Shown here: one piece after another, positions 1 through 64,000 of the stretch
How the letters are laid out: every line of letters starts with the position of its first letter
Position numbering within the stretch: the stretch's first letter is position 1
NCBI GenBank assembly: GCA_964515295.1
Contig: CAZETW010000003.1
Coordinates: 4,768-68,767 of the forward strand
Length of the DNA: 64,000 nt
Direction: 5' to 3'
Origin: an uncultured bacterium
Lineage (GTDB): Bacteria; Zhuqueibacterota; QNDG01; CAYUAG01
Translations under genes and position numbers: made by a program
Notes under the pieces: model-generated
What the model was told of the DNA's origin: nothing
The model's input: only the letters and a program-made list of their open reading frames with translations
The model's database searches: none

Positions 1-547
1 CGGCTTCCCCTTTCGGATTCTGACGGGGACCGTATACATTGGAATAACGGAGAATAATATATTTGAGTCCGAATTGGATCGAATAGTAGTATAGGTATTT
101 TTCCATAGTCAGTTTGGTTATACCATAGGGAGATACAGGTCTTAAGGGGTGTGACTCATCACAGGGGAACTGTTCCTGTTCACCATAGATTGCACCACCA
201 GTAGAAGCAAAAACAAATTTATTCACATGATATTTTACACAGTTTTCAAGCAGATTCAGACTTCCTTTTACATTTACTTCTGCGTCAAAAAGTGGATCTT
301 CAACTGATTTGCGCACATCCATCTGAGCTGCCTGATGACAAACAGCATCAAATTCTTCCTGCTGAAAAACTTTTTTCACCTCTTTTGCACCTATATCCAG
401 AAGGTAGAATTTTGCCTTTGGATTGATATTTTCCATACGTCCCATGGACAGATTATCCAGAATAACTACTTCATGTCCTTGTTCAATAAAACTATCAGCA
501 ATATGGGAGCCAATAAATCCGGCACCGCCTGTAACCAGTATTTTCAA
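1..547 (-). CDS. NAD-dependent sugar epimerase, UDP-glucose 4-epimerase-like (5' part only; 3' end lies beyond window start)
   Basis: Reverse-strand translation from TTG at 545-547 (RBS GGAGA 6 nt upstream) gives LKILVTGGAGFIGSHIADSFIEQGHEVVILDNL...STGGAIYG...SPYGITKLTME, i.e. Rossmann GxxGxxG plus YxxxK of extended SDR epimerases; ORF open to position 1. Confidence 0.8.
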   Translation of the reverse strand, partial: MKILVTGGAGFIGSHIADSFIEQGHEVVILDNLSMGRMENINPKAKFYLLDIGAKEVKKVFQQEEFDAVCHQAAQMDVRKSVEDPLFDAEVNVKGSLNLLENCVKYHVNKFVFASTGGAIYGEQEQFPCDESHPLRPVSPYGITKLTMEKYLYYYSIQFGLKYIILRYSNVYGPRQNPKGEA

Positions 548-558
548 CGTGTATCTCC

Positions 559-1464
559 TTATTTTTCTTTTATTACTGTATTTTTCAGAACACCAATTTT
601 TGAAAGTGTGATTTCAATGTTATCCCCGTCTTTGATCTCAGATACCCCTTCAGGAGTTCCGGTTGCGATAATATCACCAGGCTGGAGGGTCATGTATTTT
701 GAAATATAGGCAATTATTTCAGGGATCCTGAATATCATATCAGCTGTGTTTGCATTTTGTCTTATTTTGTTATTCAGTTTTAATTTAATGTTAAGATTGT
801 GAGGATCATCAATTTCATCGGCAGGTACTACAAATGGTCCCAGGGGGGAGAAGGTGTCTAAACTTTTAGAGCGGAACCAGGGATTGCTGTTTTTAAGATC
901 TTTTTTCTGCATGTCTCTGGCAGTAACATCATTGATGATGGTATATCCGGCCAGGTAGTTCAAGGCTTCGTCTTCTGAAATATTTTTACCTATTTTGCCT
1001 ATAATTACGGCCAGTTCAGCTTCGTGATCTATTCTGCCTTCCAGCCAGGAAGGAATGATAATTTCTTCATTATGGGCTATGAGAGTCGAAGTTGCTTTGG
1101 AAAAAAGTATAGGTTCATCCGGTACTGTATGTTTTAGTTCTTTTACATGTGCCCGGTAGTTCCTGCCCAGACATATAATTTTTGAAGGGCGGGGCACAGG
1201 AATGCTGTACTTAAATTCTGATGTAATCACTAATTCTTTTATTTTCGATTGAACCCAGGGATTATTAAATATTTGATTGATTATTGATCCTGAACAGTAC
1301 CCCAATTCAATCAGCATTTGTAAGAATTGAATAGAGAATTTTTTACTGACACCTTTAGACTTCTGATAGATATTTAGGGCTTCGGTCAGATTATAATTTT
1401 CCTCTTCTATTTCAGCTCCGATGTAAAATTTTTTTTCATCAAGTGTATAAGAAAAAAATTTCAA
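559..1464 (-). CDS. fumarylacetoacetate hydrolase (FAH) family protein (2-keto-4-pentenoate hydratase/HpcE-like)
   Basis: 301-aa ORF; C-terminal FAH-fold motifs (GRNYRAHVKELKH, HEAELAVIIG, GDIIATGTPEGV). Confidence 0.8.
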   Translation of the reverse strand: MKFFSYTLDEKKFYIGAEIEEENYNLTEALNIYQKSKGVSKKFSIQFLQMLIELGYCSGSIINQIFNNPWVQSKIKELVITSEFKYSIPVPRPSKIICLGRNYRAHVKELKHTVPDEPILFSKATSTLIAHNEEIIIPSWLEGRIDHEAELAVIIGKIGKNISEDEALNYLAGYTIINDVTARDMQKKDLKNSNPWFRSKSLDTFSPLGPFVVPADEIDDPHNLNIKLKLNNKIRQNANTADMIFRIPEIIAYISKYMTLQPGDIIATGTPEGVSEIKDGDNIEITLSKIGVLKNTVIKEK

Positions 1465-1807
1465 GGGTTATCTCCTTTTTTGAAAATGGTTAATAGTTAT
1501 ATAAATAATAATTATTTATAATGATTTAATCAAGAGAAAAATCATTAAATTCCAATTCTGAAAAAATGTTTGCAAATAAGAATTTTTATGATTAAATTTA
1601 GAGCTGTATGAATTATAGAATATTCAGGTGTGGTTTAACGGGCGGGGATTTGGGGATCCATGAATGTTTAAAAAATGAAACAGCAGGATAATTTAAATAT
1701 AAATAGATATTTATGATGAAGAGAATTAGTAACAGTGATGCTGTTTATTTGTATGTTTTTTTGAGCATTACCTGTTAATAATCCTTTATTAAATTAAGAG
1801 AGTCTAT
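1465..1807. promoter_or_regulatory. AT-rich divergent intergenic region between FAH-family gene (-) and purH (+); presumed divergent promoters
   Basis: 343 bp non-coding, very AT-rich, flanked by divergently oriented start codons; contains one short GC-rich island (about 1636-1665). Confidence 0.3.
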
Positions 1808-3484
1808 ATGATTAAAAGAGCATTAATCAGTGTTTCTGATAAGACAAACATAGTTTCTTTTGCAAAAGAACTGTCAGGCTTACATATAGACATTATTTCA
1901 ACCGGGGGAACCAGGAAATATCTTTCAGAAAATGGAATAAAAACCATATCAATAGAGGAAGTAACCGGATTTCCTCAAATGATGGACGGGAGGGTGAAAA
2001 CACTTCATCCGAAAATTCACGGAGCATTATTGGGAGTGAGGGATAATAAGGAACATTCATCCCAGGCAGAAAAGCATGGAATAGAGTGGATCGATCTTGT
2101 AGTGGTTAACCTTTATCCATTTGAATCTGTTATTCAGAAAGAAGATATTGATATCGATGATGTTATTGAAAATATTGATATTGGTGGCCCCACAATACTG
2201 CGAAGTTCTGCTAAAAATTATAAATATGTTACCGTTGTCACTGATGTCTCTGATTATAATTCCATACTAAAGGAAATTAAAGATACCGGGGAAGTATCCC
2301 TTGATACAAGAAAAAAACTTGCCGTAAAAGTCTTTCGCAGAACAGCTGACTATGATGCAGGTATTGATAGGTATTTATCTGAGAAATTTTTCAGTGAAAA
2401 AACTCTGCATATGAATTATTATAATGGATTAAGTCTACGGTACGGTGAAAACAACCATCAGAATGCAGTTTTTTTCCAGGATCCGAACAGTAAGGAACCT
2501 TCTGCAGCAGGGGCGGAAATAATCCATGGTAAGAAAATGTCCTATAACAATTATGTTGATTGTGATGCGGCCCTGGAAGCTGTAAAGGAGTTGAGGGAAT
2601 CTACCGGTGTTGCTGTCATAAAGCACACAAATCCATGTGGTTATGCGACTGGAGAAAATCCACGGGAAGCTTTAGAGCGTGCCTGGTTTGGGGATCCTGT
2701 TTCAGCTTTTGGCTCAGTTATTGCTTGTAATAAGAAGGTGGATTTAGAATTTGCTGAATTTTTAAAGGGGAAAAATGTTGAGCATACAGGCTATGTTATC
2801 GAAGGTGAAAAGTTGGTTTCTCAGAAAGTGCCCAAAAAATTTATAGAGGTAATACTCGCTCCTGATTTTAATGAAGACGCATATTCATTATTATCCAAGG
2901 CCAAATCACTTCGACTGCTTAAAACCGGAGAATTGAACACAGAAAACACAGAGAAAGAAACATACCGTAAAATTACTGCTGGATTATTAGCGATGGACAG
3001 AGATTTATCTTTAATGGAAAATTTTGATGTTGTCACTGAAGCACAGTTCAATGAAGAGAAAAAAAAGCTTGCCGAATTTACTTACAAAGCATGTAAGCAT
3101 ACAAAGTCAAATGCTATTGTCCTGGGCAGAGAGTATAAATTAGGATACTATCAGGTTATTGGAATGGGCGCAGGTCAGCCGAACAGAGTGGATTCTTTAC
3201 GCAAATTGGCAATTACTAAAGCAAAGGAAAATCTGCAGATAGAGTACGATTTATTAAAACCTGATCAGAATTTCAATGATTATTTGGAGGAACAATTTAA
3301 TCACATGGTGCTTGCTTCGGATGCTTTTTTTCCCTTTGATGATACAGTCAGAGTAGCAGATGAATTTGGCATTAAATTTATTATTCAGCCTGGCGGGTCA
3401 AAAAGAGATAGTGATTCCATTAAGGTCTGTAACGAAAAAGGCATCAGCATGGCTTTTACCGGAATGAGGCATTTTCGACATTAA
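1808..3484 (+). CDS. purH: bifunctional AICAR transformylase / IMP cyclohydrolase
   Basis: 558 aa; N-terminal MGS-like cyclohydrolase domain (ISVSDKT...STGGTRKYL...GRVKTLHPKIHGALL) and C-terminal AICARFT domain. Confidence 0.95.
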   Translation: MIKRALISVSDKTNIVSFAKELSGLHIDIISTGGTRKYLSENGIKTISIEEVTGFPQMMDGRVKTLHPKIHGALLGVRDNKEHSSQAEKHGIEWIDLVVVNLYPFESVIQKEDIDIDDVIENIDIGGPTILRSSAKNYKYVTVVTDVSDYNSILKEIKDTGEVSLDTRKKLAVKVFRRTADYDAGIDRYLSEKFFSEKTLHMNYYNGLSLRYGENNHQNAVFFQDPNSKEPSAAGAEIIHGKKMSYNNYVDCDAALEAVKELRESTGVAVIKHTNPCGYATGENPREALERAWFGDPVSAFGSVIACNKKVDLEFAEFLKGKNVEHTGYVIEGEKLVSQKVPKKFIEVILAPDFNEDAYSLLSKAKSLRLLKTGELNTENTEKETYRKITAGLLAMDRDLSLMENFDVVTEAQFNEEKKKLAEFTYKACKHTKSNAIVLGREYKLGYYQVIGMGAGQPNRVDSLRKLAITKAKENLQIEYDLLKPDQNFNDYLEEQFNHMVLASDAFFPFDDTVRVADEFGIKFIIQPGGSKRDSDSIKVCNEKGISMAFTGMRHFRH

Positions 3485-3557
3485 GATGTTGAATATCTTA
3501 GATGTATCGTAATATATTTTTTACTAGTGATAATATTACTAATTCAGGGAGAAAAAA

Positions 3558-4373
3558 ATGCATCCGATTCTTTTTAATATTGGCAGACTGGAAATTCGTG
3601 CTTACGGTGCCATGCTGGCACTGTCTTTTTTAATTGGAATATTTTGGGCTTCTAAACGGGCTAAAAATAGAGGATTAAATCCGAATCAGGTAGTTGATTT
3701 ATCATTGCTTATACTTTTAAGCGCAATTATCGGGTCCCGGATTCTTTATGTTATAACTCATCTGGGTGAGTTCAGAGGACACTGGACTGATACTTTTAAT
3801 CCTTTTCAGAGTACGGGTCAGTTTGGTATAGCAGGATTAACTTTACTGGGAGGGGTTTTCTTATCAATAATTGTAATTATAATTTATTGTCGGTGGAAGA
3901 ACATACCTCTTTTAAAATTATTTGATGTCCTTGCTCCGGTATTTGGATTGGGAGTGTTCTTGACCCGTATCGGATGTTTTTTTAATGGATGCTGCTATGG
4001 AATACCTTCTGATCTTCCCTGGGCAGTAAAATTTCCTTTTATAGGTGCCGCAGGGTATCATTTTTACGATACAGCTATTCATCCAACTCAATTATATTCT
4101 TCTTTGTACGGATTAATCCTAATGGTAGTACTTGTTATTGTCGATAAGAAAAAACATGTAGATGGATTTTTAACTTCATTGGCTTTTATAATGTATGGAA
4201 TTTTCAGGTTTTTAGTTGATTTTGTCAGATATTACGAGGAAACTGATATGGTTTCGTTGGGTTTTACTGAAATCACTATTAATCAGCTGATTAGTAGTGG
4301 TATGATTCTGTTCGGGATTATTTTATTGATTGTATTACAGAAGAAAAACAGCAGGAGATTTAGAAAAGCTTGA
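3558..4373 (+). CDS. lgt: prolipoprotein diacylglyceryl transferase
   Basis: 271 aa polytopic membrane protein; N-terminus MHPILFNIGRLEIRAYGAMLALSFLIG and overall Lgt signature; RBS GGGAGA upstream. Confidence 0.9.
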   Translation: MHPILFNIGRLEIRAYGAMLALSFLIGIFWASKRAKNRGLNPNQVVDLSLLILLSAIIGSRILYVITHLGEFRGHWTDTFNPFQSTGQFGIAGLTLLGGVFLSIIVIIIYCRWKNIPLLKLFDVLAPVFGLGVFLTRIGCFFNGCCYGIPSDLPWAVKFPFIGAAGYHFYDTAIHPTQLYSSLYGLILMVVLVIVDKKKHVDGFLTSLAFIMYGIFRFLVDFVRYYEETDMVSLGFTEITINQLISSGMILFGIILLIVLQKKNSRRFRKA

Positions 4374-4429
4374 TTTTTAGAATAAATTATTATAAATTAT
4401 TAAGAATAAAAAATTTTTAGGAGGCGGTT

Positions 4430-5176
4430 ATGGGAAAAAAATGTTTGACTATAGTCATAACAGCCATAATAATCATAGGTTTGATTTTGATTAATGGATG
4501 TGGGGGGTCAGGGAGTACTATGAGAAGAGAAACTCACGCCACCGGTGATGCAGAAGATATTGATGCATTATTAGGGTTGTCTGATAGTAAGGATGAATCT
4601 GGTAAGGAAGATAAGGACATTACCGAAGATGATGTGCTTAAATTATTAGGAGTAGTTGATGAAGGCGGAGACAGATCGGACACTCAGAAAATAACACAGT
4701 CTGAAGAAAAAAAAACAGACTATAACAGATATGATTACAAGGATGATTCCAGAACTACTGCTTCTGATAAGCCGGAACGAACTGTCAGAGCAGAAATGGA
4801 TACAAGAAGTTATGTTCAGAAGTATAATGAAGCATTTCAACTTTATGAAGATCGTAAACATCTTGAAGCAATCGAAAAATTTAATAAATTAATATTAGAG
4901 GAAAGTAATCACAAATTAGCAGATAATTGTCAATACTGGATCGGTGAATGCTATTATGATATGGGTAATTTTGAACAAGCAATTGTCAGTTTTGAAAAAG
5001 TATTTTCATTTACTAATTCCAATAAAGATGCTGATGCACAATTAAAAATCGGGATTTGTTACCATAGATTAAACAGAAAAGAAAAAGCTAAAGAAGAATT
5101 TCAAAGATTGATTACCTACTATCCGGATAGTGAATATGTGAGTATTGCCAGAAGTTATTTAAATAAATATAATTAA
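4430..5176 (+). CDS. TPR-repeat lipoprotein with acidic low-complexity linker
   Basis: Signal peptide with lipobox LINGC; D/E/K-rich disordered segment; C-terminal TPR repeats (AFQLYEDRKHLEAIEKFNKL..., GNFEQAIVSFEKV...); RBS AGGAGG. Confidence 0.7.
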   Translation: MGKKCLTIVITAIIIIGLILINGCGGSGSTMRRETHATGDAEDIDALLGLSDSKDESGKEDKDITEDDVLKLLGVVDEGGDRSDTQKITQSEEKKTDYNRYDYKDDSRTTASDKPERTVRAEMDTRSYVQKYNEAFQLYEDRKHLEAIEKFNKLILEESNHKLADNCQYWIGECYYDMGNFEQAIVSFEKVFSFTNSNKDADAQLKIGICYHRLNRKEKAKEEFQRLITYYPDSEYVSIARSYLNKYN

Positions 5177-6648
5177 TGAAAAAAAAATTGAAAATTTTAA
5201 TTGTTTCATCTGAAATAGCCCCATTTTCTAAGACTAATAACCTTGCTGAAGTTAATGGTTCATATTCCAAAAATTTAAAAGACATTGGTCATGATGTCCG
5301 TATTATAACACCTCAATACCGAGTTGTTAATGAGAGGAAATATACTTTACGGGATGTAATCAGACTGAAAGATATTGATGTTTCAGTTGGCAGTGATGTT
5401 TTACAGATAAATGTTAAGTCATCTTTTCTTCCTGATTCTAAAGTCCAGGTATATTTTATTGATTATAAACCTTATTTTTTCAGAGAAGGTTTATATAGGG
5501 ATCCTGATAAAAATGAGGCATATTCAGATAATGATAAGCGTTTTATTTTATTTTCTAAGTCTGTCATGGAGACGTTAAAAAAATTACAGTGGCAGCCTGA
5601 TGTAATTCACTGTAATGATTGGCAGACAGGTCTGATCCCTTTTCTTATTGAATACATGTATAAAAAGAGTACTTTTTTTCAGCAAGTAAGTACTCTTTTA
5701 ACTATAAGAGATTTTACAAATCAGGGAAGATTTAATTCAAAATGTTTTTCATTGTCTGGTATTAAAGAGGTCACTGAACTAAAAGATAAATTTCTTACTA
5801 ATGGGACTTTTAATTTTTTAAAAGCAGGTATGTCTACAGCTGATTGTGTTAATTTTACCAGCAGTAAATATGTTAAACAGTTAGAAACAAATGCAAAGTA
5901 TAAAGAATTTTTTGAATTCAGAAAAGACAAAATAAATCATATCAAGGATCAGATAGATTATACGGTATGGAGTCCAGTAAAAGATCCTTATATCCCGGAA
6001 AACTATGATGCTGAAGAATTGGAAAATAAAGAAAAAAATAAAAAAAATCTTTTAGAAGTGTTTAATTTAAAATATGATAATGAAAAACCGGTCTTTTCTG
6101 TTATCAGCTCTTTTATTGATGAATTTGGCGTTAAACTGATTAAGGAAAGTATCGAGGCTCTCCTTAAAATGGATATATATGTAATCATCATTACTTCCAA
6201 AGACGATAAATACTATGATTTTTTCAAAAAAATGGAGAAAAAACATAAAAATCGTATGGGATTACAGGAATATTATGAAGTTTCATTAGAACATATGGCT
6301 GTGGCCGGATCTGATATTATATTATTACCTATAAAATATGATTCCACTGGTTTATCTCCTGTTTATAGTCTCATGTACGGGACCGTTCCTGTTGTATATA
6401 ATTCAGGGGAAAGCATAGAACATATTACACAGTATGATAGTAAGAAAAAAATTGGGAATGGATTTGTATTTGGTGATTTTAATAAAGAATCATTAGTTGC
6501 CTGTGTAAAAAATGTTTTGGATTCATATAAAAAAACAGAAGTCTGGAAAAATATTATAAACAACGCAATAACCGGAGATTATATAAAGCAGGATACAATT
6601 AGAAAATATGAGAAATTATATTATAAATGTATAAAAAAAATACATTAA
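5176..6648 (+). CDS. glycogen/starch-synthase-like glycosyltransferase (GT5-like, divergent active-site motifs)
   Basis: 490 aa; N-terminus aligns to GlgA (APFSKTNNLAEV vs APFVKTGGLADV); C-terminal GT-B region STGLSPVYSLMYGTVPVV resembles GlgA PCGLTQLYALRYGTLPIV. Confidence 0.65.
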   Translation: MKKKLKILIVSSEIAPFSKTNNLAEVNGSYSKNLKDIGHDVRIITPQYRVVNERKYTLRDVIRLKDIDVSVGSDVLQINVKSSFLPDSKVQVYFIDYKPYFFREGLYRDPDKNEAYSDNDKRFILFSKSVMETLKKLQWQPDVIHCNDWQTGLIPFLIEYMYKKSTFFQQVSTLLTIRDFTNQGRFNSKCFSLSGIKEVTELKDKFLTNGTFNFLKAGMSTADCVNFTSSKYVKQLETNAKYKEFFEFRKDKINHIKDQIDYTVWSPVKDPYIPENYDAEELENKEKNKKNLLEVFNLKYDNEKPVFSVISSFIDEFGVKLIKESIEALLKMDIYVIIITSKDDKYYDFFKKMEKKHKNRMGLQEYYEVSLEHMAVAGSDIILLPIKYDSTGLSPVYSLMYGTVPVVYNSGESIEHITQYDSKKKIGNGFVFGDFNKESLVACVKNVLDSYKKTEVWKNIINNAITGDYIKQDTIRKYEKLYYKCIKKIH

Positions 6649-6674
6649 TTAATTTTGTAAATTCAGGGTAGTAA

Positions 6675-7379
6675 ATGCACGGTATAGATATTTCAGTAAA
6701 TACTATTGGTACAAGACTTGATGTTACTCTTCTTTCTATTACTGGTTATATTGATACTTCCAGTTGTCAGGAGTTGGAAAATATAATTAATGATTTATTA
6801 AATAAGAATCAAATTCAGATTATAGCTGATCTTGGTGGGGTAACCTATGTAAGCAGTGCAGGGTGGGGAGCATTTATGAGTAAACTGAAGAATATTCGTG
6901 ATCAGGGCGGTGATATCAAGATCGTACAAATGAGTCAGGAAGTTTTTGAAATTTTTGAAATGCTGGAATTTGATAAAATTTTAAGAAATTATGATTCTAT
7001 TGAAGAAGCATTAAATGATTTTGAAATAATCAGGGGAATAGATATTACAAGTGCTGGAGCAGTAACAGGTAATACAAAAGAAGTAAACCCTTTAATCGAT
7101 TATGATCCCAGAGTAGAGAACCTTTTTGAAGGTGAGGGTATACAGATTGATTCTTTAGCTTCAGAATATAAGCATCAGAATTTACAATTGCCTGTTAATG
7201 AAAAAATTAAAACGATAATTTTAGAAAATCCAATGTACAGCATAAGCAAGATATGTAAAAGAATGAATTCCGAAGAATACGGGAAAATAAAAATTGGTTG
7301 GTTTCAGATGCGTTCACTTTTAAAGAATATGAGTCTTGAAACAAAAGAAAAAAGGTATAGATTTTATAGATCAAGATAA
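6675..7379 (+). CDS. STAS-domain protein (anti-sigma-factor-antagonist-like) with ~120-aa C-terminal extension
   Basis: N-terminal ~110 aa match SpoIIAA/STAS (DLGGVTYVSSAGWGAF with serine in phospho-acceptor position); C-terminal basic region of unknown function. Confidence 0.7.
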   Translation: MHGIDISVNTIGTRLDVTLLSITGYIDTSSCQELENIINDLLNKNQIQIIADLGGVTYVSSAGWGAFMSKLKNIRDQGGDIKIVQMSQEVFEIFEMLEFDKILRNYDSIEEALNDFEIIRGIDITSAGAVTGNTKEVNPLIDYDPRVENLFEGEGIQIDSLASEYKHQNLQLPVNEKIKTIILENPMYSISKICKRMNSEEYGKIKIGWFQMRSLLKNMSLETKEKRYRFYRSR

Positions 7380-7488
7380 TTATGGAGACATGAGATTATA
7401 TTTATGCTTTTTAGCTAAATTGTATCTTTTCCCTTTAAATTTATAGTATATTAAGAGTTGTTGAGTTAAACAGCCCTTTTTTTTTGTT

Positions 7489-7517
7489 TATGGTATGTTA
7501 TTTGCTTGAATACCATA
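7489..7517. promoter_or_regulatory. 8-bp inverted repeat (TATGGTAT / ATACCATA, 13-nt spacer) preceded by T9 tract, upstream of wza-like gene
   Basis: Read directly: 7489-7496 tatggtat, 7510-7517 ataccata; T-run 7477-7485; lies in the 170-bp leader of the polysaccharide locus. Confidence 0.25.
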
Positions 7518-7548
7518 CTTAAGAGGAAAATAAAAGGAGAATGGTGGG

Positions 7549-8229
7549 ATGAAATCAAAAGAAAAGTGCTATTTTATTGATAATACTAAGGTTGCATTAG
7601 TAGTATTTCTTTTTATAATCTTATTTATTAATAGTTCATATGGTCAATCTATGCGTTCATTGACAATATTTCGTCCAGGTGATGCCATTAATGTGGTCGT
7701 ATGGGAGTATTTATATGAAGAAAGAAGAAATTTAGATTTCAGTGGAGTATATCCTATAAACCCTGAAGGATATGTGGCTTTGCCTTTAGTCGGTGAGGTT
7801 AGAATTAAGGCATTAACCCTGGATGAAGTTACCAAATTGATTACAGCGAAATACTCTGACTATTTAAGAAACCCTTATGTTTATGTACGTCCCTTGATCA
7901 GAGTAACCATGCAGGGAGCATTTGTAAAACCCGGAGTATATAGGATTGATCCATCAAGCTCATTATGGGATCTTGTTGCACTGGCCGGAGGGCCAGATGC
8001 CGGTGCGGATTTAGAAAGATTGCAAGTTAAAAGAGGGGGAGATGTAATAATTAAAGGGTTGCTAAATGCTTATGAAAAGGGATATTCTCTGGAGGAAATT
8101 GGTGTAGAATCAGGAGATCAGGTTATACTTCCAGGAAGAGAGCAAATAACGTTTCGTTTTATTATTTCGATAATACATCTTTGTGGAACATTAGTATTGC
8201 TTTATTTAAGAATACAAAGAGGATATTAA
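7549..8229 (+). CDS. wza: polysaccharide export protein (Poly_export + SLBB domain, Wza-like)
   Basis: 226 aa; signal sequence; PGDAINVVVWEY...YPINPEGYVALPLVGEVRIKALTLDEV...NPYVYV and SLBB segment GAFVKPGVYRIDPSSSLWDLVALAGG; C-terminal hydrophobic segment. Confidence 0.8.
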   Translation: MKSKEKCYFIDNTKVALVVFLFIILFINSSYGQSMRSLTIFRPGDAINVVVWEYLYEERRNLDFSGVYPINPEGYVALPLVGEVRIKALTLDEVTKLITAKYSDYLRNPYVYVRPLIRVTMQGAFVKPGVYRIDPSSSLWDLVALAGGPDAGADLERLQVKRGGDVIIKGLLNAYEKGYSLEEIGVESGDQVILPGREQITFRFIISIIHLCGTLVLLYLRIQRGY

Positions 8230-8253
8230 CAATAATCTAAAAATGGTGTAGAA

Positions 8254-10539
8254 ATGAATGAATTTGCAGAAGAATATTTAAATGAGGGACAATCTTTAAA
8301 TTTAGGTAAGTACTTCAGGGCGGTTAAAGAAAAATGGTGGTTAATAATTTTATTTACTGCAGTTATAGCAATACCATGGTATTTACATATTAGAAACCAA
8401 CCTCCTGTATATCAGGCAAAATCTTTAATTGAATTTAAAAATGTCAGAGAAGATATCTCTTTACAAAGCAGGATAATAAGACTGGAAAGCCGTCCAGTAA
8501 TGGAAGAAGTGGTTGCAGAATTGGGTTTAACCTTGGAACTGCCCAGTGAAAAAGGGGTTCAGTTGACAAGAGAACAAGTTTTTCAATATTTTACCACTGA
8601 CGAAGATGTTAAATCCGGGAAATATTTGATTAAATTTTATTCAAATGGATCTTTTTCGATATATCATGCAACCAACAGATTGGATAGTTTAAATAAAAAA
8701 TCCTTGCAGGATACATTGCGTTATAACGGAATGACCTTTGTTTTGAATCCAGAAGTTAGAAGAATGGAAACACTTGATTTTTTTATTAATTATTTTGATG
8801 CTACAGTGAATTCGTTACGATCCCGTTTACAATTCAGACCTGTCGGAGTGGGGAATATGTTAGTGATACTCCTTAAAGGGAGAGATCCTATCATCATCAG
8901 CAGAACTATAAATATGATTTCTAATATCTTTTCGGAAAAGAGCCGGAGGATCAATAAACAGCAGGATGATTTTGTCCTTGGTTATCTTCAACAACAGTGT
9001 GATATGGCCCAGGAAAAATTAAATCAATATGATTATCAATTAAGATCTTTTCGTAATAAGTACCCGGAAGGGCTGAATGAAGAAACTCAGAAGGTTTTAA
9101 ATGAATTAGATCAGCTTGAAACTGAAATAAGAAATATTGAATTAGATATTGATATGTTACAGACTTTTCTGAACCGGCTGGATCCTGCTCATGAAGATTT
9201 CGATCCTTCAATTTCTGCTCATAATATTTATAGGCAGATAACAAATCAGAGAAGTCTCGGGGATAATACTGCATTAGGTTTAATTAAAAGACAGTTGACT
9301 ACATTAGATGAAGAGAAAGCAAGATTGTTAGCCAGTGGCCGTCCTAGAGAAAATCCTGATGTCATTGAATTAAATAACGAAATATCCCGTTTAGAGGGGA
9401 AGGTTCATATAATAGCCCAGAAAGAAATTGAAGAATTAAAAAATGAATTAGGTGAAAAGAAACTGGAAAGACTGGAACAGGAAAATAAATTAGGTTATAT
9501 TCCAGATGAACAGCTTAGGGCGATAAAGTTGGAGAGAGAGAGAAGTGCTTCTGAAGATATTTATAGAATGCTTCTTAAAAGAACCCGCGAAGCGCAGATT
9601 AATCAAGCCGTAGAATCAGAAAGTGTGGTAGTACTGGAGCCAGCTGTGCCTCCCTCAAGTCCGAGAAGACAGGACAGTATGAAAAAAGTAGCTATGGGAT
9701 TAATGTTGGGGTTAGCTTTGGGTTTAGGAACAGTATTGCTCATAGAAGAGCTTAACAGGAACATTAAAACCAAGGAAGACGTGGCTAATTATTTAAAATT
9801 GGATATATTAGGGATTATTCCTCAGGTAAAGTTTGATGATAGATATCTGGAGGATTCAGAAAAAGCTAAAAGTATCAGTTCGCAAATAGTAACCCATGAT
9901 TATTCACCTACTCCAGTTGGTGAAGCATATCGTTCTTTAAGAACTAATATTCTTTTTTCCAGGAAATATGGATTTTTAAAAAGCCTTATCCTTGCCAGTG
10001 CTTCTCCTGGGGAAGGGAAATCATTTACAGCCACAAACTTAGCTATTGCCCTGGCACAGCAAAGATCTCATACATTACTTATTGATGCAGATTTAAGAAG
10101 AGGTGTGCTTCATAATATATTTAAAGTTCCTAAAAAACCTGGCTTAACCAACTATCTTACCGGAGTGAGTACAGTAAAAGAAGTGTTAAAGGAGACCTAT
10201 ATCCCAAATCTTTCATTAATAACCTGTGGCTCATTGATACCGAATCCTTCTGAATTATTAGGTTCAGGGAAAATGAAGAATTTTATTAAGAATTTACGTG
10301 AACATTTTGATCATATAATATTTGACACCTGTCCTTTAAATGCAGCTACTGATGCCGTTGTATTAGGATCTTTTGTTGAAGGTGTTGCAGTAATAGTACG
10401 TGCTAATGAAACAGATCGGGATAGCATCAATAACAAAATCAGTCTTTTTAACAAGGTCCATGCTAATGTAATTGGTGTAATACTAAATTGTGCTGGAGTT
10501 GAATTAGCCCACGAAGGATATAGTTATTATAGATATTAG
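8254..10539 (+). CDS. wzc: polysaccharide co-polymerase / BY-family tyrosine kinase (Wzc-like)
   Basis: 761 aa; N-terminal Wzz-like chain-length-determinant domain with TM and long coiled coil; C-terminal P-loop ASASPGEGKSF, DADLRRG, and Tyr-rich tail EGYSYYRY. Confidence 0.9.
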   Translation: MNEFAEEYLNEGQSLNLGKYFRAVKEKWWLIILFTAVIAIPWYLHIRNQPPVYQAKSLIEFKNVREDISLQSRIIRLESRPVMEEVVAELGLTLELPSEKGVQLTREQVFQYFTTDEDVKSGKYLIKFYSNGSFSIYHATNRLDSLNKKSLQDTLRYNGMTFVLNPEVRRMETLDFFINYFDATVNSLRSRLQFRPVGVGNMLVILLKGRDPIIISRTINMISNIFSEKSRRINKQQDDFVLGYLQQQCDMAQEKLNQYDYQLRSFRNKYPEGLNEETQKVLNELDQLETEIRNIELDIDMLQTFLNRLDPAHEDFDPSISAHNIYRQITNQRSLGDNTALGLIKRQLTTLDEEKARLLASGRPRENPDVIELNNEISRLEGKVHIIAQKEIEELKNELGEKKLERLEQENKLGYIPDEQLRAIKLERERSASEDIYRMLLKRTREAQINQAVESESVVVLEPAVPPSSPRRQDSMKKVAMGLMLGLALGLGTVLLIEELNRNIKTKEDVANYLKLDILGIIPQVKFDDRYLEDSEKAKSISSQIVTHDYSPTPVGEAYRSLRTNILFSRKYGFLKSLILASASPGEGKSFTATNLAIALAQQRSHTLLIDADLRRGVLHNIFKVPKKPGLTNYLTGVSTVKEVLKETYIPNLSLITCGSLIPNPSELLGSGKMKNFIKNLREHFDHIIFDTCPLNAATDAVVLGSFVEGVAVIVRANETDRDSINNKISLFNKVHANVIGVILNCAGVELAHEGYSYYRY

Positions 10540-10550
10540 GAATTTAATAT

Positions 10551-11513
10551 ATGAAATTTTTGGTAACTGGTGGAGCTGGATTCATAGGATCACATCTTAA
10601 TGAGCATCTGATAAAAGATACTAATAGTGTTGTATGTCTGGATAATTTTGATCCCTTTTATGATCCAAAAATTAAGTATGAGAATATAAAAAAGATAAAA
10701 TGTCACCCGAATTTTAGATTAGTAGAGGGTGATATATTAGATTGGAAATTATTAGATCAATTATTTAAAGGTAATAAATTTGATGTTGTTGTGCATCTGG
10801 CAGCAAGAGCAGGTGTTCTTCCTTCCATTCAAAATCCAAGGTTATATCAGAAAGTGAATATTGAGGGAACTGTTAATCTCCTGGAGTTAAGCTGTCAATA
10901 TACGGTCGGTAAATTTATTTTTGCTTCTTCATCTTCAGTATATGGAAATAATACAAAAGTACCTTTTTCAGAAAATGATCCAGTGGATCATCCCATTTCT
11001 CCCTATGCTGCCACTAAGAAAGCAGGCGAGCTTATTGCTCATACCTTTTCTTCTTTATATGATTTACCGGTTACCTGTTTGAGATTTTTTACTGTATATG
11101 GGCCAAGACAACGTCCAGATATGGCAATACATAAATTTACCAGATTAATTGATAAAGGGAAAACAATACCAGTTTATGGTAATGGTAAAAGCCGAAGAGA
11201 TTATACGTATATTGATGATATAATATCAGGTATCCTGCTTTCAATCGAAAAGTGTAAAGGGTTTAATATATTTAATTTAGGAGAATCGCAGACAATTGAA
11301 TTAAATAACCTGATCAAGCTGATCGAGGATGGATTAAACAAGAAAGCAAAAATTGAACGGTTATCTGAACAAGCGGGGGACATGAAAAAAACATATGCAG
11401 ATATAACTAAAGCCACAAAAGAACTGGGATATATACCTTCTTTTTCTATTGAAAATGGAATAAATGAATTCATTACTTGGTACAGGGATGTTCATGAAAT
11501 GGACACAGATTAA
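10551..11513 (+). CDS. NAD-dependent nucleotide-sugar epimerase (UDP-glucuronate 4-epimerase-like)
   Basis: 320 aa; TGGAGFIGSHL Rossmann motif, YAATKKAGE catalytic YxxxK; RBS-ATG immediately after wzc. Confidence 0.8.
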   Translation: MKFLVTGGAGFIGSHLNEHLIKDTNSVVCLDNFDPFYDPKIKYENIKKIKCHPNFRLVEGDILDWKLLDQLFKGNKFDVVVHLAARAGVLPSIQNPRLYQKVNIEGTVNLLELSCQYTVGKFIFASSSSVYGNNTKVPFSENDPVDHPISPYAATKKAGELIAHTFSSLYDLPVTCLRFFTVYGPRQRPDMAIHKFTRLIDKGKTIPVYGNGKSRRDYTYIDDIISGILLSIEKCKGFNIFNLGESQTIELNNLIKLIEDGLNKKAKIERLSEQAGDMKKTYADITKATKELGYIPSFSIENGINEFITWYRDVHEMDTD

Positions 11514-12207
11514 AAATTTTTTTGATCCTCAATATGAAGATAATGCCTGGGGGAAATGGATAGAATGTAATAAAAAGTATATTCACGATAAAGAAAATTT
11601 GTTGATCTTAGATGCTGGCTGCGGTACTGGTTTTGGATCAGCATTGAGAAAATTTAAATCAATAGAAAAAATTGGTTGTGATATTGACAAAAATTTAGCA
11701 AGTAAAAAATATCTTGATTTCTGGGTTTGTTGTTCAATTGAAAAGTTATGTTTTAAAAAAAATATTTTTCAGGCAGTAACCTGTAACTGGGTTTTAGAAC
11801 ATGTAAAAAATCCTAAGATGACTATTGAAGAAATCAACAGGACCATTGACAGGGGTGGATATTTTATATTTCGTACTCCAAATATTTTTAATTATGCTAT
11901 ATTGTTATCATATATAACATCAGTTAGATTTCATAATTTTTTTCGTAATTTGAACAGTAAGCAAGAAAATGGGAATGCTGATAATGTTCCTACTTATTAT
12001 TACGCAAATACTAAGTACCGATTACAAAAATACCTGAAAAACTCAGGATTTGAAATTGTTGATATATATTATCAGGGAACAGCAAGTGAATATCTCACCT
12101 TTTCTCCATTATTGTATGGTATGGGGAAGATTGGTGATTTAATTACAAATTTATTTTTCCTTCGTTGGTTAAAAAAAAATATAGTATGTGTTGCAAAAAA
12201 AAAATGA
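11464..12207 (+). CDS. class I SAM-dependent methyltransferase
   Basis: 247 aa; motif I LDAGCGTGFG; overlaps 3' end of upstream epimerase (true start may be ATG at 11488/11494). Confidence 0.75.
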   Translation: MNSLLGTGMFMKWTQIKNFFDPQYEDNAWGKWIECNKKYIHDKENLLILDAGCGTGFGSALRKFKSIEKIGCDIDKNLASKKYLDFWVCCSIEKLCFKKNIFQAVTCNWVLEHVKNPKMTIEEINRTIDRGGYFIFRTPNIFNYAILLSYITSVRFHNFFRNLNSKQENGNADNVPTYYYANTKYRLQKYLKNSGFEIVDIYYQGTASEYLTFSPLLYGMGKIGDLITNLFFLRWLKKNIVCVAKKK

Positions 12208-12233
12208 ACATTTATTGAGTGTATTATTAGACC

Positions 12234-13667
12234 ATGATTAGAGAAAAAGAAATATTTTTAATACGGTTAATGAAGTTTGTTGACGGACTAATTATAGTTT
12301 TTTCATTTTTAATTTCTTATGTGATAACTACTGAGCTCCGAAAATCTTTAGGGCTATCTTATTGGATGAATTTTGGCAGTTTTGTTCAGAATTTTCTTTT
12401 AGTCGGGATTTTGTCGATACCAATATGGATTATTACTATGTCCTATTACCGGGTTTATAAAAATTTTCGTACCATATCATTTTCTATTGTCATATGGAAT
12501 CTTATAAAATCAAGTGTATTAACACTTGTTTTTCTCGGGAGCATAACATTTATAATCAAAATGGAATTTGCCAGTCGATCCTATATTGCTGGATATGTTA
12601 TTATTACTGGAGTATTATTGACTTTAGAAAAATTTATAATCAGAAAAATATTAAATGTTATATATCGCAGTGGTCATAATCTTATAAATTTACTTATTGT
12701 TGGGACCGGAAGAAGAGCCCGGGGATTTATTAGTATTGTCAATGAACATAAAAACTGGGGATTGCAGATTGTCGGTCTTATAGATGATGATCCTAAATTT
12801 TTAGGTAAAAAAATCATGAATTATGAGATTATAGGCAGAATAAGAGATATTCCCCGGTTATTAAGAGAATTAGTTGTGGATCAGGTGGTTTTTGTGGTTC
12901 CCAGGATGTGGCTCAATCGTATTGAAAAAATTATTTTTCATTGTGAGAATGAGGGAGTAAGCACAGCAGTTTCACTGGATCTCTATAATCCTAAGTTTGC
13001 TCAAATGCGGATATCAAGCTTAGCTGAAGTTCCTCTGTTGATCTTTCATACCTCCATCGCAAAAGAATGGCAGTTATTTTTCAAGAGATCTATTGATTTA
13101 ATTATATCTTTTATATTTCTCATACTTATGTTCCCATTATTCATTCTCATTTCGGTCATCATTAAGTTAACCTCAAAAGGTCCTGTATTTTTTCGTCAGA
13201 TACGGAGTGGAAAATACGGCAGAAAATTTATACTGTATAAATTCAGGTCAATGTATGTCGGAGCTGAGAATCAGAGAGAATTATTGGATAAAAAAAATGA
13301 AATGAACGGACCCGTATTTAAAATGAAAAAAGATCCTCGTTGTACGAAATTTGGGAAATTCATGAGAAGATTCAGTATAGATGAGTTACCTCAGTTTTTT
13401 AATATTCTAAAAGGTGATATGAGTCTGGTAGGACCTCGTCCTCCCATTCCTTCAGAAGTAAATAATTATGAAACCTGGCAGAGACGACGTTTGAGTATGA
13501 AGCCGGGTTTAACCTGTATATGGCAGGTAAGTGGAAGAAATGAAGTGGATTTTGAAGAATGGATGGAAATGGATCTGAAATATATTGATAATTTTTCTTT
13601 ATGGTTGGATTTTAAAATTTTAATTCGTACTTTTTTTGTTGTTATTACCGGTTATGGTGCAGCATAA
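12234..13667 (+). CDS. polyprenyl-phosphate glycosylphosphotransferase (WbaP/WcaJ-like initiating sugar transferase)
   Basis: 477 aa; 4-5 N-terminal TM helices, Rossmann-like middle, C-terminal Bac_transf domain (FRSMY...DELPQFFNILKGDMSLVGPRP...KPGLTCIWQVSGR). Confidence 0.9.
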   Translation: MIREKEIFLIRLMKFVDGLIIVFSFLISYVITTELRKSLGLSYWMNFGSFVQNFLLVGILSIPIWIITMSYYRVYKNFRTISFSIVIWNLIKSSVLTLVFLGSITFIIKMEFASRSYIAGYVIITGVLLTLEKFIIRKILNVIYRSGHNLINLLIVGTGRRARGFISIVNEHKNWGLQIVGLIDDDPKFLGKKIMNYEIIGRIRDIPRLLRELVVDQVVFVVPRMWLNRIEKIIFHCENEGVSTAVSLDLYNPKFAQMRISSLAEVPLLIFHTSIAKEWQLFFKRSIDLIISFIFLILMFPLFILISVIIKLTSKGPVFFRQIRSGKYGRKFILYKFRSMYVGAENQRELLDKKNEMNGPVFKMKKDPRCTKFGKFMRRFSIDELPQFFNILKGDMSLVGPRPPIPSEVNNYETWQRRRLSMKPGLTCIWQVSGRNEVDFEEWMEMDLKYIDNFSLWLDFKILIRTFFVVITGYGAA

Positions 13668-13689
13668 TAAATAGTTGTGATGCTGATAT

Positions 13690-14865
13690 ATGAAAATATT
13701 GATGATTGCTCCTGAGCCAATTTTTGAACCAAGAGGTACACCTCTGAGTGTGGTCGGGCGCCTTAAAACATTATCTGATTTAGGTCATAAAGTTGATTTA
13801 TTAACATACTCCATAGGAGAAGATGTTGTTATTCCTGGTGTGAGTATATTTCGTATTCCTAAAATACCAGGTATCAGTAAAATAAAAATTGGACCTTCTT
13901 TTAAGAAAATCCCTCTGGATTTTCTTTTGTTTATTAAAACATGTATACATTTATTTAGATATAACTATCAGCTAATTCACACTCATGAGGAAGCAGGATT
14001 CTGGGGGACATTTTTAGCCAGAGTATTCAGACTTCCTCATATTTATGATATGCACTCCAGTCTTCCCCAGCAATTAAAGAATTTTCATTTTACAAATTCA
14101 AATATAATCATGCAAATATTTATAGCCATTGAACGCTGGGTTTTACGGTATTCCAGCAGAGTGATTACAATATGTCCTGATCTTTATGAGCTGGTTAAAA
14201 AAAATTTTCCGGAACAGAGTTCTGTGTTAATTGAAAATGTTATTGACTACAGTATGATTTTTGGAGAAGATGATGTGAGCTGGCAAATTAAAAATCAGCT
14301 GGAATTGGATAAAAAGAAGATACTTCTCTATACCGGAACCTTTGAACCGTATCAGGGTCTTGATCTTTTAATTAAGAGTGCCGAAAAGGTAGTTGCAATA
14401 AAAAAAAATGTATTGTTTCTATTGGTAGGAGGACATAAAGAACAGGTGGCATTCTATAAGAGGATGGTACAAAAAATGGGATTGGATGATCACTTTATTT
14501 TTACCGGACAGGTAACCCCGAATCAGGTGAACAGTTATATCCGTTTTGCTGATATTTTATTGTCACCGAGGACTAAAGGGACCAACACTCCCTTAAAGAT
14601 TTATAGTTATCTTCGTTCAGGTGTACCTGTAGTAGCAACCAATTTACTTACTCATACCCAGGTTTTGAATTCAGATGTTGCCTTTCTCTGTGACCCTGAT
14701 CCTGATAATTTTGCTAAAGGGATCATACATGCATTAAGAGAATCTTCCCGGGCAGAACTTATTGCGATGAATGCTGTAAAGCTTGCAGAAGAAAATTATA
14801 GTTACCAGGTATATAAAGAAAAGTTAAAGCGTGCATTATCTGAGGCTATAGAAAGGGCTGCTTAA
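13690..14865 (+). CDS. glycosyltransferase family 4 (GT-B)
   Basis: 391 aa; GT4 N- and C-domain pattern (EPYQGLDLLI..., E-x7-E-like region). Confidence 0.8.
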   Translation: MKILMIAPEPIFEPRGTPLSVVGRLKTLSDLGHKVDLLTYSIGEDVVIPGVSIFRIPKIPGISKIKIGPSFKKIPLDFLLFIKTCIHLFRYNYQLIHTHEEAGFWGTFLARVFRLPHIYDMHSSLPQQLKNFHFTNSNIIMQIFIAIERWVLRYSSRVITICPDLYELVKKNFPEQSSVLIENVIDYSMIFGEDDVSWQIKNQLELDKKKILLYTGTFEPYQGLDLLIKSAEKVVAIKKNVLFLLVGGHKEQVAFYKRMVQKMGLDDHFIFTGQVTPNQVNSYIRFADILLSPRTKGTNTPLKIYSYLRSGVPVVATNLLTHTQVLNSDVAFLCDPDPDNFAKGIIHALRESSRAELIAMNAVKLAEENYSYQVYKEKLKRALSEAIERAA

Positions 14866-16742
14866 TGTGTGGTATTTGTGGAATTCTCTATAAGGATGGA
14901 CAAAGAGCCCCGCAAAAGCAGACTTTGCAGGCTATGAACAATACAATTATTCACAGGGGGCCTGATGATGAAGGTATGAAGATGTTCTCTTCTGTGGGAC
15001 TTGCAATGCGCCGTCTGTCCATTATAGATCTTAAAACCGGACATCAGCCCTTGAGTAATGAAGATGATACTGCAACAGTGGTTTTTAATGGTGAAATTTA
15101 TAATTTTTTAGTGTTAAAGAAGCAGCTGCAGCAACTTGGCCATAGGTTTAGAACTTCAACTGATACAGAAGTAATTATACATGGATATGAAGAATGGGGG
15201 GAGGATGTATGTGAAAAGATGAACGGGATGTTTGCTTTTGCTATCTGGGATAAGAAAAAAAATAAATTAATGCTGGCGCGGGACAGAATTGGGATTAAAC
15301 CGCTTTATTATTATCAGGATAATGAGAAACTGGTTTTTGGTTCTGAAATCAAAACGATCCTGCAATGCCCTGAGATTAACAAAACCATAGATTGGGTTGC
15401 TGTAAATAATTTTTTAACATTCGAATATATACCTTCTCCCAGATCAATTTTTAAACATATCCGTAAATTAGAACCAGGACACTGGTTAACCTGGAACAGG
15501 AGAAACATAATAAATAAATCCTATTGGGATTTTACCCCTCAACAAAAATCCTGGGATGAGAGAAGTGCTCAGCAAAGACTGCAGGAGATCATGAAAGATT
15601 CTGTCCGGTTGCGGCTGATATCAGATGTTCCGCTGGGTGCTTTTTTGTCAGGAGGCATTGATTCCTCTATTACAGTGGCCAATATGGCTCAGCTTATGGA
15701 TACACCAGTAAAAACATTTTCCATAGGTTTTAAGGAATCCTCCTATAATGAATTAAAGTATGCCAGGGCTGTGGCTGAAAAGTATAACACCGAACATCAT
15801 GAATTTACCCTGGAAGCCAATGCTTTGGAATTGACGGAAAAGCTGGTAAAGCAATTTGATGAACCGTTTGGTGATTTTTCTATTTTTCCTACATATCTGG
15901 TCTCAAAAATAGCCAGAGATTTTGTAAAAGTAACCCTTTCCGGAGATGGCGGAGATGAGTTATTTGCCGGGTATGATACCTATCGAGCCCATATCTTTGC
16001 TCAGAATATTTATAAATGGATACCGGGAAAGGGCTTATTTAATTCCCTGGCAAAGAAAATCCCTCCTACAGAAAAGAAAAAAGGAGTGATCAACAGTTTT
16101 AAACGGTTTGTCCAGGGCACATGGCTTCCGCAGAATTTATATCATACCCGCTGGATGATATTTCTGCACCAGCAGGAAAGAGATCGACTTTTGAGCAGTG
16201 ATATTTTAAATGAGATTTCTGAATATCAACCTTATGATTTTATATATCGGTATGCTGATCAGCTAGATGAGGATACCGATGATATCACCAGAACCGGGTT
16301 TATAGATTTAAAAACCTATCTGGTAGACAATATTCTGGTAAAGGTTGACCGAATGTCCATGGCAAATTCACTTGAAACCAGAGTGCCTTTTCTGGATCAT
16401 CGAATGGTTGAATTTGCATTCTCACTTCCTCCGCACTTAAAAATGAAACTGTTTAAAACCAAGTATATTTTAAATAAAACTTTCTGGAATTATCTTCCCA
16501 AAGAAGTACAAAACAGAGATAAACAGGGGTTCAGTATTCCGATAAAAAATTGGATACGGGGAGATCTAAAACCCATGATGACTGATTTACTCAGTGAGTC
16601 CAGAATAAAACAACAGGGTTTTTTTAAACCAGAACATGTTGCTGGTTTAATGGATGAACACATAAAAGGTAAAGAAAATCATAGTCATATATTATGGGCA
16701 TTGATGTTTTTTCAACAGTGGTATGATCTATACGGTAAATAA
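14865..16742 (+). CDS. asparagine synthetase (glutamine-hydrolysing)-family amidotransferase
   Basis: 625 aa; starts MCGICGI (Ntn Cys2), PP-loop SGGIDSS in C-terminal synthetase domain. Confidence 0.9.
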   Translation: MCGICGILYKDGQRAPQKQTLQAMNNTIIHRGPDDEGMKMFSSVGLAMRRLSIIDLKTGHQPLSNEDDTATVVFNGEIYNFLVLKKQLQQLGHRFRTSTDTEVIIHGYEEWGEDVCEKMNGMFAFAIWDKKKNKLMLARDRIGIKPLYYYQDNEKLVFGSEIKTILQCPEINKTIDWVAVNNFLTFEYIPSPRSIFKHIRKLEPGHWLTWNRRNIINKSYWDFTPQQKSWDERSAQQRLQEIMKDSVRLRLISDVPLGAFLSGGIDSSITVANMAQLMDTPVKTFSIGFKESSYNELKYARAVAEKYNTEHHEFTLEANALELTEKLVKQFDEPFGDFSIFPTYLVSKIARDFVKVTLSGDGGDELFAGYDTYRAHIFAQNIYKWIPGKGLFNSLAKKIPPTEKKKGVINSFKRFVQGTWLPQNLYHTRWMIFLHQQERDRLLSSDILNEISEYQPYDFIYRYADQLDEDTDDITRTGFIDLKTYLVDNILVKVDRMSMANSLETRVPFLDHRMVEFAFSLPPHLKMKLFKTKYILNKTFWNYLPKEVQNRDKQGFSIPIKNWIRGDLKPMMTDLLSESRIKQQGFFKPEHVAGLMDEHIKGKENHSHILWALMFFQQWYDLYGK

Positions 16743-16783
16743 TTTTTGATGAGAAGTATTACAATAATAAAAAAGAGGTAATA

Positions 16784-17560
16784 ATGAAAGCAGAGGAAAA
16801 CAGTACATTACTCAATGAGATCAGAAAATACTGGAATGAGCATATTCATGATTTAGAGATCGTTAAGCATCAGATTGGATCTAAAGGTTTTTTTGAAGAT
16901 CTGGATGAGTACAGATTTGATAAACTCCGATATCTTCCCCAGGTTGTTGATTTTAATGGATACAAGGGAAAGAAAGTTCTTGAAATCGGATGTGGGGCAG
17001 GTATTGATCTGATACGGTTTGCCAGGGGAGGTGCGCAGGTGACAGGTGTTGATATTTCAGAGACTGCTATAGATCTGGCAAAAAAGAATTTTAAAATTAA
17101 CGGACTAAAAGCAGATCTGCAGGTGATGAACGGGGAAGCACTTGATTTCAAAGATAATAGTTTTGATCTGGTTTATGTTCACGGGGTTCTTCAGTATACA
17201 GCAGACAGCAGAAAAATGGCTGAAGAATCATTTAGAGTGTTAAAAAAGGGCGGGGAATTTATAGGGATGGTGTATAATCGTAAAGGATGGCTTAATACTT
17301 TATCAAAGTTGATGAAAGTTGGCCTGGAACACGAAGATGCCCCGGTGCTTGACATGTATACTATAGATGAATTTAAAAAAATGCTGTCTGAATTCAGCGA
17401 AATAAAGATAGTGCCAGAACGGTTTCCGGTCAAGACCCGTCTGCATAAAGGCATAAAAGCATTTCTTTTTAATACAATATTTGTTAATATGTTTAATCTT
17501 ATTCCCCGAAGTCTGGTTAGACCGTGGGGATGGCATATAATGGCCTTTTGTATTAAATGA
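16784..17560 (+). CDS. class I SAM-dependent methyltransferase
   Basis: 258 aa; motif I VLEIGCGAGIDL, motif post-I VTGVDISE. Confidence 0.8.
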   Translation: MKAEENSTLLNEIRKYWNEHIHDLEIVKHQIGSKGFFEDLDEYRFDKLRYLPQVVDFNGYKGKKVLEIGCGAGIDLIRFARGGAQVTGVDISETAIDLAKKNFKINGLKADLQVMNGEALDFKDNSFDLVYVHGVLQYTADSRKMAEESFRVLKKGGEFIGMVYNRKGWLNTLSKLMKVGLEHEDAPVLDMYTIDEFKKMLSEFSEIKIVPERFPVKTRLHKGIKAFLFNTIFVNMFNLIPRSLVRPWGWHIMAFCIK

Positions 17561-17649
17561 TCATACTGCTTTTTTTTTGATAAAATATTTGTTATATTCA
17601 TTACATTAATAAAAATAAATAAAAATGAATTTTAAACAGAAGTGAGTAT

Positions 17650-19326
17650 ATGAAGAGAGACTTAGAAAAGTTGTCAGACAAGACCTATGATTTGCTTATC
17701 ATGGGAGGCGGTATTTATGGTGCAGCAGCTGCCTGGGAAGCTTCCCTTCAGGGCCTTTCTGTGGCCTTGATCGAGCAGAATGATTTTGGTGGGGCAACTT
17801 CTGCCAACAGTTTGAAAATTATTCATGGCGGGTTGCGTTATCTTCAGCAGTTTGATATCATCCGTATGAGAGAATCCATACGGGAACGGCGGTTACTGAT
17901 GCAGCTGGCACCTCATTTAGTTCATCCGCTTACCTGTGTCATGCCTACTTTTGGTCATTTTATGAAAGGCAGAGAGGTGATGACTGCAGGGATGCTGATG
18001 AATGATATAATCAGCTTTGACCGGAACCGTCTTGATGATCCGGAAAAGAAAATACCCATGGGGAAAGTTATTTCCAAAAAGAAATGTCTGGAGATGGTGC
18101 CTTTTGTTGATCCGGATAAATACAATGGGGGAGCTTTGTGGACTGATGGCCAGGTGTATAATACTGAACGTCTTACACTGGCGTTTATCAGCTCAGCCGT
18201 TGAAATGGGTGCTGAGGTGGCAAATTATCTAAAAGGGATCCAGTTACATCAAACAGATGATCAGATAAAAGGTGTGAAGGTAAAGGATCAACTCACAGGC
18301 AAAGAGTTTTCAATTTCATGCAAAATGCTGTTGAATACCTGCGGCGGATGGGTAAGTGAATTTCTAAGTAAATCTAATGTTTTTGACAAGCTGCCTCCGG
18401 TTCAGCTGTCCACAGCTCTGAATTTGGTAGTGAAAAAGAAATTACTTAAAAAAAACGCAGCAGGGGTGTACAGTAATTATCAATATACCTTGCCGGATGG
18501 AAACAGGAAAAAAATCAGACGGGTGCTGTTTATGACTCCCTGGAGAGATCATACCATCATAGGAACATTTCATCGGCCATTTCAGAATAGTCCGGACAGT
18601 ATGCAGGTCAGTGAAAAAGAGATACAAGAGGCTTTGAAAGAAGCTAATACTGCCCTGCATAAAGAGAAAATAACCAGGGATGAGGTGAGCTTTGTTTTAA
18701 AGGGATTTCTTCCCATGGATGGTATTGACACAAAAACCGGGGAAGTAATACTTACAAAGCATTATTCACTGTTTGATCATGAGAAGGAAAATGGAACAGG
18801 AGGAATAATCAGTGTATCAGGAGTGAAATATACTACTGCCCGGGATGTAGCTGAGAAGAGTATAAAACAGGTGTTAAAGAAGCTAAATAAAAAGCCCACA
18901 TCAATTGATCATTTCAATATGAGACTTTCCGGAGGCAATATTGACAGGTTTGATGATTTTTTGGCCTCTGCCATAAATTCATATGGGTCAGATTTCAGTG
19001 AAAAAACAATAAAACACCTGGTTCTGAATTACGGTTCAGCGTATGAAAAGATATGTAATATATGTACTGCAGATTCAGAATCGGGAAGACTGATCAAAGG
19101 ATCAGATGAAGTTATACTGGCTGAAGTTCTTTATGCTGTAAGAGAAGAAATGGCTCACAAACTATCCGATGTGATTTTCAGACGTACTGATCTAGGAACA
19201 GCCGGAAATCCCGGAGATGGAGTTCTAAACGACTGTCTCCAACTTATGGGTAACGAATTAAATTGGGATAAAAGCAGAAAAGAACAAGAAACTGAACAAG
19301 TAAAAAATATGTATAAAACAGAGTAA
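17650..19326 (+). CDS. FAD-dependent oxidoreductase, glycerol-3-phosphate dehydrogenase/oxidase (GlpD/GlpA)-like
   Basis: 558 aa; dinucleotide-binding YDLLIMGGGIYGAAAAWEA and GlpD-type SANSLKIIHGGLRYL motif. Confidence 0.8.
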   Translation: MKRDLEKLSDKTYDLLIMGGGIYGAAAAWEASLQGLSVALIEQNDFGGATSANSLKIIHGGLRYLQQFDIIRMRESIRERRLLMQLAPHLVHPLTCVMPTFGHFMKGREVMTAGMLMNDIISFDRNRLDDPEKKIPMGKVISKKKCLEMVPFVDPDKYNGGALWTDGQVYNTERLTLAFISSAVEMGAEVANYLKGIQLHQTDDQIKGVKVKDQLTGKEFSISCKMLLNTCGGWVSEFLSKSNVFDKLPPVQLSTALNLVVKKKLLKKNAAGVYSNYQYTLPDGNRKKIRRVLFMTPWRDHTIIGTFHRPFQNSPDSMQVSEKEIQEALKEANTALHKEKITRDEVSFVLKGFLPMDGIDTKTGEVILTKHYSLFDHEKENGTGGIISVSGVKYTTARDVAEKSIKQVLKKLNKKPTSIDHFNMRLSGGNIDRFDDFLASAINSYGSDFSEKTIKHLVLNYGSAYEKICNICTADSESGRLIKGSDEVILAEVLYAVREEMAHKLSDVIFRRTDLGTAGNPGDGVLNDCLQLMGNELNWDKSRKEQETEQVKNMYKTE

Positions 19327-19337
19327 GAGATTATGAT

Positions 19338-20327
19338 ATGAAGAAACAAGTATTAGTAACAGGGGCATCAGGGTTCACCGGAGGATACTTATGTAAGGCT
19401 TTGATAAATAAAGGGTATACAGTCAAAGGTCTGGTACTGCCAGATATTAATACAGAGGATCTGGAAAAGAGCGGAGTGGAAATTGTCATAGGGGATTTAT
19501 GTGATAAAGACAGTTTGGTTCCTGCACTTAAAGGAGTGGAGAAGGTGTATCATATAGCAGCTGTATACCGGGAGCAGAATATTCCAGAACAGCTTTTTTT
19601 TAAAGTTAATGTAGATGGGACCAGGAATCTTCTAGAAGTGTCAAAATCTGAAGGAGTCCAACGGTTTATTCACTGCAGTACTGCAGGGGTTCAGGGAGAA
19701 ATTGATAATCCTCCTGCAACAGAGGAACATCCCTATAATCCCGGGGATTACTATCAGGAATCTAAAATGAAAGGTGAAATTCTTGCCCTCAATTTTTTCA
19801 AAGAGCAGGGTCTCCCAGGAGTGGTATTCCGTCCGGTGGGAATTTACGGTCCCGGAGATACTCGTTTTCTTAAACTTTTTAAACATATAAATAAAGGAAC
19901 TTTCCGTATGCTTGGTTCCGGAGAAGTTCTCTATCACCTTACCTATATAGATGATCTGGTGGAGGGCATCATATTAATGGGAAAAACCCCAAATATTGAA
20001 GGTGAAGTCATCACTCTGGCTGGAGCAAGGTATACAACCCTGAATGAATTGGTAGAAATCATTGCAGATGTACTTGGAGTGAAATCTTCCAAGACGCATA
20101 TTCCGGTATGGCCGGTCTGGCTGGCAGGCGCAGTCTGTGAATTTTTATGTAAACCTTTTAACATTAATCCCCCCATTTACAGACGAAGGGTGGATTTCTT
20201 TTTAAAAGACCGTGCTTTTGATATTACCAAAGCAAAAAGCCTTTTAGAATACGATCCCAAAGTAGATTTGCATACCGGACTTAAGCGTACTGCGGAATGG
20301 TATACATCTCAGGGATTATTGACCTGA
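19338..20327 (+). CDS. NAD-dependent epimerase/dehydratase (extended SDR)
   Basis: 329 aa; VLVTGASGFTGGYL, YQESKMKGE. Confidence 0.85.
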   Translation: MKKQVLVTGASGFTGGYLCKALINKGYTVKGLVLPDINTEDLEKSGVEIVIGDLCDKDSLVPALKGVEKVYHIAAVYREQNIPEQLFFKVNVDGTRNLLEVSKSEGVQRFIHCSTAGVQGEIDNPPATEEHPYNPGDYYQESKMKGEILALNFFKEQGLPGVVFRPVGIYGPGDTRFLKLFKHINKGTFRMLGSGEVLYHLTYIDDLVEGIILMGKTPNIEGEVITLAGARYTTLNELVEIIADVLGVKSSKTHIPVWPVWLAGAVCEFLCKPFNINPPIYRRRVDFFLKDRAFDITKAKSLLEYDPKVDLHTGLKRTAEWYTSQGLLT

Positions 20328-20375
20328 TAATGATATAGTATCATTTAAGAACCATGTACTACTCTTTAATATAAT

Positions 20376-22151
20376 GTGAAAAAAATGAAAAAAAAGACCA
20401 TTGACATCCAGAAAGAACTTATTAAAAAGGGTGGAAAAGTAAAGAAATATCAGGATCTTATCCTTGGCCGAAAGAATATTCTGATCTTATTAAAATATGA
20501 ACTTATTACTTCTTTCACTCAATCACTGCCCGGAGCTGTGGGATTATGGCTGAGAAGCAAACTGTATCCGAAGCTGTTAGGATTGGTGGGCGATAATGTT
20601 ACTTTTGGTTCCGGAATTGTGATCAGACATCCTCATAAAATTTTTATAGGAGATAATGTTGTTATTGATGATAATTGTGTACTTGATGCTAAGGGGAGTG
20701 ACAACAGAGGCATTTTTATCGGGGATGGAGTCTTTATAGGAAGAAATACAGTATTTAACTGTCAGAATGGAGATATAATTCTTGATAATGGAGTTAATAT
20801 CGGATCAAATTGTATGATTTTTTCTGCCAGCAGAGTTAATGTGGGAGAAAAGAATTTACTGGCAGCGTATTGTTATCTGGTAGGAGGTACACATAATTTT
20901 CAGGATCCCCGTCTGCCTGTACTGGATCAGGGGCGCAGCTCACAGGGAATTGAAATCGGACCAGGAGGATGGCTTGGAGCTCATGTAACTGTATTTGACG
21001 GAGTACGGCTGGGTAAAAATGTCGTCGTAGGTGCTGGTTCAGTAGTATCCAGGAAACTTCCGGATTATTGTATTGCAGGAGGTAATCCGGTTACTATAAT
21101 AAACAAAAGGAGAGTTGAGGAAATTCCATCCATAAAGAAGAAGGTAACAGTTGGTATAATTAACTACAACAATGAAAATGTGATTTTTGAGACTATTGAA
21201 TCTGTCTTAAAACAGAACTATAACGCCATAGATGAAGTTGTTATAGTGGATAATTGTTCAACAGATAATAGTATCAATCTTGTCAGGAAAAAATATCCTG
21301 ATCTTCGGATACTTACAACCAAGAGCAACAGAGGGCCCAATCCTGCCCGGAATAAAATTCTGAAAGAGTCAGATTCAGAATTAGTCCTATTAATTGATGG
21401 AGATATTGTGTTGTCTGAGAATACAGTATCAGAATTAATAGATGCTTTTCGATTGTATCCGGATGCAGGGATCGCAACAGCTCAAATCAGAAGTTATGAA
21501 GATCATACTCATATTCAATACAATGGAAGTAATATTCATTTTGTAGGAGGAGCAATTGCAAATCCCTATGAGCTTGAAAAACCTTTTCGTGTAGGAGCTT
21601 CTCCGGGCGGAATAATGATGGTAGATAGGAAGAAAGCAGAAGAGATAGGATATTTTGATGAGGATTTTATTTTTGGCTGGGAAGACGGAGACTTCAGTTT
21701 CAGAATGACTATATGCGGGTATCCTTGTCTGGTTGTATCTAAAGTTCATGTGTATCACAGGCAGGGGAAAAAAGGTATTCGCTGGGTAAAGTATCAGGTG
21801 AGAAACCGGATATGGTTTATTTTTAAAAATTATAACTGGAGGACAATTATAATTTTATTACCGGCTATCATATTCTATCAGATATGGGTATTCGGTTTCT
21901 TTCTAATACAGGGGAAAGGGCTTGATTATATAAAAGGAATATTTTCAGTATGTAAAGGATTGCCTGGTATACTTAAAAAACGTCAAAAAATCATGAAAAT
22001 CAAAAGCAGACCGGATAAAAGAACTCTTCGGGGCAGGGGAATAAATATGGTTGGAGAAGCCGGAGATAAATTGTATGTTCGAATAGCAATAAAACTATTA
22101 AACATTACTATGAAAATATATTGGCTGGGAGCGAAATGGTTCATAAAGTAA
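20376..22151 (+). CDS. fusion protein: left-handed beta-helix (hexapeptide) acetyltransferase + glycosyltransferase family 2
   Basis: 591 aa; residues ~60-245 hexapeptide repeats (IGDNVVIDDNCVLD..., WcaF/CysE-like HNFQDPRLPV); residues ~255-480 GT2 fold (VGIINYNNE...VIVDNCSTD...DGD...GWEDGDF); C-terminal hydrophobic tail. Confidence 0.8.
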   Translation: MKKMKKKTIDIQKELIKKGGKVKKYQDLILGRKNILILLKYELITSFTQSLPGAVGLWLRSKLYPKLLGLVGDNVTFGSGIVIRHPHKIFIGDNVVIDDNCVLDAKGSDNRGIFIGDGVFIGRNTVFNCQNGDIILDNGVNIGSNCMIFSASRVNVGEKNLLAAYCYLVGGTHNFQDPRLPVLDQGRSSQGIEIGPGGWLGAHVTVFDGVRLGKNVVVGAGSVVSRKLPDYCIAGGNPVTIINKRRVEEIPSIKKKVTVGIINYNNENVIFETIESVLKQNYNAIDEVVIVDNCSTDNSINLVRKKYPDLRILTTKSNRGPNPARNKILKESDSELVLLIDGDIVLSENTVSELIDAFRLYPDAGIATAQIRSYEDHTHIQYNGSNIHFVGGAIANPYELEKPFRVGASPGGIMMVDRKKAEEIGYFDEDFIFGWEDGDFSFRMTICGYPCLVVSKVHVYHRQGKKGIRWVKYQVRNRIWFIFKNYNWRTIIILLPAIIFYQIWVFGFFLIQGKGLDYIKGIFSVCKGLPGILKKRQKIMKIKSRPDKRTLRGRGINMVGEAGDKLYVRIAIKLLNITMKIYWLGAKWFIK

Positions 22152-23314
22152 CAAATAGCGGTAAAATAAATGTGATGTTTTTTATTTCCAGTTATGGATT
22201 GGGAGGATATGAAGGAGTTCTGAAAAATTTAGTTGATAATTTTGACAAAAAAGAATTCAATATCACTGCCGTTCTTTGTTATCCCTTATATACTTCAAAA
22301 AATTTATCTGCAAGGATGAGGGAAAAGTATTTCAGATTTTTAGATTGGAAAGATGTAAAAAGATATGTAATTAAGATAAGATCTCCTTTTCATATACATG
22401 TTATATTAAGACTGGTAAACATTCTGAAGCAGCAAAAAATAGATGTATTATTTTTTTTTGCATTAGGGATGGGAACCTTTATTGCACCGATAGCCGGTAT
22501 TATTGCCCGTATTCAGGTACTTATCAGAACTGATGCAAATCTACTTCATGGATTATATCCTCCGGTTTTTAAACCATTAGATAATCTATTATTAAAATAT
22601 GTTGATAAAATTGTTTTTCCGGCAGACTATTTAAAAAATGAATATATGAAAAATTTTGATATTGAGGAAAGTAAACTTACCAGAATTTACAACGGAGTGG
22701 ATCTGTCAGTATTTTCGAAAGAACAAAAAACCAGTCAGATCAGGAATGAATTAGGTATTGATAAACAATATAATATAATAGGCATTATTGCGAATCTCAC
22801 TCCGGTAAAATCACATAAGATCCTTATACATGCTTTTCCTGCGGTTGTTAAAAAGCGCCCACAGACAAAATTGTTAATCATTGGTGAAGGTCCCCAGGAT
22901 GATGAACTGAGGCAGTTGGTTTCACAGTTAAATCTTGAAGATCATATTATATTTCTGGGATACAGATCCGATACTGCACAGTTAATATCAATATTTGATA
23001 TAGGTGTACTGTGTTCCATGAGTGAAATACATCCGGTGGCATTGTTAGAAATTATGGCATGTGGCGTTCCTGTTATTGCTCCTGCAGTTGGAGGAATACC
23101 GGAAATAGTTCAACATGAAGAAAATGGTCTTCTTTTTTCAGCAGGAAAATCAAATGAACTGAGTCAGCATATAATCAGATTACTGACAAATAAAAAAGAA
23201 GCAAAAATGTTTGCTAAAAAAGGGCAGATGTTTGTAAAGGAGCATTTTTCATTACAAAAAATGATAGTTAACTATCAGAATCTTATTATGGACATGTATC
23301 AAAATAATGAATGA
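22121..23314 (+). CDS. glycosyltransferase family 4
   Basis: 397 aa; GT-B C-domain LIIGEGPQDDEL...EIHPVALLEIMACGVPVIAPAVGGIPE; 31-nt overlap with upstream gene (alternative start ATG 22136). Confidence 0.8.
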   Translation: MAGSEMVHKVTNSGKINVMFFISSYGLGGYEGVLKNLVDNFDKKEFNITAVLCYPLYTSKNLSARMREKYFRFLDWKDVKRYVIKIRSPFHIHVILRLVNILKQQKIDVLFFFALGMGTFIAPIAGIIARIQVLIRTDANLLHGLYPPVFKPLDNLLLKYVDKIVFPADYLKNEYMKNFDIEESKLTRIYNGVDLSVFSKEQKTSQIRNELGIDKQYNIIGIIANLTPVKSHKILIHAFPAVVKKRPQTKLLIIGEGPQDDELRQLVSQLNLEDHIIFLGYRSDTAQLISIFDIGVLCSMSEIHPVALLEIMACGVPVIAPAVGGIPEIVQHEENGLLFSAGKSNELSQHIIRLLTNKKEAKMFAKKGQMFVKEHFSLQKMIVNYQNLIMDMYQNNE

Positions 23315-24785
23315 TAATAACAGAAATATCTCAAACAGTCAGAAACTGGTTGGCAATACTTTATTGAGCAGTATATCCGAGATGTCATTGGTTTTTAGTT
23401 CGGTATTCTTTATACTGGCGGCTCGTTTTCTGGGTGATACTCTTCTGGGAATGTTCAATACAGCTATTGAATTTGTAGGATTATTTGTATTTCTGGTAGT
23501 CTTTGGCTTCAATTATTCTATCACCAAAGTTGTGGTACGTGACAGAGAACAAATGCCTAAATATGTTGTTAATGCCTTATTCATACAACTGCTTGTAGGG
23601 TTTGTTGTTTTTGGGATCTGTATTTTAGTAGCATATTTTTTAAAAACCAAGTATCCATTAAAGGTTCGTTACGTGATAATGATTGTTTTTGCAGCGGAAA
23701 CCTTCAGATCATTTAATTTTACATTGCGCACTTCGTTTAAAGCATTGGGAAAATTCAACTATGATGTGATTGCAGTTGTTTCTGAACGTTCATTCTTAAT
23801 GCTGGTTGGGGGATTTTTGTTAATAAAGGGAGCAGGATTGTTTACTGCTGCTGCTATACTTCTGGCCGGAAGAGTGATCAGTTTTAGTATACTAGTGGGA
23901 TTTCTTGGCAAGTCTGAAAAATGGAGGTCACCGCGTCTGGAATGGGCTACCTGTACTATGCTGATTAAGGAAAGTATAATTTTTATTACTCAGACTGGTA
24001 TCACTAAAATATATGAACATGCTGATGTTGTAATGATTTCTTTAATGAGAAAATTTGAGGAAGTAGGATGGTACAGTTTAGCCAGAAGGATACTAAAAGT
24101 ATCCTGGTTTGTACCGGATATTATTACTTCAGCAGTATATCCTGAATTAAGTTCGCGGCATTTGGTTTCCAGAAGACTGGTATGCAGGTTATTTGACAGA
24201 TCTTTTAAATATATTTTAATGATTGCTATTTTGATTACCATGGGTGTGGTATTATTATCCGAAATAGTAATTATCGGTCTTGTGGGAAAAGAATATGTTA
24301 ATTCAGTCATTGTTCTCATACTTTTAGGAATTGCAATTCTTCCCTCTTATTTACGATTTCTCTTTGGCACTACCTTAATAGCCATAAATAAACAAAAATT
24401 AGTTATGATAATCATTATTTTCAGAAGCATTTCAAACATAGTTCTGAATTTAATCTTTATAGGTCTCTATGGTTTTATAGGAGCAGCAATTGCAACAGTG
24501 AGTACAGAATACTTGTCTTTAGTCATATTTATAGTATATTTAAAGCAGGAGAATATTATACATATTGGTCAGCTGAAATTTATTTATAAACCTTTTGTTG
24601 CAGTATTGACAGTGATTCCTTTATATTTTGTTTTAGATTCATTAAATGATATATTAAAAGCATTAATAATGATAGTAGTCTATGGTGCTGTGGTTCTTGT
24701 ATTGAAGTTTTTTGATTCTGAAGAAATTGCTGTATTTAAAGAATTTATCACAAATAAACTAATAAAAAAGAGACAGTCAAGATGA
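23307..24785 (+). CDS. Wzx-like polysaccharide flippase (MOP/MATE superfamily)
   Basis: 492 aa, ~12-14 predicted TM helices, typical Polysacc_synt topology. Confidence 0.7.
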   Translation: MNDNNRNISNSQKLVGNTLLSSISEMSLVFSSVFFILAARFLGDTLLGMFNTAIEFVGLFVFLVVFGFNYSITKVVVRDREQMPKYVVNALFIQLLVGFVVFGICILVAYFLKTKYPLKVRYVIMIVFAAETFRSFNFTLRTSFKALGKFNYDVIAVVSERSFLMLVGGFLLIKGAGLFTAAAILLAGRVISFSILVGFLGKSEKWRSPRLEWATCTMLIKESIIFITQTGITKIYEHADVVMISLMRKFEEVGWYSLARRILKVSWFVPDIITSAVYPELSSRHLVSRRLVCRLFDRSFKYILMIAILITMGVVLLSEIVIIGLVGKEYVNSVIVLILLGIAILPSYLRFLFGTTLIAINKQKLVMIIIIFRSISNIVLNLIFIGLYGFIGAAIATVSTEYLSLVIFIVYLKQENIIHIGQLKFIYKPFVAVLTVIPLYFVLDSLNDILKALIMIVVYGAVVLVLKFFDSEEIAVFKEFITNKLIKKRQSR

Positions 24786-26596
24786 TTTTTGGTGTTACTG
24801 GAAATTTGCTGAAAAATAAATATAAAGACAGAGTCAACAGGTTACTTTCAGAAAAAGATACTGAAATCTCCAGAATCAGCTTTTCAGAAATGGATATTTA
24901 TTATAAAGGTAATGACTCTGGTAACGATATGCAGCAGGTGAAACAGAAAGATACTGGTTTAGTTATTAATGGAGAGCTTTACAAGTGTAAGGGAACAGAA
25001 AATACTACTAAAGGAGTATTGAGTTTATATAAGAAAAAGGGGATTTCTTTCTTAGAATCATTAAATGGTTCATATATACTGGCACTATCTGATGCTCGTA
25101 ATAAGCAGGTCATTATAGCTTCTGATAAGATGAATACGCAATCTATATTTTACAGTTTTGAGGAAGATGGCCTGATTTTTTCTTCTGATTTAAAATTTTT
25201 AGCTCATTTTTTACAAAGAACTGTACATATTGAACCTTTGGCGCTTATGAAATATTTAACGTTCTGTTATAATCCCGGAAGTCAGACATTTTTTCAGGGT
25301 ATTCAGCGTTTACTCCCGGGTTATTTTCTTTTCTGGAGCAAGGAAGGAGGACAAAAAAAGAAATACTGGAGTTTGTCCTTTAGTTCCCAGACAGAGGAAA
25401 AAACAGAAAAAGTGGGGGAGACTATACGGGAGAAACTTACTGAGGCAGTCAGAATACGAGCAGATCGAAGAAAAAAAATTGGTGCATTCTTGAGCGGCGG
25501 GTTAGATTCTTCCAGTATAGTTTCTCTGCTTTCTTCCTATACTAAACAGAATATTCCTACCTATTCCTTCCGGTGTAAGGGTAAATCCTTTGATGAATCT
25601 TATTATGCCAGGATGGTTTCAGATCACTGTAAAGCTCGATTTAATTTAATTGAGTACTCTCCTGAAGATGTACTAAAAGCTGAGAACATGGTAGAGTTAA
25701 TGGATGAACCTTTCTGTGATGTTGGTATTAATATAGCAACATATCTTTTAAGTGAAAATGCAGCAGGAAAGATTTCCAGTATTTTTACCGGAGACGGAGG
25801 GGATGAATTATTCGCCGGGCATCCTGTTTATGTTGCTGATAAAGTAACTAAAATGATTCATTGGATACCGGAGGCAATATTAAATTCGTTTTTCAGGTTT
25901 GGAAGAAGTTTAAAGGATTCTGAGAAGAAAAAAGATGTACGGGTGAAATTTAAGAGATTTTCTGAAAGTTACCGATATCCCGAAGAGCTGGGTACACATC
26001 GATGGAGAGTATATTATAACCCTTCAGATCTAAAAAGACTTTTAGTACAGGGGTGGTGGCATGGTGAAAACCCGGAGAATATATTTGAAGATATAATACA
26101 GTTTAATAAGCAGACAGATGGGAAAGATATACTGAGCAGATCCCTTGCTTCAGACTATCAGACTGTTGTACAGTTTTATTTAAGAAGAATGACTATAGCC
26201 AGACGCATGGGATTACAACCCAGGATGCCCATGCTTGATCCTGATCTGGTGAGCTATTGTGCGACTGTACCCTCAAAATTGAAAATAAAAGGCTTTTCAG
26301 ATGTAAAGTATATTGAGAAAATTGCAATTGAACCACTGTTGCCAAGAGAAGTTGTATACCGGAAGGATAAACTGGGGCACAGCATCCCTTTGAAAAATTG
26401 GTTGATTGACAATGCTCAAGTTAAGGAATTTGTGTATGATTTGATTTCTGAGAATACCATCAGATCGCGTAATTATTTTAATCCTGAATATATTAATAGA
26501 ATGAAGGAGGATCATCTCAACAGAGTACGAAATAATTCGCATCGCCTCTGGGCCCTGGCTGTTCTGGAACTCTGGCTGAAGTCTCTTGAACATTAA
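24782..26596 (+). CDS. asparagine-synthetase-like amidotransferase paralog lacking N-terminal catalytic cysteine
   Basis: 604 aa; PP-loop AFLSGGLDSSS present; N-terminus MIFGVTGN instead of MCG(I/V). Confidence 0.8.
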   Translation: MIFGVTGNLLKNKYKDRVNRLLSEKDTEISRISFSEMDIYYKGNDSGNDMQQVKQKDTGLVINGELYKCKGTENTTKGVLSLYKKKGISFLESLNGSYILALSDARNKQVIIASDKMNTQSIFYSFEEDGLIFSSDLKFLAHFLQRTVHIEPLALMKYLTFCYNPGSQTFFQGIQRLLPGYFLFWSKEGGQKKKYWSLSFSSQTEEKTEKVGETIREKLTEAVRIRADRRKKIGAFLSGGLDSSSIVSLLSSYTKQNIPTYSFRCKGKSFDESYYARMVSDHCKARFNLIEYSPEDVLKAENMVELMDEPFCDVGINIATYLLSENAAGKISSIFTGDGGDELFAGHPVYVADKVTKMIHWIPEAILNSFFRFGRSLKDSEKKKDVRVKFKRFSESYRYPEELGTHRWRVYYNPSDLKRLLVQGWWHGENPENIFEDIIQFNKQTDGKDILSRSLASDYQTVVQFYLRRMTIARRMGLQPRMPMLDPDLVSYCATVPSKLKIKGFSDVKYIEKIAIEPLLPREVVYRKDKLGHSIPLKNWLIDNAQVKEFVYDLISENTIRSRNYFNPEYINRMKEDHLNRVRNNSHRLWALAVLELWLKSLEH

Positions 26597-26659
26597 TAGT
26601 CCAAAATTTAAACATGAGAAATAAATGTTCAGAAATCATTATTAACTATAGTTCACTAT

Positions 26660-27649
26660 ATGAAAAGAAAAAATGAGTATAAAAAAAAATCTCTCTCAGT
26701 AGTTATTCCTCTCTATAATGAGAAAAAAAATGTTGTTCCTCTTTTTAAAGCCTTAAAAAAGGTGTTGCTGAATATGAAAAGAGAGGTGGAAATAATTTTT
26801 GTGGATGACGGCAGTAAAGACGGAACCAGAGAGGTTTTAAGAGAGATAGCACAGAAAGAAAATATAGTGAAAGTTATTTTTTTACGGAAAAATTTTGGTC
26901 AGTCAGCTGCCCTGGATGCCGGATTTAGAATCAGCAGCGGAGAAATTGTAGTGACTATGGATGGTGATCTCCAGAATGATCCGGAAGATATTCCTATGAT
27001 TATAGGAAAAATTGAACAAGGGTATGATGTTGTCAGTGGTTGGAGAAAGGACAGAAAAGACAAGCTTCTTTTCAGAAAAATACCGTCTATAATTGCTAAT
27101 AAGATAATATGTTCAATTACCAAAATCAAACTTCATGATACAGGTTGTGCATTGAAGGGGTACAAGAAAGAAGTAATTGACGGGATACGGCTGTACGGCG
27201 AACTGCATCGGTTTTTACCTGCTTTAACCAGAGTGGAAGGAGCTACAATTACTGAGGTTACAGTGAGACATCATCCCAGAAGGTTCGGAAGGTCAAAATA
27301 TAATTTAACCAGAACTTTCAGAGTATTGATGGATATGGTGTCATTACGTTTTTTTATTAAACATTTACGCAGTCCGTTGGGGTTTTTTGGTAAGATCGGC
27401 ATGCTGATAACTATGGCGGCGTTGATTGGTGCTGTATGGTGTGGATTTCAAATAATTGGTAAAAATATAAGTATTATTAATCTTAATGTACCTCTGACAG
27501 TAGTTTTTCTACTCTTAGTTGCTGGATTTCAATTTATTTTTTTAGGACTTATCGCCAGTCTAATTGTAAAAACCGGGGAGAGAAGTGGTTTTACCTTAAG
27601 TCCTTTTGTTTTGAATATAGATGAGGACAAGAATGAAGATAAAAAATAA
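26660..27649 (+). CDS. GT2 polyprenyl-phosphate sugar synthase (GtrB/ArnC/DPM1-like)
   Basis: 329 aa; VVIPLYNEKKNV, FVDDGSKDGT, DGDLQNDPEDI, two C-terminal TM helices. Confidence 0.8.
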   Translation: MKRKNEYKKKSLSVVIPLYNEKKNVVPLFKALKKVLLNMKREVEIIFVDDGSKDGTREVLREIAQKENIVKVIFLRKNFGQSAALDAGFRISSGEIVVTMDGDLQNDPEDIPMIIGKIEQGYDVVSGWRKDRKDKLLFRKIPSIIANKIICSITKIKLHDTGCALKGYKKEVIDGIRLYGELHRFLPALTRVEGATITEVTVRHHPRRFGRSKYNLTRTFRVLMDMVSLRFFIKHLRSPLGFFGKIGMLITMAALIGAVWCGFQIIGKNISIINLNVPLTVVFLLLVAGFQFIFLGLIASLIVKTGERSGFTLSPFVLNIDEDKNEDKK

Positions 27650-28589
27650 AATAATTAAGGAAGAGAAAATTTCTTATATTGTTTCTGTTTATAATATTGA
27701 AGATAAAGTGAATAATCTGTATGATTCTTCCAAAAAAATGCTTGAAAATATGAATGTTAACTATGAGATGATTTTTGTGGATGACGGAAGCAGTGATGAA
27801 ACTTGTCAACATTTGCAGTCTATCTCGGAAAATGACAAGAATGTAAAGATTATACGTATGCGTTCATCATTCGGGGAAGCCTGCGCTCTGGATGCCGGAA
27901 TAAAGTATTCTGTAGGGGGAAGAATAATTTTTTATAGTGGCCGGGTAAATATTAATATTGATGATATTGAAAAACTTGTTAAAAAGCATTCTTCGGGATA
28001 TGATCTGGTGGTGGGGTGGCGTTCTCCCAGAGAAGATTCCCTGTTAAATCGGTTGGTTTCATTTTTATTTAATAAATTGGTTGGTCTTTTTTCCGGTTGC
28101 AGAATACATGATATAAATAGTGGAATCTTTGTCTCTTACCGGTATGTATTTGATAATATATCTTATTATGGAAATCTCTACAATTTTATACCTGTTCTCT
28201 CACTGCAGCAGGGATATAAGATTTCGGAAGAAAAAGTAGAACAGGTTCCTGGATCCTACCGGACTTCACGAAATCCCAAAGAATATTTACGCAGGGTATT
28301 GGATATAGTAACAGTGTTCTTTTTAACAAAATACTCTAAAAAACCAATCCATTTCCTTGGTTTCGTAGGAACTATTTTTATTGTATTAGGTATGATAATC
28401 GAACTCTATCTTTTCTTTTACCGAATTTTTCTAATTGGCCCCATCGCAGGCAGACCGCTGTTAATTTTAGGTGCTCTGTTATTGGTTATTGGAATTCAGA
28501 TGATCTCTATCGGATTAATTGGTGAAATGATAATATTTACTCATGCAGGGGAAATAAAAGAATATAATATCGAAGAGATTATTGAGTAA
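27621..28589 (+). CDS. GT2 polyprenyl-phosphate sugar synthase paralog (GtrB-like)
   Basis: 322 aa; SYIVSVYNIEDKV, FVDDGSSDET, C-terminal TM helices; 29-nt overlap with upstream paralog. Confidence 0.75.
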   Translation: MRTRMKIKNKIIKEEKISYIVSVYNIEDKVNNLYDSSKKMLENMNVNYEMIFVDDGSSDETCQHLQSISENDKNVKIIRMRSSFGEACALDAGIKYSVGGRIIFYSGRVNINIDDIEKLVKKHSSGYDLVVGWRSPREDSLLNRLVSFLFNKLVGLFSGCRIHDINSGIFVSYRYVFDNISYYGNLYNFIPVLSLQQGYKISEEKVEQVPGSYRTSRNPKEYLRRVLDIVTVFFLTKYSKKPIHFLGFVGTIFIVLGMIIELYLFFYRIFLIGPIAGRPLLILGALLLVIGIQMISIGLIGEMIIFTHAGEIKEYNIEEIIE

Positions 28590-28656
28590 TTCATACGTTT
28601 TTACACTATAGCCAATAAAAGTCAGTATATTAACTATAAAAAAAGAGAGTTAAATA

Positions 28657-29658
28657 ATGTCAGATTTCCCTTATCACCTCCTTGAGCGAAAAAAGGTTTT
28701 AATAACAGGCGGACTTGGATTTATCGGAAGCAGTATAGCTCTCCGTTGCAGGGAGTTAGGGGCTGAAGTCACGATTCTGGATGCCTGTCTGGAACCCTAT
28801 GGATGGAATTTTGCCAATATTGAAGATATCACAGACGAGGTAGATTTTATTAAAGCTGATATAAGAGACCAAGAGCAGGTTGAAAAATTGACAGCAGATA
28901 AGGATTTAATATTTCATATGGCAGCTCAGGTGGGCAGGGAAATTTCTATGGAAGAGCCTAGGAAAGATACTGCCATTAATTGTTTTGGTACATTGAATCT
29001 TCTGGAATCTATACGAAACATGTCACACCCCCCTAAAGTAATTTATGCCGGCTCACGCGGACAGGTAGGAGAACCAAGGTATCTGCCGGTAGATGAAAAA
29101 CATCCTGATAATCCCACTGATATTTATGGAATAAATAAATTAGCAGCAGAAAAATATATTATGCTGTATCACTGGGTATATGATATTCCGGCAGTGTCTT
29201 TACGGTTGAATAATGTCTATGGTCCCCGATGTCAGATGCACGCAGGTTTTTACGGTATATTAAACTGGTTCATGTCGAATTGTATGCAGGATAAACCAAT
29301 CACAGTATATGGCAAAGGAACTCAAACCAGAGATTATGTATATATTGATGATACTGTAGATGCTTTTATCCGAGTGAGTCTGAGTGATAAGACGAATGGT
29401 GAGATTTTCTATGTTGGTTCCGGGGTTGAGACAGTATTTATTGATATGGTCAATGAGATCATCCGAACGGTCGGAAAAGGTGAAATTAAACATATTCCCT
29501 TTCCTGAGTCCAGAGAAAAGATAGATATCAATAAATTTGTTGTAACTTATGAAAAACTCAAGAAATTTGTTGAATGGGAACCGACAACAGATTTAAGAGA
29601 GGGTATAGGAAAGACATATGCATTTTATAAAAATAATTTACATGAATATTTAAAATAG
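28657..29658 (+). CDS. NAD-dependent epimerase/dehydratase (extended SDR)
   Basis: 333 aa; VLITGGLGFIGSSI, YGINKLAAE. Confidence 0.85.
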   Translation: MSDFPYHLLERKKVLITGGLGFIGSSIALRCRELGAEVTILDACLEPYGWNFANIEDITDEVDFIKADIRDQEQVEKLTADKDLIFHMAAQVGREISMEEPRKDTAINCFGTLNLLESIRNMSHPPKVIYAGSRGQVGEPRYLPVDEKHPDNPTDIYGINKLAAEKYIMLYHWVYDIPAVSLRLNNVYGPRCQMHAGFYGILNWFMSNCMQDKPITVYGKGTQTRDYVYIDDTVDAFIRVSLSDKTNGEIFYVGSGVETVFIDMVNEIIRTVGKGEIKHIPFPESREKIDINKFVVTYEKLKKFVEWEPTTDLREGIGKTYAFYKNNLHEYLK

Positions 29659-29700
29659 TAGAGATAAAGCTATATTAAATTAAATATGTAGGACAATATT

Positions 29701-30669
29701 ATGAAGTTAATTATTCAAATACCTTGTTTTAATGAAGAAGAGACGCTGCCTTTGACGTTAAAAGACATTCCCCGTACGTTTAAAGGGATAGACACTGTTG
29801 AAATACTAGTCATTGATGATGGCAGTACAGATAATACTTTCGAAGCTGCCAGAAAAGCAGGGGTTGATCATATTGTTCAGCATACACATAATAAAGGATT
29901 AGCTCAAAGTTTTGCTACCGGTTTAAAAGAAAGCCTGCTCCGGGATGCTGATATTATTGTTAATACTGATGGAGATAATCAATATGCAGGGAAAGACATT
30001 CAAAAATTAATTGATCCCATTATAACCGGAAAGGCTGATATCGTTATTGGTGACCGAGAAGTCATGTCTGTTGAACATTTTTCATTTATTAAAAAGTGGC
30101 TTCAGCGTATGGGCAGTTGGGTGGTCCGTCAGCTTTCCGGCACAAATATACCGGATGTTACCAGCGGATTTCGAGCAATAAGCAGAGAAGCAGCATTACA
30201 GATTAGTATTTTGTCAAAATTTACCTATACTCTGGAAACAATAATACAGGCCGGAAAGAAAAATATGTCAATAACGCATATTCCAGTCAAAACCAATGAA
30301 AAATTACGACCTTCCCGACTCTTCAGCACTATCCCTGTCTATTTAAAACGATCTCTGGGAACAATTCTTAAAGTATATACACTTTATACACCATTAAAAG
30401 TTTTTTCCATCATTGGAAGTGTAATTTTCGGCATTGGATTGATTATTTCTATACGGTTCCTATATTTTTATATTACAGGTGACAGCAGCGGGCATATTCA
30501 GTCTTTAATTCTTTCTGCTGTATTTATGATTGTAGGGTTTCAGATTTTTGTTATTGGGCTAATGGCTGAGTTAATAGCTACCAACAGAAAATTTTTAGAG
30601 GATATAATTTATCAAGTTAGAAAGATAAATTTATCCATGAAGAAGAGGAATGAAAAAAAAGAAAAATAA
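29701..30669 (+). CDS. GT2 polyprenyl-phosphate sugar synthase (GtrB/DPM1-like), third paralog
   Basis: 322 aa; IIQIPCFNEEETL, VIDDGSTDNT, TDGDNQY, two C-terminal TM helices. Confidence 0.8.
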   Translation: MKLIIQIPCFNEEETLPLTLKDIPRTFKGIDTVEILVIDDGSTDNTFEAARKAGVDHIVQHTHNKGLAQSFATGLKESLLRDADIIVNTDGDNQYAGKDIQKLIDPIITGKADIVIGDREVMSVEHFSFIKKWLQRMGSWVVRQLSGTNIPDVTSGFRAISREAALQISILSKFTYTLETIIQAGKKNMSITHIPVKTNEKLRPSRLFSTIPVYLKRSLGTILKVYTLYTPLKVFSIIGSVIFGIGLIISIRFLYFYITGDSSGHIQSLILSAVFMIVGFQIFVIGLMAELIATNRKFLEDIIYQVRKINLSMKKRNEKKEK

Positions 30670-31756
30670 AAATATAATTAAAATATGTTATATTGCAGGC
30701 AGGGAAGCCACGTATACAAGAACCAGGACGATATTAGAAGCACTTAAAAATAATGGATATGATGTTATCTCCTGCTTGCCTGTTGATAAGTCTTTTTTTC
30801 ATTATCCTTTGCTTCTGTGGCATTTTTTTTGGAAACATAAAGATTGTCAGCTTATTATTGTTGGTTTTTATGGCCAGTTGCTTCTGCCCTGGGTAAAACT
30901 TTTTACTAATAAGAAAATACTGTTTGATCTTTATGTATCAACCTATGATACCATGGTGTATGATCGAAGAGTCACTGCCTCCAATACACTTTTAGCTAAA
31001 TGGTTTCGTTTTTCTGATCGCTTATCAATGAGACTGGCTGATAAAATTATTCTGGAAACCAGGGATCATATTGATAATTATGCTGAAAAATTTAAAGTTT
31101 CTAAAGAAAAATTCTTTCATATATTTCTGGGATTAAATGAGAGTTTATTTATTCAGGATAAAAAGGCTAAAAAGAAAAAAAGTAGTTTCCTGGTTCATTT
31201 TCATGGTGAGTATGCGCCTTTCCACGGAGTAGAGTATATCCTTGAAGCTGCAGATTTATTACGTAACGAAAACGTCTGTTTCAGAATAATTGGTACTGGC
31301 ATAACCTATCAAAAGAATATGGAATTGGCGGCCAGGTTGAAACTTACTAATGTTGAATTTATAGATGGGGTTCCTTATGAATTGTTATCGGTTAAAATGT
31401 CTGAAGCTGATTGCTGCTTGGGATTCTTTGGTATTAATCCCAGAGCTGAAAGAATATTAACCAATAAAGTGATTGAAACCTTAGCAGTGGGTAAACCGCT
31501 TATCACCGGGCATAATCAGCCTGTACAGGAATTACTGGAGCATAATAAAAATGCTTTACTTATTAATAGAGGTGATCCTGGGGCATTAGCAGAGGCAATT
31601 TTACGGTTAAAAGAAAATCCATCATTAAGAAAAAAAATTGCAGAAAATGGCCATGTTGTTTTTAAGAAGAACTGTTCATTGAAAGTGTTTTCTCAAAAAT
31701 TAAAGACAGTAATTGAAGTGCTAATATCCGAAGATAAACAGAGATGGTTTAAATAA
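30650..31756 (+). CDS. glycosyltransferase (GT-B fold, GT1/GT4-like)
   Basis: 368 aa; C-terminal domain with ...KVIETLAVGKPLITGHN... Confidence 0.65.
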   Translation: MKKKKNKNIIKICYIAGREATYTRTRTILEALKNNGYDVISCLPVDKSFFHYPLLLWHFFWKHKDCQLIIVGFYGQLLLPWVKLFTNKKILFDLYVSTYDTMVYDRRVTASNTLLAKWFRFSDRLSMRLADKIILETRDHIDNYAEKFKVSKEKFFHIFLGLNESLFIQDKKAKKKKSSFLVHFHGEYAPFHGVEYILEAADLLRNENVCFRIIGTGITYQKNMELAARLKLTNVEFIDGVPYELLSVKMSEADCCLGFFGINPRAERILTNKVIETLAVGKPLITGHNQPVQELLEHNKNALLINRGDPGALAEAILRLKENPSLRKKIAENGHVVFKKNCSLKVFSQKLKTVIEVLISEDKQRWFK

Positions 31757-31885
31757 TTTTTTTTGTCACATAAGTAAAACCGAATGCTTTAATGAGCTGA
31801 GAATTTGAAGTATAATACATACATAGAGTTTTATGTATAGAAATAATTAGATAAAAGTCTTAATAAAAGTGAGGAATGCCGTAAT

Positions 31886-32800
31886 ATGCTTCATAAACAA
31901 GAAATATTCTGTTCTGTAATCATCCCCAGTTATAATTCCAAAAACAAGATCTGTAAGACACTTGACGCTTTGAAAGAGATGGAAACTGAACATGCGCATG
32001 AAATAATTGTGGTGGATTCTTCTGCTGATGAAACGCCGGATATTATTAAAAAAAAGTATCCCTGGGTAAAATTAATACATCTTGAAGAACAAACCTATCC
32101 TGGATCAGCCAGGAATTTGGGTATAAGACATTCCCGGGGAAATATTATTGCATTTCTGGATTCCGATTGCACTGTTATTAAAGAATGGCTGGATATAATA
32201 GTTGAAACTCATCTTACTCACCCCGACTATGCAGCAGTAGTAGGAAGTATAGGCAATGGTACTCCTTATAATTTAGTAGGGACTGCTTCTTATTTAATAG
32301 AATTTAATGAATGGACACCAAAAACTAAGAAACGTGAAATAGATTATATTCTGGGCGGTAATGTCAGTTATAAGAAGGAGATTATTATGAAACACAGTCT
32401 TTCTTATACTGATATTTTTCCTTCCGAGGATACGATCTTTGCTCAGGATCTTATTGCAAAGGGAGAGAAAATAATATTTATTCCGGAATTAATTGTATAT
32501 CATGTGAATAATACTGATTTATCACATGTTTTAAGACATCAGTATGTGCTCGGCAATGCTTCTGCCAAAGCCAGGCGGGATAAAAATATGTTTGGGAATA
32601 TAATCAGCAAATATAAAATTTTAATATTAGGTGTTCCTTTTGTTCGTTATGTTAGGGCTTTTATAAGGCTTTTAAAGCAGGATTTTATATTATTTATAAT
32701 CTTTATTGTTATCTCTCCTCTTTATATTTTAGCAGTATTTTGCTGGGCAATTGGATATATGGGAAAAGATAAGTTTAAGCCTACAAAAATTAAAGTATAA
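31886..32800 (+). CDS. glycosyltransferase family 2
   Basis: 304 aa; SVIIPSYNSKNKI, VVDSSADET, FLDSDC (DxD). Confidence 0.75.
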   Translation: MLHKQEIFCSVIIPSYNSKNKICKTLDALKEMETEHAHEIIVVDSSADETPDIIKKKYPWVKLIHLEEQTYPGSARNLGIRHSRGNIIAFLDSDCTVIKEWLDIIVETHLTHPDYAAVVGSIGNGTPYNLVGTASYLIEFNEWTPKTKKREIDYILGGNVSYKKEIIMKHSLSYTDIFPSEDTIFAQDLIAKGEKIIFIPELIVYHVNNTDLSHVLRHQYVLGNASAKARRDKNMFGNIISKYKILILGVPFVRYVRAFIRLLKQDFILFIIFIVISPLYILAVFCWAIGYMGKDKFKPTKIKV

Positions 32801-32826
32801 TGTATAATATATAATTTATTAAGCTC

Positions 32827-34362
32827 TTATTTATTCTTATCATCAAATGATATAGTATCAGTTTTATTTACCAGCCATATAGTAGAACCAGTAAAACAGG
32901 AATCCTGCCATAATAAAGATGCATTATTTTTCAGCCATGTATTAATATTTTCTTTAAATGGTGAATCTGGTAACAGTCCGTCTGTAGTAAAAATAAGGTT
33001 TTTAAATTGAGCAGACAGTGAGTCCATTTCAGAGGTGGATTCTATCTGTATTCTTCGCACTGTTGGATTATTAAAGGAAAGTTTGGATAAGTAATACCGA
33101 ATACTGTAGTCTCCCCATTCAGGGATGGAAATAATGGTTGTGTTCTCAGAATTATATTCAGATATATATGATATTCCCTTTTCCCAGTCAGGTTTTTTTT
33201 GATTTATATAATAATAATAAAGAATATAAGAATTAATTGCGGTTAATAGTATTACAATTACTTTTATAGAGTTTGTGTGAGAAGCATGATGTATCTTAGT
33301 TTTTTTAAAACCGGCTGTTTTCCCCCAAAAATGTGAGATTATGTTGCCTAAAGAGACTGCAGAGCAGGTTAACAATAAAAGATAAGGAATAAGGAGAAAT
33401 ATCAGGAATCTGTAACCACTGCCGAAATAGATAACGAATGTACTCATCCAGCTCAGCAGTAAAGAAAAAAGTATTATATAACCGTTAAAAATAAATATTT
33501 TTTTGTATTTGTTCCATCCGGTTATCATGCCTGATATGATAAATAATCCCATAAAATATTTAATATATCTGTCTAAGAAGCAATGGGGAAGATCTACTGG
33601 ATTTATTAAGTTTTTACCAAATATTAATATAAAATGAAGCGGATGTATACTGTGACGATATGAAGTAGATGCACTAAGCTTAGCAGAGGTTTGTTGAAAG
33701 AAAAAGAATGATTGCGGTATATGGCCAATAAAGATAATTAACAAGGAATAAAAGAACCATTTTTGATATTTAAAAGATGATTTTATGTTTTTTGTAAAGA
33801 GTAAATAAAAAATATATAAGGATATTTGCGAGGCAAGCAGAATCAGGGAAAAATAGTGGATGTAAAAATTAACTATGCTGACTCCTGCCCACATCAGCCA
33901 GTCATGTTTTTTCTGATATATCACAGCTTTGTAAAGGAATACAAAAGATACAAGAGATATCAAAAGAAAAAGTGAATAAACGCGTGCTTCCTGAGAATAA
34001 CGAATATGAAAAACTGATACAGTAAGCAGAAGGGCTGCTATTATTGCTTCTTTTTTCCCGATGATACGATGAGTGAGAGAATAAAATAATGGAACAGCTG
34101 CAATACCACATAAAGCAGAAAAGAAGCGAAGTGCAAATTCAGATTTACTCAGTTTAACTATAAAGTGAATAATTAAATAATAGGTTGGGGGGTGAACATC
34201 CCACCCATAAGAGTTTTTTATGATTTCAGAAAAACCTAAAACCGCTCTGTAAAAAGTAATGGCTTCATCAAACCACAGACATTCTTTTCCTAAGTTATAT
34301 AGTCTGAGGAAAATTGCTAAACCTAAAATAAGATAAAAAAGGATTGATTGTTTGTTTTTCAT
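32827..34362 (-). CDS. GT-C membrane glycosyltransferase, PMT/ArnT-like (GT39/GT83 family)
   Basis: 511 aa, polytopic; first external loop LRLYNLGKECLWFDEAITFYRA carries the DE-xx-Y motif of lipid-carrier-dependent GT-C enzymes. Confidence 0.75.
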   Translation of the reverse strand: MKNKQSILFYLILGLAIFLRLYNLGKECLWFDEAITFYRAVLGFSEIIKNSYGWDVHPPTYYLIIHFIVKLSKSEFALRFFSALCGIAAVPLFYSLTHRIIGKKEAIIAALLLTVSVFHIRYSQEARVYSLFLLISLVSFVFLYKAVIYQKKHDWLMWAGVSIVNFYIHYFSLILLASQISLYIFYLLFTKNIKSSFKYQKWFFYSLLIIFIGHIPQSFFFFQQTSAKLSASTSYRHSIHPLHFILIFGKNLINPVDLPHCFLDRYIKYFMGLFIISGMITGWNKYKKIFIFNGYIILFSLLLSWMSTFVIYFGSGYRFLIFLLIPYLLLLTCSAVSLGNIISHFWGKTAGFKKTKIHHASHTNSIKVIVILLTAINSYILYYYYINQKKPDWEKGISYISEYNSENTTIISIPEWGDYSIRYYLSKLSFNNPTVRRIQIESTSEMDSLSAQFKNLIFTTDGLLPDSPFKENINTWLKNNASLLWQDSCFTGSTIWLVNKTDTISFDDKNK

Positions 34363-34542
34363 ATATTTATTTATAAAAATTTTAATTTAATATAAATAAA
34401 CAGAGTAGAAAAATCAAGTATGATTTCAGTATTTTCTTGACATTAATTATTATAATGTTAACTTTCAACTGTAGGTTCACAAGAAAGGGAAGAATTTTAA
34501 TATTATATATACAATTTATAATGTTTAGATTGGGGATCATAT
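34363..34542. promoter_or_regulatory. divergent intergenic region between two GT-C glycosyltransferase genes
   Basis: 180 bp AT-rich spacer between a - strand start (34362) and + strand start (34543). Confidence 0.3.
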
Positions 34543-36222
34543 ATGAGATTATTTGTAAAGCCTTTCAAAAATACGGTTCCCTTTATTATTGTTGTACTTC
34601 TTCTTTTACTTCGGGCAGCATGGGAATATGTGGCTCCGGTGAATCCGGATGATTTCAAGGGCCTGATATATCTGAGAGATATAGTGTTTGTTTTTCCAGC
34701 TAGTTTAATATTAACTTACACACTGTTTATACATGTTGATTCCATAGTCTCTGAGAAAATAAACTATTTGGACTGGATTCAGAAGAGAAAACGGATAATA
34801 ACATTTATAATGGCTGTGATAATTTTCTGCCTGTGTTTATTATTAAATATATTTGTCTATAAGACCTGTGCTCATATTGTGGATGAAGCAAATTATCTTT
34901 TTCAGGCAAAGGTTTTTGCATCAGGAAGGTTATGGGCACAACCTCCCGAACTTTCCAAAGAATTCTTTCACCTTCTTTATTTTGTCCAGACTCCGGATAA
35001 ATGGTACGGTTCATTCTTTCCAGGTCAAAGCTTACTGCTGGCTTTAGGGATACTGTTAAAAATGCCTTTTCTGATCAATCCTTTTCTTACAGCTGTTCTT
35101 TTAATAACCACAGTTTGGGCAGGTCAAAAAATTTATTCGGCACATACCGGGATAATAGCAGGATTTTTTTTGCTGTGCTCTCCTTTTGTATTGTTTCAGG
35201 GGGCAAGTTATTTTTCACATATTCTCCCGGCAATAATTATTACTGTATTACTGGTATGGATTGCAAGGTTTGGAGAGTTTACTCATAAAAAATGTATTAT
35301 CAGCGGATTAATAACAGGAATGCTTTTTCTCTTTCGTCCACTATCGGCATTTGTCATAATTGTATTTTTTTTATTTTATATTGTATTCCAAGTTATAAAA
35401 AATAAAGATTTCAATGTTAAGGTTGGTATCAATTTTCTGATTCTGTTCGGTATCGGATTGTTGCCGGGGATTATATTGTTGTTAGGATATAATTATTATT
35501 TAACCGGTCAATATTTTACCACACCTCATCAATTAGCGTTACCCAATGAAACCATGCGGTTTGGAATTCATTCATTAAAAAATACTTTAATTAATGTAAC
35601 GGGACTTTCAGTTGATTTATTGGGATTACCCTTAATATCTTTGATTCCTGTTATTTTATTTTTTATTTCCCGCTGTCAATATTCAAAATTGTTTTTGATT
35701 TTCAGTGTTATGTACTGTATAGCATACAGTATATACCCGTATCACGGATTGAGTTACGGACCCCGGTTTTATTTCGAGCTGGTTCCCCTCTTACTTATTG
35801 GTTCTGTACAGGTATTGTTGAAAAAATGTACTTTTCCAAAGAGGAAATTAACCGGATTATTTTCATCTTTATCTAAAAATGCAATTATTATTACATTATT
35901 TATTACAGTTCCTGTTATTTCTTTTCTGGGTATAGTACCGTGGAGAGTTTCAGTATTTGTCAACAGGGGGGAATATTATAACATTAAAGATACTGTACAA
36001 AAAAAGGTTATACCTCCTGCAATCGTCTCAATAAAAAGTTCTGATAAAGAACGTATGATACCGTATTTGGCTGGTTTTCAACTAAATTCTCCAATCTGGA
36101 AAGGAAATGTTATATTTGTTCATTATTTACCAGAGAAAAAAGATGAAATAATGATGAAATATCCTGAAAGACGTCATTATATACTGGATATGGACAAAAA
36201 AATTGTTATTTCAGATACTTGA
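34543..36222 (+). CDS. putative GT-C-type membrane glycosyltransferase
   Basis: 559 aa, ~11 TM helices; early loop HIVDEANYLFQAKVFASGRLW resembles DE-xx-Y loop of ArnT/PMT. Confidence 0.55.
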   Translation: MRLFVKPFKNTVPFIIVVLLLLLRAAWEYVAPVNPDDFKGLIYLRDIVFVFPASLILTYTLFIHVDSIVSEKINYLDWIQKRKRIITFIMAVIIFCLCLLLNIFVYKTCAHIVDEANYLFQAKVFASGRLWAQPPELSKEFFHLLYFVQTPDKWYGSFFPGQSLLLALGILLKMPFLINPFLTAVLLITTVWAGQKIYSAHTGIIAGFFLLCSPFVLFQGASYFSHILPAIIITVLLVWIARFGEFTHKKCIISGLITGMLFLFRPLSAFVIIVFFLFYIVFQVIKNKDFNVKVGINFLILFGIGLLPGIILLLGYNYYLTGQYFTTPHQLALPNETMRFGIHSLKNTLINVTGLSVDLLGLPLISLIPVILFFISRCQYSKLFLIFSVMYCIAYSIYPYHGLSYGPRFYFELVPLLLIGSVQVLLKKCTFPKRKLTGLFSSLSKNAIIITLFITVPVISFLGIVPWRVSVFVNRGEYYNIKDTVQKKVIPPAIVSIKSSDKERMIPYLAGFQLNSPIWKGNVIFVHYLPEKKDEIMMKYPERRHYILDMDKKIVISDT

Positions 36223-36480
36223 TTTTATGCTGATATTTTAGTATATTTTAAATTATTTATATGTCTGAGACTGATTGCAGTGCATGAAAAAAGACCATTA
36301 ATGGGGATTTCCCCAGGTAGGATAAAGGTTACTATTAGAAAAAGTTTATATTTTTAAATATATATTATATGAACATCTATCATATTATTATCTTTCCCAA
36401 GCTACTATTAATATTTTGCATCACAAAGAAAGGATTATTTTTTTAAAAATACTTAATTTAAGATAAAAACCAAATACATA

Positions 36481-38181
36481 ATGAACCGGATAATATATAA
36501 TAAATATTTTTCTAAGATTTATCACAAAATAATTGAGCATTGGGAAATGCTCATGTTTTTAATTATTGGTTTTGTGATTCGTTTATTCTTGACAAGATAT
36601 CAGGAAGTTGTGTCATATGATGAAGTAAATTATCTTAAATTAGCTGTTTACGGAGCGATACATGGCATAATGAATGTTATGCATACATATTGGTCACCCT
36701 TTTATCCATTTATTATTGCTTTATTCTCCAAGATTTCGTCAAACTATGAGATCATTGCCAGACTTATTTCAGTATTCTGCGGCAGCCTGGTGATATTGCC
36801 TTTGTACAAGCTTGCACGATATCGACTGACAAAAAAAACTTCTGTAATCACTATTGCTATGATAGCCCTGTACCCTGCTTTGTCTTCATTGAGTGCTAAA
36901 ATATTAACAGAATCTCTCTACATATTTTTGGGAATATCCGGAGTATTGGTTATCTGGAATTCTCTTACGAAAAAATCGCTTGGATTATCGTTTTGTGGCG
37001 GAGTTGTTTTTGGGATGACCTACTTGACTCGTCCTGAGGGGATAGGATTTATTATTATTGTGATAATGATCAATCTTATTCTTTTAATTAACAGTATGTT
37101 TCAGAGAAAGAAAAATAAGTATATTCAATTGGTGATTTTTTCTGTATTAGGATTTATAATAACTTCTTCACCATATTTATTATTCTTGCATCATAAAACA
37201 GGTGAATGGACCATAAGCGCAAAGCAAAAGTCTTTACAGCAGGCAGAGGCTGATGTATTTAAACATGAAAAAGAAGACTATCAATTCAGAAAACTTTCTG
37301 CTGATAATAAATCACTTCTTATTGATCAAATGTTTCATCTTGGAAATTTTATTACAGCAGAAGAAGAAAGAGGAGAGCCTGTAGTTCAGGTGACGTTATT
37401 TTTAATGGTCCAGAAATATATTAAAAATTTCCATGAATTAATTAATATGATAGTTCCTACCGTAATTCCGCTTACACTGGCTGTATTCTTAATTCTGGGT
37501 CTTTTCTGTCGGACAGGGGGAAAAGAGAAAATATTGTTTGATTTGTATCTTCTGAGCTTTATAATCTTTTTTTGGGGTATTGTTATCCCGCTTTTTCATA
37601 TTAATTACCGATATTTTTTACCAATATTACCAATATGTTTCATCTGGATTGGTAAAGGCGTGGTTGTTTTTTATTCCTGGGTGAAGAATTTATTTCATAA
37701 TCTTATCATATGGAAAAATAAGAAGTTATTTATTCAAATGATATCTTTATTATCAGTATTTCTTTTTATTTCTTTGTCGTATGTACCTGATTATATAAAA
37801 TTTTTTACTGACAATACTGCTGCTGCCACCAGATGGGCAAAGCCGGTTGAATATAAAAGAGCTGGTTTATGGTTAAAGAATAACTGTACAACAACACCTG
37901 TTGTAATGAGCCATTATCAAATCGTAAGTTACTATGCCGGGAATTATGATATAACTGAATCGGTTAGTATCCCTTTCAACACTATTGATAGGGTGCTGGA
38001 ATATGCTGAATATAGAAACGTAGACTATCTTGTTTTATCTGAAAGATATGTAAGACTGTTTCCTCTCATTGAAAATCTTTTTTATATGAAAAATATACCT
38101 GAGAAATTAAAGGTTGTGTATCATTTTGAAAGCAAAGCAGATTTGAGAGTAGTTATTTATAAATTAATGCATGATAAATGA
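36481..38181 (+). CDS. GT-C membrane glycosyltransferase, PMT/ArnT-like
   Basis: 566 aa polytopic; first loop LTRYQEVVSYDEVNYLKL (DE-xx-Y); large C-terminal soluble domain. Confidence 0.7.
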   Translation: MNRIIYNKYFSKIYHKIIEHWEMLMFLIIGFVIRLFLTRYQEVVSYDEVNYLKLAVYGAIHGIMNVMHTYWSPFYPFIIALFSKISSNYEIIARLISVFCGSLVILPLYKLARYRLTKKTSVITIAMIALYPALSSLSAKILTESLYIFLGISGVLVIWNSLTKKSLGLSFCGGVVFGMTYLTRPEGIGFIIIVIMINLILLINSMFQRKKNKYIQLVIFSVLGFIITSSPYLLFLHHKTGEWTISAKQKSLQQAEADVFKHEKEDYQFRKLSADNKSLLIDQMFHLGNFITAEEERGEPVVQVTLFLMVQKYIKNFHELINMIVPTVIPLTLAVFLILGLFCRTGGKEKILFDLYLLSFIIFFWGIVIPLFHINYRYFLPILPICFIWIGKGVVVFYSWVKNLFHNLIIWKNKKLFIQMISLLSVFLFISLSYVPDYIKFFTDNTAAATRWAKPVEYKRAGLWLKNNCTTTPVVMSHYQIVSYYAGNYDITESVSIPFNTIDRVLEYAEYRNVDYLVLSERYVRLFPLIENLFYMKNIPEKLKVVYHFESKADLRVVIYKLMHDK

Positions 38182-38189
38182 GTTGTTAA

Positions 38190-39554
38190 ATGAATTTTGA
38201 TGTTAGATGGTTAATTGCTGTAATTATCTTAATTGTAGGCACAATATTTTTTGCCTTCAGCCGGAAAAAGGAAATCTTTTTAACCAGAGCATTGATTTTT
38301 GTCATGCCCTTTGCAATTGGGTTTTATTATATTGCAGTATCGAGGGAAGAAGATGCAATTAATGCCTGCGATGTGATACTCCTTTTTCTTTATATTTACT
38401 GGTTTTGGGAAACAGATGGATTTAAATCTCAAAAAATATATTTTGATAAAATATTTTATTTATATACTGCTGTCATTATATGGATATTACTTCCTACAGT
38501 TATTGTCATTTCACCGTCAAGTTTACTGTTTGCTGCTTTTATGTGGATAAAATGTTTATTACTTTTCTTTTATGTTTCCAACAGAGTGAAAACAATGGAG
38601 CATTTAAAAGCCATTATTGATATGCTGATTATTATGCTGTTTATACAGGCGTTGATAGGTACTTTACAGAAGATATTAGGGCATACCTTAGGATTAGGTT
38701 TTTTAGGGGAAAGATCAAGTGTTTATTTAAGGGGGTTTACCCAGGCACGTGCCAGAGGTACATTGGGATTTCCTAATAAATATGCTGCCTATATGATTAT
38801 GCTGATGCCTCTCACAGTTACTATGTTTATATATTCAGAAAAAGGGATAAAAAAAATATGGTATTCACTTATTATTATTTTATCAAGTATGGGGTGGATC
38901 TTTTCTTTATCACGGTCTGCCTGGATAGGATTAGTCGGTGCTTTGGTAATAATATTTATTTTTATGACCAAAGCATCGAAGGTGAATTTAAAATCATTTT
39001 TACTGCTGTTGGTTATGGTAGCAATTATTTCTACAGTTATTATTTATTTTGCAGATCACGTTATGGGAAGGATCGAGATGACCGGCGACCAGCCCTATAG
39101 ATGGATAATGATGAGAAAGGCTGTTGAGTTAATGGGTTCCCATCCTGTATTTGGGGTTGGATTATGGAATTATCAGTTCCATTCGTATGGAGAGTTCAGA
39201 TACTGGCATGCGGTACATAATATGATTTTACGTCTGGGTGCAGAAATAGGAATTCCAGGATTACTAATATTTTTATCTATGTTATATAAAAATTTCAAAA
39301 ATTGTTTAATGACATTAAAATTCAAAAACAGATATTTAGAATATATAACATTAGGAATAATGGGTGGATTACTGGCATTTCTGCTTGCGGCTTTGTTTAA
39401 TCCTCAATTTCAGTCTTATCGTCATAAATTTTTATTTTGGTTTTTAATGGGATTGGCTGTGTCTGTTAAAAGAATTGGATTACATGAAGCATACTTAGAA
39501 TTCAAGAAAAGAAAAAAGAATCAGGCTTTGCAGGATAAGTTACCTGGGTTATAA
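38190..39554 (+). CDS. O-antigen ligase / polymerase family protein (Wzy_C domain)
   Basis: 454 aa, ~10-12 TM; Wzy_C signature region IFSLSRSAWIGLVGALVIIF and periplasmic loop HAVHNMILRLGAEIGIPG. Confidence 0.8.
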   Translation: MNFDVRWLIAVIILIVGTIFFAFSRKKEIFLTRALIFVMPFAIGFYYIAVSREEDAINACDVILLFLYIYWFWETDGFKSQKIYFDKIFYLYTAVIIWILLPTVIVISPSSLLFAAFMWIKCLLLFFYVSNRVKTMEHLKAIIDMLIIMLFIQALIGTLQKILGHTLGLGFLGERSSVYLRGFTQARARGTLGFPNKYAAYMIMLMPLTVTMFIYSEKGIKKIWYSLIIILSSMGWIFSLSRSAWIGLVGALVIIFIFMTKASKVNLKSFLLLLVMVAIISTVIIYFADHVMGRIEMTGDQPYRWIMMRKAVELMGSHPVFGVGLWNYQFHSYGEFRYWHAVHNMILRLGAEIGIPGLLIFLSMLYKNFKNCLMTLKFKNRYLEYITLGIMGGLLAFLLAALFNPQFQSYRHKFLFWFLMGLAVSVKRIGLHEAYLEFKKRKKNQALQDKLPGL

Positions 39555-39583
39555 ATTCAATATTTATATTCATTTATTATAGT

Positions 39584-40567
39584 ATGGAGGTGTTTACATT
39601 GAAAATATTAATAACAGGCGGAGCAGGTTTTATAGGTTCTCATCTTTCAGAATCATTGGTTGAAAAGGAAGAAAATGTTACGGTCATTGATAATTTGTCC
39701 ACAGGAAGATATGACAATATCAGACAATTAGTAGATCGTAAGAATTTTAGATTCATTGTAGATTCAATATTAAATATTGAAACTCTGGAAACATTAATTC
39801 AGGATTGTGATATAATATATCATTTGGCGGCTTCAGTGGGAGTAAAACGGATTGTATCGAAACCTGTGGATACTATTGAAACTAATGTTCTGGGAAGCCA
39901 TGCTGTATTCAGTTTAGCAGCAAAATATAACCGGGAAGTGATTCTATTTTCTACTTCTGAAGTGTATGGGAAAAATCAAAATCTTCCATTTAAAGAGACT
40001 GATGATTGTATATTCGGAACAACTATGATGAGCAGATGGAGTTATGGATGCAGTAAAGCGGTGGATGAATTTCTGGGACTGGCATATCATAAAGAGCAGG
40101 GTCTTCCGGTAATTATTATTCGTGTTTTTAATATGATTGGTCCACGACAAACCGGAGTATACGGAATGGTTGTACCAACATTTATCAGACAGGCACTTTC
40201 AGGTATGCCTATTACTGTTTATGGAGATGGTACCCAATCCAGGTGTTTTACCTATGTGCAAGATTTGGTTGATACAGTTATAAAATTTCCAAAAAGAAGA
40301 GAATGTGTCGGCAATATATATAATATCGGGAGTGAAGATGAAATATCAATTAATGAGTTAGCTGAGAAAATCAAGAAAAAAATTCGCTCCAAATCTGAAA
40401 TTGTTTATATACCCTATGAAAAAGCCTATGAGCAAGGATTTGAGGATATGAACAGAAGAAGACCGGATATATCAAAGATAAAAAAAGAATTTGGTTTTGA
40501 ACCTAAAGTTAATTTAGATAAAGCTTTAGATTTGATTATTGAGTATCAAAAGAAGGCAATAGCTTAA
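39584..40567 (+). CDS. NAD-dependent epimerase/dehydratase (UDP-sugar decarboxylase/dehydratase-like extended SDR)
   Basis: 327 aa; ILITGGAGFIGSHL, YGCSKAVDE. Confidence 0.85.
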   Translation: MEVFTLKILITGGAGFIGSHLSESLVEKEENVTVIDNLSTGRYDNIRQLVDRKNFRFIVDSILNIETLETLIQDCDIIYHLAASVGVKRIVSKPVDTIETNVLGSHAVFSLAAKYNREVILFSTSEVYGKNQNLPFKETDDCIFGTTMMSRWSYGCSKAVDEFLGLAYHKEQGLPVIIIRVFNMIGPRQTGVYGMVVPTFIRQALSGMPITVYGDGTQSRCFTYVQDLVDTVIKFPKRRECVGNIYNIGSEDEISINELAEKIKKKIRSKSEIVYIPYEKAYEQGFEDMNRRRPDISKIKKEFGFEPKVNLDKALDLIIEYQKKAIA

Positions 40568-40597
40568 TATCTTGATCGATTAAAGGGGGTTAAAAAC

Positions 40598-42274
40598 ATG
40601 TTAAAAGACAAAAAAGTAACATATAAACATTTTTCAATAATACTTTTAATACTATTACTGTTGATTGGTGGATTCTTGAGATTATGGAATTTAGGTGAAC
40701 GTAGTTTATGGGTTGATGAAGTAAACACCGTATTTGCTGCTCAGTCAATGAAAGATACAGGTGTGCCTGAACATCCATCCGGTGTGATATATAACATAAC
40801 TCCCTTGTTTACTAAGTGTGTATCATTAATCTATCAGGTATTGGAAGTTGATGAGGCTTCTTCACGCATACCTTCAGCAATTTTCGGGATTCTTGCAATT
40901 ATTTTGGTTTTTTATTGCGCAAAAACTGTTTTTAACAGGAGTGTAGGGTTATTTTCAGTATTTTTAATGACATTTTCTCATTTTGAAATAGGATGGTCCA
41001 GAGTTTCAAGACCATACACCTTGTTGCAGGTTTTTACATTATTGGTAGTGATATTTTTTATTAAAGGATTTGAGAATCCAAAATATAATCGAAAAAATTT
41101 TAACAATGTAATTTCGAAGCAAAATAAATTTAATCAGTTAAGAAGTTCACTGGCACATTTACAAATTTCCCCTCTCTGGTTATTACTATTTATTGCTGTT
41201 TTGGGCTATTCATATTTAGAAATCAATGATTTAATGGTATTTGTTGCAGGTGGTTTTTGTGTTTATATTTTTTTTATGAGTTTAGTGGGATTGTATTGGA
41301 AAGAAAGGTATAAAAAAATTATAAATAAATATTCTGTTTGTTCTGCAGTAATTATTCTGCTTGGAGTGATTTATTTTTTGTTTTCTCAGGGTCTACAGAA
41401 TGACATCAATTTTTTTCTGGGATATACTCCTCCCTGGGCAGTAGAATCATCACCAGTAACTGACAATTTGTATTTATTTAATTTTTTAATATCCAGTATG
41501 AAATTTCCTATAGCTGTATTTTTTTTCCTTGGCTGCGTACAGCTGATGAGTCACAGAAATCGTTTAGGCTGGATATTATTGTGGGTATTTATAGTGCCGC
41601 TTTTTTTGTTATCCTTGGTATTTACTCATAGAGCACCCAGATATTTATTTTTTGTTTATCCGTTTTTTCTTATTATAAGCAGTTACGGATTTATTAATAT
41701 TGTACAAAATGAGTTCGAAATACTGAAAAAAGATTTAATTTTTAAATACAAATGGTTACAATACTGTATTATCTTTGCCTTTTTTATAATATTCTTGATA
41801 TCTCCCTGGTTTCGATTCAGTTTGAAGATTCCATTTCAAGGTGATGGTGTTACAAACGGAGCCGTCACCACGGATGAATGGAAGGAAGCAGCTGGAATAG
41901 TTAAGTATAATATGAAAATGGATGATATAGTAATAACGAGTCTCCCTCAGGTTGCATATTATTATAATGTAAAATCAGATTATGGTTTGAACTGGATCAA
42001 TCTTAATCGTGCTGAAATTCAGTCTTTTAAAAATGATACAGGTCACTACATTGATATTTATGCAGGTATACCATGTATAGCATCTTTGGATGAATTAAAA
42101 CAAATTGTGGAATCAAATGAACGGGGATGGATTATTATTACTCAATATCATTTTGAACATACTAAAGTAATTCCTGAGGAGGTAAGAGAATACATAGAAA
42201 CAGAATTTAACGTAGCATATAGGACAAAAAAAGGAACAATTTTAATCTATTTATGGAAACCAAATTCGGAATAA
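40598..42274 (+). CDS. GT-C membrane glycosyltransferase, PMT/ArnT-like (fourth copy)
   Basis: 558 aa polytopic; first loop LRLWNLGERSLWVDEVNTVFAA (DE motif); C-terminal soluble domain. Confidence 0.7.
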   Translation: MLKDKKVTYKHFSIILLILLLLIGGFLRLWNLGERSLWVDEVNTVFAAQSMKDTGVPEHPSGVIYNITPLFTKCVSLIYQVLEVDEASSRIPSAIFGILAIILVFYCAKTVFNRSVGLFSVFLMTFSHFEIGWSRVSRPYTLLQVFTLLVVIFFIKGFENPKYNRKNFNNVISKQNKFNQLRSSLAHLQISPLWLLLFIAVLGYSYLEINDLMVFVAGGFCVYIFFMSLVGLYWKERYKKIINKYSVCSAVIILLGVIYFLFSQGLQNDINFFLGYTPPWAVESSPVTDNLYLFNFLISSMKFPIAVFFFLGCVQLMSHRNRLGWILLWVFIVPLFLLSLVFTHRAPRYLFFVYPFFLIISSYGFINIVQNEFEILKKDLIFKYKWLQYCIIFAFFIIFLISPWFRFSLKIPFQGDGVTNGAVTTDEWKEAAGIVKYNMKMDDIVITSLPQVAYYYNVKSDYGLNWINLNRAEIQSFKNDTGHYIDIYAGIPCIASLDELKQIVESNERGWIIITQYHFEHTKVIPEEVREYIETEFNVAYRTKKGTILIYLWKPNSE

Positions 42275-42295
42275 AAATAATAGGAAATATTTTAC

Positions 42296-44407
42296 ATGAA
42301 TAATAAATTGAAAAAAAGAAAAGGAAAAGTGTTTGTTACCGGTGCATCTGGTTTTGTTGGATCACATATTGTTGACCGGCTTGTGGATGAAGGCTATGAA
42401 ATTGTAGTATTAGTACGACCTACCAGTGATATCAAAAATCTGAAAAAACCTGGCATTCATATGATTACTGGCGATATTCGTGATGAAATAATATTATCAC
42501 AAGCTGTAAAAGGAGTTGATACTATTGTTCATGCTGCAGCTACATTTGTGGGTGATTGGGATAATCATTATGAAATAAATGTCAAGGCAACCAGAACTCT
42601 GTTGGAAAAGGCACGTCTGGCAGGAGTTAAAAAAGTTATCCTTATTAGTTCCATTAGTATATACCCGTTATCAACCATAAAAAAAGGGCAGGGTATATCT
42701 GAGGATATGGGATATGAAGAAAAAGATCTGAACAATTATTCAAGATCTAAAATTGAACAGGAAAAGATTGTAAAAGAATATCATAAAGAATATGGAATAA
42801 AGTATTCAATCATTCGTCCGGGTTCTATTTATGGACCCAGAGGACCACTGTTCCCAGCTATGACCGGTCTTGCTTTAGGGAACAGTCGAATTGCCCTGAT
42901 TGGAAGAGGTAAAAATCCTGTTCCTTTATCCTATGTTGAAAATGTTGCAGATGCTGTTTTGCATTGCATCGAAAAAGAAAATACTGACACCAAGATTTAT
43001 AATCTGGTTGAAGATACCTTACTTACTCGTAAGGAATATCTTAATGCCATAAGAGAAAAAGTTGATCCGGATTTATCAGTTATTAAAATGCCCTATATCT
43101 TATGGTCAATATTAAAATTTTCACTCAGAACTGTTTTTGGTCTAATGGGCAGGAAGGCGCCATTAAGTGATTTAAATTTAAAAACTTATTCTATGAGATT
43201 AAATTTTTCTACAGACAGATTTAAGAGTGATATACGAAGCAGACCTTATATAGCTTTTGATGAGAGTATTAACAGAACTTTACATTGGTATAAGAGCAAA
43301 CGGACACCCAAGCGTTCAACCGGACTGGCGGAACACTATAAAGTTGATATTCCCACCACAAAAAAGCTAAAAATCGGAATAGTAGGATGTGGGGGAATAT
43401 CCATTGAACATTTATCTGCACTCCATAAAATGAAAAATGCTCAATTAACTGCTCTTGTTGATGTGAATCAGGAAGTTCGCGAGTACATGGCAAAAAAGTT
43501 TAATGTCAGTAATACCTTTGCTAATGTTGATAAGATGCTTTCCACAATGAAGCTGGATGCCGTACATATTATTACACCTCCTCAAACTCATAAAGACATA
43601 GCAATTAAAGCTATGAATAAAAAATGTCATGTATTCGTTGAGAAACCTATGGCAGTTGATGCTGAGCAAGCACGTACAATGATGCAAGCTGCCAGAGAAA
43701 ATAATGTAAAATTATGTGTTGATCATAATATCCTTTATGATGAGGTGATGATTGATGCCCGGAAAATACTGGCAGATAATATTATTGGGGATATTGCTTA
43801 TGTGGAATGCTGGTTTGGAACTGAATTTAATCCTTACGGACCCTACGGGAATAAAGATCATTGGGTATATGAACTCCCGGGGTTATTATATCAAGATTTT
43901 ATTGTCCATCCTCTCTATCTCTTACTGGATATAATGGGTGAAGCTGAGTGTAAGAATGTTTCATCCAAATATATCCGTTCAGTTCCTTATATGGACAGCG
44001 ATGAGCTGATTGTTACTTTGGAAAATAAAGAACAATTCGGAACTTTGCATTTATCCAATGCCGTTTCTCCCCGGTATCAGTTTTTACATATTTATGGAAC
44101 AGAGGGCACGTTAAAAATTGACTTTCTGAATAAGTTTACTTTTGTTGATAAAGGCATCTCTATGTTACCCAAGACCATCAATCGCTGTATGACCAGCCGA
44201 AAACTTGGTTCACTATTAAAATCAAGTGCAAGAAAAAATTTGTTCCAGGGATTAACTGGTAAATTCAGTCTTTGTACGGGGATTGACCGGTTAATACAGC
44301 TTTTTTATCGAAGTATTTTACTGGATGAGCAAGTACCTGTATCCGGAGAAGAGGGGCTTCGATCTATGGAAATAATGGATAAAATCTGGCACCACATTAA
44401 ATGTTAA
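42296..44407 (+). CDS. fusion protein: extended-SDR epimerase/dehydratase + Gfo/Idh/MocA-family NAD(P) oxidoreductase
   Basis: 703 aa; N-terminal VFVTGASGFVGSHIV...YSRSKIEQE; C-terminal KIGIVGCGGISIEHL...FVEKPMA...typical Gfo/Idh/MocA N-domain. Confidence 0.8.
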   Translation: MNNKLKKRKGKVFVTGASGFVGSHIVDRLVDEGYEIVVLVRPTSDIKNLKKPGIHMITGDIRDEIILSQAVKGVDTIVHAAATFVGDWDNHYEINVKATRTLLEKARLAGVKKVILISSISIYPLSTIKKGQGISEDMGYEEKDLNNYSRSKIEQEKIVKEYHKEYGIKYSIIRPGSIYGPRGPLFPAMTGLALGNSRIALIGRGKNPVPLSYVENVADAVLHCIEKENTDTKIYNLVEDTLLTRKEYLNAIREKVDPDLSVIKMPYILWSILKFSLRTVFGLMGRKAPLSDLNLKTYSMRLNFSTDRFKSDIRSRPYIAFDESINRTLHWYKSKRTPKRSTGLAEHYKVDIPTTKKLKIGIVGCGGISIEHLSALHKMKNAQLTALVDVNQEVREYMAKKFNVSNTFANVDKMLSTMKLDAVHIITPPQTHKDIAIKAMNKKCHVFVEKPMAVDAEQARTMMQAARENNVKLCVDHNILYDEVMIDARKILADNIIGDIAYVECWFGTEFNPYGPYGNKDHWVYELPGLLYQDFIVHPLYLLLDIMGEAECKNVSSKYIRSVPYMDSDELIVTLENKEQFGTLHLSNAVSPRYQFLHIYGTEGTLKIDFLNKFTFVDKGISMLPKTINRCMTSRKLGSLLKSSARKNLFQGLTGKFSLCTGIDRLIQLFYRSILLDEQVPVSGEEGLRSMEIMDKIWHHIKC

Positions 44408-45825
44408 TTCGTGGAACATTTTTGATGGTCATAGGCCAGGCATCTTTTATGCTTGCGTCCTTTGCAATTAATTTCGGGCTGGCACGTTTACTGGGTCCTA
44501 TTCATTACGGCACTTTTGGTCTGGTTATGTCTATTTTAGTAGCAATAGAACGGTTAGTGGTAACCGGAATACCTGAAATGATGCAGAAGTATGGCGGTGA
44601 AAGACCTGAGAGCATGTATATCCTTCAACAGAAAATGTTCCTCAGACAGCTTTTTTATAGTGTTATAATTTTTGGTGTTTTCTGGCTGGTGACGCCCCTG
44701 GTCTCGAAATTTTTTGCAGATAAAACCCTTACATTCTATTTGCGCATTGCATCTTTCGATATTATATTTTATGGTTTATATAAATTTTATCTGGGGATGC
44801 AGAATGGACTGCATCGTTTCAATCATCATGCATTGATGGCCATTACATATTCAGTTTCAAAAGTATGCGCTGTTTTTGGACTGGTTTTATCAGGATTATC
44901 ACTGACAGGTGCCCTGATAGGTAATGCTTTAGGTTCTGTAGGCGGTCTTATTCTGGGAATCATTATAACTCGTTTGCCCAGGGTTGAAGGTAAATGGGGC
45001 CATATTCCTTATTGTGAATTTATAATACCCAATATTTTATATTTTGTAGGTTTATTTTTATTCTTTTGTATTGACCTTTGGTTTGTAAAGTATTTTTTAG
45101 ATAAATTAGAAGTCGGGTATTATGTTTCTGCTTCAGCATTATCAAAAGTGCCTTACTTTACTTCTATAGCATTATCTGCGGCCTTGCTACCATCAGTCTC
45201 ATTTGCTACCAAAAAACAGGACAGGCAACGGGTTCATGCATTAGTACAACAGTCATTACGGTATATTTTTATGGGGCTGGTGATTATAAATATTTTTTTT
45301 ATAACCATGCCGTCTTCGCTAATACATATAGTTTTTGGTGCTGAATATTCCGGGGCTGCTGAGGTACTGCCAATATTGGGAATAGGACTTTCATTTTTAA
45401 CATTTTTTGCTGTGATGAATACTATTTTAATGGCTCGTAATCGAATGAAAAATATATTTATCATTACTTTCTTTGTCATTATTATTGATGTTGTGTGTAA
45501 TTATATTTTAGTACCCAGATATCATTTAATGGGAGCAGCTGTTTCGACTTCCATAGCAGCAGTTATAGGGACCCTGCTCAGCGGTATTAATGTGTTTTGG
45601 GATTTGAAAGTTTTTTTTCCTTTTCTTTCTTTCTTGCGTATAAGTGGAGTGGCTGCGGTTGTTTTTATACTTTCTTTATTTATTCCGGAACAGGGAATCT
45701 GGGTAGTCATAAAAATATTAAGTGTACCGGCTGTTTATTTTTTACTGCTGTGGGTAATTGGTGAACTTACAGAAATTGATTTTCGCCGGTTAAAAGAAAT
45801 TATACCAATAAAAGATTTTAAATAA
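44401..45825 (+). CDS. Wzx-like polysaccharide flippase (MOP superfamily), second copy
   Basis: 474 aa, ~12-14 TM helices. Confidence 0.7.
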   Translation: MLIRGTFLMVIGQASFMLASFAINFGLARLLGPIHYGTFGLVMSILVAIERLVVTGIPEMMQKYGGERPESMYILQQKMFLRQLFYSVIIFGVFWLVTPLVSKFFADKTLTFYLRIASFDIIFYGLYKFYLGMQNGLHRFNHHALMAITYSVSKVCAVFGLVLSGLSLTGALIGNALGSVGGLILGIIITRLPRVEGKWGHIPYCEFIIPNILYFVGLFLFFCIDLWFVKYFLDKLEVGYYVSASALSKVPYFTSIALSAALLPSVSFATKKQDRQRVHALVQQSLRYIFMGLVIINIFFITMPSSLIHIVFGAEYSGAAEVLPILGIGLSFLTFFAVMNTILMARNRMKNIFIITFFVIIIDVVCNYILVPRYHLMGAAVSTSIAAVIGTLLSGINVFWDLKVFFPFLSFLRISGVAAVVFILSLFIPEQGIWVVIKILSVPAVYFLLLWVIGELTEIDFRRLKEIIPIKDFK

Positions 45826-45838
45826 TTAAAGGAAATGT

Positions 45839-46945
45839 ATGAAAATAGCTTTATTAGGAACCCGGGGAATTCCTGCAAATTATGGAGGTTTTGAAACATT
45901 TGCTGAAAATCTATCCACTCGTCTGGTGAAGCGCGGACACAGTGTGACTGTGTATGGTCGTTCTTCTTATATAGATAAAAATCAGACATGTTATAAAGGA
46001 GTGCGGATTAAAGTCTTACCTACTATCAGTCATAAATATCTGGATACACCAGTAAATACTTTTTTATCTTCTCTGCATACAATTGTCTGTAAGTATGATA
46101 TAATATTTATTTGTAACAGTGCGAACAGTTTTTGTGCTCTTATTCCTCGTCTATTGGCTAGACCTGTTGTCCTTAATGTGGATGGTCTGGAATGGAAACG
46201 GGCGAAATGGTCGGTTTTTGGCAAGTCGGTATACAGAATTTCGGAATGGCTTGCCACTTTTATTCCCAATAACATTGTTACAGATGCAAAAGAAATTCAG
46301 AAATACTACCGGAAAAAATTTAATAAAAAGAGCACATATATTCCCTATGGATCTACTGTGAACAAAGTTACATCCACAACTGTTTTAGATAAATATAACC
46401 TGAAAAAAAGAAAATATTTTCTTTATGTCAGCCGCCTGGAGCCTGAGAATAACGCTCATGTTGTTATTAAGGCCTATACAAATATAGATACTGACTTTCC
46501 TTTAGTGGTTGTAGGAGATGCCCCTTACAGCAAAGATTATATTCAGAGTCTGAAAAAAATAAAAGACGACAGGGTGATATTTACAGGATATGTTTTTGAT
46601 AAAGGGTATAATGAATTTCAGTCTCATGCTTATTGTTATATACAGGCAACAGAAGTTGGAGGTACACACCCGGCTTTAGTAGAAGCAATGGGACATGGGA
46701 ATTGTATTATAGCTAATGATGTTCCGGAACACAGAGAGGTTTTGGGTGAATCCGGATTGTACTTTAATGCTGAAGATATCTCAACCCTTATAAAAAAAAT
46801 GCAGTTTGTATTACAGAATCCAGGAAAAGTTGAGGAATTTGGTAAAAAAGCACAACACCGGGTATCAAAACTGTATACCTGGGAAAAAGTAACATCTGAT
46901 TATGAAAGATTATTCCGGAAAATTGTTCGGGGAAAACGTATATGA
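45839..46945 (+). CDS. glycosyltransferase family 4 (DUF1972-type N-domain, often rhamnosyl/glycosyl transferases)
   Basis: 368 aa; MKIALLGTRGIPANYGGFETFAENL N-terminus typical of DUF1972-GT4 proteins; C-terminal GT4 domain. Confidence 0.75.
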   Translation: MKIALLGTRGIPANYGGFETFAENLSTRLVKRGHSVTVYGRSSYIDKNQTCYKGVRIKVLPTISHKYLDTPVNTFLSSLHTIVCKYDIIFICNSANSFCALIPRLLARPVVLNVDGLEWKRAKWSVFGKSVYRISEWLATFIPNNIVTDAKEIQKYYRKKFNKKSTYIPYGSTVNKVTSTTVLDKYNLKKRKYFLYVSRLEPENNAHVVIKAYTNIDTDFPLVVVGDAPYSKDYIQSLKKIKDDRVIFTGYVFDKGYNEFQSHAYCYIQATEVGGTHPALVEAMGHGNCIIANDVPEHREVLGESGLYFNAEDISTLIKKMQFVLQNPGKVEEFGKKAQHRVSKLYTWEKVTSDYERLFRKIVRGKRI

Positions 46946-47850
46946 AAACAATTTGTATCACTGGCGGTAACGGACTTTTAGGCAGTAAATTAATAGTGGC
47001 AGCCCAGGGCCAGTATAGAATAATCAGTATTGATTTGGCTGAATCGCCTTTGTATACTGCAGATAATCTGGATTATATTCAAGCAGATATAACTGATAAA
47101 AAAAAGATAACTACTGTAATCAGAAATGAAAAACCAGATTGTATTTTTCATACTGCCGCACTGACTGATGTTGATGCCTGCGAACGGGAGCAAGACAAGG
47201 CCTGGAATATTAATGTTGGAGGCACTGAAAATCTTATTCAGGCCTGTCAGGCATTTCCCTGTACTTTTATTCATCTTTCCACGGATTATGTTTTTAATGG
47301 TAAAGACGGCCCCTACAGTGAGAATGATCAACCGGATCCTATTAGTGTTTATGGAAAAACAAAACTTGAAGGCGAAAAGAGAGTAAAAAATGATCTGGCT
47401 GATTATATTATTGCCAGGACAATGGTATTATATGGCTATTTCCCCGGAGTGCGTAAAAATTTTGTGACCTGGTTAATTGAAGAACTAAAAAAAGGCAATA
47501 ATTTACGAATTGTAAATGACCAGTACGGCACCCCGACTTTAGCAGATGATTGTGCAAATGCATTATTTACCTTGTATACGAACAATGCCAGAGGTATTTA
47601 TCATACAGCCGGAGGAGATCTGGTTAACCGGTATGAAATTGCCGGGAAGGTTATAGATATTTTTAATTTCGAAAATGTTGATTTAGCTTCGATATCCACA
47701 AAACAGCTAAATCAGGATGCTCCCAGACCGCTTCATTCCGGATTAAGAACTGATAAAATAAATAAGGAATTTGGTGTCTGTTTTTCTTCAATTGAAGAAG
47801 GAATTTCTCTGGTAAAAAAACAATTAGAAGAAAATTTTTTTAAGAAGTAA
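46942..47850 (+). CDS. rfbD: dTDP-4-dehydrorhamnose reductase
   Basis: 302 aa; ITGGNGLLGSKL, STDYVFNGKDGPYSE, SVYGKTKLEGE matches RmlD substrate-binding domain. Confidence 0.85.
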   Translation: MKTICITGGNGLLGSKLIVAAQGQYRIISIDLAESPLYTADNLDYIQADITDKKKITTVIRNEKPDCIFHTAALTDVDACEREQDKAWNINVGGTENLIQACQAFPCTFIHLSTDYVFNGKDGPYSENDQPDPISVYGKTKLEGEKRVKNDLADYIIARTMVLYGYFPGVRKNFVTWLIEELKKGNNLRIVNDQYGTPTLADDCANALFTLYTNNARGIYHTAGGDLVNRYEIAGKVIDIFNFENVDLASISTKQLNQDAPRPLHSGLRTDKINKEFGVCFSSIEEGISLVKKQLEENFFKK

Positions 47851-47888
47851 TATATGTTAATTTTTCGAGTATTGACAGGTTTGAATAA

Positions 47889-49133
47889 ATGAAAATCTTA
47901 ATGGCTAATAAATTTTATTTTGTAAAAGGAGGTTCAGAGAGATACTATTTTGAACTAACGGATATTTTAAAAGCACACGGACATGAGGTTATCCCGTTTT
48001 CTATGCATCATCCAGATAATTTTTCTACTCCCTATAGTTCCTCCTTTGTTGATTATATTGATTATGATCAGATTTCTGCTGATAAGAATCCAGTTCAGGG
48101 ATTATCAGCTTTATTGAGAATGATTTATTCAAGACAAGCAAAAAAGAAAATCAAAAAATTAATAGATAAAGTACGGCCTGATATTGCTCATGTTCATATG
48201 ATTGATCATCAATTGTCGCCTTCCATACTTGATGCCTTGCACGATTATGGTATTCCTGTAATACAGACAGTTCATCAGTATAAATTAGTATGTCCGAGCT
48301 ACCTTTTTTTTAACAACAGGACAAAGAAAGTATGCGAAAAATGCCTTGACGGACATTTTTACCATCCTATTGTTGAAAGATGTCATAAAAATTCAGCAGT
48401 GGCAGGATTGATGCTGGCCATTGAAAGTACGATTCACAAAAAGTTACAACTGTATGAAAAAAATATTAATATCTTTCATGTTCCCAGCTCTTTTATGGGG
48501 AAAAAATTAGTACAGGGAGGAGTGAATAAAAGAAAGATTGAGCATTTATTCTATTCTATAAATATTAATGATTATATTCCCAGCTATAAATCTGATGATT
48601 ATTTTGTTTATTGTGGCCGTCTGTCCATAGAAAAAGGAGTTATTACCTTATTAAAGGCGATGAAGAAGATCAGCAGCTCTCAGCTGATACTGGTTGGTGA
48701 CGGGCCTCAGCGGGAAGAATTGGAAAGGTTTGCTGTAGAGAATGGTTTACAAAATGTTTTTTTTGCTGGTTATAAATCCAGTGGTGAATTGAAAAATTTG
48801 ATTTCGAACTCAAAGTTTGTTGTGCAGCCTTCTGAGTGTTATGATAACTCTCCCTTGACTGCTTATGAATCCTTTGCTTTGGGGAAACCTGTGATTGGAT
48901 CCGATATCGGGGGAATACCGGAATTAATTAATGATCAGGAATGTGGATTGATTTTTGAACCTGGTAATTCTGAAATGTTAATTGAGAAAATCAATTATTT
49001 GTTACAGTCTCGGAGGCGACGATTAAATTTTGGTAAAAAAGCTCGACACAGAGCTGAAAAAGAATTCAGTCCTGAAGTTCATTATCAAAAATTGATTGAA
49101 ATATATAATAGGTTGATTTTCAAACATGAATGA
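47889..49133 (+). CDS. glycosyltransferase family 4
   Basis: 414 aa; GT4 C-domain YCGRLSIEKGV...ECYDNSPLTAYESFALGKPVIGSDIGGIPE. Confidence 0.8.
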   Translation: MKILMANKFYFVKGGSERYYFELTDILKAHGHEVIPFSMHHPDNFSTPYSSSFVDYIDYDQISADKNPVQGLSALLRMIYSRQAKKKIKKLIDKVRPDIAHVHMIDHQLSPSILDALHDYGIPVIQTVHQYKLVCPSYLFFNNRTKKVCEKCLDGHFYHPIVERCHKNSAVAGLMLAIESTIHKKLQLYEKNINIFHVPSSFMGKKLVQGGVNKRKIEHLFYSININDYIPSYKSDDYFVYCGRLSIEKGVITLLKAMKKISSSQLILVGDGPQREELERFAVENGLQNVFFAGYKSSGELKNLISNSKFVVQPSECYDNSPLTAYESFALGKPVIGSDIGGIPELINDQECGLIFEPGNSEMLIEKINYLLQSRRRRLNFGKKARHRAEKEFSPEVHYQKLIEIYNRLIFKHE

Positions 49134-50586
49134 CAACAGTAATAATATTAAAAAAATAATAATTAATTCAACATTTCTCTACGGGGCTGAGATTTACCGG
49201 AGAATTGTTAGAGTTGCTTTGGTTATTTTTGCTGCTCGTCTTTTAGGTGATGCAAATTACGGAAAATTTGCATTTGCAATGGTTCTGGTGAAATTCTTTT
49301 TAATTTTTTCCGATGCAGGAATACATCAGCTTCTGGTAAGAGAGTTAGCCCGGTTTAAAAAATATCAACAAAAATATATAGGAAATGCTATCCTTATAAA
49401 GATAGTATTATGCCTGATTACAACTATTGCCATTATTGTCATTATCAATTTATCCAATAAACCAGCAGATGTTATGTATACTGTATATTATTTTACAGTG
49501 AGTAATATTTTTGCTTCTTTTTCTTTAGTTTTTCAGTCAATATTTCAGGCACGGCAGAAAATGAAATATGTAGCGTATTCTAATATGATAGCGATTTCAA
49601 TAAGTTCTATTGGCGGAATCGGAATATTACTTATGGGAGGAGATCATGTAATACTTGCAATGATATTTGCTGCCGGAGCTTTTGTAAAACTTTGTTATTG
49701 TATATTTATAACTCTTAAAAAATTTATAAAAATTAAAATTTCATATGATTATAATGTAATAAAATTTATTCTTAAAGAAGGGATACCTATAGGTGTTAAT
49801 CTTATTCTTGCTACCATATATACTTTAATTGATCAGATTATGCTTTCGTATATCTGCAGTGATGAAGCAGTAGGCTGGTATAGGGCTGCTTATCAGTTTG
49901 TCTTTACCATGATGGTAATTCCTAATGAATTGGTAAAGGCAGCTTTCCCGGTTCTTTCAAAATATTTTGTCACCTCTATTGATGATTTAAAAGGTTTATT
50001 TAACAGATTGTTAAAATTTCTTCTTTTAATTTCACTATCATTATCAACATTATTATTTCTATTTTCTGATGATTTAATTATGCTGATATATGGAAATGAG
50101 TATATTATTGGTGCAAAAGCCTTGCGTATCTTAGTATGGTCAACCGGACTTATTTTTATTACCCTTATTTTTACCAATACAACCAGAGCAACAGACAGAC
50201 AACGATTTACTGCCAAAATTGTTATGATAGGAACAGTGATCAATATTGGGCTTAATATATTATTAATGCCACGCTATGGAGTAGTCGGAGCTGCAGCAAC
50301 AACATTAATAACAGAATTATTTGTTTTTACAGTCCATTATATATATCTGAGCGGTTATCTTTTCCGGCCTCCAGTATTTAGATTTCTTCCCAAGGTGTTA
50401 TTAATCAATGCCGTTATGGTTTTATCAGTATTTATTTTTAAAAGATTTGGGTTTTTTATATCATTTTTCCTGGCAATATTTGTTAATATAGCTATGATAT
50501 TTATCACTTCTTATTTTAATAAAAAAGAATTCGATTTCTTCAAAAATTTATTCTTAAGAGTAAAAAACAGAAGCAGGATCAAGTAA
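49126..50586 (+). CDS. Wzx-like polysaccharide flippase (MOP superfamily), third copy
   Basis: 486 aa, ~14 TM, Polysacc_synt-like. Confidence 0.75.
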   Translation: MNDNSNNIKKIIINSTFLYGAEIYRRIVRVALVIFAARLLGDANYGKFAFAMVLVKFFLIFSDAGIHQLLVRELARFKKYQQKYIGNAILIKIVLCLITTIAIIVIINLSNKPADVMYTVYYFTVSNIFASFSLVFQSIFQARQKMKYVAYSNMIAISISSIGGIGILLMGGDHVILAMIFAAGAFVKLCYCIFITLKKFIKIKISYDYNVIKFILKEGIPIGVNLILATIYTLIDQIMLSYICSDEAVGWYRAAYQFVFTMMVIPNELVKAAFPVLSKYFVTSIDDLKGLFNRLLKFLLLISLSLSTLLFLFSDDLIMLIYGNEYIIGAKALRILVWSTGLIFITLIFTNTTRATDRQRFTAKIVMIGTVINIGLNILLMPRYGVVGAAATTLITELFVFTVHYIYLSGYLFRPPVFRFLPKVLLINAVMVLSVFIFKRFGFFISFFLAIFVNIAMIFITSYFNKKEFDFFKNLFLRVKNRSRIK

Positions 50587-50671
50587 TTAAGGTATAATAT
50601 TTGCAATAATTCATTAATTAGTTTGTAAAGCGATGAATTATAGGTAATATTTTAATATTATTGTAGATAGA

Positions 50672-51871
50672 ATGAAAATTTTATATGTAAATTATCTTTA
50701 TGACGTTACACTCAGCTCTGTTGGTGCAGCTGTACATGTAAAAGAACTGGCTGAAGCATTGAGTACATTACATTATGATGTTAAGGTTTGTTTTTTAAAC
50801 CGGTTTACAGGAGTAGAAAAGTCAGAAAAAAGAACTTTGAGAACATTGTTAAAGCAGTACTTAGGCAGGTATGTAAGTAACCTACATGCACTATACTCAA
50901 ATATATATTATTTCTTACGCGAATGGAAACTCATTATGAAAGAAAGACCGGATATACTTCTTGTACGGTATAATATTTTTAATTTTTCTATTGCAATTGT
51001 TTGTAAAATTCTAAAGATTCCGTTTATACTGGAGATTAACTCTCCAATGGTTTATGAGAAAAAAGTTTTTAGAAGATCTGTTATTGATATGATCCTGATT
51101 GGATGGTTTCTGGAAAGGTTAATGATTCATTTTGCTGCAACTGTATATGTGGTTTCCAATCAATTAAAGCAGTATTATATTGAAAGAAATATAGATTCTG
51201 AAAAACTTCATGTTATCTTTAACGGAGTTGATGAGACAAAAATAAGCCCGTCTGTTTCTTCTAAGAAAGTAAGAATGAAATATAATTTACAGGGGAAAAA
51301 AGTATTGGGTTTTGTTGGTTCTTTTCATTATTGGCATGGTATTGAACAGCTTCAATCATTGCTGATGGATATACTTTTTAACTATGATCAGACAATGTTT
51401 TTATTGGTAGGAGACGGACCTTTAAAACAAAATATGGAAGATTTTATCAAAGAACACAGAATAACAGATAGGGTTGTTTTGCCCGGATATGTTACTTATA
51501 ATGACATTCCGGAATATCTTTCTGCTATGGATATAGTGCTTGCTCCTTATCCCAGACATAGAATTTTTTATTTTTCACCAATAAAATTATTTGAATATAT
51601 GGCTGCAGGCAAGAGTGTTGTAGCATCTTCTATCGGACAAATTAAGGAAATAATTGAAGATGGGGTTAACGGGATGCTTTTTCAGGCAGGGAATTATAAA
51701 GAGATGTTAGAAAAATCCACCTTGTTGTTAAAAAATAATTCTCTCCGGGAACGCATCGGAAAAGCAGCAAGAATGACAATTGAGAAGAATTATACCTGGA
51801 AACATACAGCAGAAAAACTTAAGCACATTATTGAACAGGATATTATGGGCAACAAATATGGAGTTATGTGA
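50672..51871 (+). CDS. glycosyltransferase family 4
   Basis: 399 aa; GT4 C-domain FSPIKLFEYMAAGKSVVASSIGQIKE. Confidence 0.8.
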   Translation: MKILYVNYLYDVTLSSVGAAVHVKELAEALSTLHYDVKVCFLNRFTGVEKSEKRTLRTLLKQYLGRYVSNLHALYSNIYYFLREWKLIMKERPDILLVRYNIFNFSIAIVCKILKIPFILEINSPMVYEKKVFRRSVIDMILIGWFLERLMIHFAATVYVVSNQLKQYYIERNIDSEKLHVIFNGVDETKISPSVSSKKVRMKYNLQGKKVLGFVGSFHYWHGIEQLQSLLMDILFNYDQTMFLLVGDGPLKQNMEDFIKEHRITDRVVLPGYVTYNDIPEYLSAMDIVLAPYPRHRIFYFSPIKLFEYMAAGKSVVASSIGQIKEIIEDGVNGMLFQAGNYKEMLEKSTLLLKNNSLRERIGKAARMTIEKNYTWKHTAEKLKHIIEQDIMGNKYGVM

Positions 51872-53025
51872 TGACGGATATCAACAGAAAAATTAATGTT
51901 TTTCAATTGGTGGAAGGATTTGGTCTGGGAGGAGCAGAGAAGAAATTACTTGAATTAGTTAAACGAATGGACAATAACCGCTTTAAGACTGTAATCTGTA
52001 GTCTTGGTTTGGAAGGATCAAGTGGTAATATTTCAAAGGATTTTGAAAAATTAAAAGAATATGGTATTGAAGTGTTTGAAATTCCCCGAAAACATCGTAT
52101 TGATTTTGATTTATTATATAAATTACTGCAGATAATAAAAAGCAGACGGATTGATGTTATCATGACTACTCTGTATTATGCTGATATTATGGGTGCAGTA
52201 ACCGGAACACTCGGAGGAGTGAAAGCGGTCTTTTTCTGGGAAACAATTTCTTCTCCAGAATGGCTTGTTCGCAGAAGATTTATTTCTTACAGAGCAGCAG
52301 TGAAGTTTTGTGATAAAGTAGTATCAGTATCTCAGAGAACGGCTGATTTTTTAGTTGAGGACAGAAAGATACATCCTGATAAAATTAAAATCATACCTTA
52401 TGGTGTGGATCTGAAGAAATACAGTAGTGGGAAAGGTCATAAGATAAGGGAAAAATTAGATATCAGCGAAAAAGATAAAATAATAGGAATGGTGGGCCGT
52501 TTAGTTACCCAGAAAGGTCATATTTATTTAATTGATGCTGCAGAAAGAATAGTAAAAGAATATCCGGATGTAAGATTTCTAATAATTGGTGAAGGTGAGT
52601 TGCGTTCAGATTTAGAAAAAAGAGTGAAGGACAGAAAATTGGATAATAATTTTATTTTTCTGGGATCCCGTGACGATGTACCTGATTTACTGAAAGTCAT
52701 AGATATATTCACGTTACCTTCTCTTTTCGAAGGGCTCCCAAATGTTGTATTAGAAGCCATGGCTTCGGGGAAACCAATTGTTGCAACCGCAGTTGACGGG
52801 ACAAAAGAGGCGGTGATACATGGCCAGACCGGTTTACTGGTACCCCTAAAAGATCCGGAGAAGCTGTCAGCAGCATTAATTGATCTCCTGGATAACCCTC
52901 AGAAAGCACTGGATTATGGGGGAAAAAGCAGAAAAAGAGCGGAAGAGTATTTTTCACTGGAACAACAGGTGAAAAGTTTTGAAGATTTATATGAAAAATA
53001 TTTTATTAAAAATTTAAGGAGTTAA
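51868..53025 (+). CDS. glycosyltransferase family 4
   Basis: 385 aa; VGRLVTQKG..., EGLPNVVLEAMASGKPIVATAVDGTKE. Confidence 0.85.
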   Translation: MMTDINRKINVFQLVEGFGLGGAEKKLLELVKRMDNNRFKTVICSLGLEGSSGNISKDFEKLKEYGIEVFEIPRKHRIDFDLLYKLLQIIKSRRIDVIMTTLYYADIMGAVTGTLGGVKAVFFWETISSPEWLVRRRFISYRAAVKFCDKVVSVSQRTADFLVEDRKIHPDKIKIIPYGVDLKKYSSGKGHKIREKLDISEKDKIIGMVGRLVTQKGHIYLIDAAERIVKEYPDVRFLIIGEGELRSDLEKRVKDRKLDNNFIFLGSRDDVPDLLKVIDIFTLPSLFEGLPNVVLEAMASGKPIVATAVDGTKEAVIHGQTGLLVPLKDPEKLSAALIDLLDNPQKALDYGGKSRKRAEEYFSLEQQVKSFEDLYEKYFIKNLRS

Positions 53026-53030
53026 AGGGT

Positions 53031-55880
53031 ATGGTACAATATACATCTTTTTATAGAAGAAAGTTTTTTAAATATGCAGTTATCACATCATCCATTTTTC
53101 TTTTACTTAATGCAAATATGTTAGCTCAGCATTTAGCTCATCAGGGGCATTCACATCCGCGGTCTGCAGTGTTCCATTTCAGTGGCCGGCAGCCCGAGTG
53201 GTATGCACGTTTTGATATGGTTATTACTCCGCTTACTCATGACGGGTTTGCTCAGTCTGTTCATGCAATCAATCCGGATTGTTATGTTCTTGCCTCCAGA
53301 GACTGGAATGTCGATGAGTTAATGGATATACCGGAAGAATGGCTTCTTAGAGATTCAAATGGTAATCCGGTACGAGCTTATGGAGGTCGAAGTAATTTAA
53401 TAGATATCACTGAGTACTGTTCAAAAAGCCCTGCGCATGGCGGTAAAAAGTACAATGAATTTTTACCAGTATATATGAGTACTCTTGTCGATTATTCCAT
53501 TTATGATGGCATTTGTTCACAGGGAGTATGGAATCATCCTTATAATACCGATGATGTTGATATAGATGGTAATGGAGTAAATGACTGGGAGGAACATGGG
53601 AAAAACTGGCTTATTAATGTATGGACTCAGGGAGTTGAAAAAGCTGTAGAAGTGTTACGCAATATAATTGGTGATGATAAAATTATTTTTTTAAATTCCG
53701 GGAATTTTCATACATTTGCATGGTATCATTCTAACGGTCTGATGAAAGAACGTTGTAATAAAACTTTTAATGTAAAATGGGAATTAAATAAGTTTTACCG
53801 GTGGGAGAGTTCTGCTCCCTATCCACATACTTTTTTCTTTAATTCCTGTGGACCATCTAAGAATGATTTTTATAATATGAGGTATTTCATTGGTAAAGCT
53901 CTGATGTATAATGCCTATTCCAGTTATACTGATTATGCATCCGGAGAACATCACTATACTAAATATTATGATGAATATGACATTAATCTAGGATTTTCCA
54001 CAGATAGTGTACGGCAGGTAACCTATAGTGAGATCAAAAATGAGCAGGGTATATGGGCAAAATTTTATGATAATGGAGCAGTTATTATTAACATGGATAA
54101 TTATAACAATACAATAACTGATGCTCAACTACAGACACTTGATTATTATGACGGACCATATTATCGGTTCTTAGGCGGGCAGGATCCTGAATTTAATAAC
54201 GGAGAATTGTTTACGGAAGTAACCCTTAGAGGAGAAGCACGATCTTTAGATCCACTGGGTTTTGTCGGTGATGCAATAATTTTATTGAAAGAACCTGATA
54301 CTGTGGTATCTGATATCATTATTGATGATATTGATGCCGGCACTTCTCCTGGGAGTAATGCGGCCAAATTTAAAGGAACCTGGACAAATTCAGCGGATAA
54401 TAATTATGCATTCTGGGGGGTGGGCGGAAGAGCTTACCGTAATCTGTATAATTATGCTAAAATTCAACCCGGACGGGGAGAAGCATATGCAGAATACATC
54501 CCCACTATTGGAGTACCGGGCAATTATGAAGTTTTTGAATGGCATGGATTCCTGGGAAGTAATGAGGAGACTATACAGGAAGCAACCAATGTTCCTGTTA
54601 TTATTAAATTTGCCGATAATGAAGTTGCAGAAGGCTTTATTGATCAATCCAAAGATTATAAACAGTGGAATAGTTTAGGTACGTATTATTTTACTAAAGG
54701 CACAAGCGGAGGGGTTAAGATAACCAATGATGCCGACGGACAAGTTATGGCAGATGCATTTAAATTTGTCTATAAAGGAGATGATCCTGATGACACTGTA
54801 CCACCTAATCCTCCGGAAAATTTACAGATGACTGACCATTCAGAGCATACTATAACTCTAACCTGGGATGCTCCCGGAGCTGCAAGTGACGGAGACGGTG
54901 CTGCAGCTTATCAGGTTTTCCGTAACGGACATTTGGTCGGAAGGCCTTTTGATACTACCTTTATTGATGAAGGATTATATGAAAATACCAATTATACCTA
55001 TGAAGTATACTCCATAGATAATGTAGGTAACAGAAGCTCCTCAAATATTCAGGATGTTTTTAAAACATATACAGATTATGTTCCTCCTGAAATCGTTCAT
55101 GCTCGCTTAATAAATGACACTAAACTGGAAATTCTTTTCAGTGAAAAGGTCGACCAGACAAGTGCTGAAACTCCTTCAAATTATGATGTTGACAATGGAA
55201 TTATAGTAGATAGTGTGGAAATGGACATTGCAGATTCAACTATGTATTATTTAACCACCAGTAAACATGTAGTCGGGGTTCATTACAGTGTTTCAGGACG
55301 TGATATTGTGGACCTGGCTTCAACCCCGAACAAGATAGATCCCAGTAAAACTGTGGAATATATCGGTATTACCGGTGATTCCTTAAGAATTACCATTACA
55401 GCGGATAATGTTTATAAGTTATATGTAAATGGTTATTATATTGCTGAAGCAGACGGGTGGAGTGATGCCGAGACTTATGAAATACCAACCATTGGTGGTA
55501 CGAATCTGATCGCAATTCAGGCAACTGACAGAGGAGGAGAAGCGGCAATCCTGGCAGAAATTGAATTTGGAAATGAGCAGTTTGTTACAAACGAGAATTG
55601 GAAAATTACAACATTCGAAGAAGCTGGATGGGAGACATTATCCTTTGAAGATGCGTTATGGGAATATGCTACAAGCTGGGGGCTACACGGCTCAGCTGAG
55701 CCCTGGGCAAAGTATACAGATGTTGAAGGTATTTCAACATCTTATCCTGTACACTGGATTTGGTCTTCTGATTATATAAATGATGATGTGGTGTATTTCA
55801 GGTTTACCCTGGATTATGAAGGCGATAATACAGCTCCTCAACCACCAGCGGATGTATCTGTAAACTCATCGTATCAATAA
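53031..55880 (+). CDS. secreted multidomain protein: putative glycoside-hydrolase-like TIM-barrel domain + FN3 + Ig-like + beta-sandwich carbohydrate-binding-like domain
   Basis: 949 aa; signal peptide; N-terminal ~450 aa resemble GH114/GHL15-type putative polysaccharide hydrolases; FN3 at ~aa 590-690 (ENLQMTDHSEHTITLTWDAP...YTYEVYSIDNVGNRS); C-terminal region with rhamnosidase-N/CBM-like LYVNGYYI motif. Confidence 0.55.
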   Translation: MVQYTSFYRRKFFKYAVITSSIFLLLNANMLAQHLAHQGHSHPRSAVFHFSGRQPEWYARFDMVITPLTHDGFAQSVHAINPDCYVLASRDWNVDELMDIPEEWLLRDSNGNPVRAYGGRSNLIDITEYCSKSPAHGGKKYNEFLPVYMSTLVDYSIYDGICSQGVWNHPYNTDDVDIDGNGVNDWEEHGKNWLINVWTQGVEKAVEVLRNIIGDDKIIFLNSGNFHTFAWYHSNGLMKERCNKTFNVKWELNKFYRWESSAPYPHTFFFNSCGPSKNDFYNMRYFIGKALMYNAYSSYTDYASGEHHYTKYYDEYDINLGFSTDSVRQVTYSEIKNEQGIWAKFYDNGAVIINMDNYNNTITDAQLQTLDYYDGPYYRFLGGQDPEFNNGELFTEVTLRGEARSLDPLGFVGDAIILLKEPDTVVSDIIIDDIDAGTSPGSNAAKFKGTWTNSADNNYAFWGVGGRAYRNLYNYAKIQPGRGEAYAEYIPTIGVPGNYEVFEWHGFLGSNEETIQEATNVPVIIKFADNEVAEGFIDQSKDYKQWNSLGTYYFTKGTSGGVKITNDADGQVMADAFKFVYKGDDPDDTVPPNPPENLQMTDHSEHTITLTWDAPGAASDGDGAAAYQVFRNGHLVGRPFDTTFIDEGLYENTNYTYEVYSIDNVGNRSSSNIQDVFKTYTDYVPPEIVHARLINDTKLEILFSEKVDQTSAETPSNYDVDNGIIVDSVEMDIADSTMYYLTTSKHVVGVHYSVSGRDIVDLASTPNKIDPSKTVEYIGITGDSLRITITADNVYKLYVNGYYIAEADGWSDAETYEIPTIGGTNLIAIQATDRGGEAAILAEIEFGNEQFVTNENWKITTFEEAGWETLSFEDALWEYATSWGLHGSAEPWAKYTDVEGISTSYPVHWIWSSDYINDDVVYFRFTLDYEGDNTAPQPPADVSVNSSYQ

Positions 55881-55918
55881 ATATGTGATGTTAATGTTAT
55901 TATTTAAGAGTAAAGAGT

Positions 55919-56611
55919 ATGATTATATCTCATAAATATAAATTTATCTTTCTTAAGACAAACAAAACAGCGGGCACAAGTGTTGAAATTGCTTTATCAA
56001 AATTTTGTGGTCCAAATGATATTATTACACCTGTTACCAGAGAAGATGAGAAAACAAGAAAAAAATTTGGTTATCCTGGTCCGCAAAATTGTCTGGCGCC
56101 TGTAACAGATTATGGTTTGAGAGACTGGATCCGTTTAATTGTAAAAGCAAGAAGAAAACTTACCTATTATAATCATATTTCTGCTGTTAAGGTAAAAAAA
56201 TTAATCGGAGAAGAAATTTGGAATAATTATTTTAAATTTTGTATTGAACGGAATCCCTGGGATCGTTTTCTGTCATTTTATTACTGGATCAATCAGTCTG
56301 AACCGCGTCCGACAATTTTGGATTTTGTCAACTCAAAAGTTCCCTTAATACTCAAGAGACGAGGATTTGAAGTCTACACCATTAATGGAAAGATTGCTGT
56401 GGATAAAGTTTGTTTTTTTGAAAACCTGAAAGAGGATTTAGAAGAAGTGAGGATCCGGATAGGATTACCTGAAAAGTTAGATCTGCCCAGAGCCAAGTCT
56501 ACCTACAGAAAAGACAGACGAAGCTATCGTGAAGTATTAAATGAAAATGAGAGAAATAAAATAAAACAATTATTCAATCAGGAAATTTCGTATTTTGGCT
56601 ATGAGTTTTAA
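55919..56611 (+). CDS. sulfotransferase, galactose-3-O-sulfotransferase-like family
   Basis: 230 aa; 5'-PSB-like FIFLKTNKTAGTSV (cf. Gal3ST FLKTHKTASST); 3'-PB-like RNPWDRFLSFYY. Confidence 0.6.
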   Translation: MIISHKYKFIFLKTNKTAGTSVEIALSKFCGPNDIITPVTREDEKTRKKFGYPGPQNCLAPVTDYGLRDWIRLIVKARRKLTYYNHISAVKVKKLIGEEIWNNYFKFCIERNPWDRFLSFYYWINQSEPRPTILDFVNSKVPLILKRRGFEVYTINGKIAVDKVCFFENLKEDLEEVRIRIGLPEKLDLPRAKSTYRKDRRSYREVLNENERNKIKQLFNQEISYFGYEF

Positions 56612-57540
56612 ACAAATTTTTTGTAATCTGTCTTAACAGTATATGGTAAGGTTAATAATGAAGTTAAAAATTTTAAGGTTTTGTTAAGATTGATTTGATT
56701 GTCTTTTTTTATAACGATAGAATTTTTGAATCTGTCAGGATTACCTGATAGATCATGTCTTACTTTTTTAAAATTAATTTTTCTGTTTGTCAATATATCA
56801 TCAACAGTATCATCTATCCCGATAAAATTGAATACTTGTTTAAGTTCTTTATTTGGGTTCTCTAAAAATTTTTCTAAATAAAGTTTATAATAATTTGTAT
56901 TATGGAAAAATTTTTCACTGAAAAGATTAAGTCTGATGTAATTTTCACAGGATTTTAAAAATGGTCTGTTACCCATTGTAATACTTCTATCTTTTGTAAC
57001 AACCTGTTTTTTCTTTTTATAACTGGCAGAATAGATAGCACCTCTGGGGTTTCTAATGACGTGTAAATAATAAACCTTGAAATCAGGCATATAGTTAAGC
57101 AGAATACCATATAAATAGTGCTTAGAACTATCAACAATTATTTTCTTATCGGAATTAAACACTATGGAATTATATATATTATTTAATAATAAAATATAGT
57201 CTTTAAAATAATTCTTAACATAGTTAATATATAATTTGTTAATTGGCAGGTATGGTAAAATCTTGAGTATTGTATGGTGTGTTGTTATATCATACTTTTT
57301 ATTGTTATAGAATTCATTCTTATCATTGACAGGTAAATGTATAGTTTCAAAAACATTGTTCCAGAATGTACAAGTATGAAAATCGGAGCCGCAGTTACAT
57401 TGCCAGTTTTCCTTAAATCCCCTATGCCACAAATACCAGAATTCCCCTATGCTCATTATCTGATCATTTTCATTCAGAATATTACTGATTAAAGTGGATC
57501 CGCTCCGTACCATTCCGCTAATATACACTATTTTTTTCAT
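56608..57540 (-). CDS. sulfotransferase (PAPS P-loop RSGST type, Stf0/Sulfotransfer_3-like)
   Basis: 310 aa; VYISGMVRSGSTLISNIL 5'-PSB loop. Confidence 0.65.
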   Translation of the reverse strand: MKKIVYISGMVRSGSTLISNILNENDQIMSIGEFWYLWHRGFKENWQCNCGSDFHTCTFWNNVFETIHLPVNDKNEFYNNKKYDITTHHTILKILPYLPINKLYINYVKNYFKDYILLLNNIYNSIVFNSDKKIIVDSSKHYLYGILLNYMPDFKVYYLHVIRNPRGAIYSASYKKKKQVVTKDRSITMGNRPFLKSCENYIRLNLFSEKFFHNTNYYKLYLEKFLENPNKELKQVFNFIGIDDTVDDILTNRKINFKKVRHDLSGNPDRFKNSIVIKKDNQINLNKTLKFLTSLLTLPYTVKTDYKKFV

Positions 57541-57569
57541 GAAATTATCCTTACACTGGGAGCGTTATT

Positions 57570-58184
57570 TTATACTTTGTTTTTTATATCAGTAATAATG
57601 TTTTTTAATTTTTTTGCGATTTTACGATGTACCCGTTCTTCTTTTTTACGAACTTCAGCTTTGTTTCTATGGGGAAAAAGAATATTCGGGATTTCTTTCT
57701 CTAAAAAAGGACAAAGTTTTTGCCAGCCTTCTGCTTTAATTAAATCTAAAATCAACAAGTCATTCGGGCGGTTTTTAAAATAAGCTAAAACGTCTTTATT
57801 ATGATTTTCATATTTTTTAATGTATATCTCTTCATTGCCTTTAGGACAGCCAACACCGTATATCCATTTTCTCATCGGAGTTTTTCTTCTACCAAAATGG
57901 CTTACCATACTTTTAATCCATGAATCAGTATTTCTTACTGTAAGAATAAATTTACTGCCAGGATATGATTTGTCCATTTCTTTATAAATTATAGGCCAGG
58001 GATTATCCTGAAATGCATCATATTGTTTAACCAGATTATGGGCCATGGTATACACATTCTGAGCAATTTTTGAGTCTTTTACTCCATTGGGACCCGTAAT
58101 GCTATAGCCGAGTTTTGAAAGTGCAGTTGCAAGAGATTTTGTTCCGGTTTTGTGAAAGCCGATACAGAATATTTTAGTTTTCAT
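57570..58184 (-). CDS. sulfotransferase family protein (small bacterial Sulfotransfer_4-like)
   Basis: 204 aa; IFCIGFHKTGTKSL (5'-PSB-like) and TVRNTDSWIKS (3'-PB-like R...S). Confidence 0.55.
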   Translation of the reverse strand: MKTKIFCIGFHKTGTKSLATALSKLGYSITGPNGVKDSKIAQNVYTMAHNLVKQYDAFQDNPWPIIYKEMDKSYPGSKFILTVRNTDSWIKSMVSHFGRRKTPMRKWIYGVGCPKGNEEIYIKKYENHNKDVLAYFKNRPNDLLILDLIKAEGWQKLCPFLEKEIPNILFPHRNKAEVRKKEERVHRKIAKKLKNIITDIKNKV

Positions 58185-58593
58185 GAAAATTTCCTTTTTT
58201 TATCACTTAACATTCAATTTTATTAATTCAGGAAAGTAAAATAATAAAAAATTTCAAAAAAAACAATCATAAAACCATCTCAGATATTTCATCATAGGTA
58301 TGATTTTTGCTTGTTAAATATTTGATAATATATAAATTGGTTGATCAATAAGAATGGGCATAAAAAAATAGTATAATCAGGTATATTTTTTAAAAAAATA
58401 TTGACAATTATTTATTATTAAAAAGGTTATAAATAATTCATTGATTGATAGTAATAATTTTTAACAGTTGTTAAAAATACCAAGAAAAAATGAGAAAATT
58501 TATTTTATGAAAAATCTTTCATATTGAATGACAGGTAAATGTGCAGTATAACGATGAAAAAGTATACCATAAATTACTTTAAGGTGAAATAAA
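58185..58593. promoter_or_regulatory. 409-bp AT-rich divergent intergenic region between sulfotransferase genes (-) and sugar-binding MCP-domain gene (+)
   Basis: No ORF >60 aa; TTGACA at ~58401; RBS AGGTGA 8 nt before ATG 58594. Confidence 0.3.
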
Positions 58594-60747
58594 ATGGCTA
58601 ATGTATATAAGAATATTTTGAAACAAGGGAAAATATTATTAAAAGATCTGAATAACTGGAAGAATGCCATGGCCAATCTTTCTCAAGGAGATCTTTCCAC
58701 TTGCCTTGCTATTGAAGCCAATCCTGTGAAAATACCAGATACCCAGAAGAAAACACAATTGAGTATACTGAACCAGATCATCAGTAATTTGCATGAAGTA
58801 GCAGCTGAATTTAATTTAGTTACTGATAAACCATGTAAAAGATTGTGTTATGTGGGTGGAGATTCATTTCTGGAAGGGCAGCGATGTGGTGAATTTATGG
58901 GTAAAATTCTTAATGGCAAAGGTCAGGTGGCAGTCGTAACAAATGTTTTTGGCTATGCAAGTACTGAATTAAGACGTAAGGGATTAGAATCAGTTTTTAA
59001 GACCTTATTTCCAGGAATACATATTGTCGATATTATCGAAAGTCGTGACAGTACAGAAATAAGTTATAAAAAAACAACATCATTGATTAAAAAACATTCA
59101 CATTTAAATGGCATATATATTTGTGAAGGTGCAACCCCTCATGCTGTAGCACAAGCGGTTATTGATGCTGAAAAAAAGGATAAAATAAAAATAATAGCAC
59201 ATGACCTGACCAGTACCATCATTGAGTTCATTGAAAAAGGTGTAATAACCGCAGTACTTGATGAAAACCCATATGCTCAGGGATTTAATCCGGTTATTCA
59301 TCTTTTTAATCATCTTGTAGATGATTGGGAACCTCACGTTCCACGACTGCTCACTGATATGAAGTTTGTAACCCAAAAGAATTATCATAAATACTGGAAT
59401 GAAGAAAAAAAATTAATTCAGTCTCAGGATAGTCTGGATAGGCTGGCAAAACCGGTAGACAAGAAACCTTCCAAACCTATTCGCATTGCAATGATGGGCA
59501 GAGTTGATTGTGAATTCTGGTTGCCGGTTAAGGAGGGTTCTCTCGCTGCCAAAAAGTTATTAGAGACCAAAGAAAATGTTCAGGTTGACTTAATTATACC
59601 TGAAGAAAACAGAACCAAGGGACTATTTGGTCCAGATGTATTTGTACCTGCATTCAAAAAACTTATCCAGGAAAAATATGATGGTATCGGTGTTATTGCA
59701 TCAGATGCAGAACTGGTCCCGCATATTAACCGTGCAGTTGAAACCGGAATACCAGTGGTTACTTTGAACAGTGAACCTTTCAATCTGCGCAGTTTGATGC
59801 TGTCTATTACAGATCAGGCTGATAAACTTATGGGCTTAAGTGATCAGTTATCCGTGAGCACCACTGAAACAAAAGCAATGACATCAAACATAAATACAGC
59901 CATGGATGAAATGTACCAGGGAACGCTGTCACAGAATGAAAATGTAAAGAAAACCCAAGATACGTTAAATTATTTACTGAAAAATATTAAAACAGTTAAT
60001 GAAGAAACTGAAGAAAATACCAAAACTGCTGAGGAAACTGTCAAAGCAGTTACCAGCGGCACTATGGCAATGCAGAAAACTATTGAGAGTCTCCGCATGG
60101 TAGAAAATTCTGTATCTGATTCCTGGCAGGTAGTTGAAGAATTAGGAGATTATTCCAATAAAATTGATAAAATTATGTGGTTTATCAATGATATCGCCAC
60201 AGAAATAAATATCCTGGGATTAAATGCCAATCTGGTTTCAGTAAAAGCAGGTAAGTACGGAAAAAGTTTTGGTGTGGTAGCCAGTGAAATACGTAAAATG
60301 GTGCAGGAGACCAAGGATCATACAACAGAAATTTTTAATCTGATTGAAATGTTTAAAGAAGGGATAAAAAAGGTAGAAAATGTAATGAATTCCGGATTGG
60401 AGAAGATCAAAAGTTCAGCGAGTTTATCAGATGAAGCAGTCTCAGCAATAAAAGATATTCGCGAATATGTTACCCTTAATCAAGAACGTATGAATAAAAT
60501 TTCATCTTCTTTAAATGAAATTGAAACGTTTTCTCAAGATGTTGATGTTGCCATGCACAATGTGACAAGTGTAAGTGAACAGAATGCTGCGGAAGTGGGA
60601 AAGGTGAATAATTATACCAAAGAGATGGAACGCCAGTTAAATACTGTAGAATCAATGACTAAAACATTATTGCAGATGGCTGAATCAGAAAAACAGCAGC
60701 TGGCAAAGTTTAATGTTGCTGAAAAAGATCAATATCACCGGCCTTAG
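58594..60747 (+). CDS. soluble chemoreceptor-like protein: periplasmic-binding-protein (sugar-binding, type I) fold + methyl-accepting chemotaxis protein signalling domain, no TM segment
   Basis: 717 aa; N-terminal LacI/RbsB-like PBP halves (aa ~80-290 and ~300-400); C-terminal MCP highly conserved region ILGLNANLVSVKAGKYGKSFGVVASEIRKMVQETKD; no hydrophobic helix. Confidence 0.75.
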   Translation: MANVYKNILKQGKILLKDLNNWKNAMANLSQGDLSTCLAIEANPVKIPDTQKKTQLSILNQIISNLHEVAAEFNLVTDKPCKRLCYVGGDSFLEGQRCGEFMGKILNGKGQVAVVTNVFGYASTELRRKGLESVFKTLFPGIHIVDIIESRDSTEISYKKTTSLIKKHSHLNGIYICEGATPHAVAQAVIDAEKKDKIKIIAHDLTSTIIEFIEKGVITAVLDENPYAQGFNPVIHLFNHLVDDWEPHVPRLLTDMKFVTQKNYHKYWNEEKKLIQSQDSLDRLAKPVDKKPSKPIRIAMMGRVDCEFWLPVKEGSLAAKKLLETKENVQVDLIIPEENRTKGLFGPDVFVPAFKKLIQEKYDGIGVIASDAELVPHINRAVETGIPVVTLNSEPFNLRSLMLSITDQADKLMGLSDQLSVSTTETKAMTSNINTAMDEMYQGTLSQNENVKKTQDTLNYLLKNIKTVNEETEENTKTAEETVKAVTSGTMAMQKTIESLRMVENSVSDSWQVVEELGDYSNKIDKIMWFINDIATEINILGLNANLVSVKAGKYGKSFGVVASEIRKMVQETKDHTTEIFNLIEMFKEGIKKVENVMNSGLEKIKSSASLSDEAVSAIKDIREYVTLNQERMNKISSSLNEIETFSQDVDVAMHNVTSVSEQNAAEVGKVNNYTKEMERQLNTVESMTKTLLQMAESEKQQLAKFNVAEKDQYHRP

Positions 60748-60971
60748 ATATCTATACTTTGAATATTAATAAGAATATTGTATATCTTAACGAGTATTAA
60801 TGCTCCCTAATCCTTGTAATAATTTTCATAATATATTGATTGTATTAATCTTACATGAATCCATCTATTGATCTAAACACATCAATTTATAAATTTATAA
60901 AAAAATAACTTGAACACGCAGTGATTTTTTTGTATATTATTAGAGTGAAAAATACAAAAAAGAGGCTGTAA

Positions 60972-61508
60972 ATGATATCTAAAATGTATTTTTATGGAAT
61001 ACTATCAGCAGTTTTTTTGGTTTCCTGTTCCACTTCCCAGCTGGGATGGAAAAGTGAACCGCATACTGATAAAGAGGGGGGAAAATATACCGAGGATTTT
61101 GATCCGCTAACACTGGATGAGGATTTTGGAATATCTGATGAAAATGATGTTGAAACTGATACAAAAGACAGTGAAAAAAGTGACGTTATTGATGACAACA
61201 AAGAGTCTTCAGTCAAGACAGAAGAAGTCACCATACAGGGATACAGAGTTCAGCTTTTAGCAACGCCTCACGAAGACCTTGCCAGAAGGGCAAAACAAAA
61301 AGCAATATATAAAATTCAGGAAAATGTCTATCTGGAATTTGCCGGAACTTTTTGGAAGATCCGGGTCGGGGATTGCAGGACCCGCAAAGAAGCTGAAGAG
61401 TTAAGGGAAAAAGTGAAACGTATTGGCAGGCGGGAAGGTGAGAGTGAATGGGTTAATGCCTGGATTGTACCCTCCAAAATTAAAGTAAAACAAAAGATTG
61501 ACAGTTAA
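60972..61508 (+). CDS. SPOR-domain lipoprotein (peptidoglycan/septal-ring binding)
   Basis: 178 aa; signal + lipobox LVSC; acidic linker; C-terminal SPOR domain (YRVQLLATPHEDLARRAKQK...FWKIRVGDCRTRKEAEELREKV). Confidence 0.7.
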   Translation: MISKMYFYGILSAVFLVSCSTSQLGWKSEPHTDKEGGKYTEDFDPLTLDEDFGISDENDVETDTKDSEKSDVIDDNKESSVKTEEVTIQGYRVQLLATPHEDLARRAKQKAIYKIQENVYLEFAGTFWKIRVGDCRTRKEAEELREKVKRIGRREGESEWVNAWIVPSKIKVKQKIDS

Positions 61509-61596
61509 CTGTAGATTTTTCAGTATTGTAGTATTAAAGTATCATTTAATATTTTTAATTCTTTTATAATACCAGATAGTTTTGGAGGAAATCATT

Positions 61597-62337
61597 ATGT
61601 CCGGACACTCCAAATGGAGTACCATAAAAAGAAAAAAGGCAAAAGAGGATGCAAAACGGGGGCAAATATTTACTAAACTGATCAGAGAGATCACTACTGC
61701 TGCAAGACTCGGTGGAGGCGATGAGGAAACAAATCCCAGATTACGCTCAGCCATAGATGATGCAAAATCTGCCAATATGCCTCAGTCTAACATTGAAAGA
61801 GCCATAAAGAAGGGGACAGGTGAGCTACCTGGGGTCGTATATGAGGAAAAAGTATATGAAGGATATGGACCAGGCGGGGTTGCTATTATGGTAGACACAT
61901 TAACCGATAATAATAATCGTACAACATCCGAAGTCCGTCATATCCTTAGCAAGTATAATGGAAATTTAGGTGAATCAGGATGTGTTTCCTGGATGTTCGA
62001 TAAAAAAGGTCTTTTAACGGTGAATAAGGATGATATTGGTGAAGATGAACTCATGGAACTGGTTATAGAAGCCGGAGCAGAGGATATGAGTACTGAAGGG
62101 GATGAATATGAGATAATAACTTCACCGGAAGATTTTGACCAGGTTAAAGAAAAAATCAGTGCTAAAGGGGTTACACTTGCTTCATCAGAGCTGACTATGA
62201 TCCCCAAGAATACAGTTAAAGTAGAGGGGAAAGACGCAAAAAGTGTTCTTGCTTTGTTGGACAGCCTGGATGAAAGTGATGATGTACAAAAGGTTTATTC
62301 CAATTTTGATATCGATGAATCAGAAATTGAGGATTAA
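61597..62337 (+). CDS. yebC: YebC/PmpR family DNA-binding transcriptional regulator
   Basis: Classic N-terminus [28 protein letters not shown]; start chosen at ATG 61597 (RBS GGAGG 8 nt upstream) rather than upstream in-frame ATG 61582. Confidence 0.9.
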
Positions 62338-62343
62338 TCGATT

Positions 62344-62826
62344 TTGATAATATTAGGTATTGATCCAGGATTGCGAAGCATTGGTTATGGACTGATCGAT
62401 TCTGCGAACAATACAATAAAAACAATTTCTTCCGGGAATTTTAGTATTAATCCTAAATTATCTTTTCCTGAAAGACTTAAAAAAATTTATGATAATATTC
62501 AGGGTCTTTTGGACGATCATAGACCTGATGTGATGGCGATTGAAAATGTTTTTGTTAATAAAAATGCTAAGGTCAGTTTAAAACTGGGACATGCCAGGGG
62601 AGTAATTATTCTGGCAGTGGTTAACAGAGGGATACCCATTGCTGAATATTCACCCAGAGAGATCAAACAGTCTATAGTAGGGGTGGGGAGAGCTTCTAAG
62701 AAACAAGTTCAGGCAATGGTGATGCATATTCTCAATATGTATAATAAAACCTTACAGGCAGATGAAGCTGATGGATTAGCTGTTGCTGTCTGTCATGAGT
62801 TCAAGAAGAAAAAATATGGTGTTTAG
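62344..62826 (+). CDS. ruvC: crossover junction endodeoxyribonuclease RuvC
   Basis: 160 aa; MIILGIDPGLRSIGYGLI and catalytic acidic residues pattern. Confidence 0.95.
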   Translation: MIILGIDPGLRSIGYGLIDSANNTIKTISSGNFSINPKLSFPERLKKIYDNIQGLLDDHRPDVMAIENVFVNKNAKVSLKLGHARGVIILAVVNRGIPIAEYSPREIKQSIVGVGRASKKQVQAMVMHILNMYNKTLQADEADGLAVAVCHEFKKKKYGV

Positions 62827-62840
62827 TTTTAATTATTAGT

Positions 62841-63428
62841 ATGATTGCTTATATACGAGGCACATTAATTGATAAAAATCCAACCTTTTTGATTGTGGAA
62901 TCGAATGGTATTGGATATAAAATATTAATAACATTATCCAGTTTTAATGCTCTGGGAAATGTTGGAGAAGAAATCTGTATTTTGACCTATCTTCATCACC
63001 GGGAAGATTCTGTTCGTTTATTTGGATTTGCAACAGAAGAAGAAAGAGAAATTTTTAAAATGATCTTATCTGTATCTGGTATAGGACCTAAACTGGCGCA
63101 GAGTATGCTTTCTGGTATTCCTTTTGAAAAATTTAAACATGCAGTCTGCACGCGCGATATTAAAACCTTAACCTCTGCTCCCGGGATCGGGGGAAAAACA
63201 GCTGAACGTCTGGTGGTGGAATTAAAGGAAAAAATGCAAAAGATTTTTGATGAAACAACTGAACCCAAAACAGCTACTCCGGTACCTGCTAACAGGGATG
63301 CAGTTCTGGCTTTAGTATCCCTTGGTTTTAGTGAAGCTAAAGCCAACAGAGAAGTACAGAGAGCCTGGGAAGAAAATCCTTCAGCTACAGTTGAACAGAT
63401 TATCAGAAATGCGCTTATTAAGCAGTGA
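62841..63428 (+). CDS. ruvA: Holliday junction DNA helicase subunit RuvA
   Basis: 195 aa; MIAYIRGTL...NGIGYKI OB-fold N-terminus, HhH motifs [10 protein letters not shown] / [12 protein letters not shown]. Confidence 0.95.
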
Positions 63429-63452
63429 ATTTTTACAGGAGTATACATACTA

Positions 63453-64000
63453 TGGAATCTGAGCGAATTACAGATCCTTCAATTCAGGAAGATGAAAAAA
63501 AATTTGACCGTACCCTACGACCCCAAAATTTCAATGAATTCGTCGGGCAGAAAAAGATTGTTTCTAATCTGAAGGTTTTTGTAAAGGCGGCAAAAAAACG
63601 CGGTGATGTACTGGACCATGTATTATTATACGGTCCGCCGGGATTAGGTAAAACAACCCTTGCTCATATTCTGGCTAATGAGCTGGATACCAGAATTAAA
63701 ACAATAACCGGTCCGGCTCTGGAACGGCCTGCTGATCTGGCCGGAATATTGACCAATCTTCAGCCCAAAGATGTATTGTTCATTGATGAGATACATCGTT
63801 TGAATCCGGTAGTGGAAGAATATCTTTATCCTGCTATGGAAGATTTTCGGCTGGATATTGTAATTGACAGCGGTCCTCATGCCAGAAGTGTTTGTCTTAA
63901 TCTTCCCGGATTTACCTTGATCGGGGCAACAACCAGAGCAGGTCTTATTACCTCACCCTTAAGAGCCCGGTTTGGGGTGGTAAACAGACTGGATTATTAT
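63453..64000 (+). CDS. ruvB: Holliday junction DNA helicase RuvB (N-terminal part; continues beyond window)
   Basis: ATG 63453 (RBS ACAGGAG); translation ...[56 protein letters not shown]... Walker A of RuvB; ORF open to window end. Confidence 0.9.

Follow-up and report, generated by a model that had tools for sequence, protein, structure and literature searches.

A soluble chemoreceptor-type protein with a sugar-binding fold of the periplasmic binding protein family circularly permuted at its hinge

The window, a stretch of 64,000 nucleotides from an uncultured bacterium, contains a complete gene for a protein that joins a periplasmic binding protein (PBP) fold to a signalling domain of the methyl-accepting chemoreceptor (MCP) type (Table 1). 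An exact-sequence look-up of this protein returned zero records. The annotation with profile HMMs proposed in the original prediction places both domains over their Pfam cut-offs, with 129.2 bits for Peripla_BP_4 (PF13407, cut-off 35.1) and 86.1 bits for MCPsignal (PF00015, cut-off 34.6, aa 503-660). The ATG is preceded by a ribosome-binding site (AAGGTGA, 58581-58587), and an in-frame TGA (58585-58587) stands 6 nt 5' of it, so that an N-terminal extension of the receptor is impossible. In the intergenic region upstream, stops are abundant in all three frames, an Rfam search gave zero matches and matches to promoters and terminators are at chance level, which argues against a riboswitch or another regulatory RNA. 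Beyond this region lies a sulfotransferase gene (57570-58184, minus strand), divergent from the receptor gene and the last of its kind in an exopolysaccharide (EPS) locus of about 50 kb. Values of dN/dS of 0.10-0.15 against orthologues indicate that the receptor gene is intact and under selection. Together with an architecture kept in seven clade members and in a second subgroup devoid of transmembrane (TM) helices, they speak against a pseudogene or a truncated remnant of a TM receptor.

Table 1. Position of the receptor gene, its domains and its upstream region in the window
Feature	Residues (aa)	Coordinates	Strand	Basis
Upstream intergenic region, 409 nt, AT-rich		58185..58593	+	Sequence and translations
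Complete gene, 717-aa soluble PBP-MCP receptor		58594..60747	+	ORF; Pfam Peripla_BP_4 and MCPsignal; dN/dS 0.10-0.15 vs orthologues
HAMP-like two-helix module	1-76	58594..58821	+	AF2 secondary structure, pLDDT 75-90; HAMP matches in homologues
Second part of PBP fold (C-lobe and return segments)	77-262	58822..59379	+	phmmer vs PDB, Pfam, BLASTP
Linker from old C-terminus to old N-terminus	263-295	59380..59478	+	Sequences; collinear HSP with P0122
First part of PBP fold (N-lobe strands beta1-beta4)	296-397	59479..59784	+	phmmer, Pfam, AF2
MCP signalling hairpin	398-703	59785..60702	+	AF2, Foldseek, MCPsignal 86 bits, arm lengths
Hairpin tip, clade-specific remodelling 'LGLNANLVSVKAGKYGKSFGVVA'	534-567	60193..60294	+	Alignment, per-region identity, tip scan, dN/dS
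Near-match to methylation consensus, 'TSVSEQNAAE'	658-667	60565..60594	+	Motif scan, 9/10 positions

The protein had been described as a cytoplasmic receptor that lacks both a signal peptide and a TM helix, and this description holds. We found neither along the 717 residues: the N-terminus is hydrophilic, and the highest Kyte-Doolittle mean over 19 residues is 1.14, against about 1.6 expected for a TM helix. Re-inspection of the start codon leads to the same result, since the stop 6 nt upstream and the stop-filled frames exclude a hidden segment reached from an alternative start, and six orthologues (61-91% identity) share the same TM-less start. In TM-bearing relatives the order of domains is a TM hairpin with a short loop, then HAMP, the PBP domain and the cytoplasmic signalling domain. 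Hydropathy and domain order together place the sensor of the receptor in the cytoplasm.

The N-terminal 400 residues had been read as a plain type-I PBP. The PBP stands, and with it the type-I sugar-binding fold, but the layout is not plain: a HAMP-like module comes first, and the PBP domain that follows it is permuted. In the AF2 model the module consists of a helix (2-30), a loop and a second helix (50-76), and it contains the motif 'NLSQGDLS'. A Pfam search of aa 1-80 gave zero matches even at E <= 10; in homologues, however, Pfam HAMP (PF00672) is matched by P0031 (33 bits, cut-off 25) and also by P0007, and both matches map to aa 19-67 of the receptor. Compared with a canonical HAMP domain, the first helix has about two heptads more, and no TM segment precedes the module.

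We have shown that the PBP domain is circularly permuted, with its breakpoint at hinge 1 between the lobes. In the standard order the N-lobe strands come first and the chain makes three crossovers; in the receptor this order is absent and the segments are swapped. The C-lobe part starts at the hinge, at a conserved junction ('EFN..T..PC.RLCYVG.DS.LEG..CGE'), and corresponds to residues ~90 to the end of a standard PBP. In phmmer searches against the PDB, its aa 77-240 align with residues 90-255 of 2qvc/2h3h and 120-280 of GanP, and the part matches positions 94-247 of the Peripla_BP_4 profile. The N-lobe part follows: its aa 298-394 align with residues 4-92 of 2h3h/2qvc, it matches profile positions 12-89, and it ends at hinge 1 in a second conserved junction, 'GIPV.T.NSEP.SLR.L'. 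The AF2 model (pLDDT > 90 over aa 80-400) agrees, as its strand order puts beta1-beta4 of the N-lobe last (strands 296-301, 329-334, 364-367 and 388-391, pLDDT > 90). BLASTP against the single PBP P0147 likewise returns its HSPs in swapped order, with q71-268 matching 166-362. The linker that joins the old termini, 'AKPVDKKPSKPIRIAMMG', shares homology with the leader at the N-terminus of mature secreted relatives ('VKPVDKQPSKPLRIAVLG').

Two results rule out a pair of half-PBPs or a degenerate domain. When the sequence is re-permuted, Peripla_BP_4 matches it as one full stretch and with a higher score (140.6 bits versus 129.2 bits, split in two, in the native order). A secreted PBP duplicated in tandem, P0122, aligns with the receptor in one collinear BLASTP HSP that spans the junction (q71-394 with 165-499, E = 4e-64). 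P0122 is the kind of sequence that one would expect of an intermediate in a permutation by duplication and deletion. Neither the permutation nor the HAMP-like module, nor the predominance of membrane-anchored members that we describe below, was part of the original prediction.

Foldseek matches the receptor to sugar PBPs (2h3h, GanP, AraP and XylFII), and the fold is CUT2-like, with the canonical ligand-contact residues retained. In 93 family sequences at 32-47% identity, the positions of F15, F16, D89, R141, D215 and Q235 of ribose-binding protein (RBP), numbered by a reference sequence whose self-consistency was checked, are occupied by F (91/93), W (88/93), N (88/93), R (93/93), D (93/93) and Q (82/93). 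The same residues are found in the closest secreted solute-binding proteins (SBPs); the nearest relatives of these with a solved structure have glucose, xylose, galactose or arabinose as ligand. Genes for a sugar isomerase, kinase or aldolase, or for a LacI regulator, adjoin family members at several loci. The export signal and the partnership with an ABC transporter that are typical of PBPs are both absent, as the protein has no signal or TM segment and no ABC transporter genes lie nearby. These residues and neighbours point to a monosaccharide or a close derivative, present in the cytoplasm, as the likely ligand.

Could the domain have lost ligand binding and serve instead as a structural or dimerisation scaffold, or as a module for protein interaction? 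Several other contact positions have changed relative to RBP (R90 to S, F164 to D or E, with N190 variable), and near the hinge there are conserved Cys residues of a kind not usually seen in PBPs. Yet the aromatic pair and the Arg, Asp, Asn and Gln contacts are invariant or nearly so across the family, which is seldom the case for cleft residues in scaffolds, and they are shared with secreted relatives of the ABC type that are obliged to bind a ligand. We consider the loss of binding very unlikely. The receptor's own subclade deviates at three pocket-equivalent positions (C306, E178 and E224). A metal or Fe-S site formed by Cys81, Cys85 and Cys98 is also unlikely, since C81S, C85F and C98G each occur in some members; C85 occupies a core Phe position of the secreted relatives.

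The MCP signalling domain expected at the C-terminus is there, and the motif first quoted in its favour, LGLNANLVSVKAGKYGKSFGVVASEIRKMVQE, lies at aa 541-572. The hairpin is built of two continuous AF2 helices (398-551 and 553-703) with arms of ~155 and ~150 aa, or ~22 heptads each, and is of the 44-heptad type. Foldseek aligns it with TM1143 (2ch7) at a TM-score of 0.80, normalised to the target. Its tip is remodelled and strongly constrained in the receptor's clade, and departs from the near-universal 'NAAIEA' motif. In Tsr numbering the changes are A383N, E385V, A386S and E391K, while the equivalents of LxLNA, K388, G390, F396, E402 and R404 are kept relative to the consensus (…LALNAAIEAARAGE.GRGFAVVA.EVR…). 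In the clade alignment the tip stays 89-98% conserved while the PBP domain falls to ~50% identity, and its dN/dS is 0.011-0.025 (that is, about 0.01-0.03). An exhaustive search of 1.84 billion representatives found no other MCP more than 43% identical to the signalling domain. Given the departure at E385 and the isolation of the domain, coupling to the standard CheA/CheW pair is not assured.

An alternative has to be weighed in which architecture and sensor are the same, but the hairpin no longer controls CheA and its remodelled tip binds a different partner, for instance a regulator or a chemosensory system dedicated to something other than motility, in the way of chemoreceptor-like proteins that control gene expression. 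The tip 'LGLNANLVSVKAGK', with E385V, A383N and A386S, is found only in this clade among the 346 MCP-type proteins of the tip scan, V at the E385 position occurring in no other of them. Its constraint and the isolation of the signalling domain fit such a change of partner, as the paralogous MCPs of ordinary genomes share a very similar tip. A scan for the methylation-site consensus [ASTG][ASTG]xx[EQ][EQ]xx[ASTG][ASTG] gave no strict match in the receptor, only the near-match listed in Table 1, at a position where 21-33 of the 93 family members have a strict motif. Furthermore, a chemoreceptor-like regulator of flagellar genes is on record in E. coli (PMC12623472). Against this, the conserved tip positions listed above (with K or R at 388) and the 44-heptad geometry are retained, E391 is variable family-wide, including in members that sit in che operons, the lineage has flagellar genes, and no alternative partner is encoded nearby. 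On these grounds we hold a change of partner to be rather unlikely, and we infer that the receptor clade still signals to CheA/CheW.

Che-type output had been part of the original prediction, and we rate it as plausible because relatives are found directly upstream of chemotaxis genes: at one locus (L031) two family members in tandem are followed by cheW, cheY, cheA, cheD, cheY, cheB, cheR, cheX and flagellin. A CheW gene adjoins a family member at 5 loci. In the receptor's own lineage, a SpoIIE paralogue sits among genes for a sigma-54 activator, fliE, fliN and flgN, which indicates that this lineage is flagellated. The family itself is widespread in uncultured bacteria and occurs at 295 loci of GTDB species representatives, in metagenome-assembled genomes of KSB1, Acidobacteriota, Anaerolineae, Spirochaetota and Ignavibacteriota. 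Among cultured organisms, Brevefilum fermentans seems to carry a member (L042). Most members are anchored by a TM hairpin (70/93, about 75% of the sample) and 23/93 are soluble. The sensor module, with the same junction motifs, is fused to MCP, SpoIIE or AraC outputs. No neighbour is conserved across 77 family loci, and clustering of 946 ORFs from 79 loci revealed no universal neighbour.

The proximity of the polysaccharide genes suggested a tempting functional link, in which the receptor would sense precursor sugars and feed a Wsp/Dif-like pathway controlling the adjacent sulfated-EPS locus. The receptor gene is indeed only 409 nt from the last sulfotransferase gene, the arrangement recurs in an 89%-identical relative, a STAS-domain protein is encoded at the head of the locus, and the sensor has a SpoIIE paralogue in the lineage. 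However, among the three relatives with upstream sequence (76%, 63% and 89% identical), the EPS neighbourhood is common only to the last; the 76% and 63% orthologues (P0003 and P0005) have a MoxR gene and a Na/Ca exchanger upstream and no glycan locus. Conservation lies on the other side, where all orthologues with downstream sequence (76%, 63% and 61% identity) keep the SPOR-YebC-RuvC-RuvA-RuvB-QueA-IspDF block. The receptor gene is also divergent from the nearest EPS genes, EPS genes do not recur beside the 77 family loci, and family members elsewhere are found in flagellar che operons. As had been noted, the window has no che genes: annotation of all ORFs of 100 aa or more turned up no che or flagellar gene. 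A Wsp/Dif-like system should have its receptor beside a dedicated che cluster or, in a conserved manner, beside the EPS genes under its control; the window contains no such cluster, and the adjacency to EPS genes is lost in the 76% and 63% orthologues. The link is thus unsupported and we correct it here, judging such a pathway highly improbable. The adjacency looks like a coincidence. The conserved unit is the MCP-SPOR-YebC-RuvCAB block, and the EPS locus most likely came to lie upstream of it as an unrelated insertion.

In the textbook view of sugar chemotaxis in bacteria, periplasmic binding proteins act as free molecules and dock onto the receptors. Chemoreceptors of the cytoplasm are common as well, though only a minority of them have a signal assigned. 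To our knowledge, the cytoplasmic sensors on record are of the PAS, CZB, globin or GAF type and are placed at the N- or C-terminus. The family shares with class IV receptors (TlpT/TlpC of R. sphaeroides, TlpD of H. pylori, TM14 of T. maritima) and class III receptors (Aer) an MCP hairpin and a cytoplasmic sensor, but its sensor is a permuted type-I PBP lying in-line between the HAMP-like module and the hairpin. LacI/GalR repressors also use the type-I PBP fold to sense sugars in the cytoplasm, albeit in standard order, behind an N-terminal DNA-binding domain and with a transcriptional output; a LacI-HTH relative retrieved by the sensor-module search (P0186) carries the same 'CKRLC' segment. 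Among solved structures, the closest in sequence and fold are GanP/AraP of three-component sugar sensing, XylFII-LytS and the periplasmic domain of the hybrid two-component system BT1754 (2x7x), in which a signalling protein likewise takes its input from a CUT2-type PBP. In these the PBP is extracytoplasmic, of standard strand order and docking or terminal, and in none is it in-line at the hinge. With the RBP and GBP of E. coli, which act through Trg, the receptor has in common the Peripla_BP_4/CUT2 fold, most sugar-contact positions and the link to sugar chemotaxis, but these proteins are separate, exported and dock on a periplasmic receptor domain (PMC8050422), whereas here the fold is covalently joined, cytoplasmic and permuted.

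A natural permutation of such a fold is known from TpMglB-2 (Tp0684) of 'Type Ic / Cluster Bc', a glucose-binding PBP that serves an ABC transporter as a periplasmic lipoprotein (PMC4990184). Both are type-I sugar PBPs with N-lobe strands moved to the C-terminus: the first three in TpMglB-2, with the break between strands 3 and 4, versus four (beta1-beta4, to hinge 1) in the receptor, whose permuted domain, in addition, lies in the cytoplasm and forms part of a signalling protein. The phmmer search of the PDB with the receptor did not retrieve TpMglB-2, and no close sequence relationship was detected. In the limited sample of the literature that was searched, neither a PBP-MCP fusion nor this hinge permutation is described, which by itself does not prove novelty. 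The permuted PBP-MCP receptor is a real and new architectural variant of chemoreceptor, for which we infer the ligand and the partner.

On balance, we think that the protein is probably a soluble, class-IV-like methyl-accepting chemoreceptor whose sensor is a cytoplasmic Venus-flytrap of the CUT2 type, binding a monosaccharide and permuted at hinge 1. The topology suggests how it could work. The chain leaves the second HAMP-like helix and enters the C-lobe directly, runs through the rest of the fold, the recruited linker and beta1-beta4 of the N-lobe, and exits at the same hinge straight into the first helix of the hairpin. As entry and exit both lie at hinge 1, the input and output helices are each attached to a different lobe. 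Closure of the lobes on a ligand could then change the relative geometry of the two helices and alter the packing of the receptor's helical bundle, and with it modulate a kinase complex of the CheA/CheW type. This coupling of hinge to helices is a proposed one, its geometry being deduced from topology alone.

A bolder proposal, which we regard as doubtful, is that the HAMP-like module and the hinge-permuted PBP form a portable, hitherto unrecognised cytoplasmic input module that converts closure of the flytrap directly into the relative motion of two helices for at least three types of output, and that the tip of this clade has been retargeted to a partner other than CheA/CheW, giving a sugar-status output unrelated to chemotaxis. 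If true, the module would be a natural counterpart of engineered biosensors made from circularly permuted PBPs, and it would drive an MCP hairpin, an AraC DNA-binding domain and, in a cluster of flagellar genes, a GAF-SpoIIE phosphatase.

Returning to the chemoreceptor that we favour, it represents a third solution to sugar sensing, in which the flytrap is in the cytoplasm, cut at the hinge and placed in series with signalling helices, a layout that suggests a simple mechanical way in which closing of the lobes could displace the helices. The family also offers a traceable evolutionary path, from secreted SBP to tandem duplicate to permuted insert, and in it a modular sensor occurs with three different outputs. 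For KSB1, Acidobacteriota, Anaerolineae, Spirochaetota and Ignavibacteriota, phyla that have been little studied, such receptors provide a candidate mechanism for a sugar taxis that would be linked to metabolism and dependent on uptake.

The receptor joins a type-I sugar-binding domain (PBP) to a chemoreceptor signalling domain (MCP), as the original prediction had proposed, and both its architecture and the circular permutation of its PBP are essentially certain. The ORF lies at the predicted position and strand, and the Pfam check gave 129 bits for Peripla_BP_4 (cut-off 35.1) and 86 bits for MCPsignal (cut-off 34.6). No specific NCBIfam family covers the protein, named MCPs and sugar-binding proteins matching far below threshold. 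The predicted lack of a membrane helix and signal peptide is confirmed: the Kyte-Doolittle maximum over 19 residues is 1.14, and there is no TM-like segment among the top-scoring windows. Re-inspection of the start codon leaves no room for an extension hiding a signal peptide, because an in-frame TGA precedes the ATG and the AT-rich 409 nt 5' of the gene abound in stops, whichever of the three frames is read.

Several comparisons bear out the permutation. Pfam splits Peripla_BP_4 in two, the best stretch (aa 81-234) covering profile positions 93-247 only, and in a phmmer search of all PDB sequences aa 77-240 correspond to residues ~90-255 of GanP (6gq0) and the Thermotoga maritima glucose-binding protein (2qvc, 2h3h), and aa 298-394 to residues ~4-92 of the same structures. 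When re-ordered (aa 296-397 followed by aa 77-295), the query yields one unbroken stretch of 140.6 bits, above the native order, the two parts covering profile positions 12-89 and 94-247. Aligned by BLASTP to P0147, the most similar ordinary secreted PBP, the query splits into two segments in swapped order (71-268 to 166-362, 286-394 to 69-171). AlphaFold2, run on an alignment of 93 sequences, models aa 80-400 with pLDDT above 90 and ends the domain with four N-lobe strands (296-301, 329-334, 364-367, 388-391). The prediction that the N-terminal 400 aa form a type-I PBP is thus right as to the sugar-PBP-like fold, but it missed the swapped segment order, and aa 1-76 are HAMP-like.

Duplication followed by deletion is the classical path to circular permutation. 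The linker from old C-terminus to old N-terminus (AKPVDKKPSKPIRIAMMG) is a homologue of the leader found at the mature N-terminus of secreted relatives (VKPVDKQPSKPLRIAVLG), and both free ends are hinge-like ('VTLNSEP' and 'VTDKP', against 'TIDTDAP' in GanP). The secreted, tandem-duplicated PBP P0122 (693 aa) aligns in a single collinear BLASTP segment (71-394 to 165-499, 34.5% identity, E = 4e-64). Together these features fit such a route, and judged from sequence P0122-type proteins look like evolutionary intermediates. Another secreted tandem PBP is P0191 (647 aa).

The N-terminal module is called HAMP-like because the equivalent segment of homologue P0031 matches HAMP (33 bits, cut-off 25; query aa 19-67) but the query's own segment, searched alone, has no Pfam match. 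Its second helix continues into a conserved junction, 'EFN..T..PC.RLCYVG.DS.LEG..CGE', and then the C-lobe; past the N-lobe strands, the exit junction 'GIPV.T.NSEP.SLR.L' runs straight into the first MCP helix. This order places the PBP in series between the HAMP-like module and the kinase-control hairpin, so that each lobe is joined to a different helix, one to the input and one to the output helix. Near-invariant family residues concentrate at both junctions. The hairpin arms (~155 and ~150 aa) span ~22 heptads each, and resemble T. maritima TM1143 (TM-score 0.80, target-normalised). Three cysteines, Cys81, Cys85 and Cys98, are each kept in at least 90% of the 93 family members, any single one being substituted in some; secreted relatives carry N, F and A there.

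Features of the receptor gene, its product and its surroundings
Feature	Position	Strand	Remarks
PBP-MCP receptor ORF	58594-60747	+	717 aa
RBS, AAGGTGA	58581-58587		5' of ATG
In-frame TGA	58585-58587		5' of ATG
HAMP-like module	aa 1-76		two helices, 2-30 and 50-76 (AlphaFold2)
Cys81, Cys85, Cys98	58834-58887		
MCP hairpin	aa 398-551, 553-703		outgoing and return helices (AlphaFold2)
STAS-domain protein	6675-7379	+	234 aa, 56 bits; directly 5' of Wza-like gene
Wza-like gene	7549-8229		head of EPS locus
Wzc-like gene	8254-10539		head of EPS locus
PMT_2/ArnT-like GT-C gene	32827-34362	-	
559-aa ORF	34543-36222	+	no Pfam match; amid the three GT-C genes
PMT_2/ArnT-like GT-C gene	36481-38181		
PMT_2/ArnT-like GT-C gene	40598-42274		
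703-aa fusion	42296-44407	+	NAD-dependent epimerase/dehydratase + GFO/IDH/MocA oxidoreductase; inside EPS locus
949-aa protein, then three sulfotransferase genes	53031-58184		Golvesin_C/fn3 (via 89%-identical syntenic copy); Sulfotransfer_2, Sulfotransfer_1/3, Sulfotransfer_4, last two on opposite strand

The family is widespread. A first search returned 243 full-length matches, all with both domains, and a scan of GTDB species representatives 295 encoding stretches, frequently more than one copy per genome, in MAGs labelled KSB1, Acidobacteriota, Anaerolineae/Chloroflexi, Spirochaetota/Treponemataceae, Ignavibacteriota/Bacteroidota and Fibrobacteres. Compared with the query, most members carry 60-80 additional residues, and at their start they have two hydrophobic segments with a short loop between them (present in 70 of the 93 aligned, absent in 23); since their PBP sits between this TM hairpin plus HAMP and a cytoplasmic signalling domain, it too must be cytoplasmic. 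The query falls into a soluble clade with P0001-P0006 (61-91% identity). With both junction motifs kept, the sensor module is also fused to SpoIIE/PP2C phosphatases (P0040 and P0081, 63% and 58% identical to the query module) and to AraC-type HTH domains (P0135, P0138), and therefore acts as a portable input module. The latter two proteins (589-591 aa; TM hairpin, HAMP-like module, permuted PBP, HTH) are membrane-anchored one-component transcription factors. P0180-P0183 (721 aa; TM hairpin, HAMP, MCPsignal, then a same-subfamily PBP in standard order) represent a second, independent route into the cytoplasmic part of a chemoreceptor.

Ribose contacts of Escherichia coli RBP, whose sequence has the expected residue types at 11/11 listed positions, were projected onto the re-permuted 93-sequence alignment. 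R141 and D215 are retained in 93/93 and F15 in 91/93; F16 is W in 88/93, D89 is N in 88/93, R90 is S in 74/93, and Q235 is kept in 82/93. The nearest secreted binding proteins, which have signal peptides, carry identical residues at these positions, and the solved structures closest to them bind glucose/xylose (tmGBP), glucose/galactose (GanP), arabinose (AraP) and xylose (XylFII). On these grounds a monosaccharide or close derivative would be the likeliest ligand of the family. The query subclade deviates at three pocket positions (C306, E178, E224). Sugar isomerase, FGGY kinase, aldolase or LacI-regulator genes adjoining some family loci (L074, L055) are weak but consistent evidence for a sugar. 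Upstream of the family gene in two KSB1-type MAG loci (L008 and L018, stretch 1-9000) lie, by eye, what are presumably a GHMP sugar kinase, an N-acylglucosamine 2-epimerase-like protein and a TAT-signal Gfo/Idh/MocA oxidoreductase. Cytoplasmic sugar-type sensing by the query is likely.

As to output, a complete che operon of an Anaerolineales MAG (L031, 947-15264) starts with two tandem PBP-MCP genes, directly followed by cheW, cheY, cheA, an unassigned 214-aa ORF, cheD, cheY, cheB, cheR and cheX, with a flagellin gene after the operon, and cheW adjoins a family member in five loci, so the family overall appears to serve flagellar chemotaxis. The query's lineage encodes flagella, since its SpoIIE paralogue P0040 (L084, 1-6747) has a sigma-54 activator, fliE and fliN on one flank and flgN on the other, a setting suggestive of sugar-responsive control over flagellar assembly or the expression of flagellar genes. 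The hairpin tip of the query clade is LGLNANLVSVKAGKYGKSFGVVA, against 'LxLNAAIEAxxAGE.G.GFxVVA' in relatives; among 346 sequences inspected, none outside the clade has Val where Tsr has E385, and the E391 position varies throughout the family. Tip identity within the clade is 89-98% while the PBP falls to ~50%, dN/dS is 0.011-0.025 for the tip and about 0.1 for the gene as a whole, and exhaustive phmmer against 1.84 billion representatives shows signalling domains outside the clade staying at or below 43% identity. Such a tip points to a constrained, lineage-specific interface, whose candidate partner would be a co-evolved CheA/CheW or another protein. A strict methylation-consensus site was sought in the query and none found, the best approximation (aa 658-667) matching 9/10 positions. 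For the query clade we favour Che-type output, with a real alternative beside it.

The original prediction had also entertained Wsp/Dif-like coupling to the polysaccharide (EPS) locus, which spans ~7.5 to 58 kb and encodes, besides Wza- and Wzc-like proteins, a priming transferase, many GT2, GT4 and GT-C proteins, two AsnB-like proteins, Wzx, Wzy, several epimerases and three sulfotransferases. The receptor gene and the last sulfotransferases are divergently transcribed. Orthologous contexts (P0003 twice, P0005, L061) keep the downstream block SPOR-YebC-RuvC-RuvA-RuvB-QueA-IspD-IspF; upstream, where sequence exists, they have MoxR and a Na/Ca exchanger, and the EPS locus recurs only in one relative, with 89% identity. 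This makes the adjacency a recent one and probably a chance neighbourhood; the Wsp/Dif-like reading finds no support, and functional coupling is unlikely. The STAS-domain protein heading the locus could be a partner-switching regulator; the lineage also has the SpoIIE/PP2C paralogue of the sensor module (P0040).

The query works like cytoplasmic chemoreceptors and LacI-type cytoplasmic sugar sensors, and the sensor-associated binding proteins GanP, AraP, XylFII and BT1754 are fold relatives of its PBP. A natural circularly permuted type-I PBP, the 'Type Ic' TpMglB-2, has been described (PMC4990184), but it has three strands moved instead of four, hence another breakpoint, and is a periplasmic transporter lipoprotein, unlike the cytoplasmic domain here. 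Neither a PBP-MCP fusion nor this permutation turned up in full-text literature searches, and NCBIfam, PDB phmmer and structure comparison found no model or solved structure covering the arrangement. The design suggests how a Venus flytrap may be linked, in a mechanically transparent and directly testable way, to the helices of a signalling bundle.
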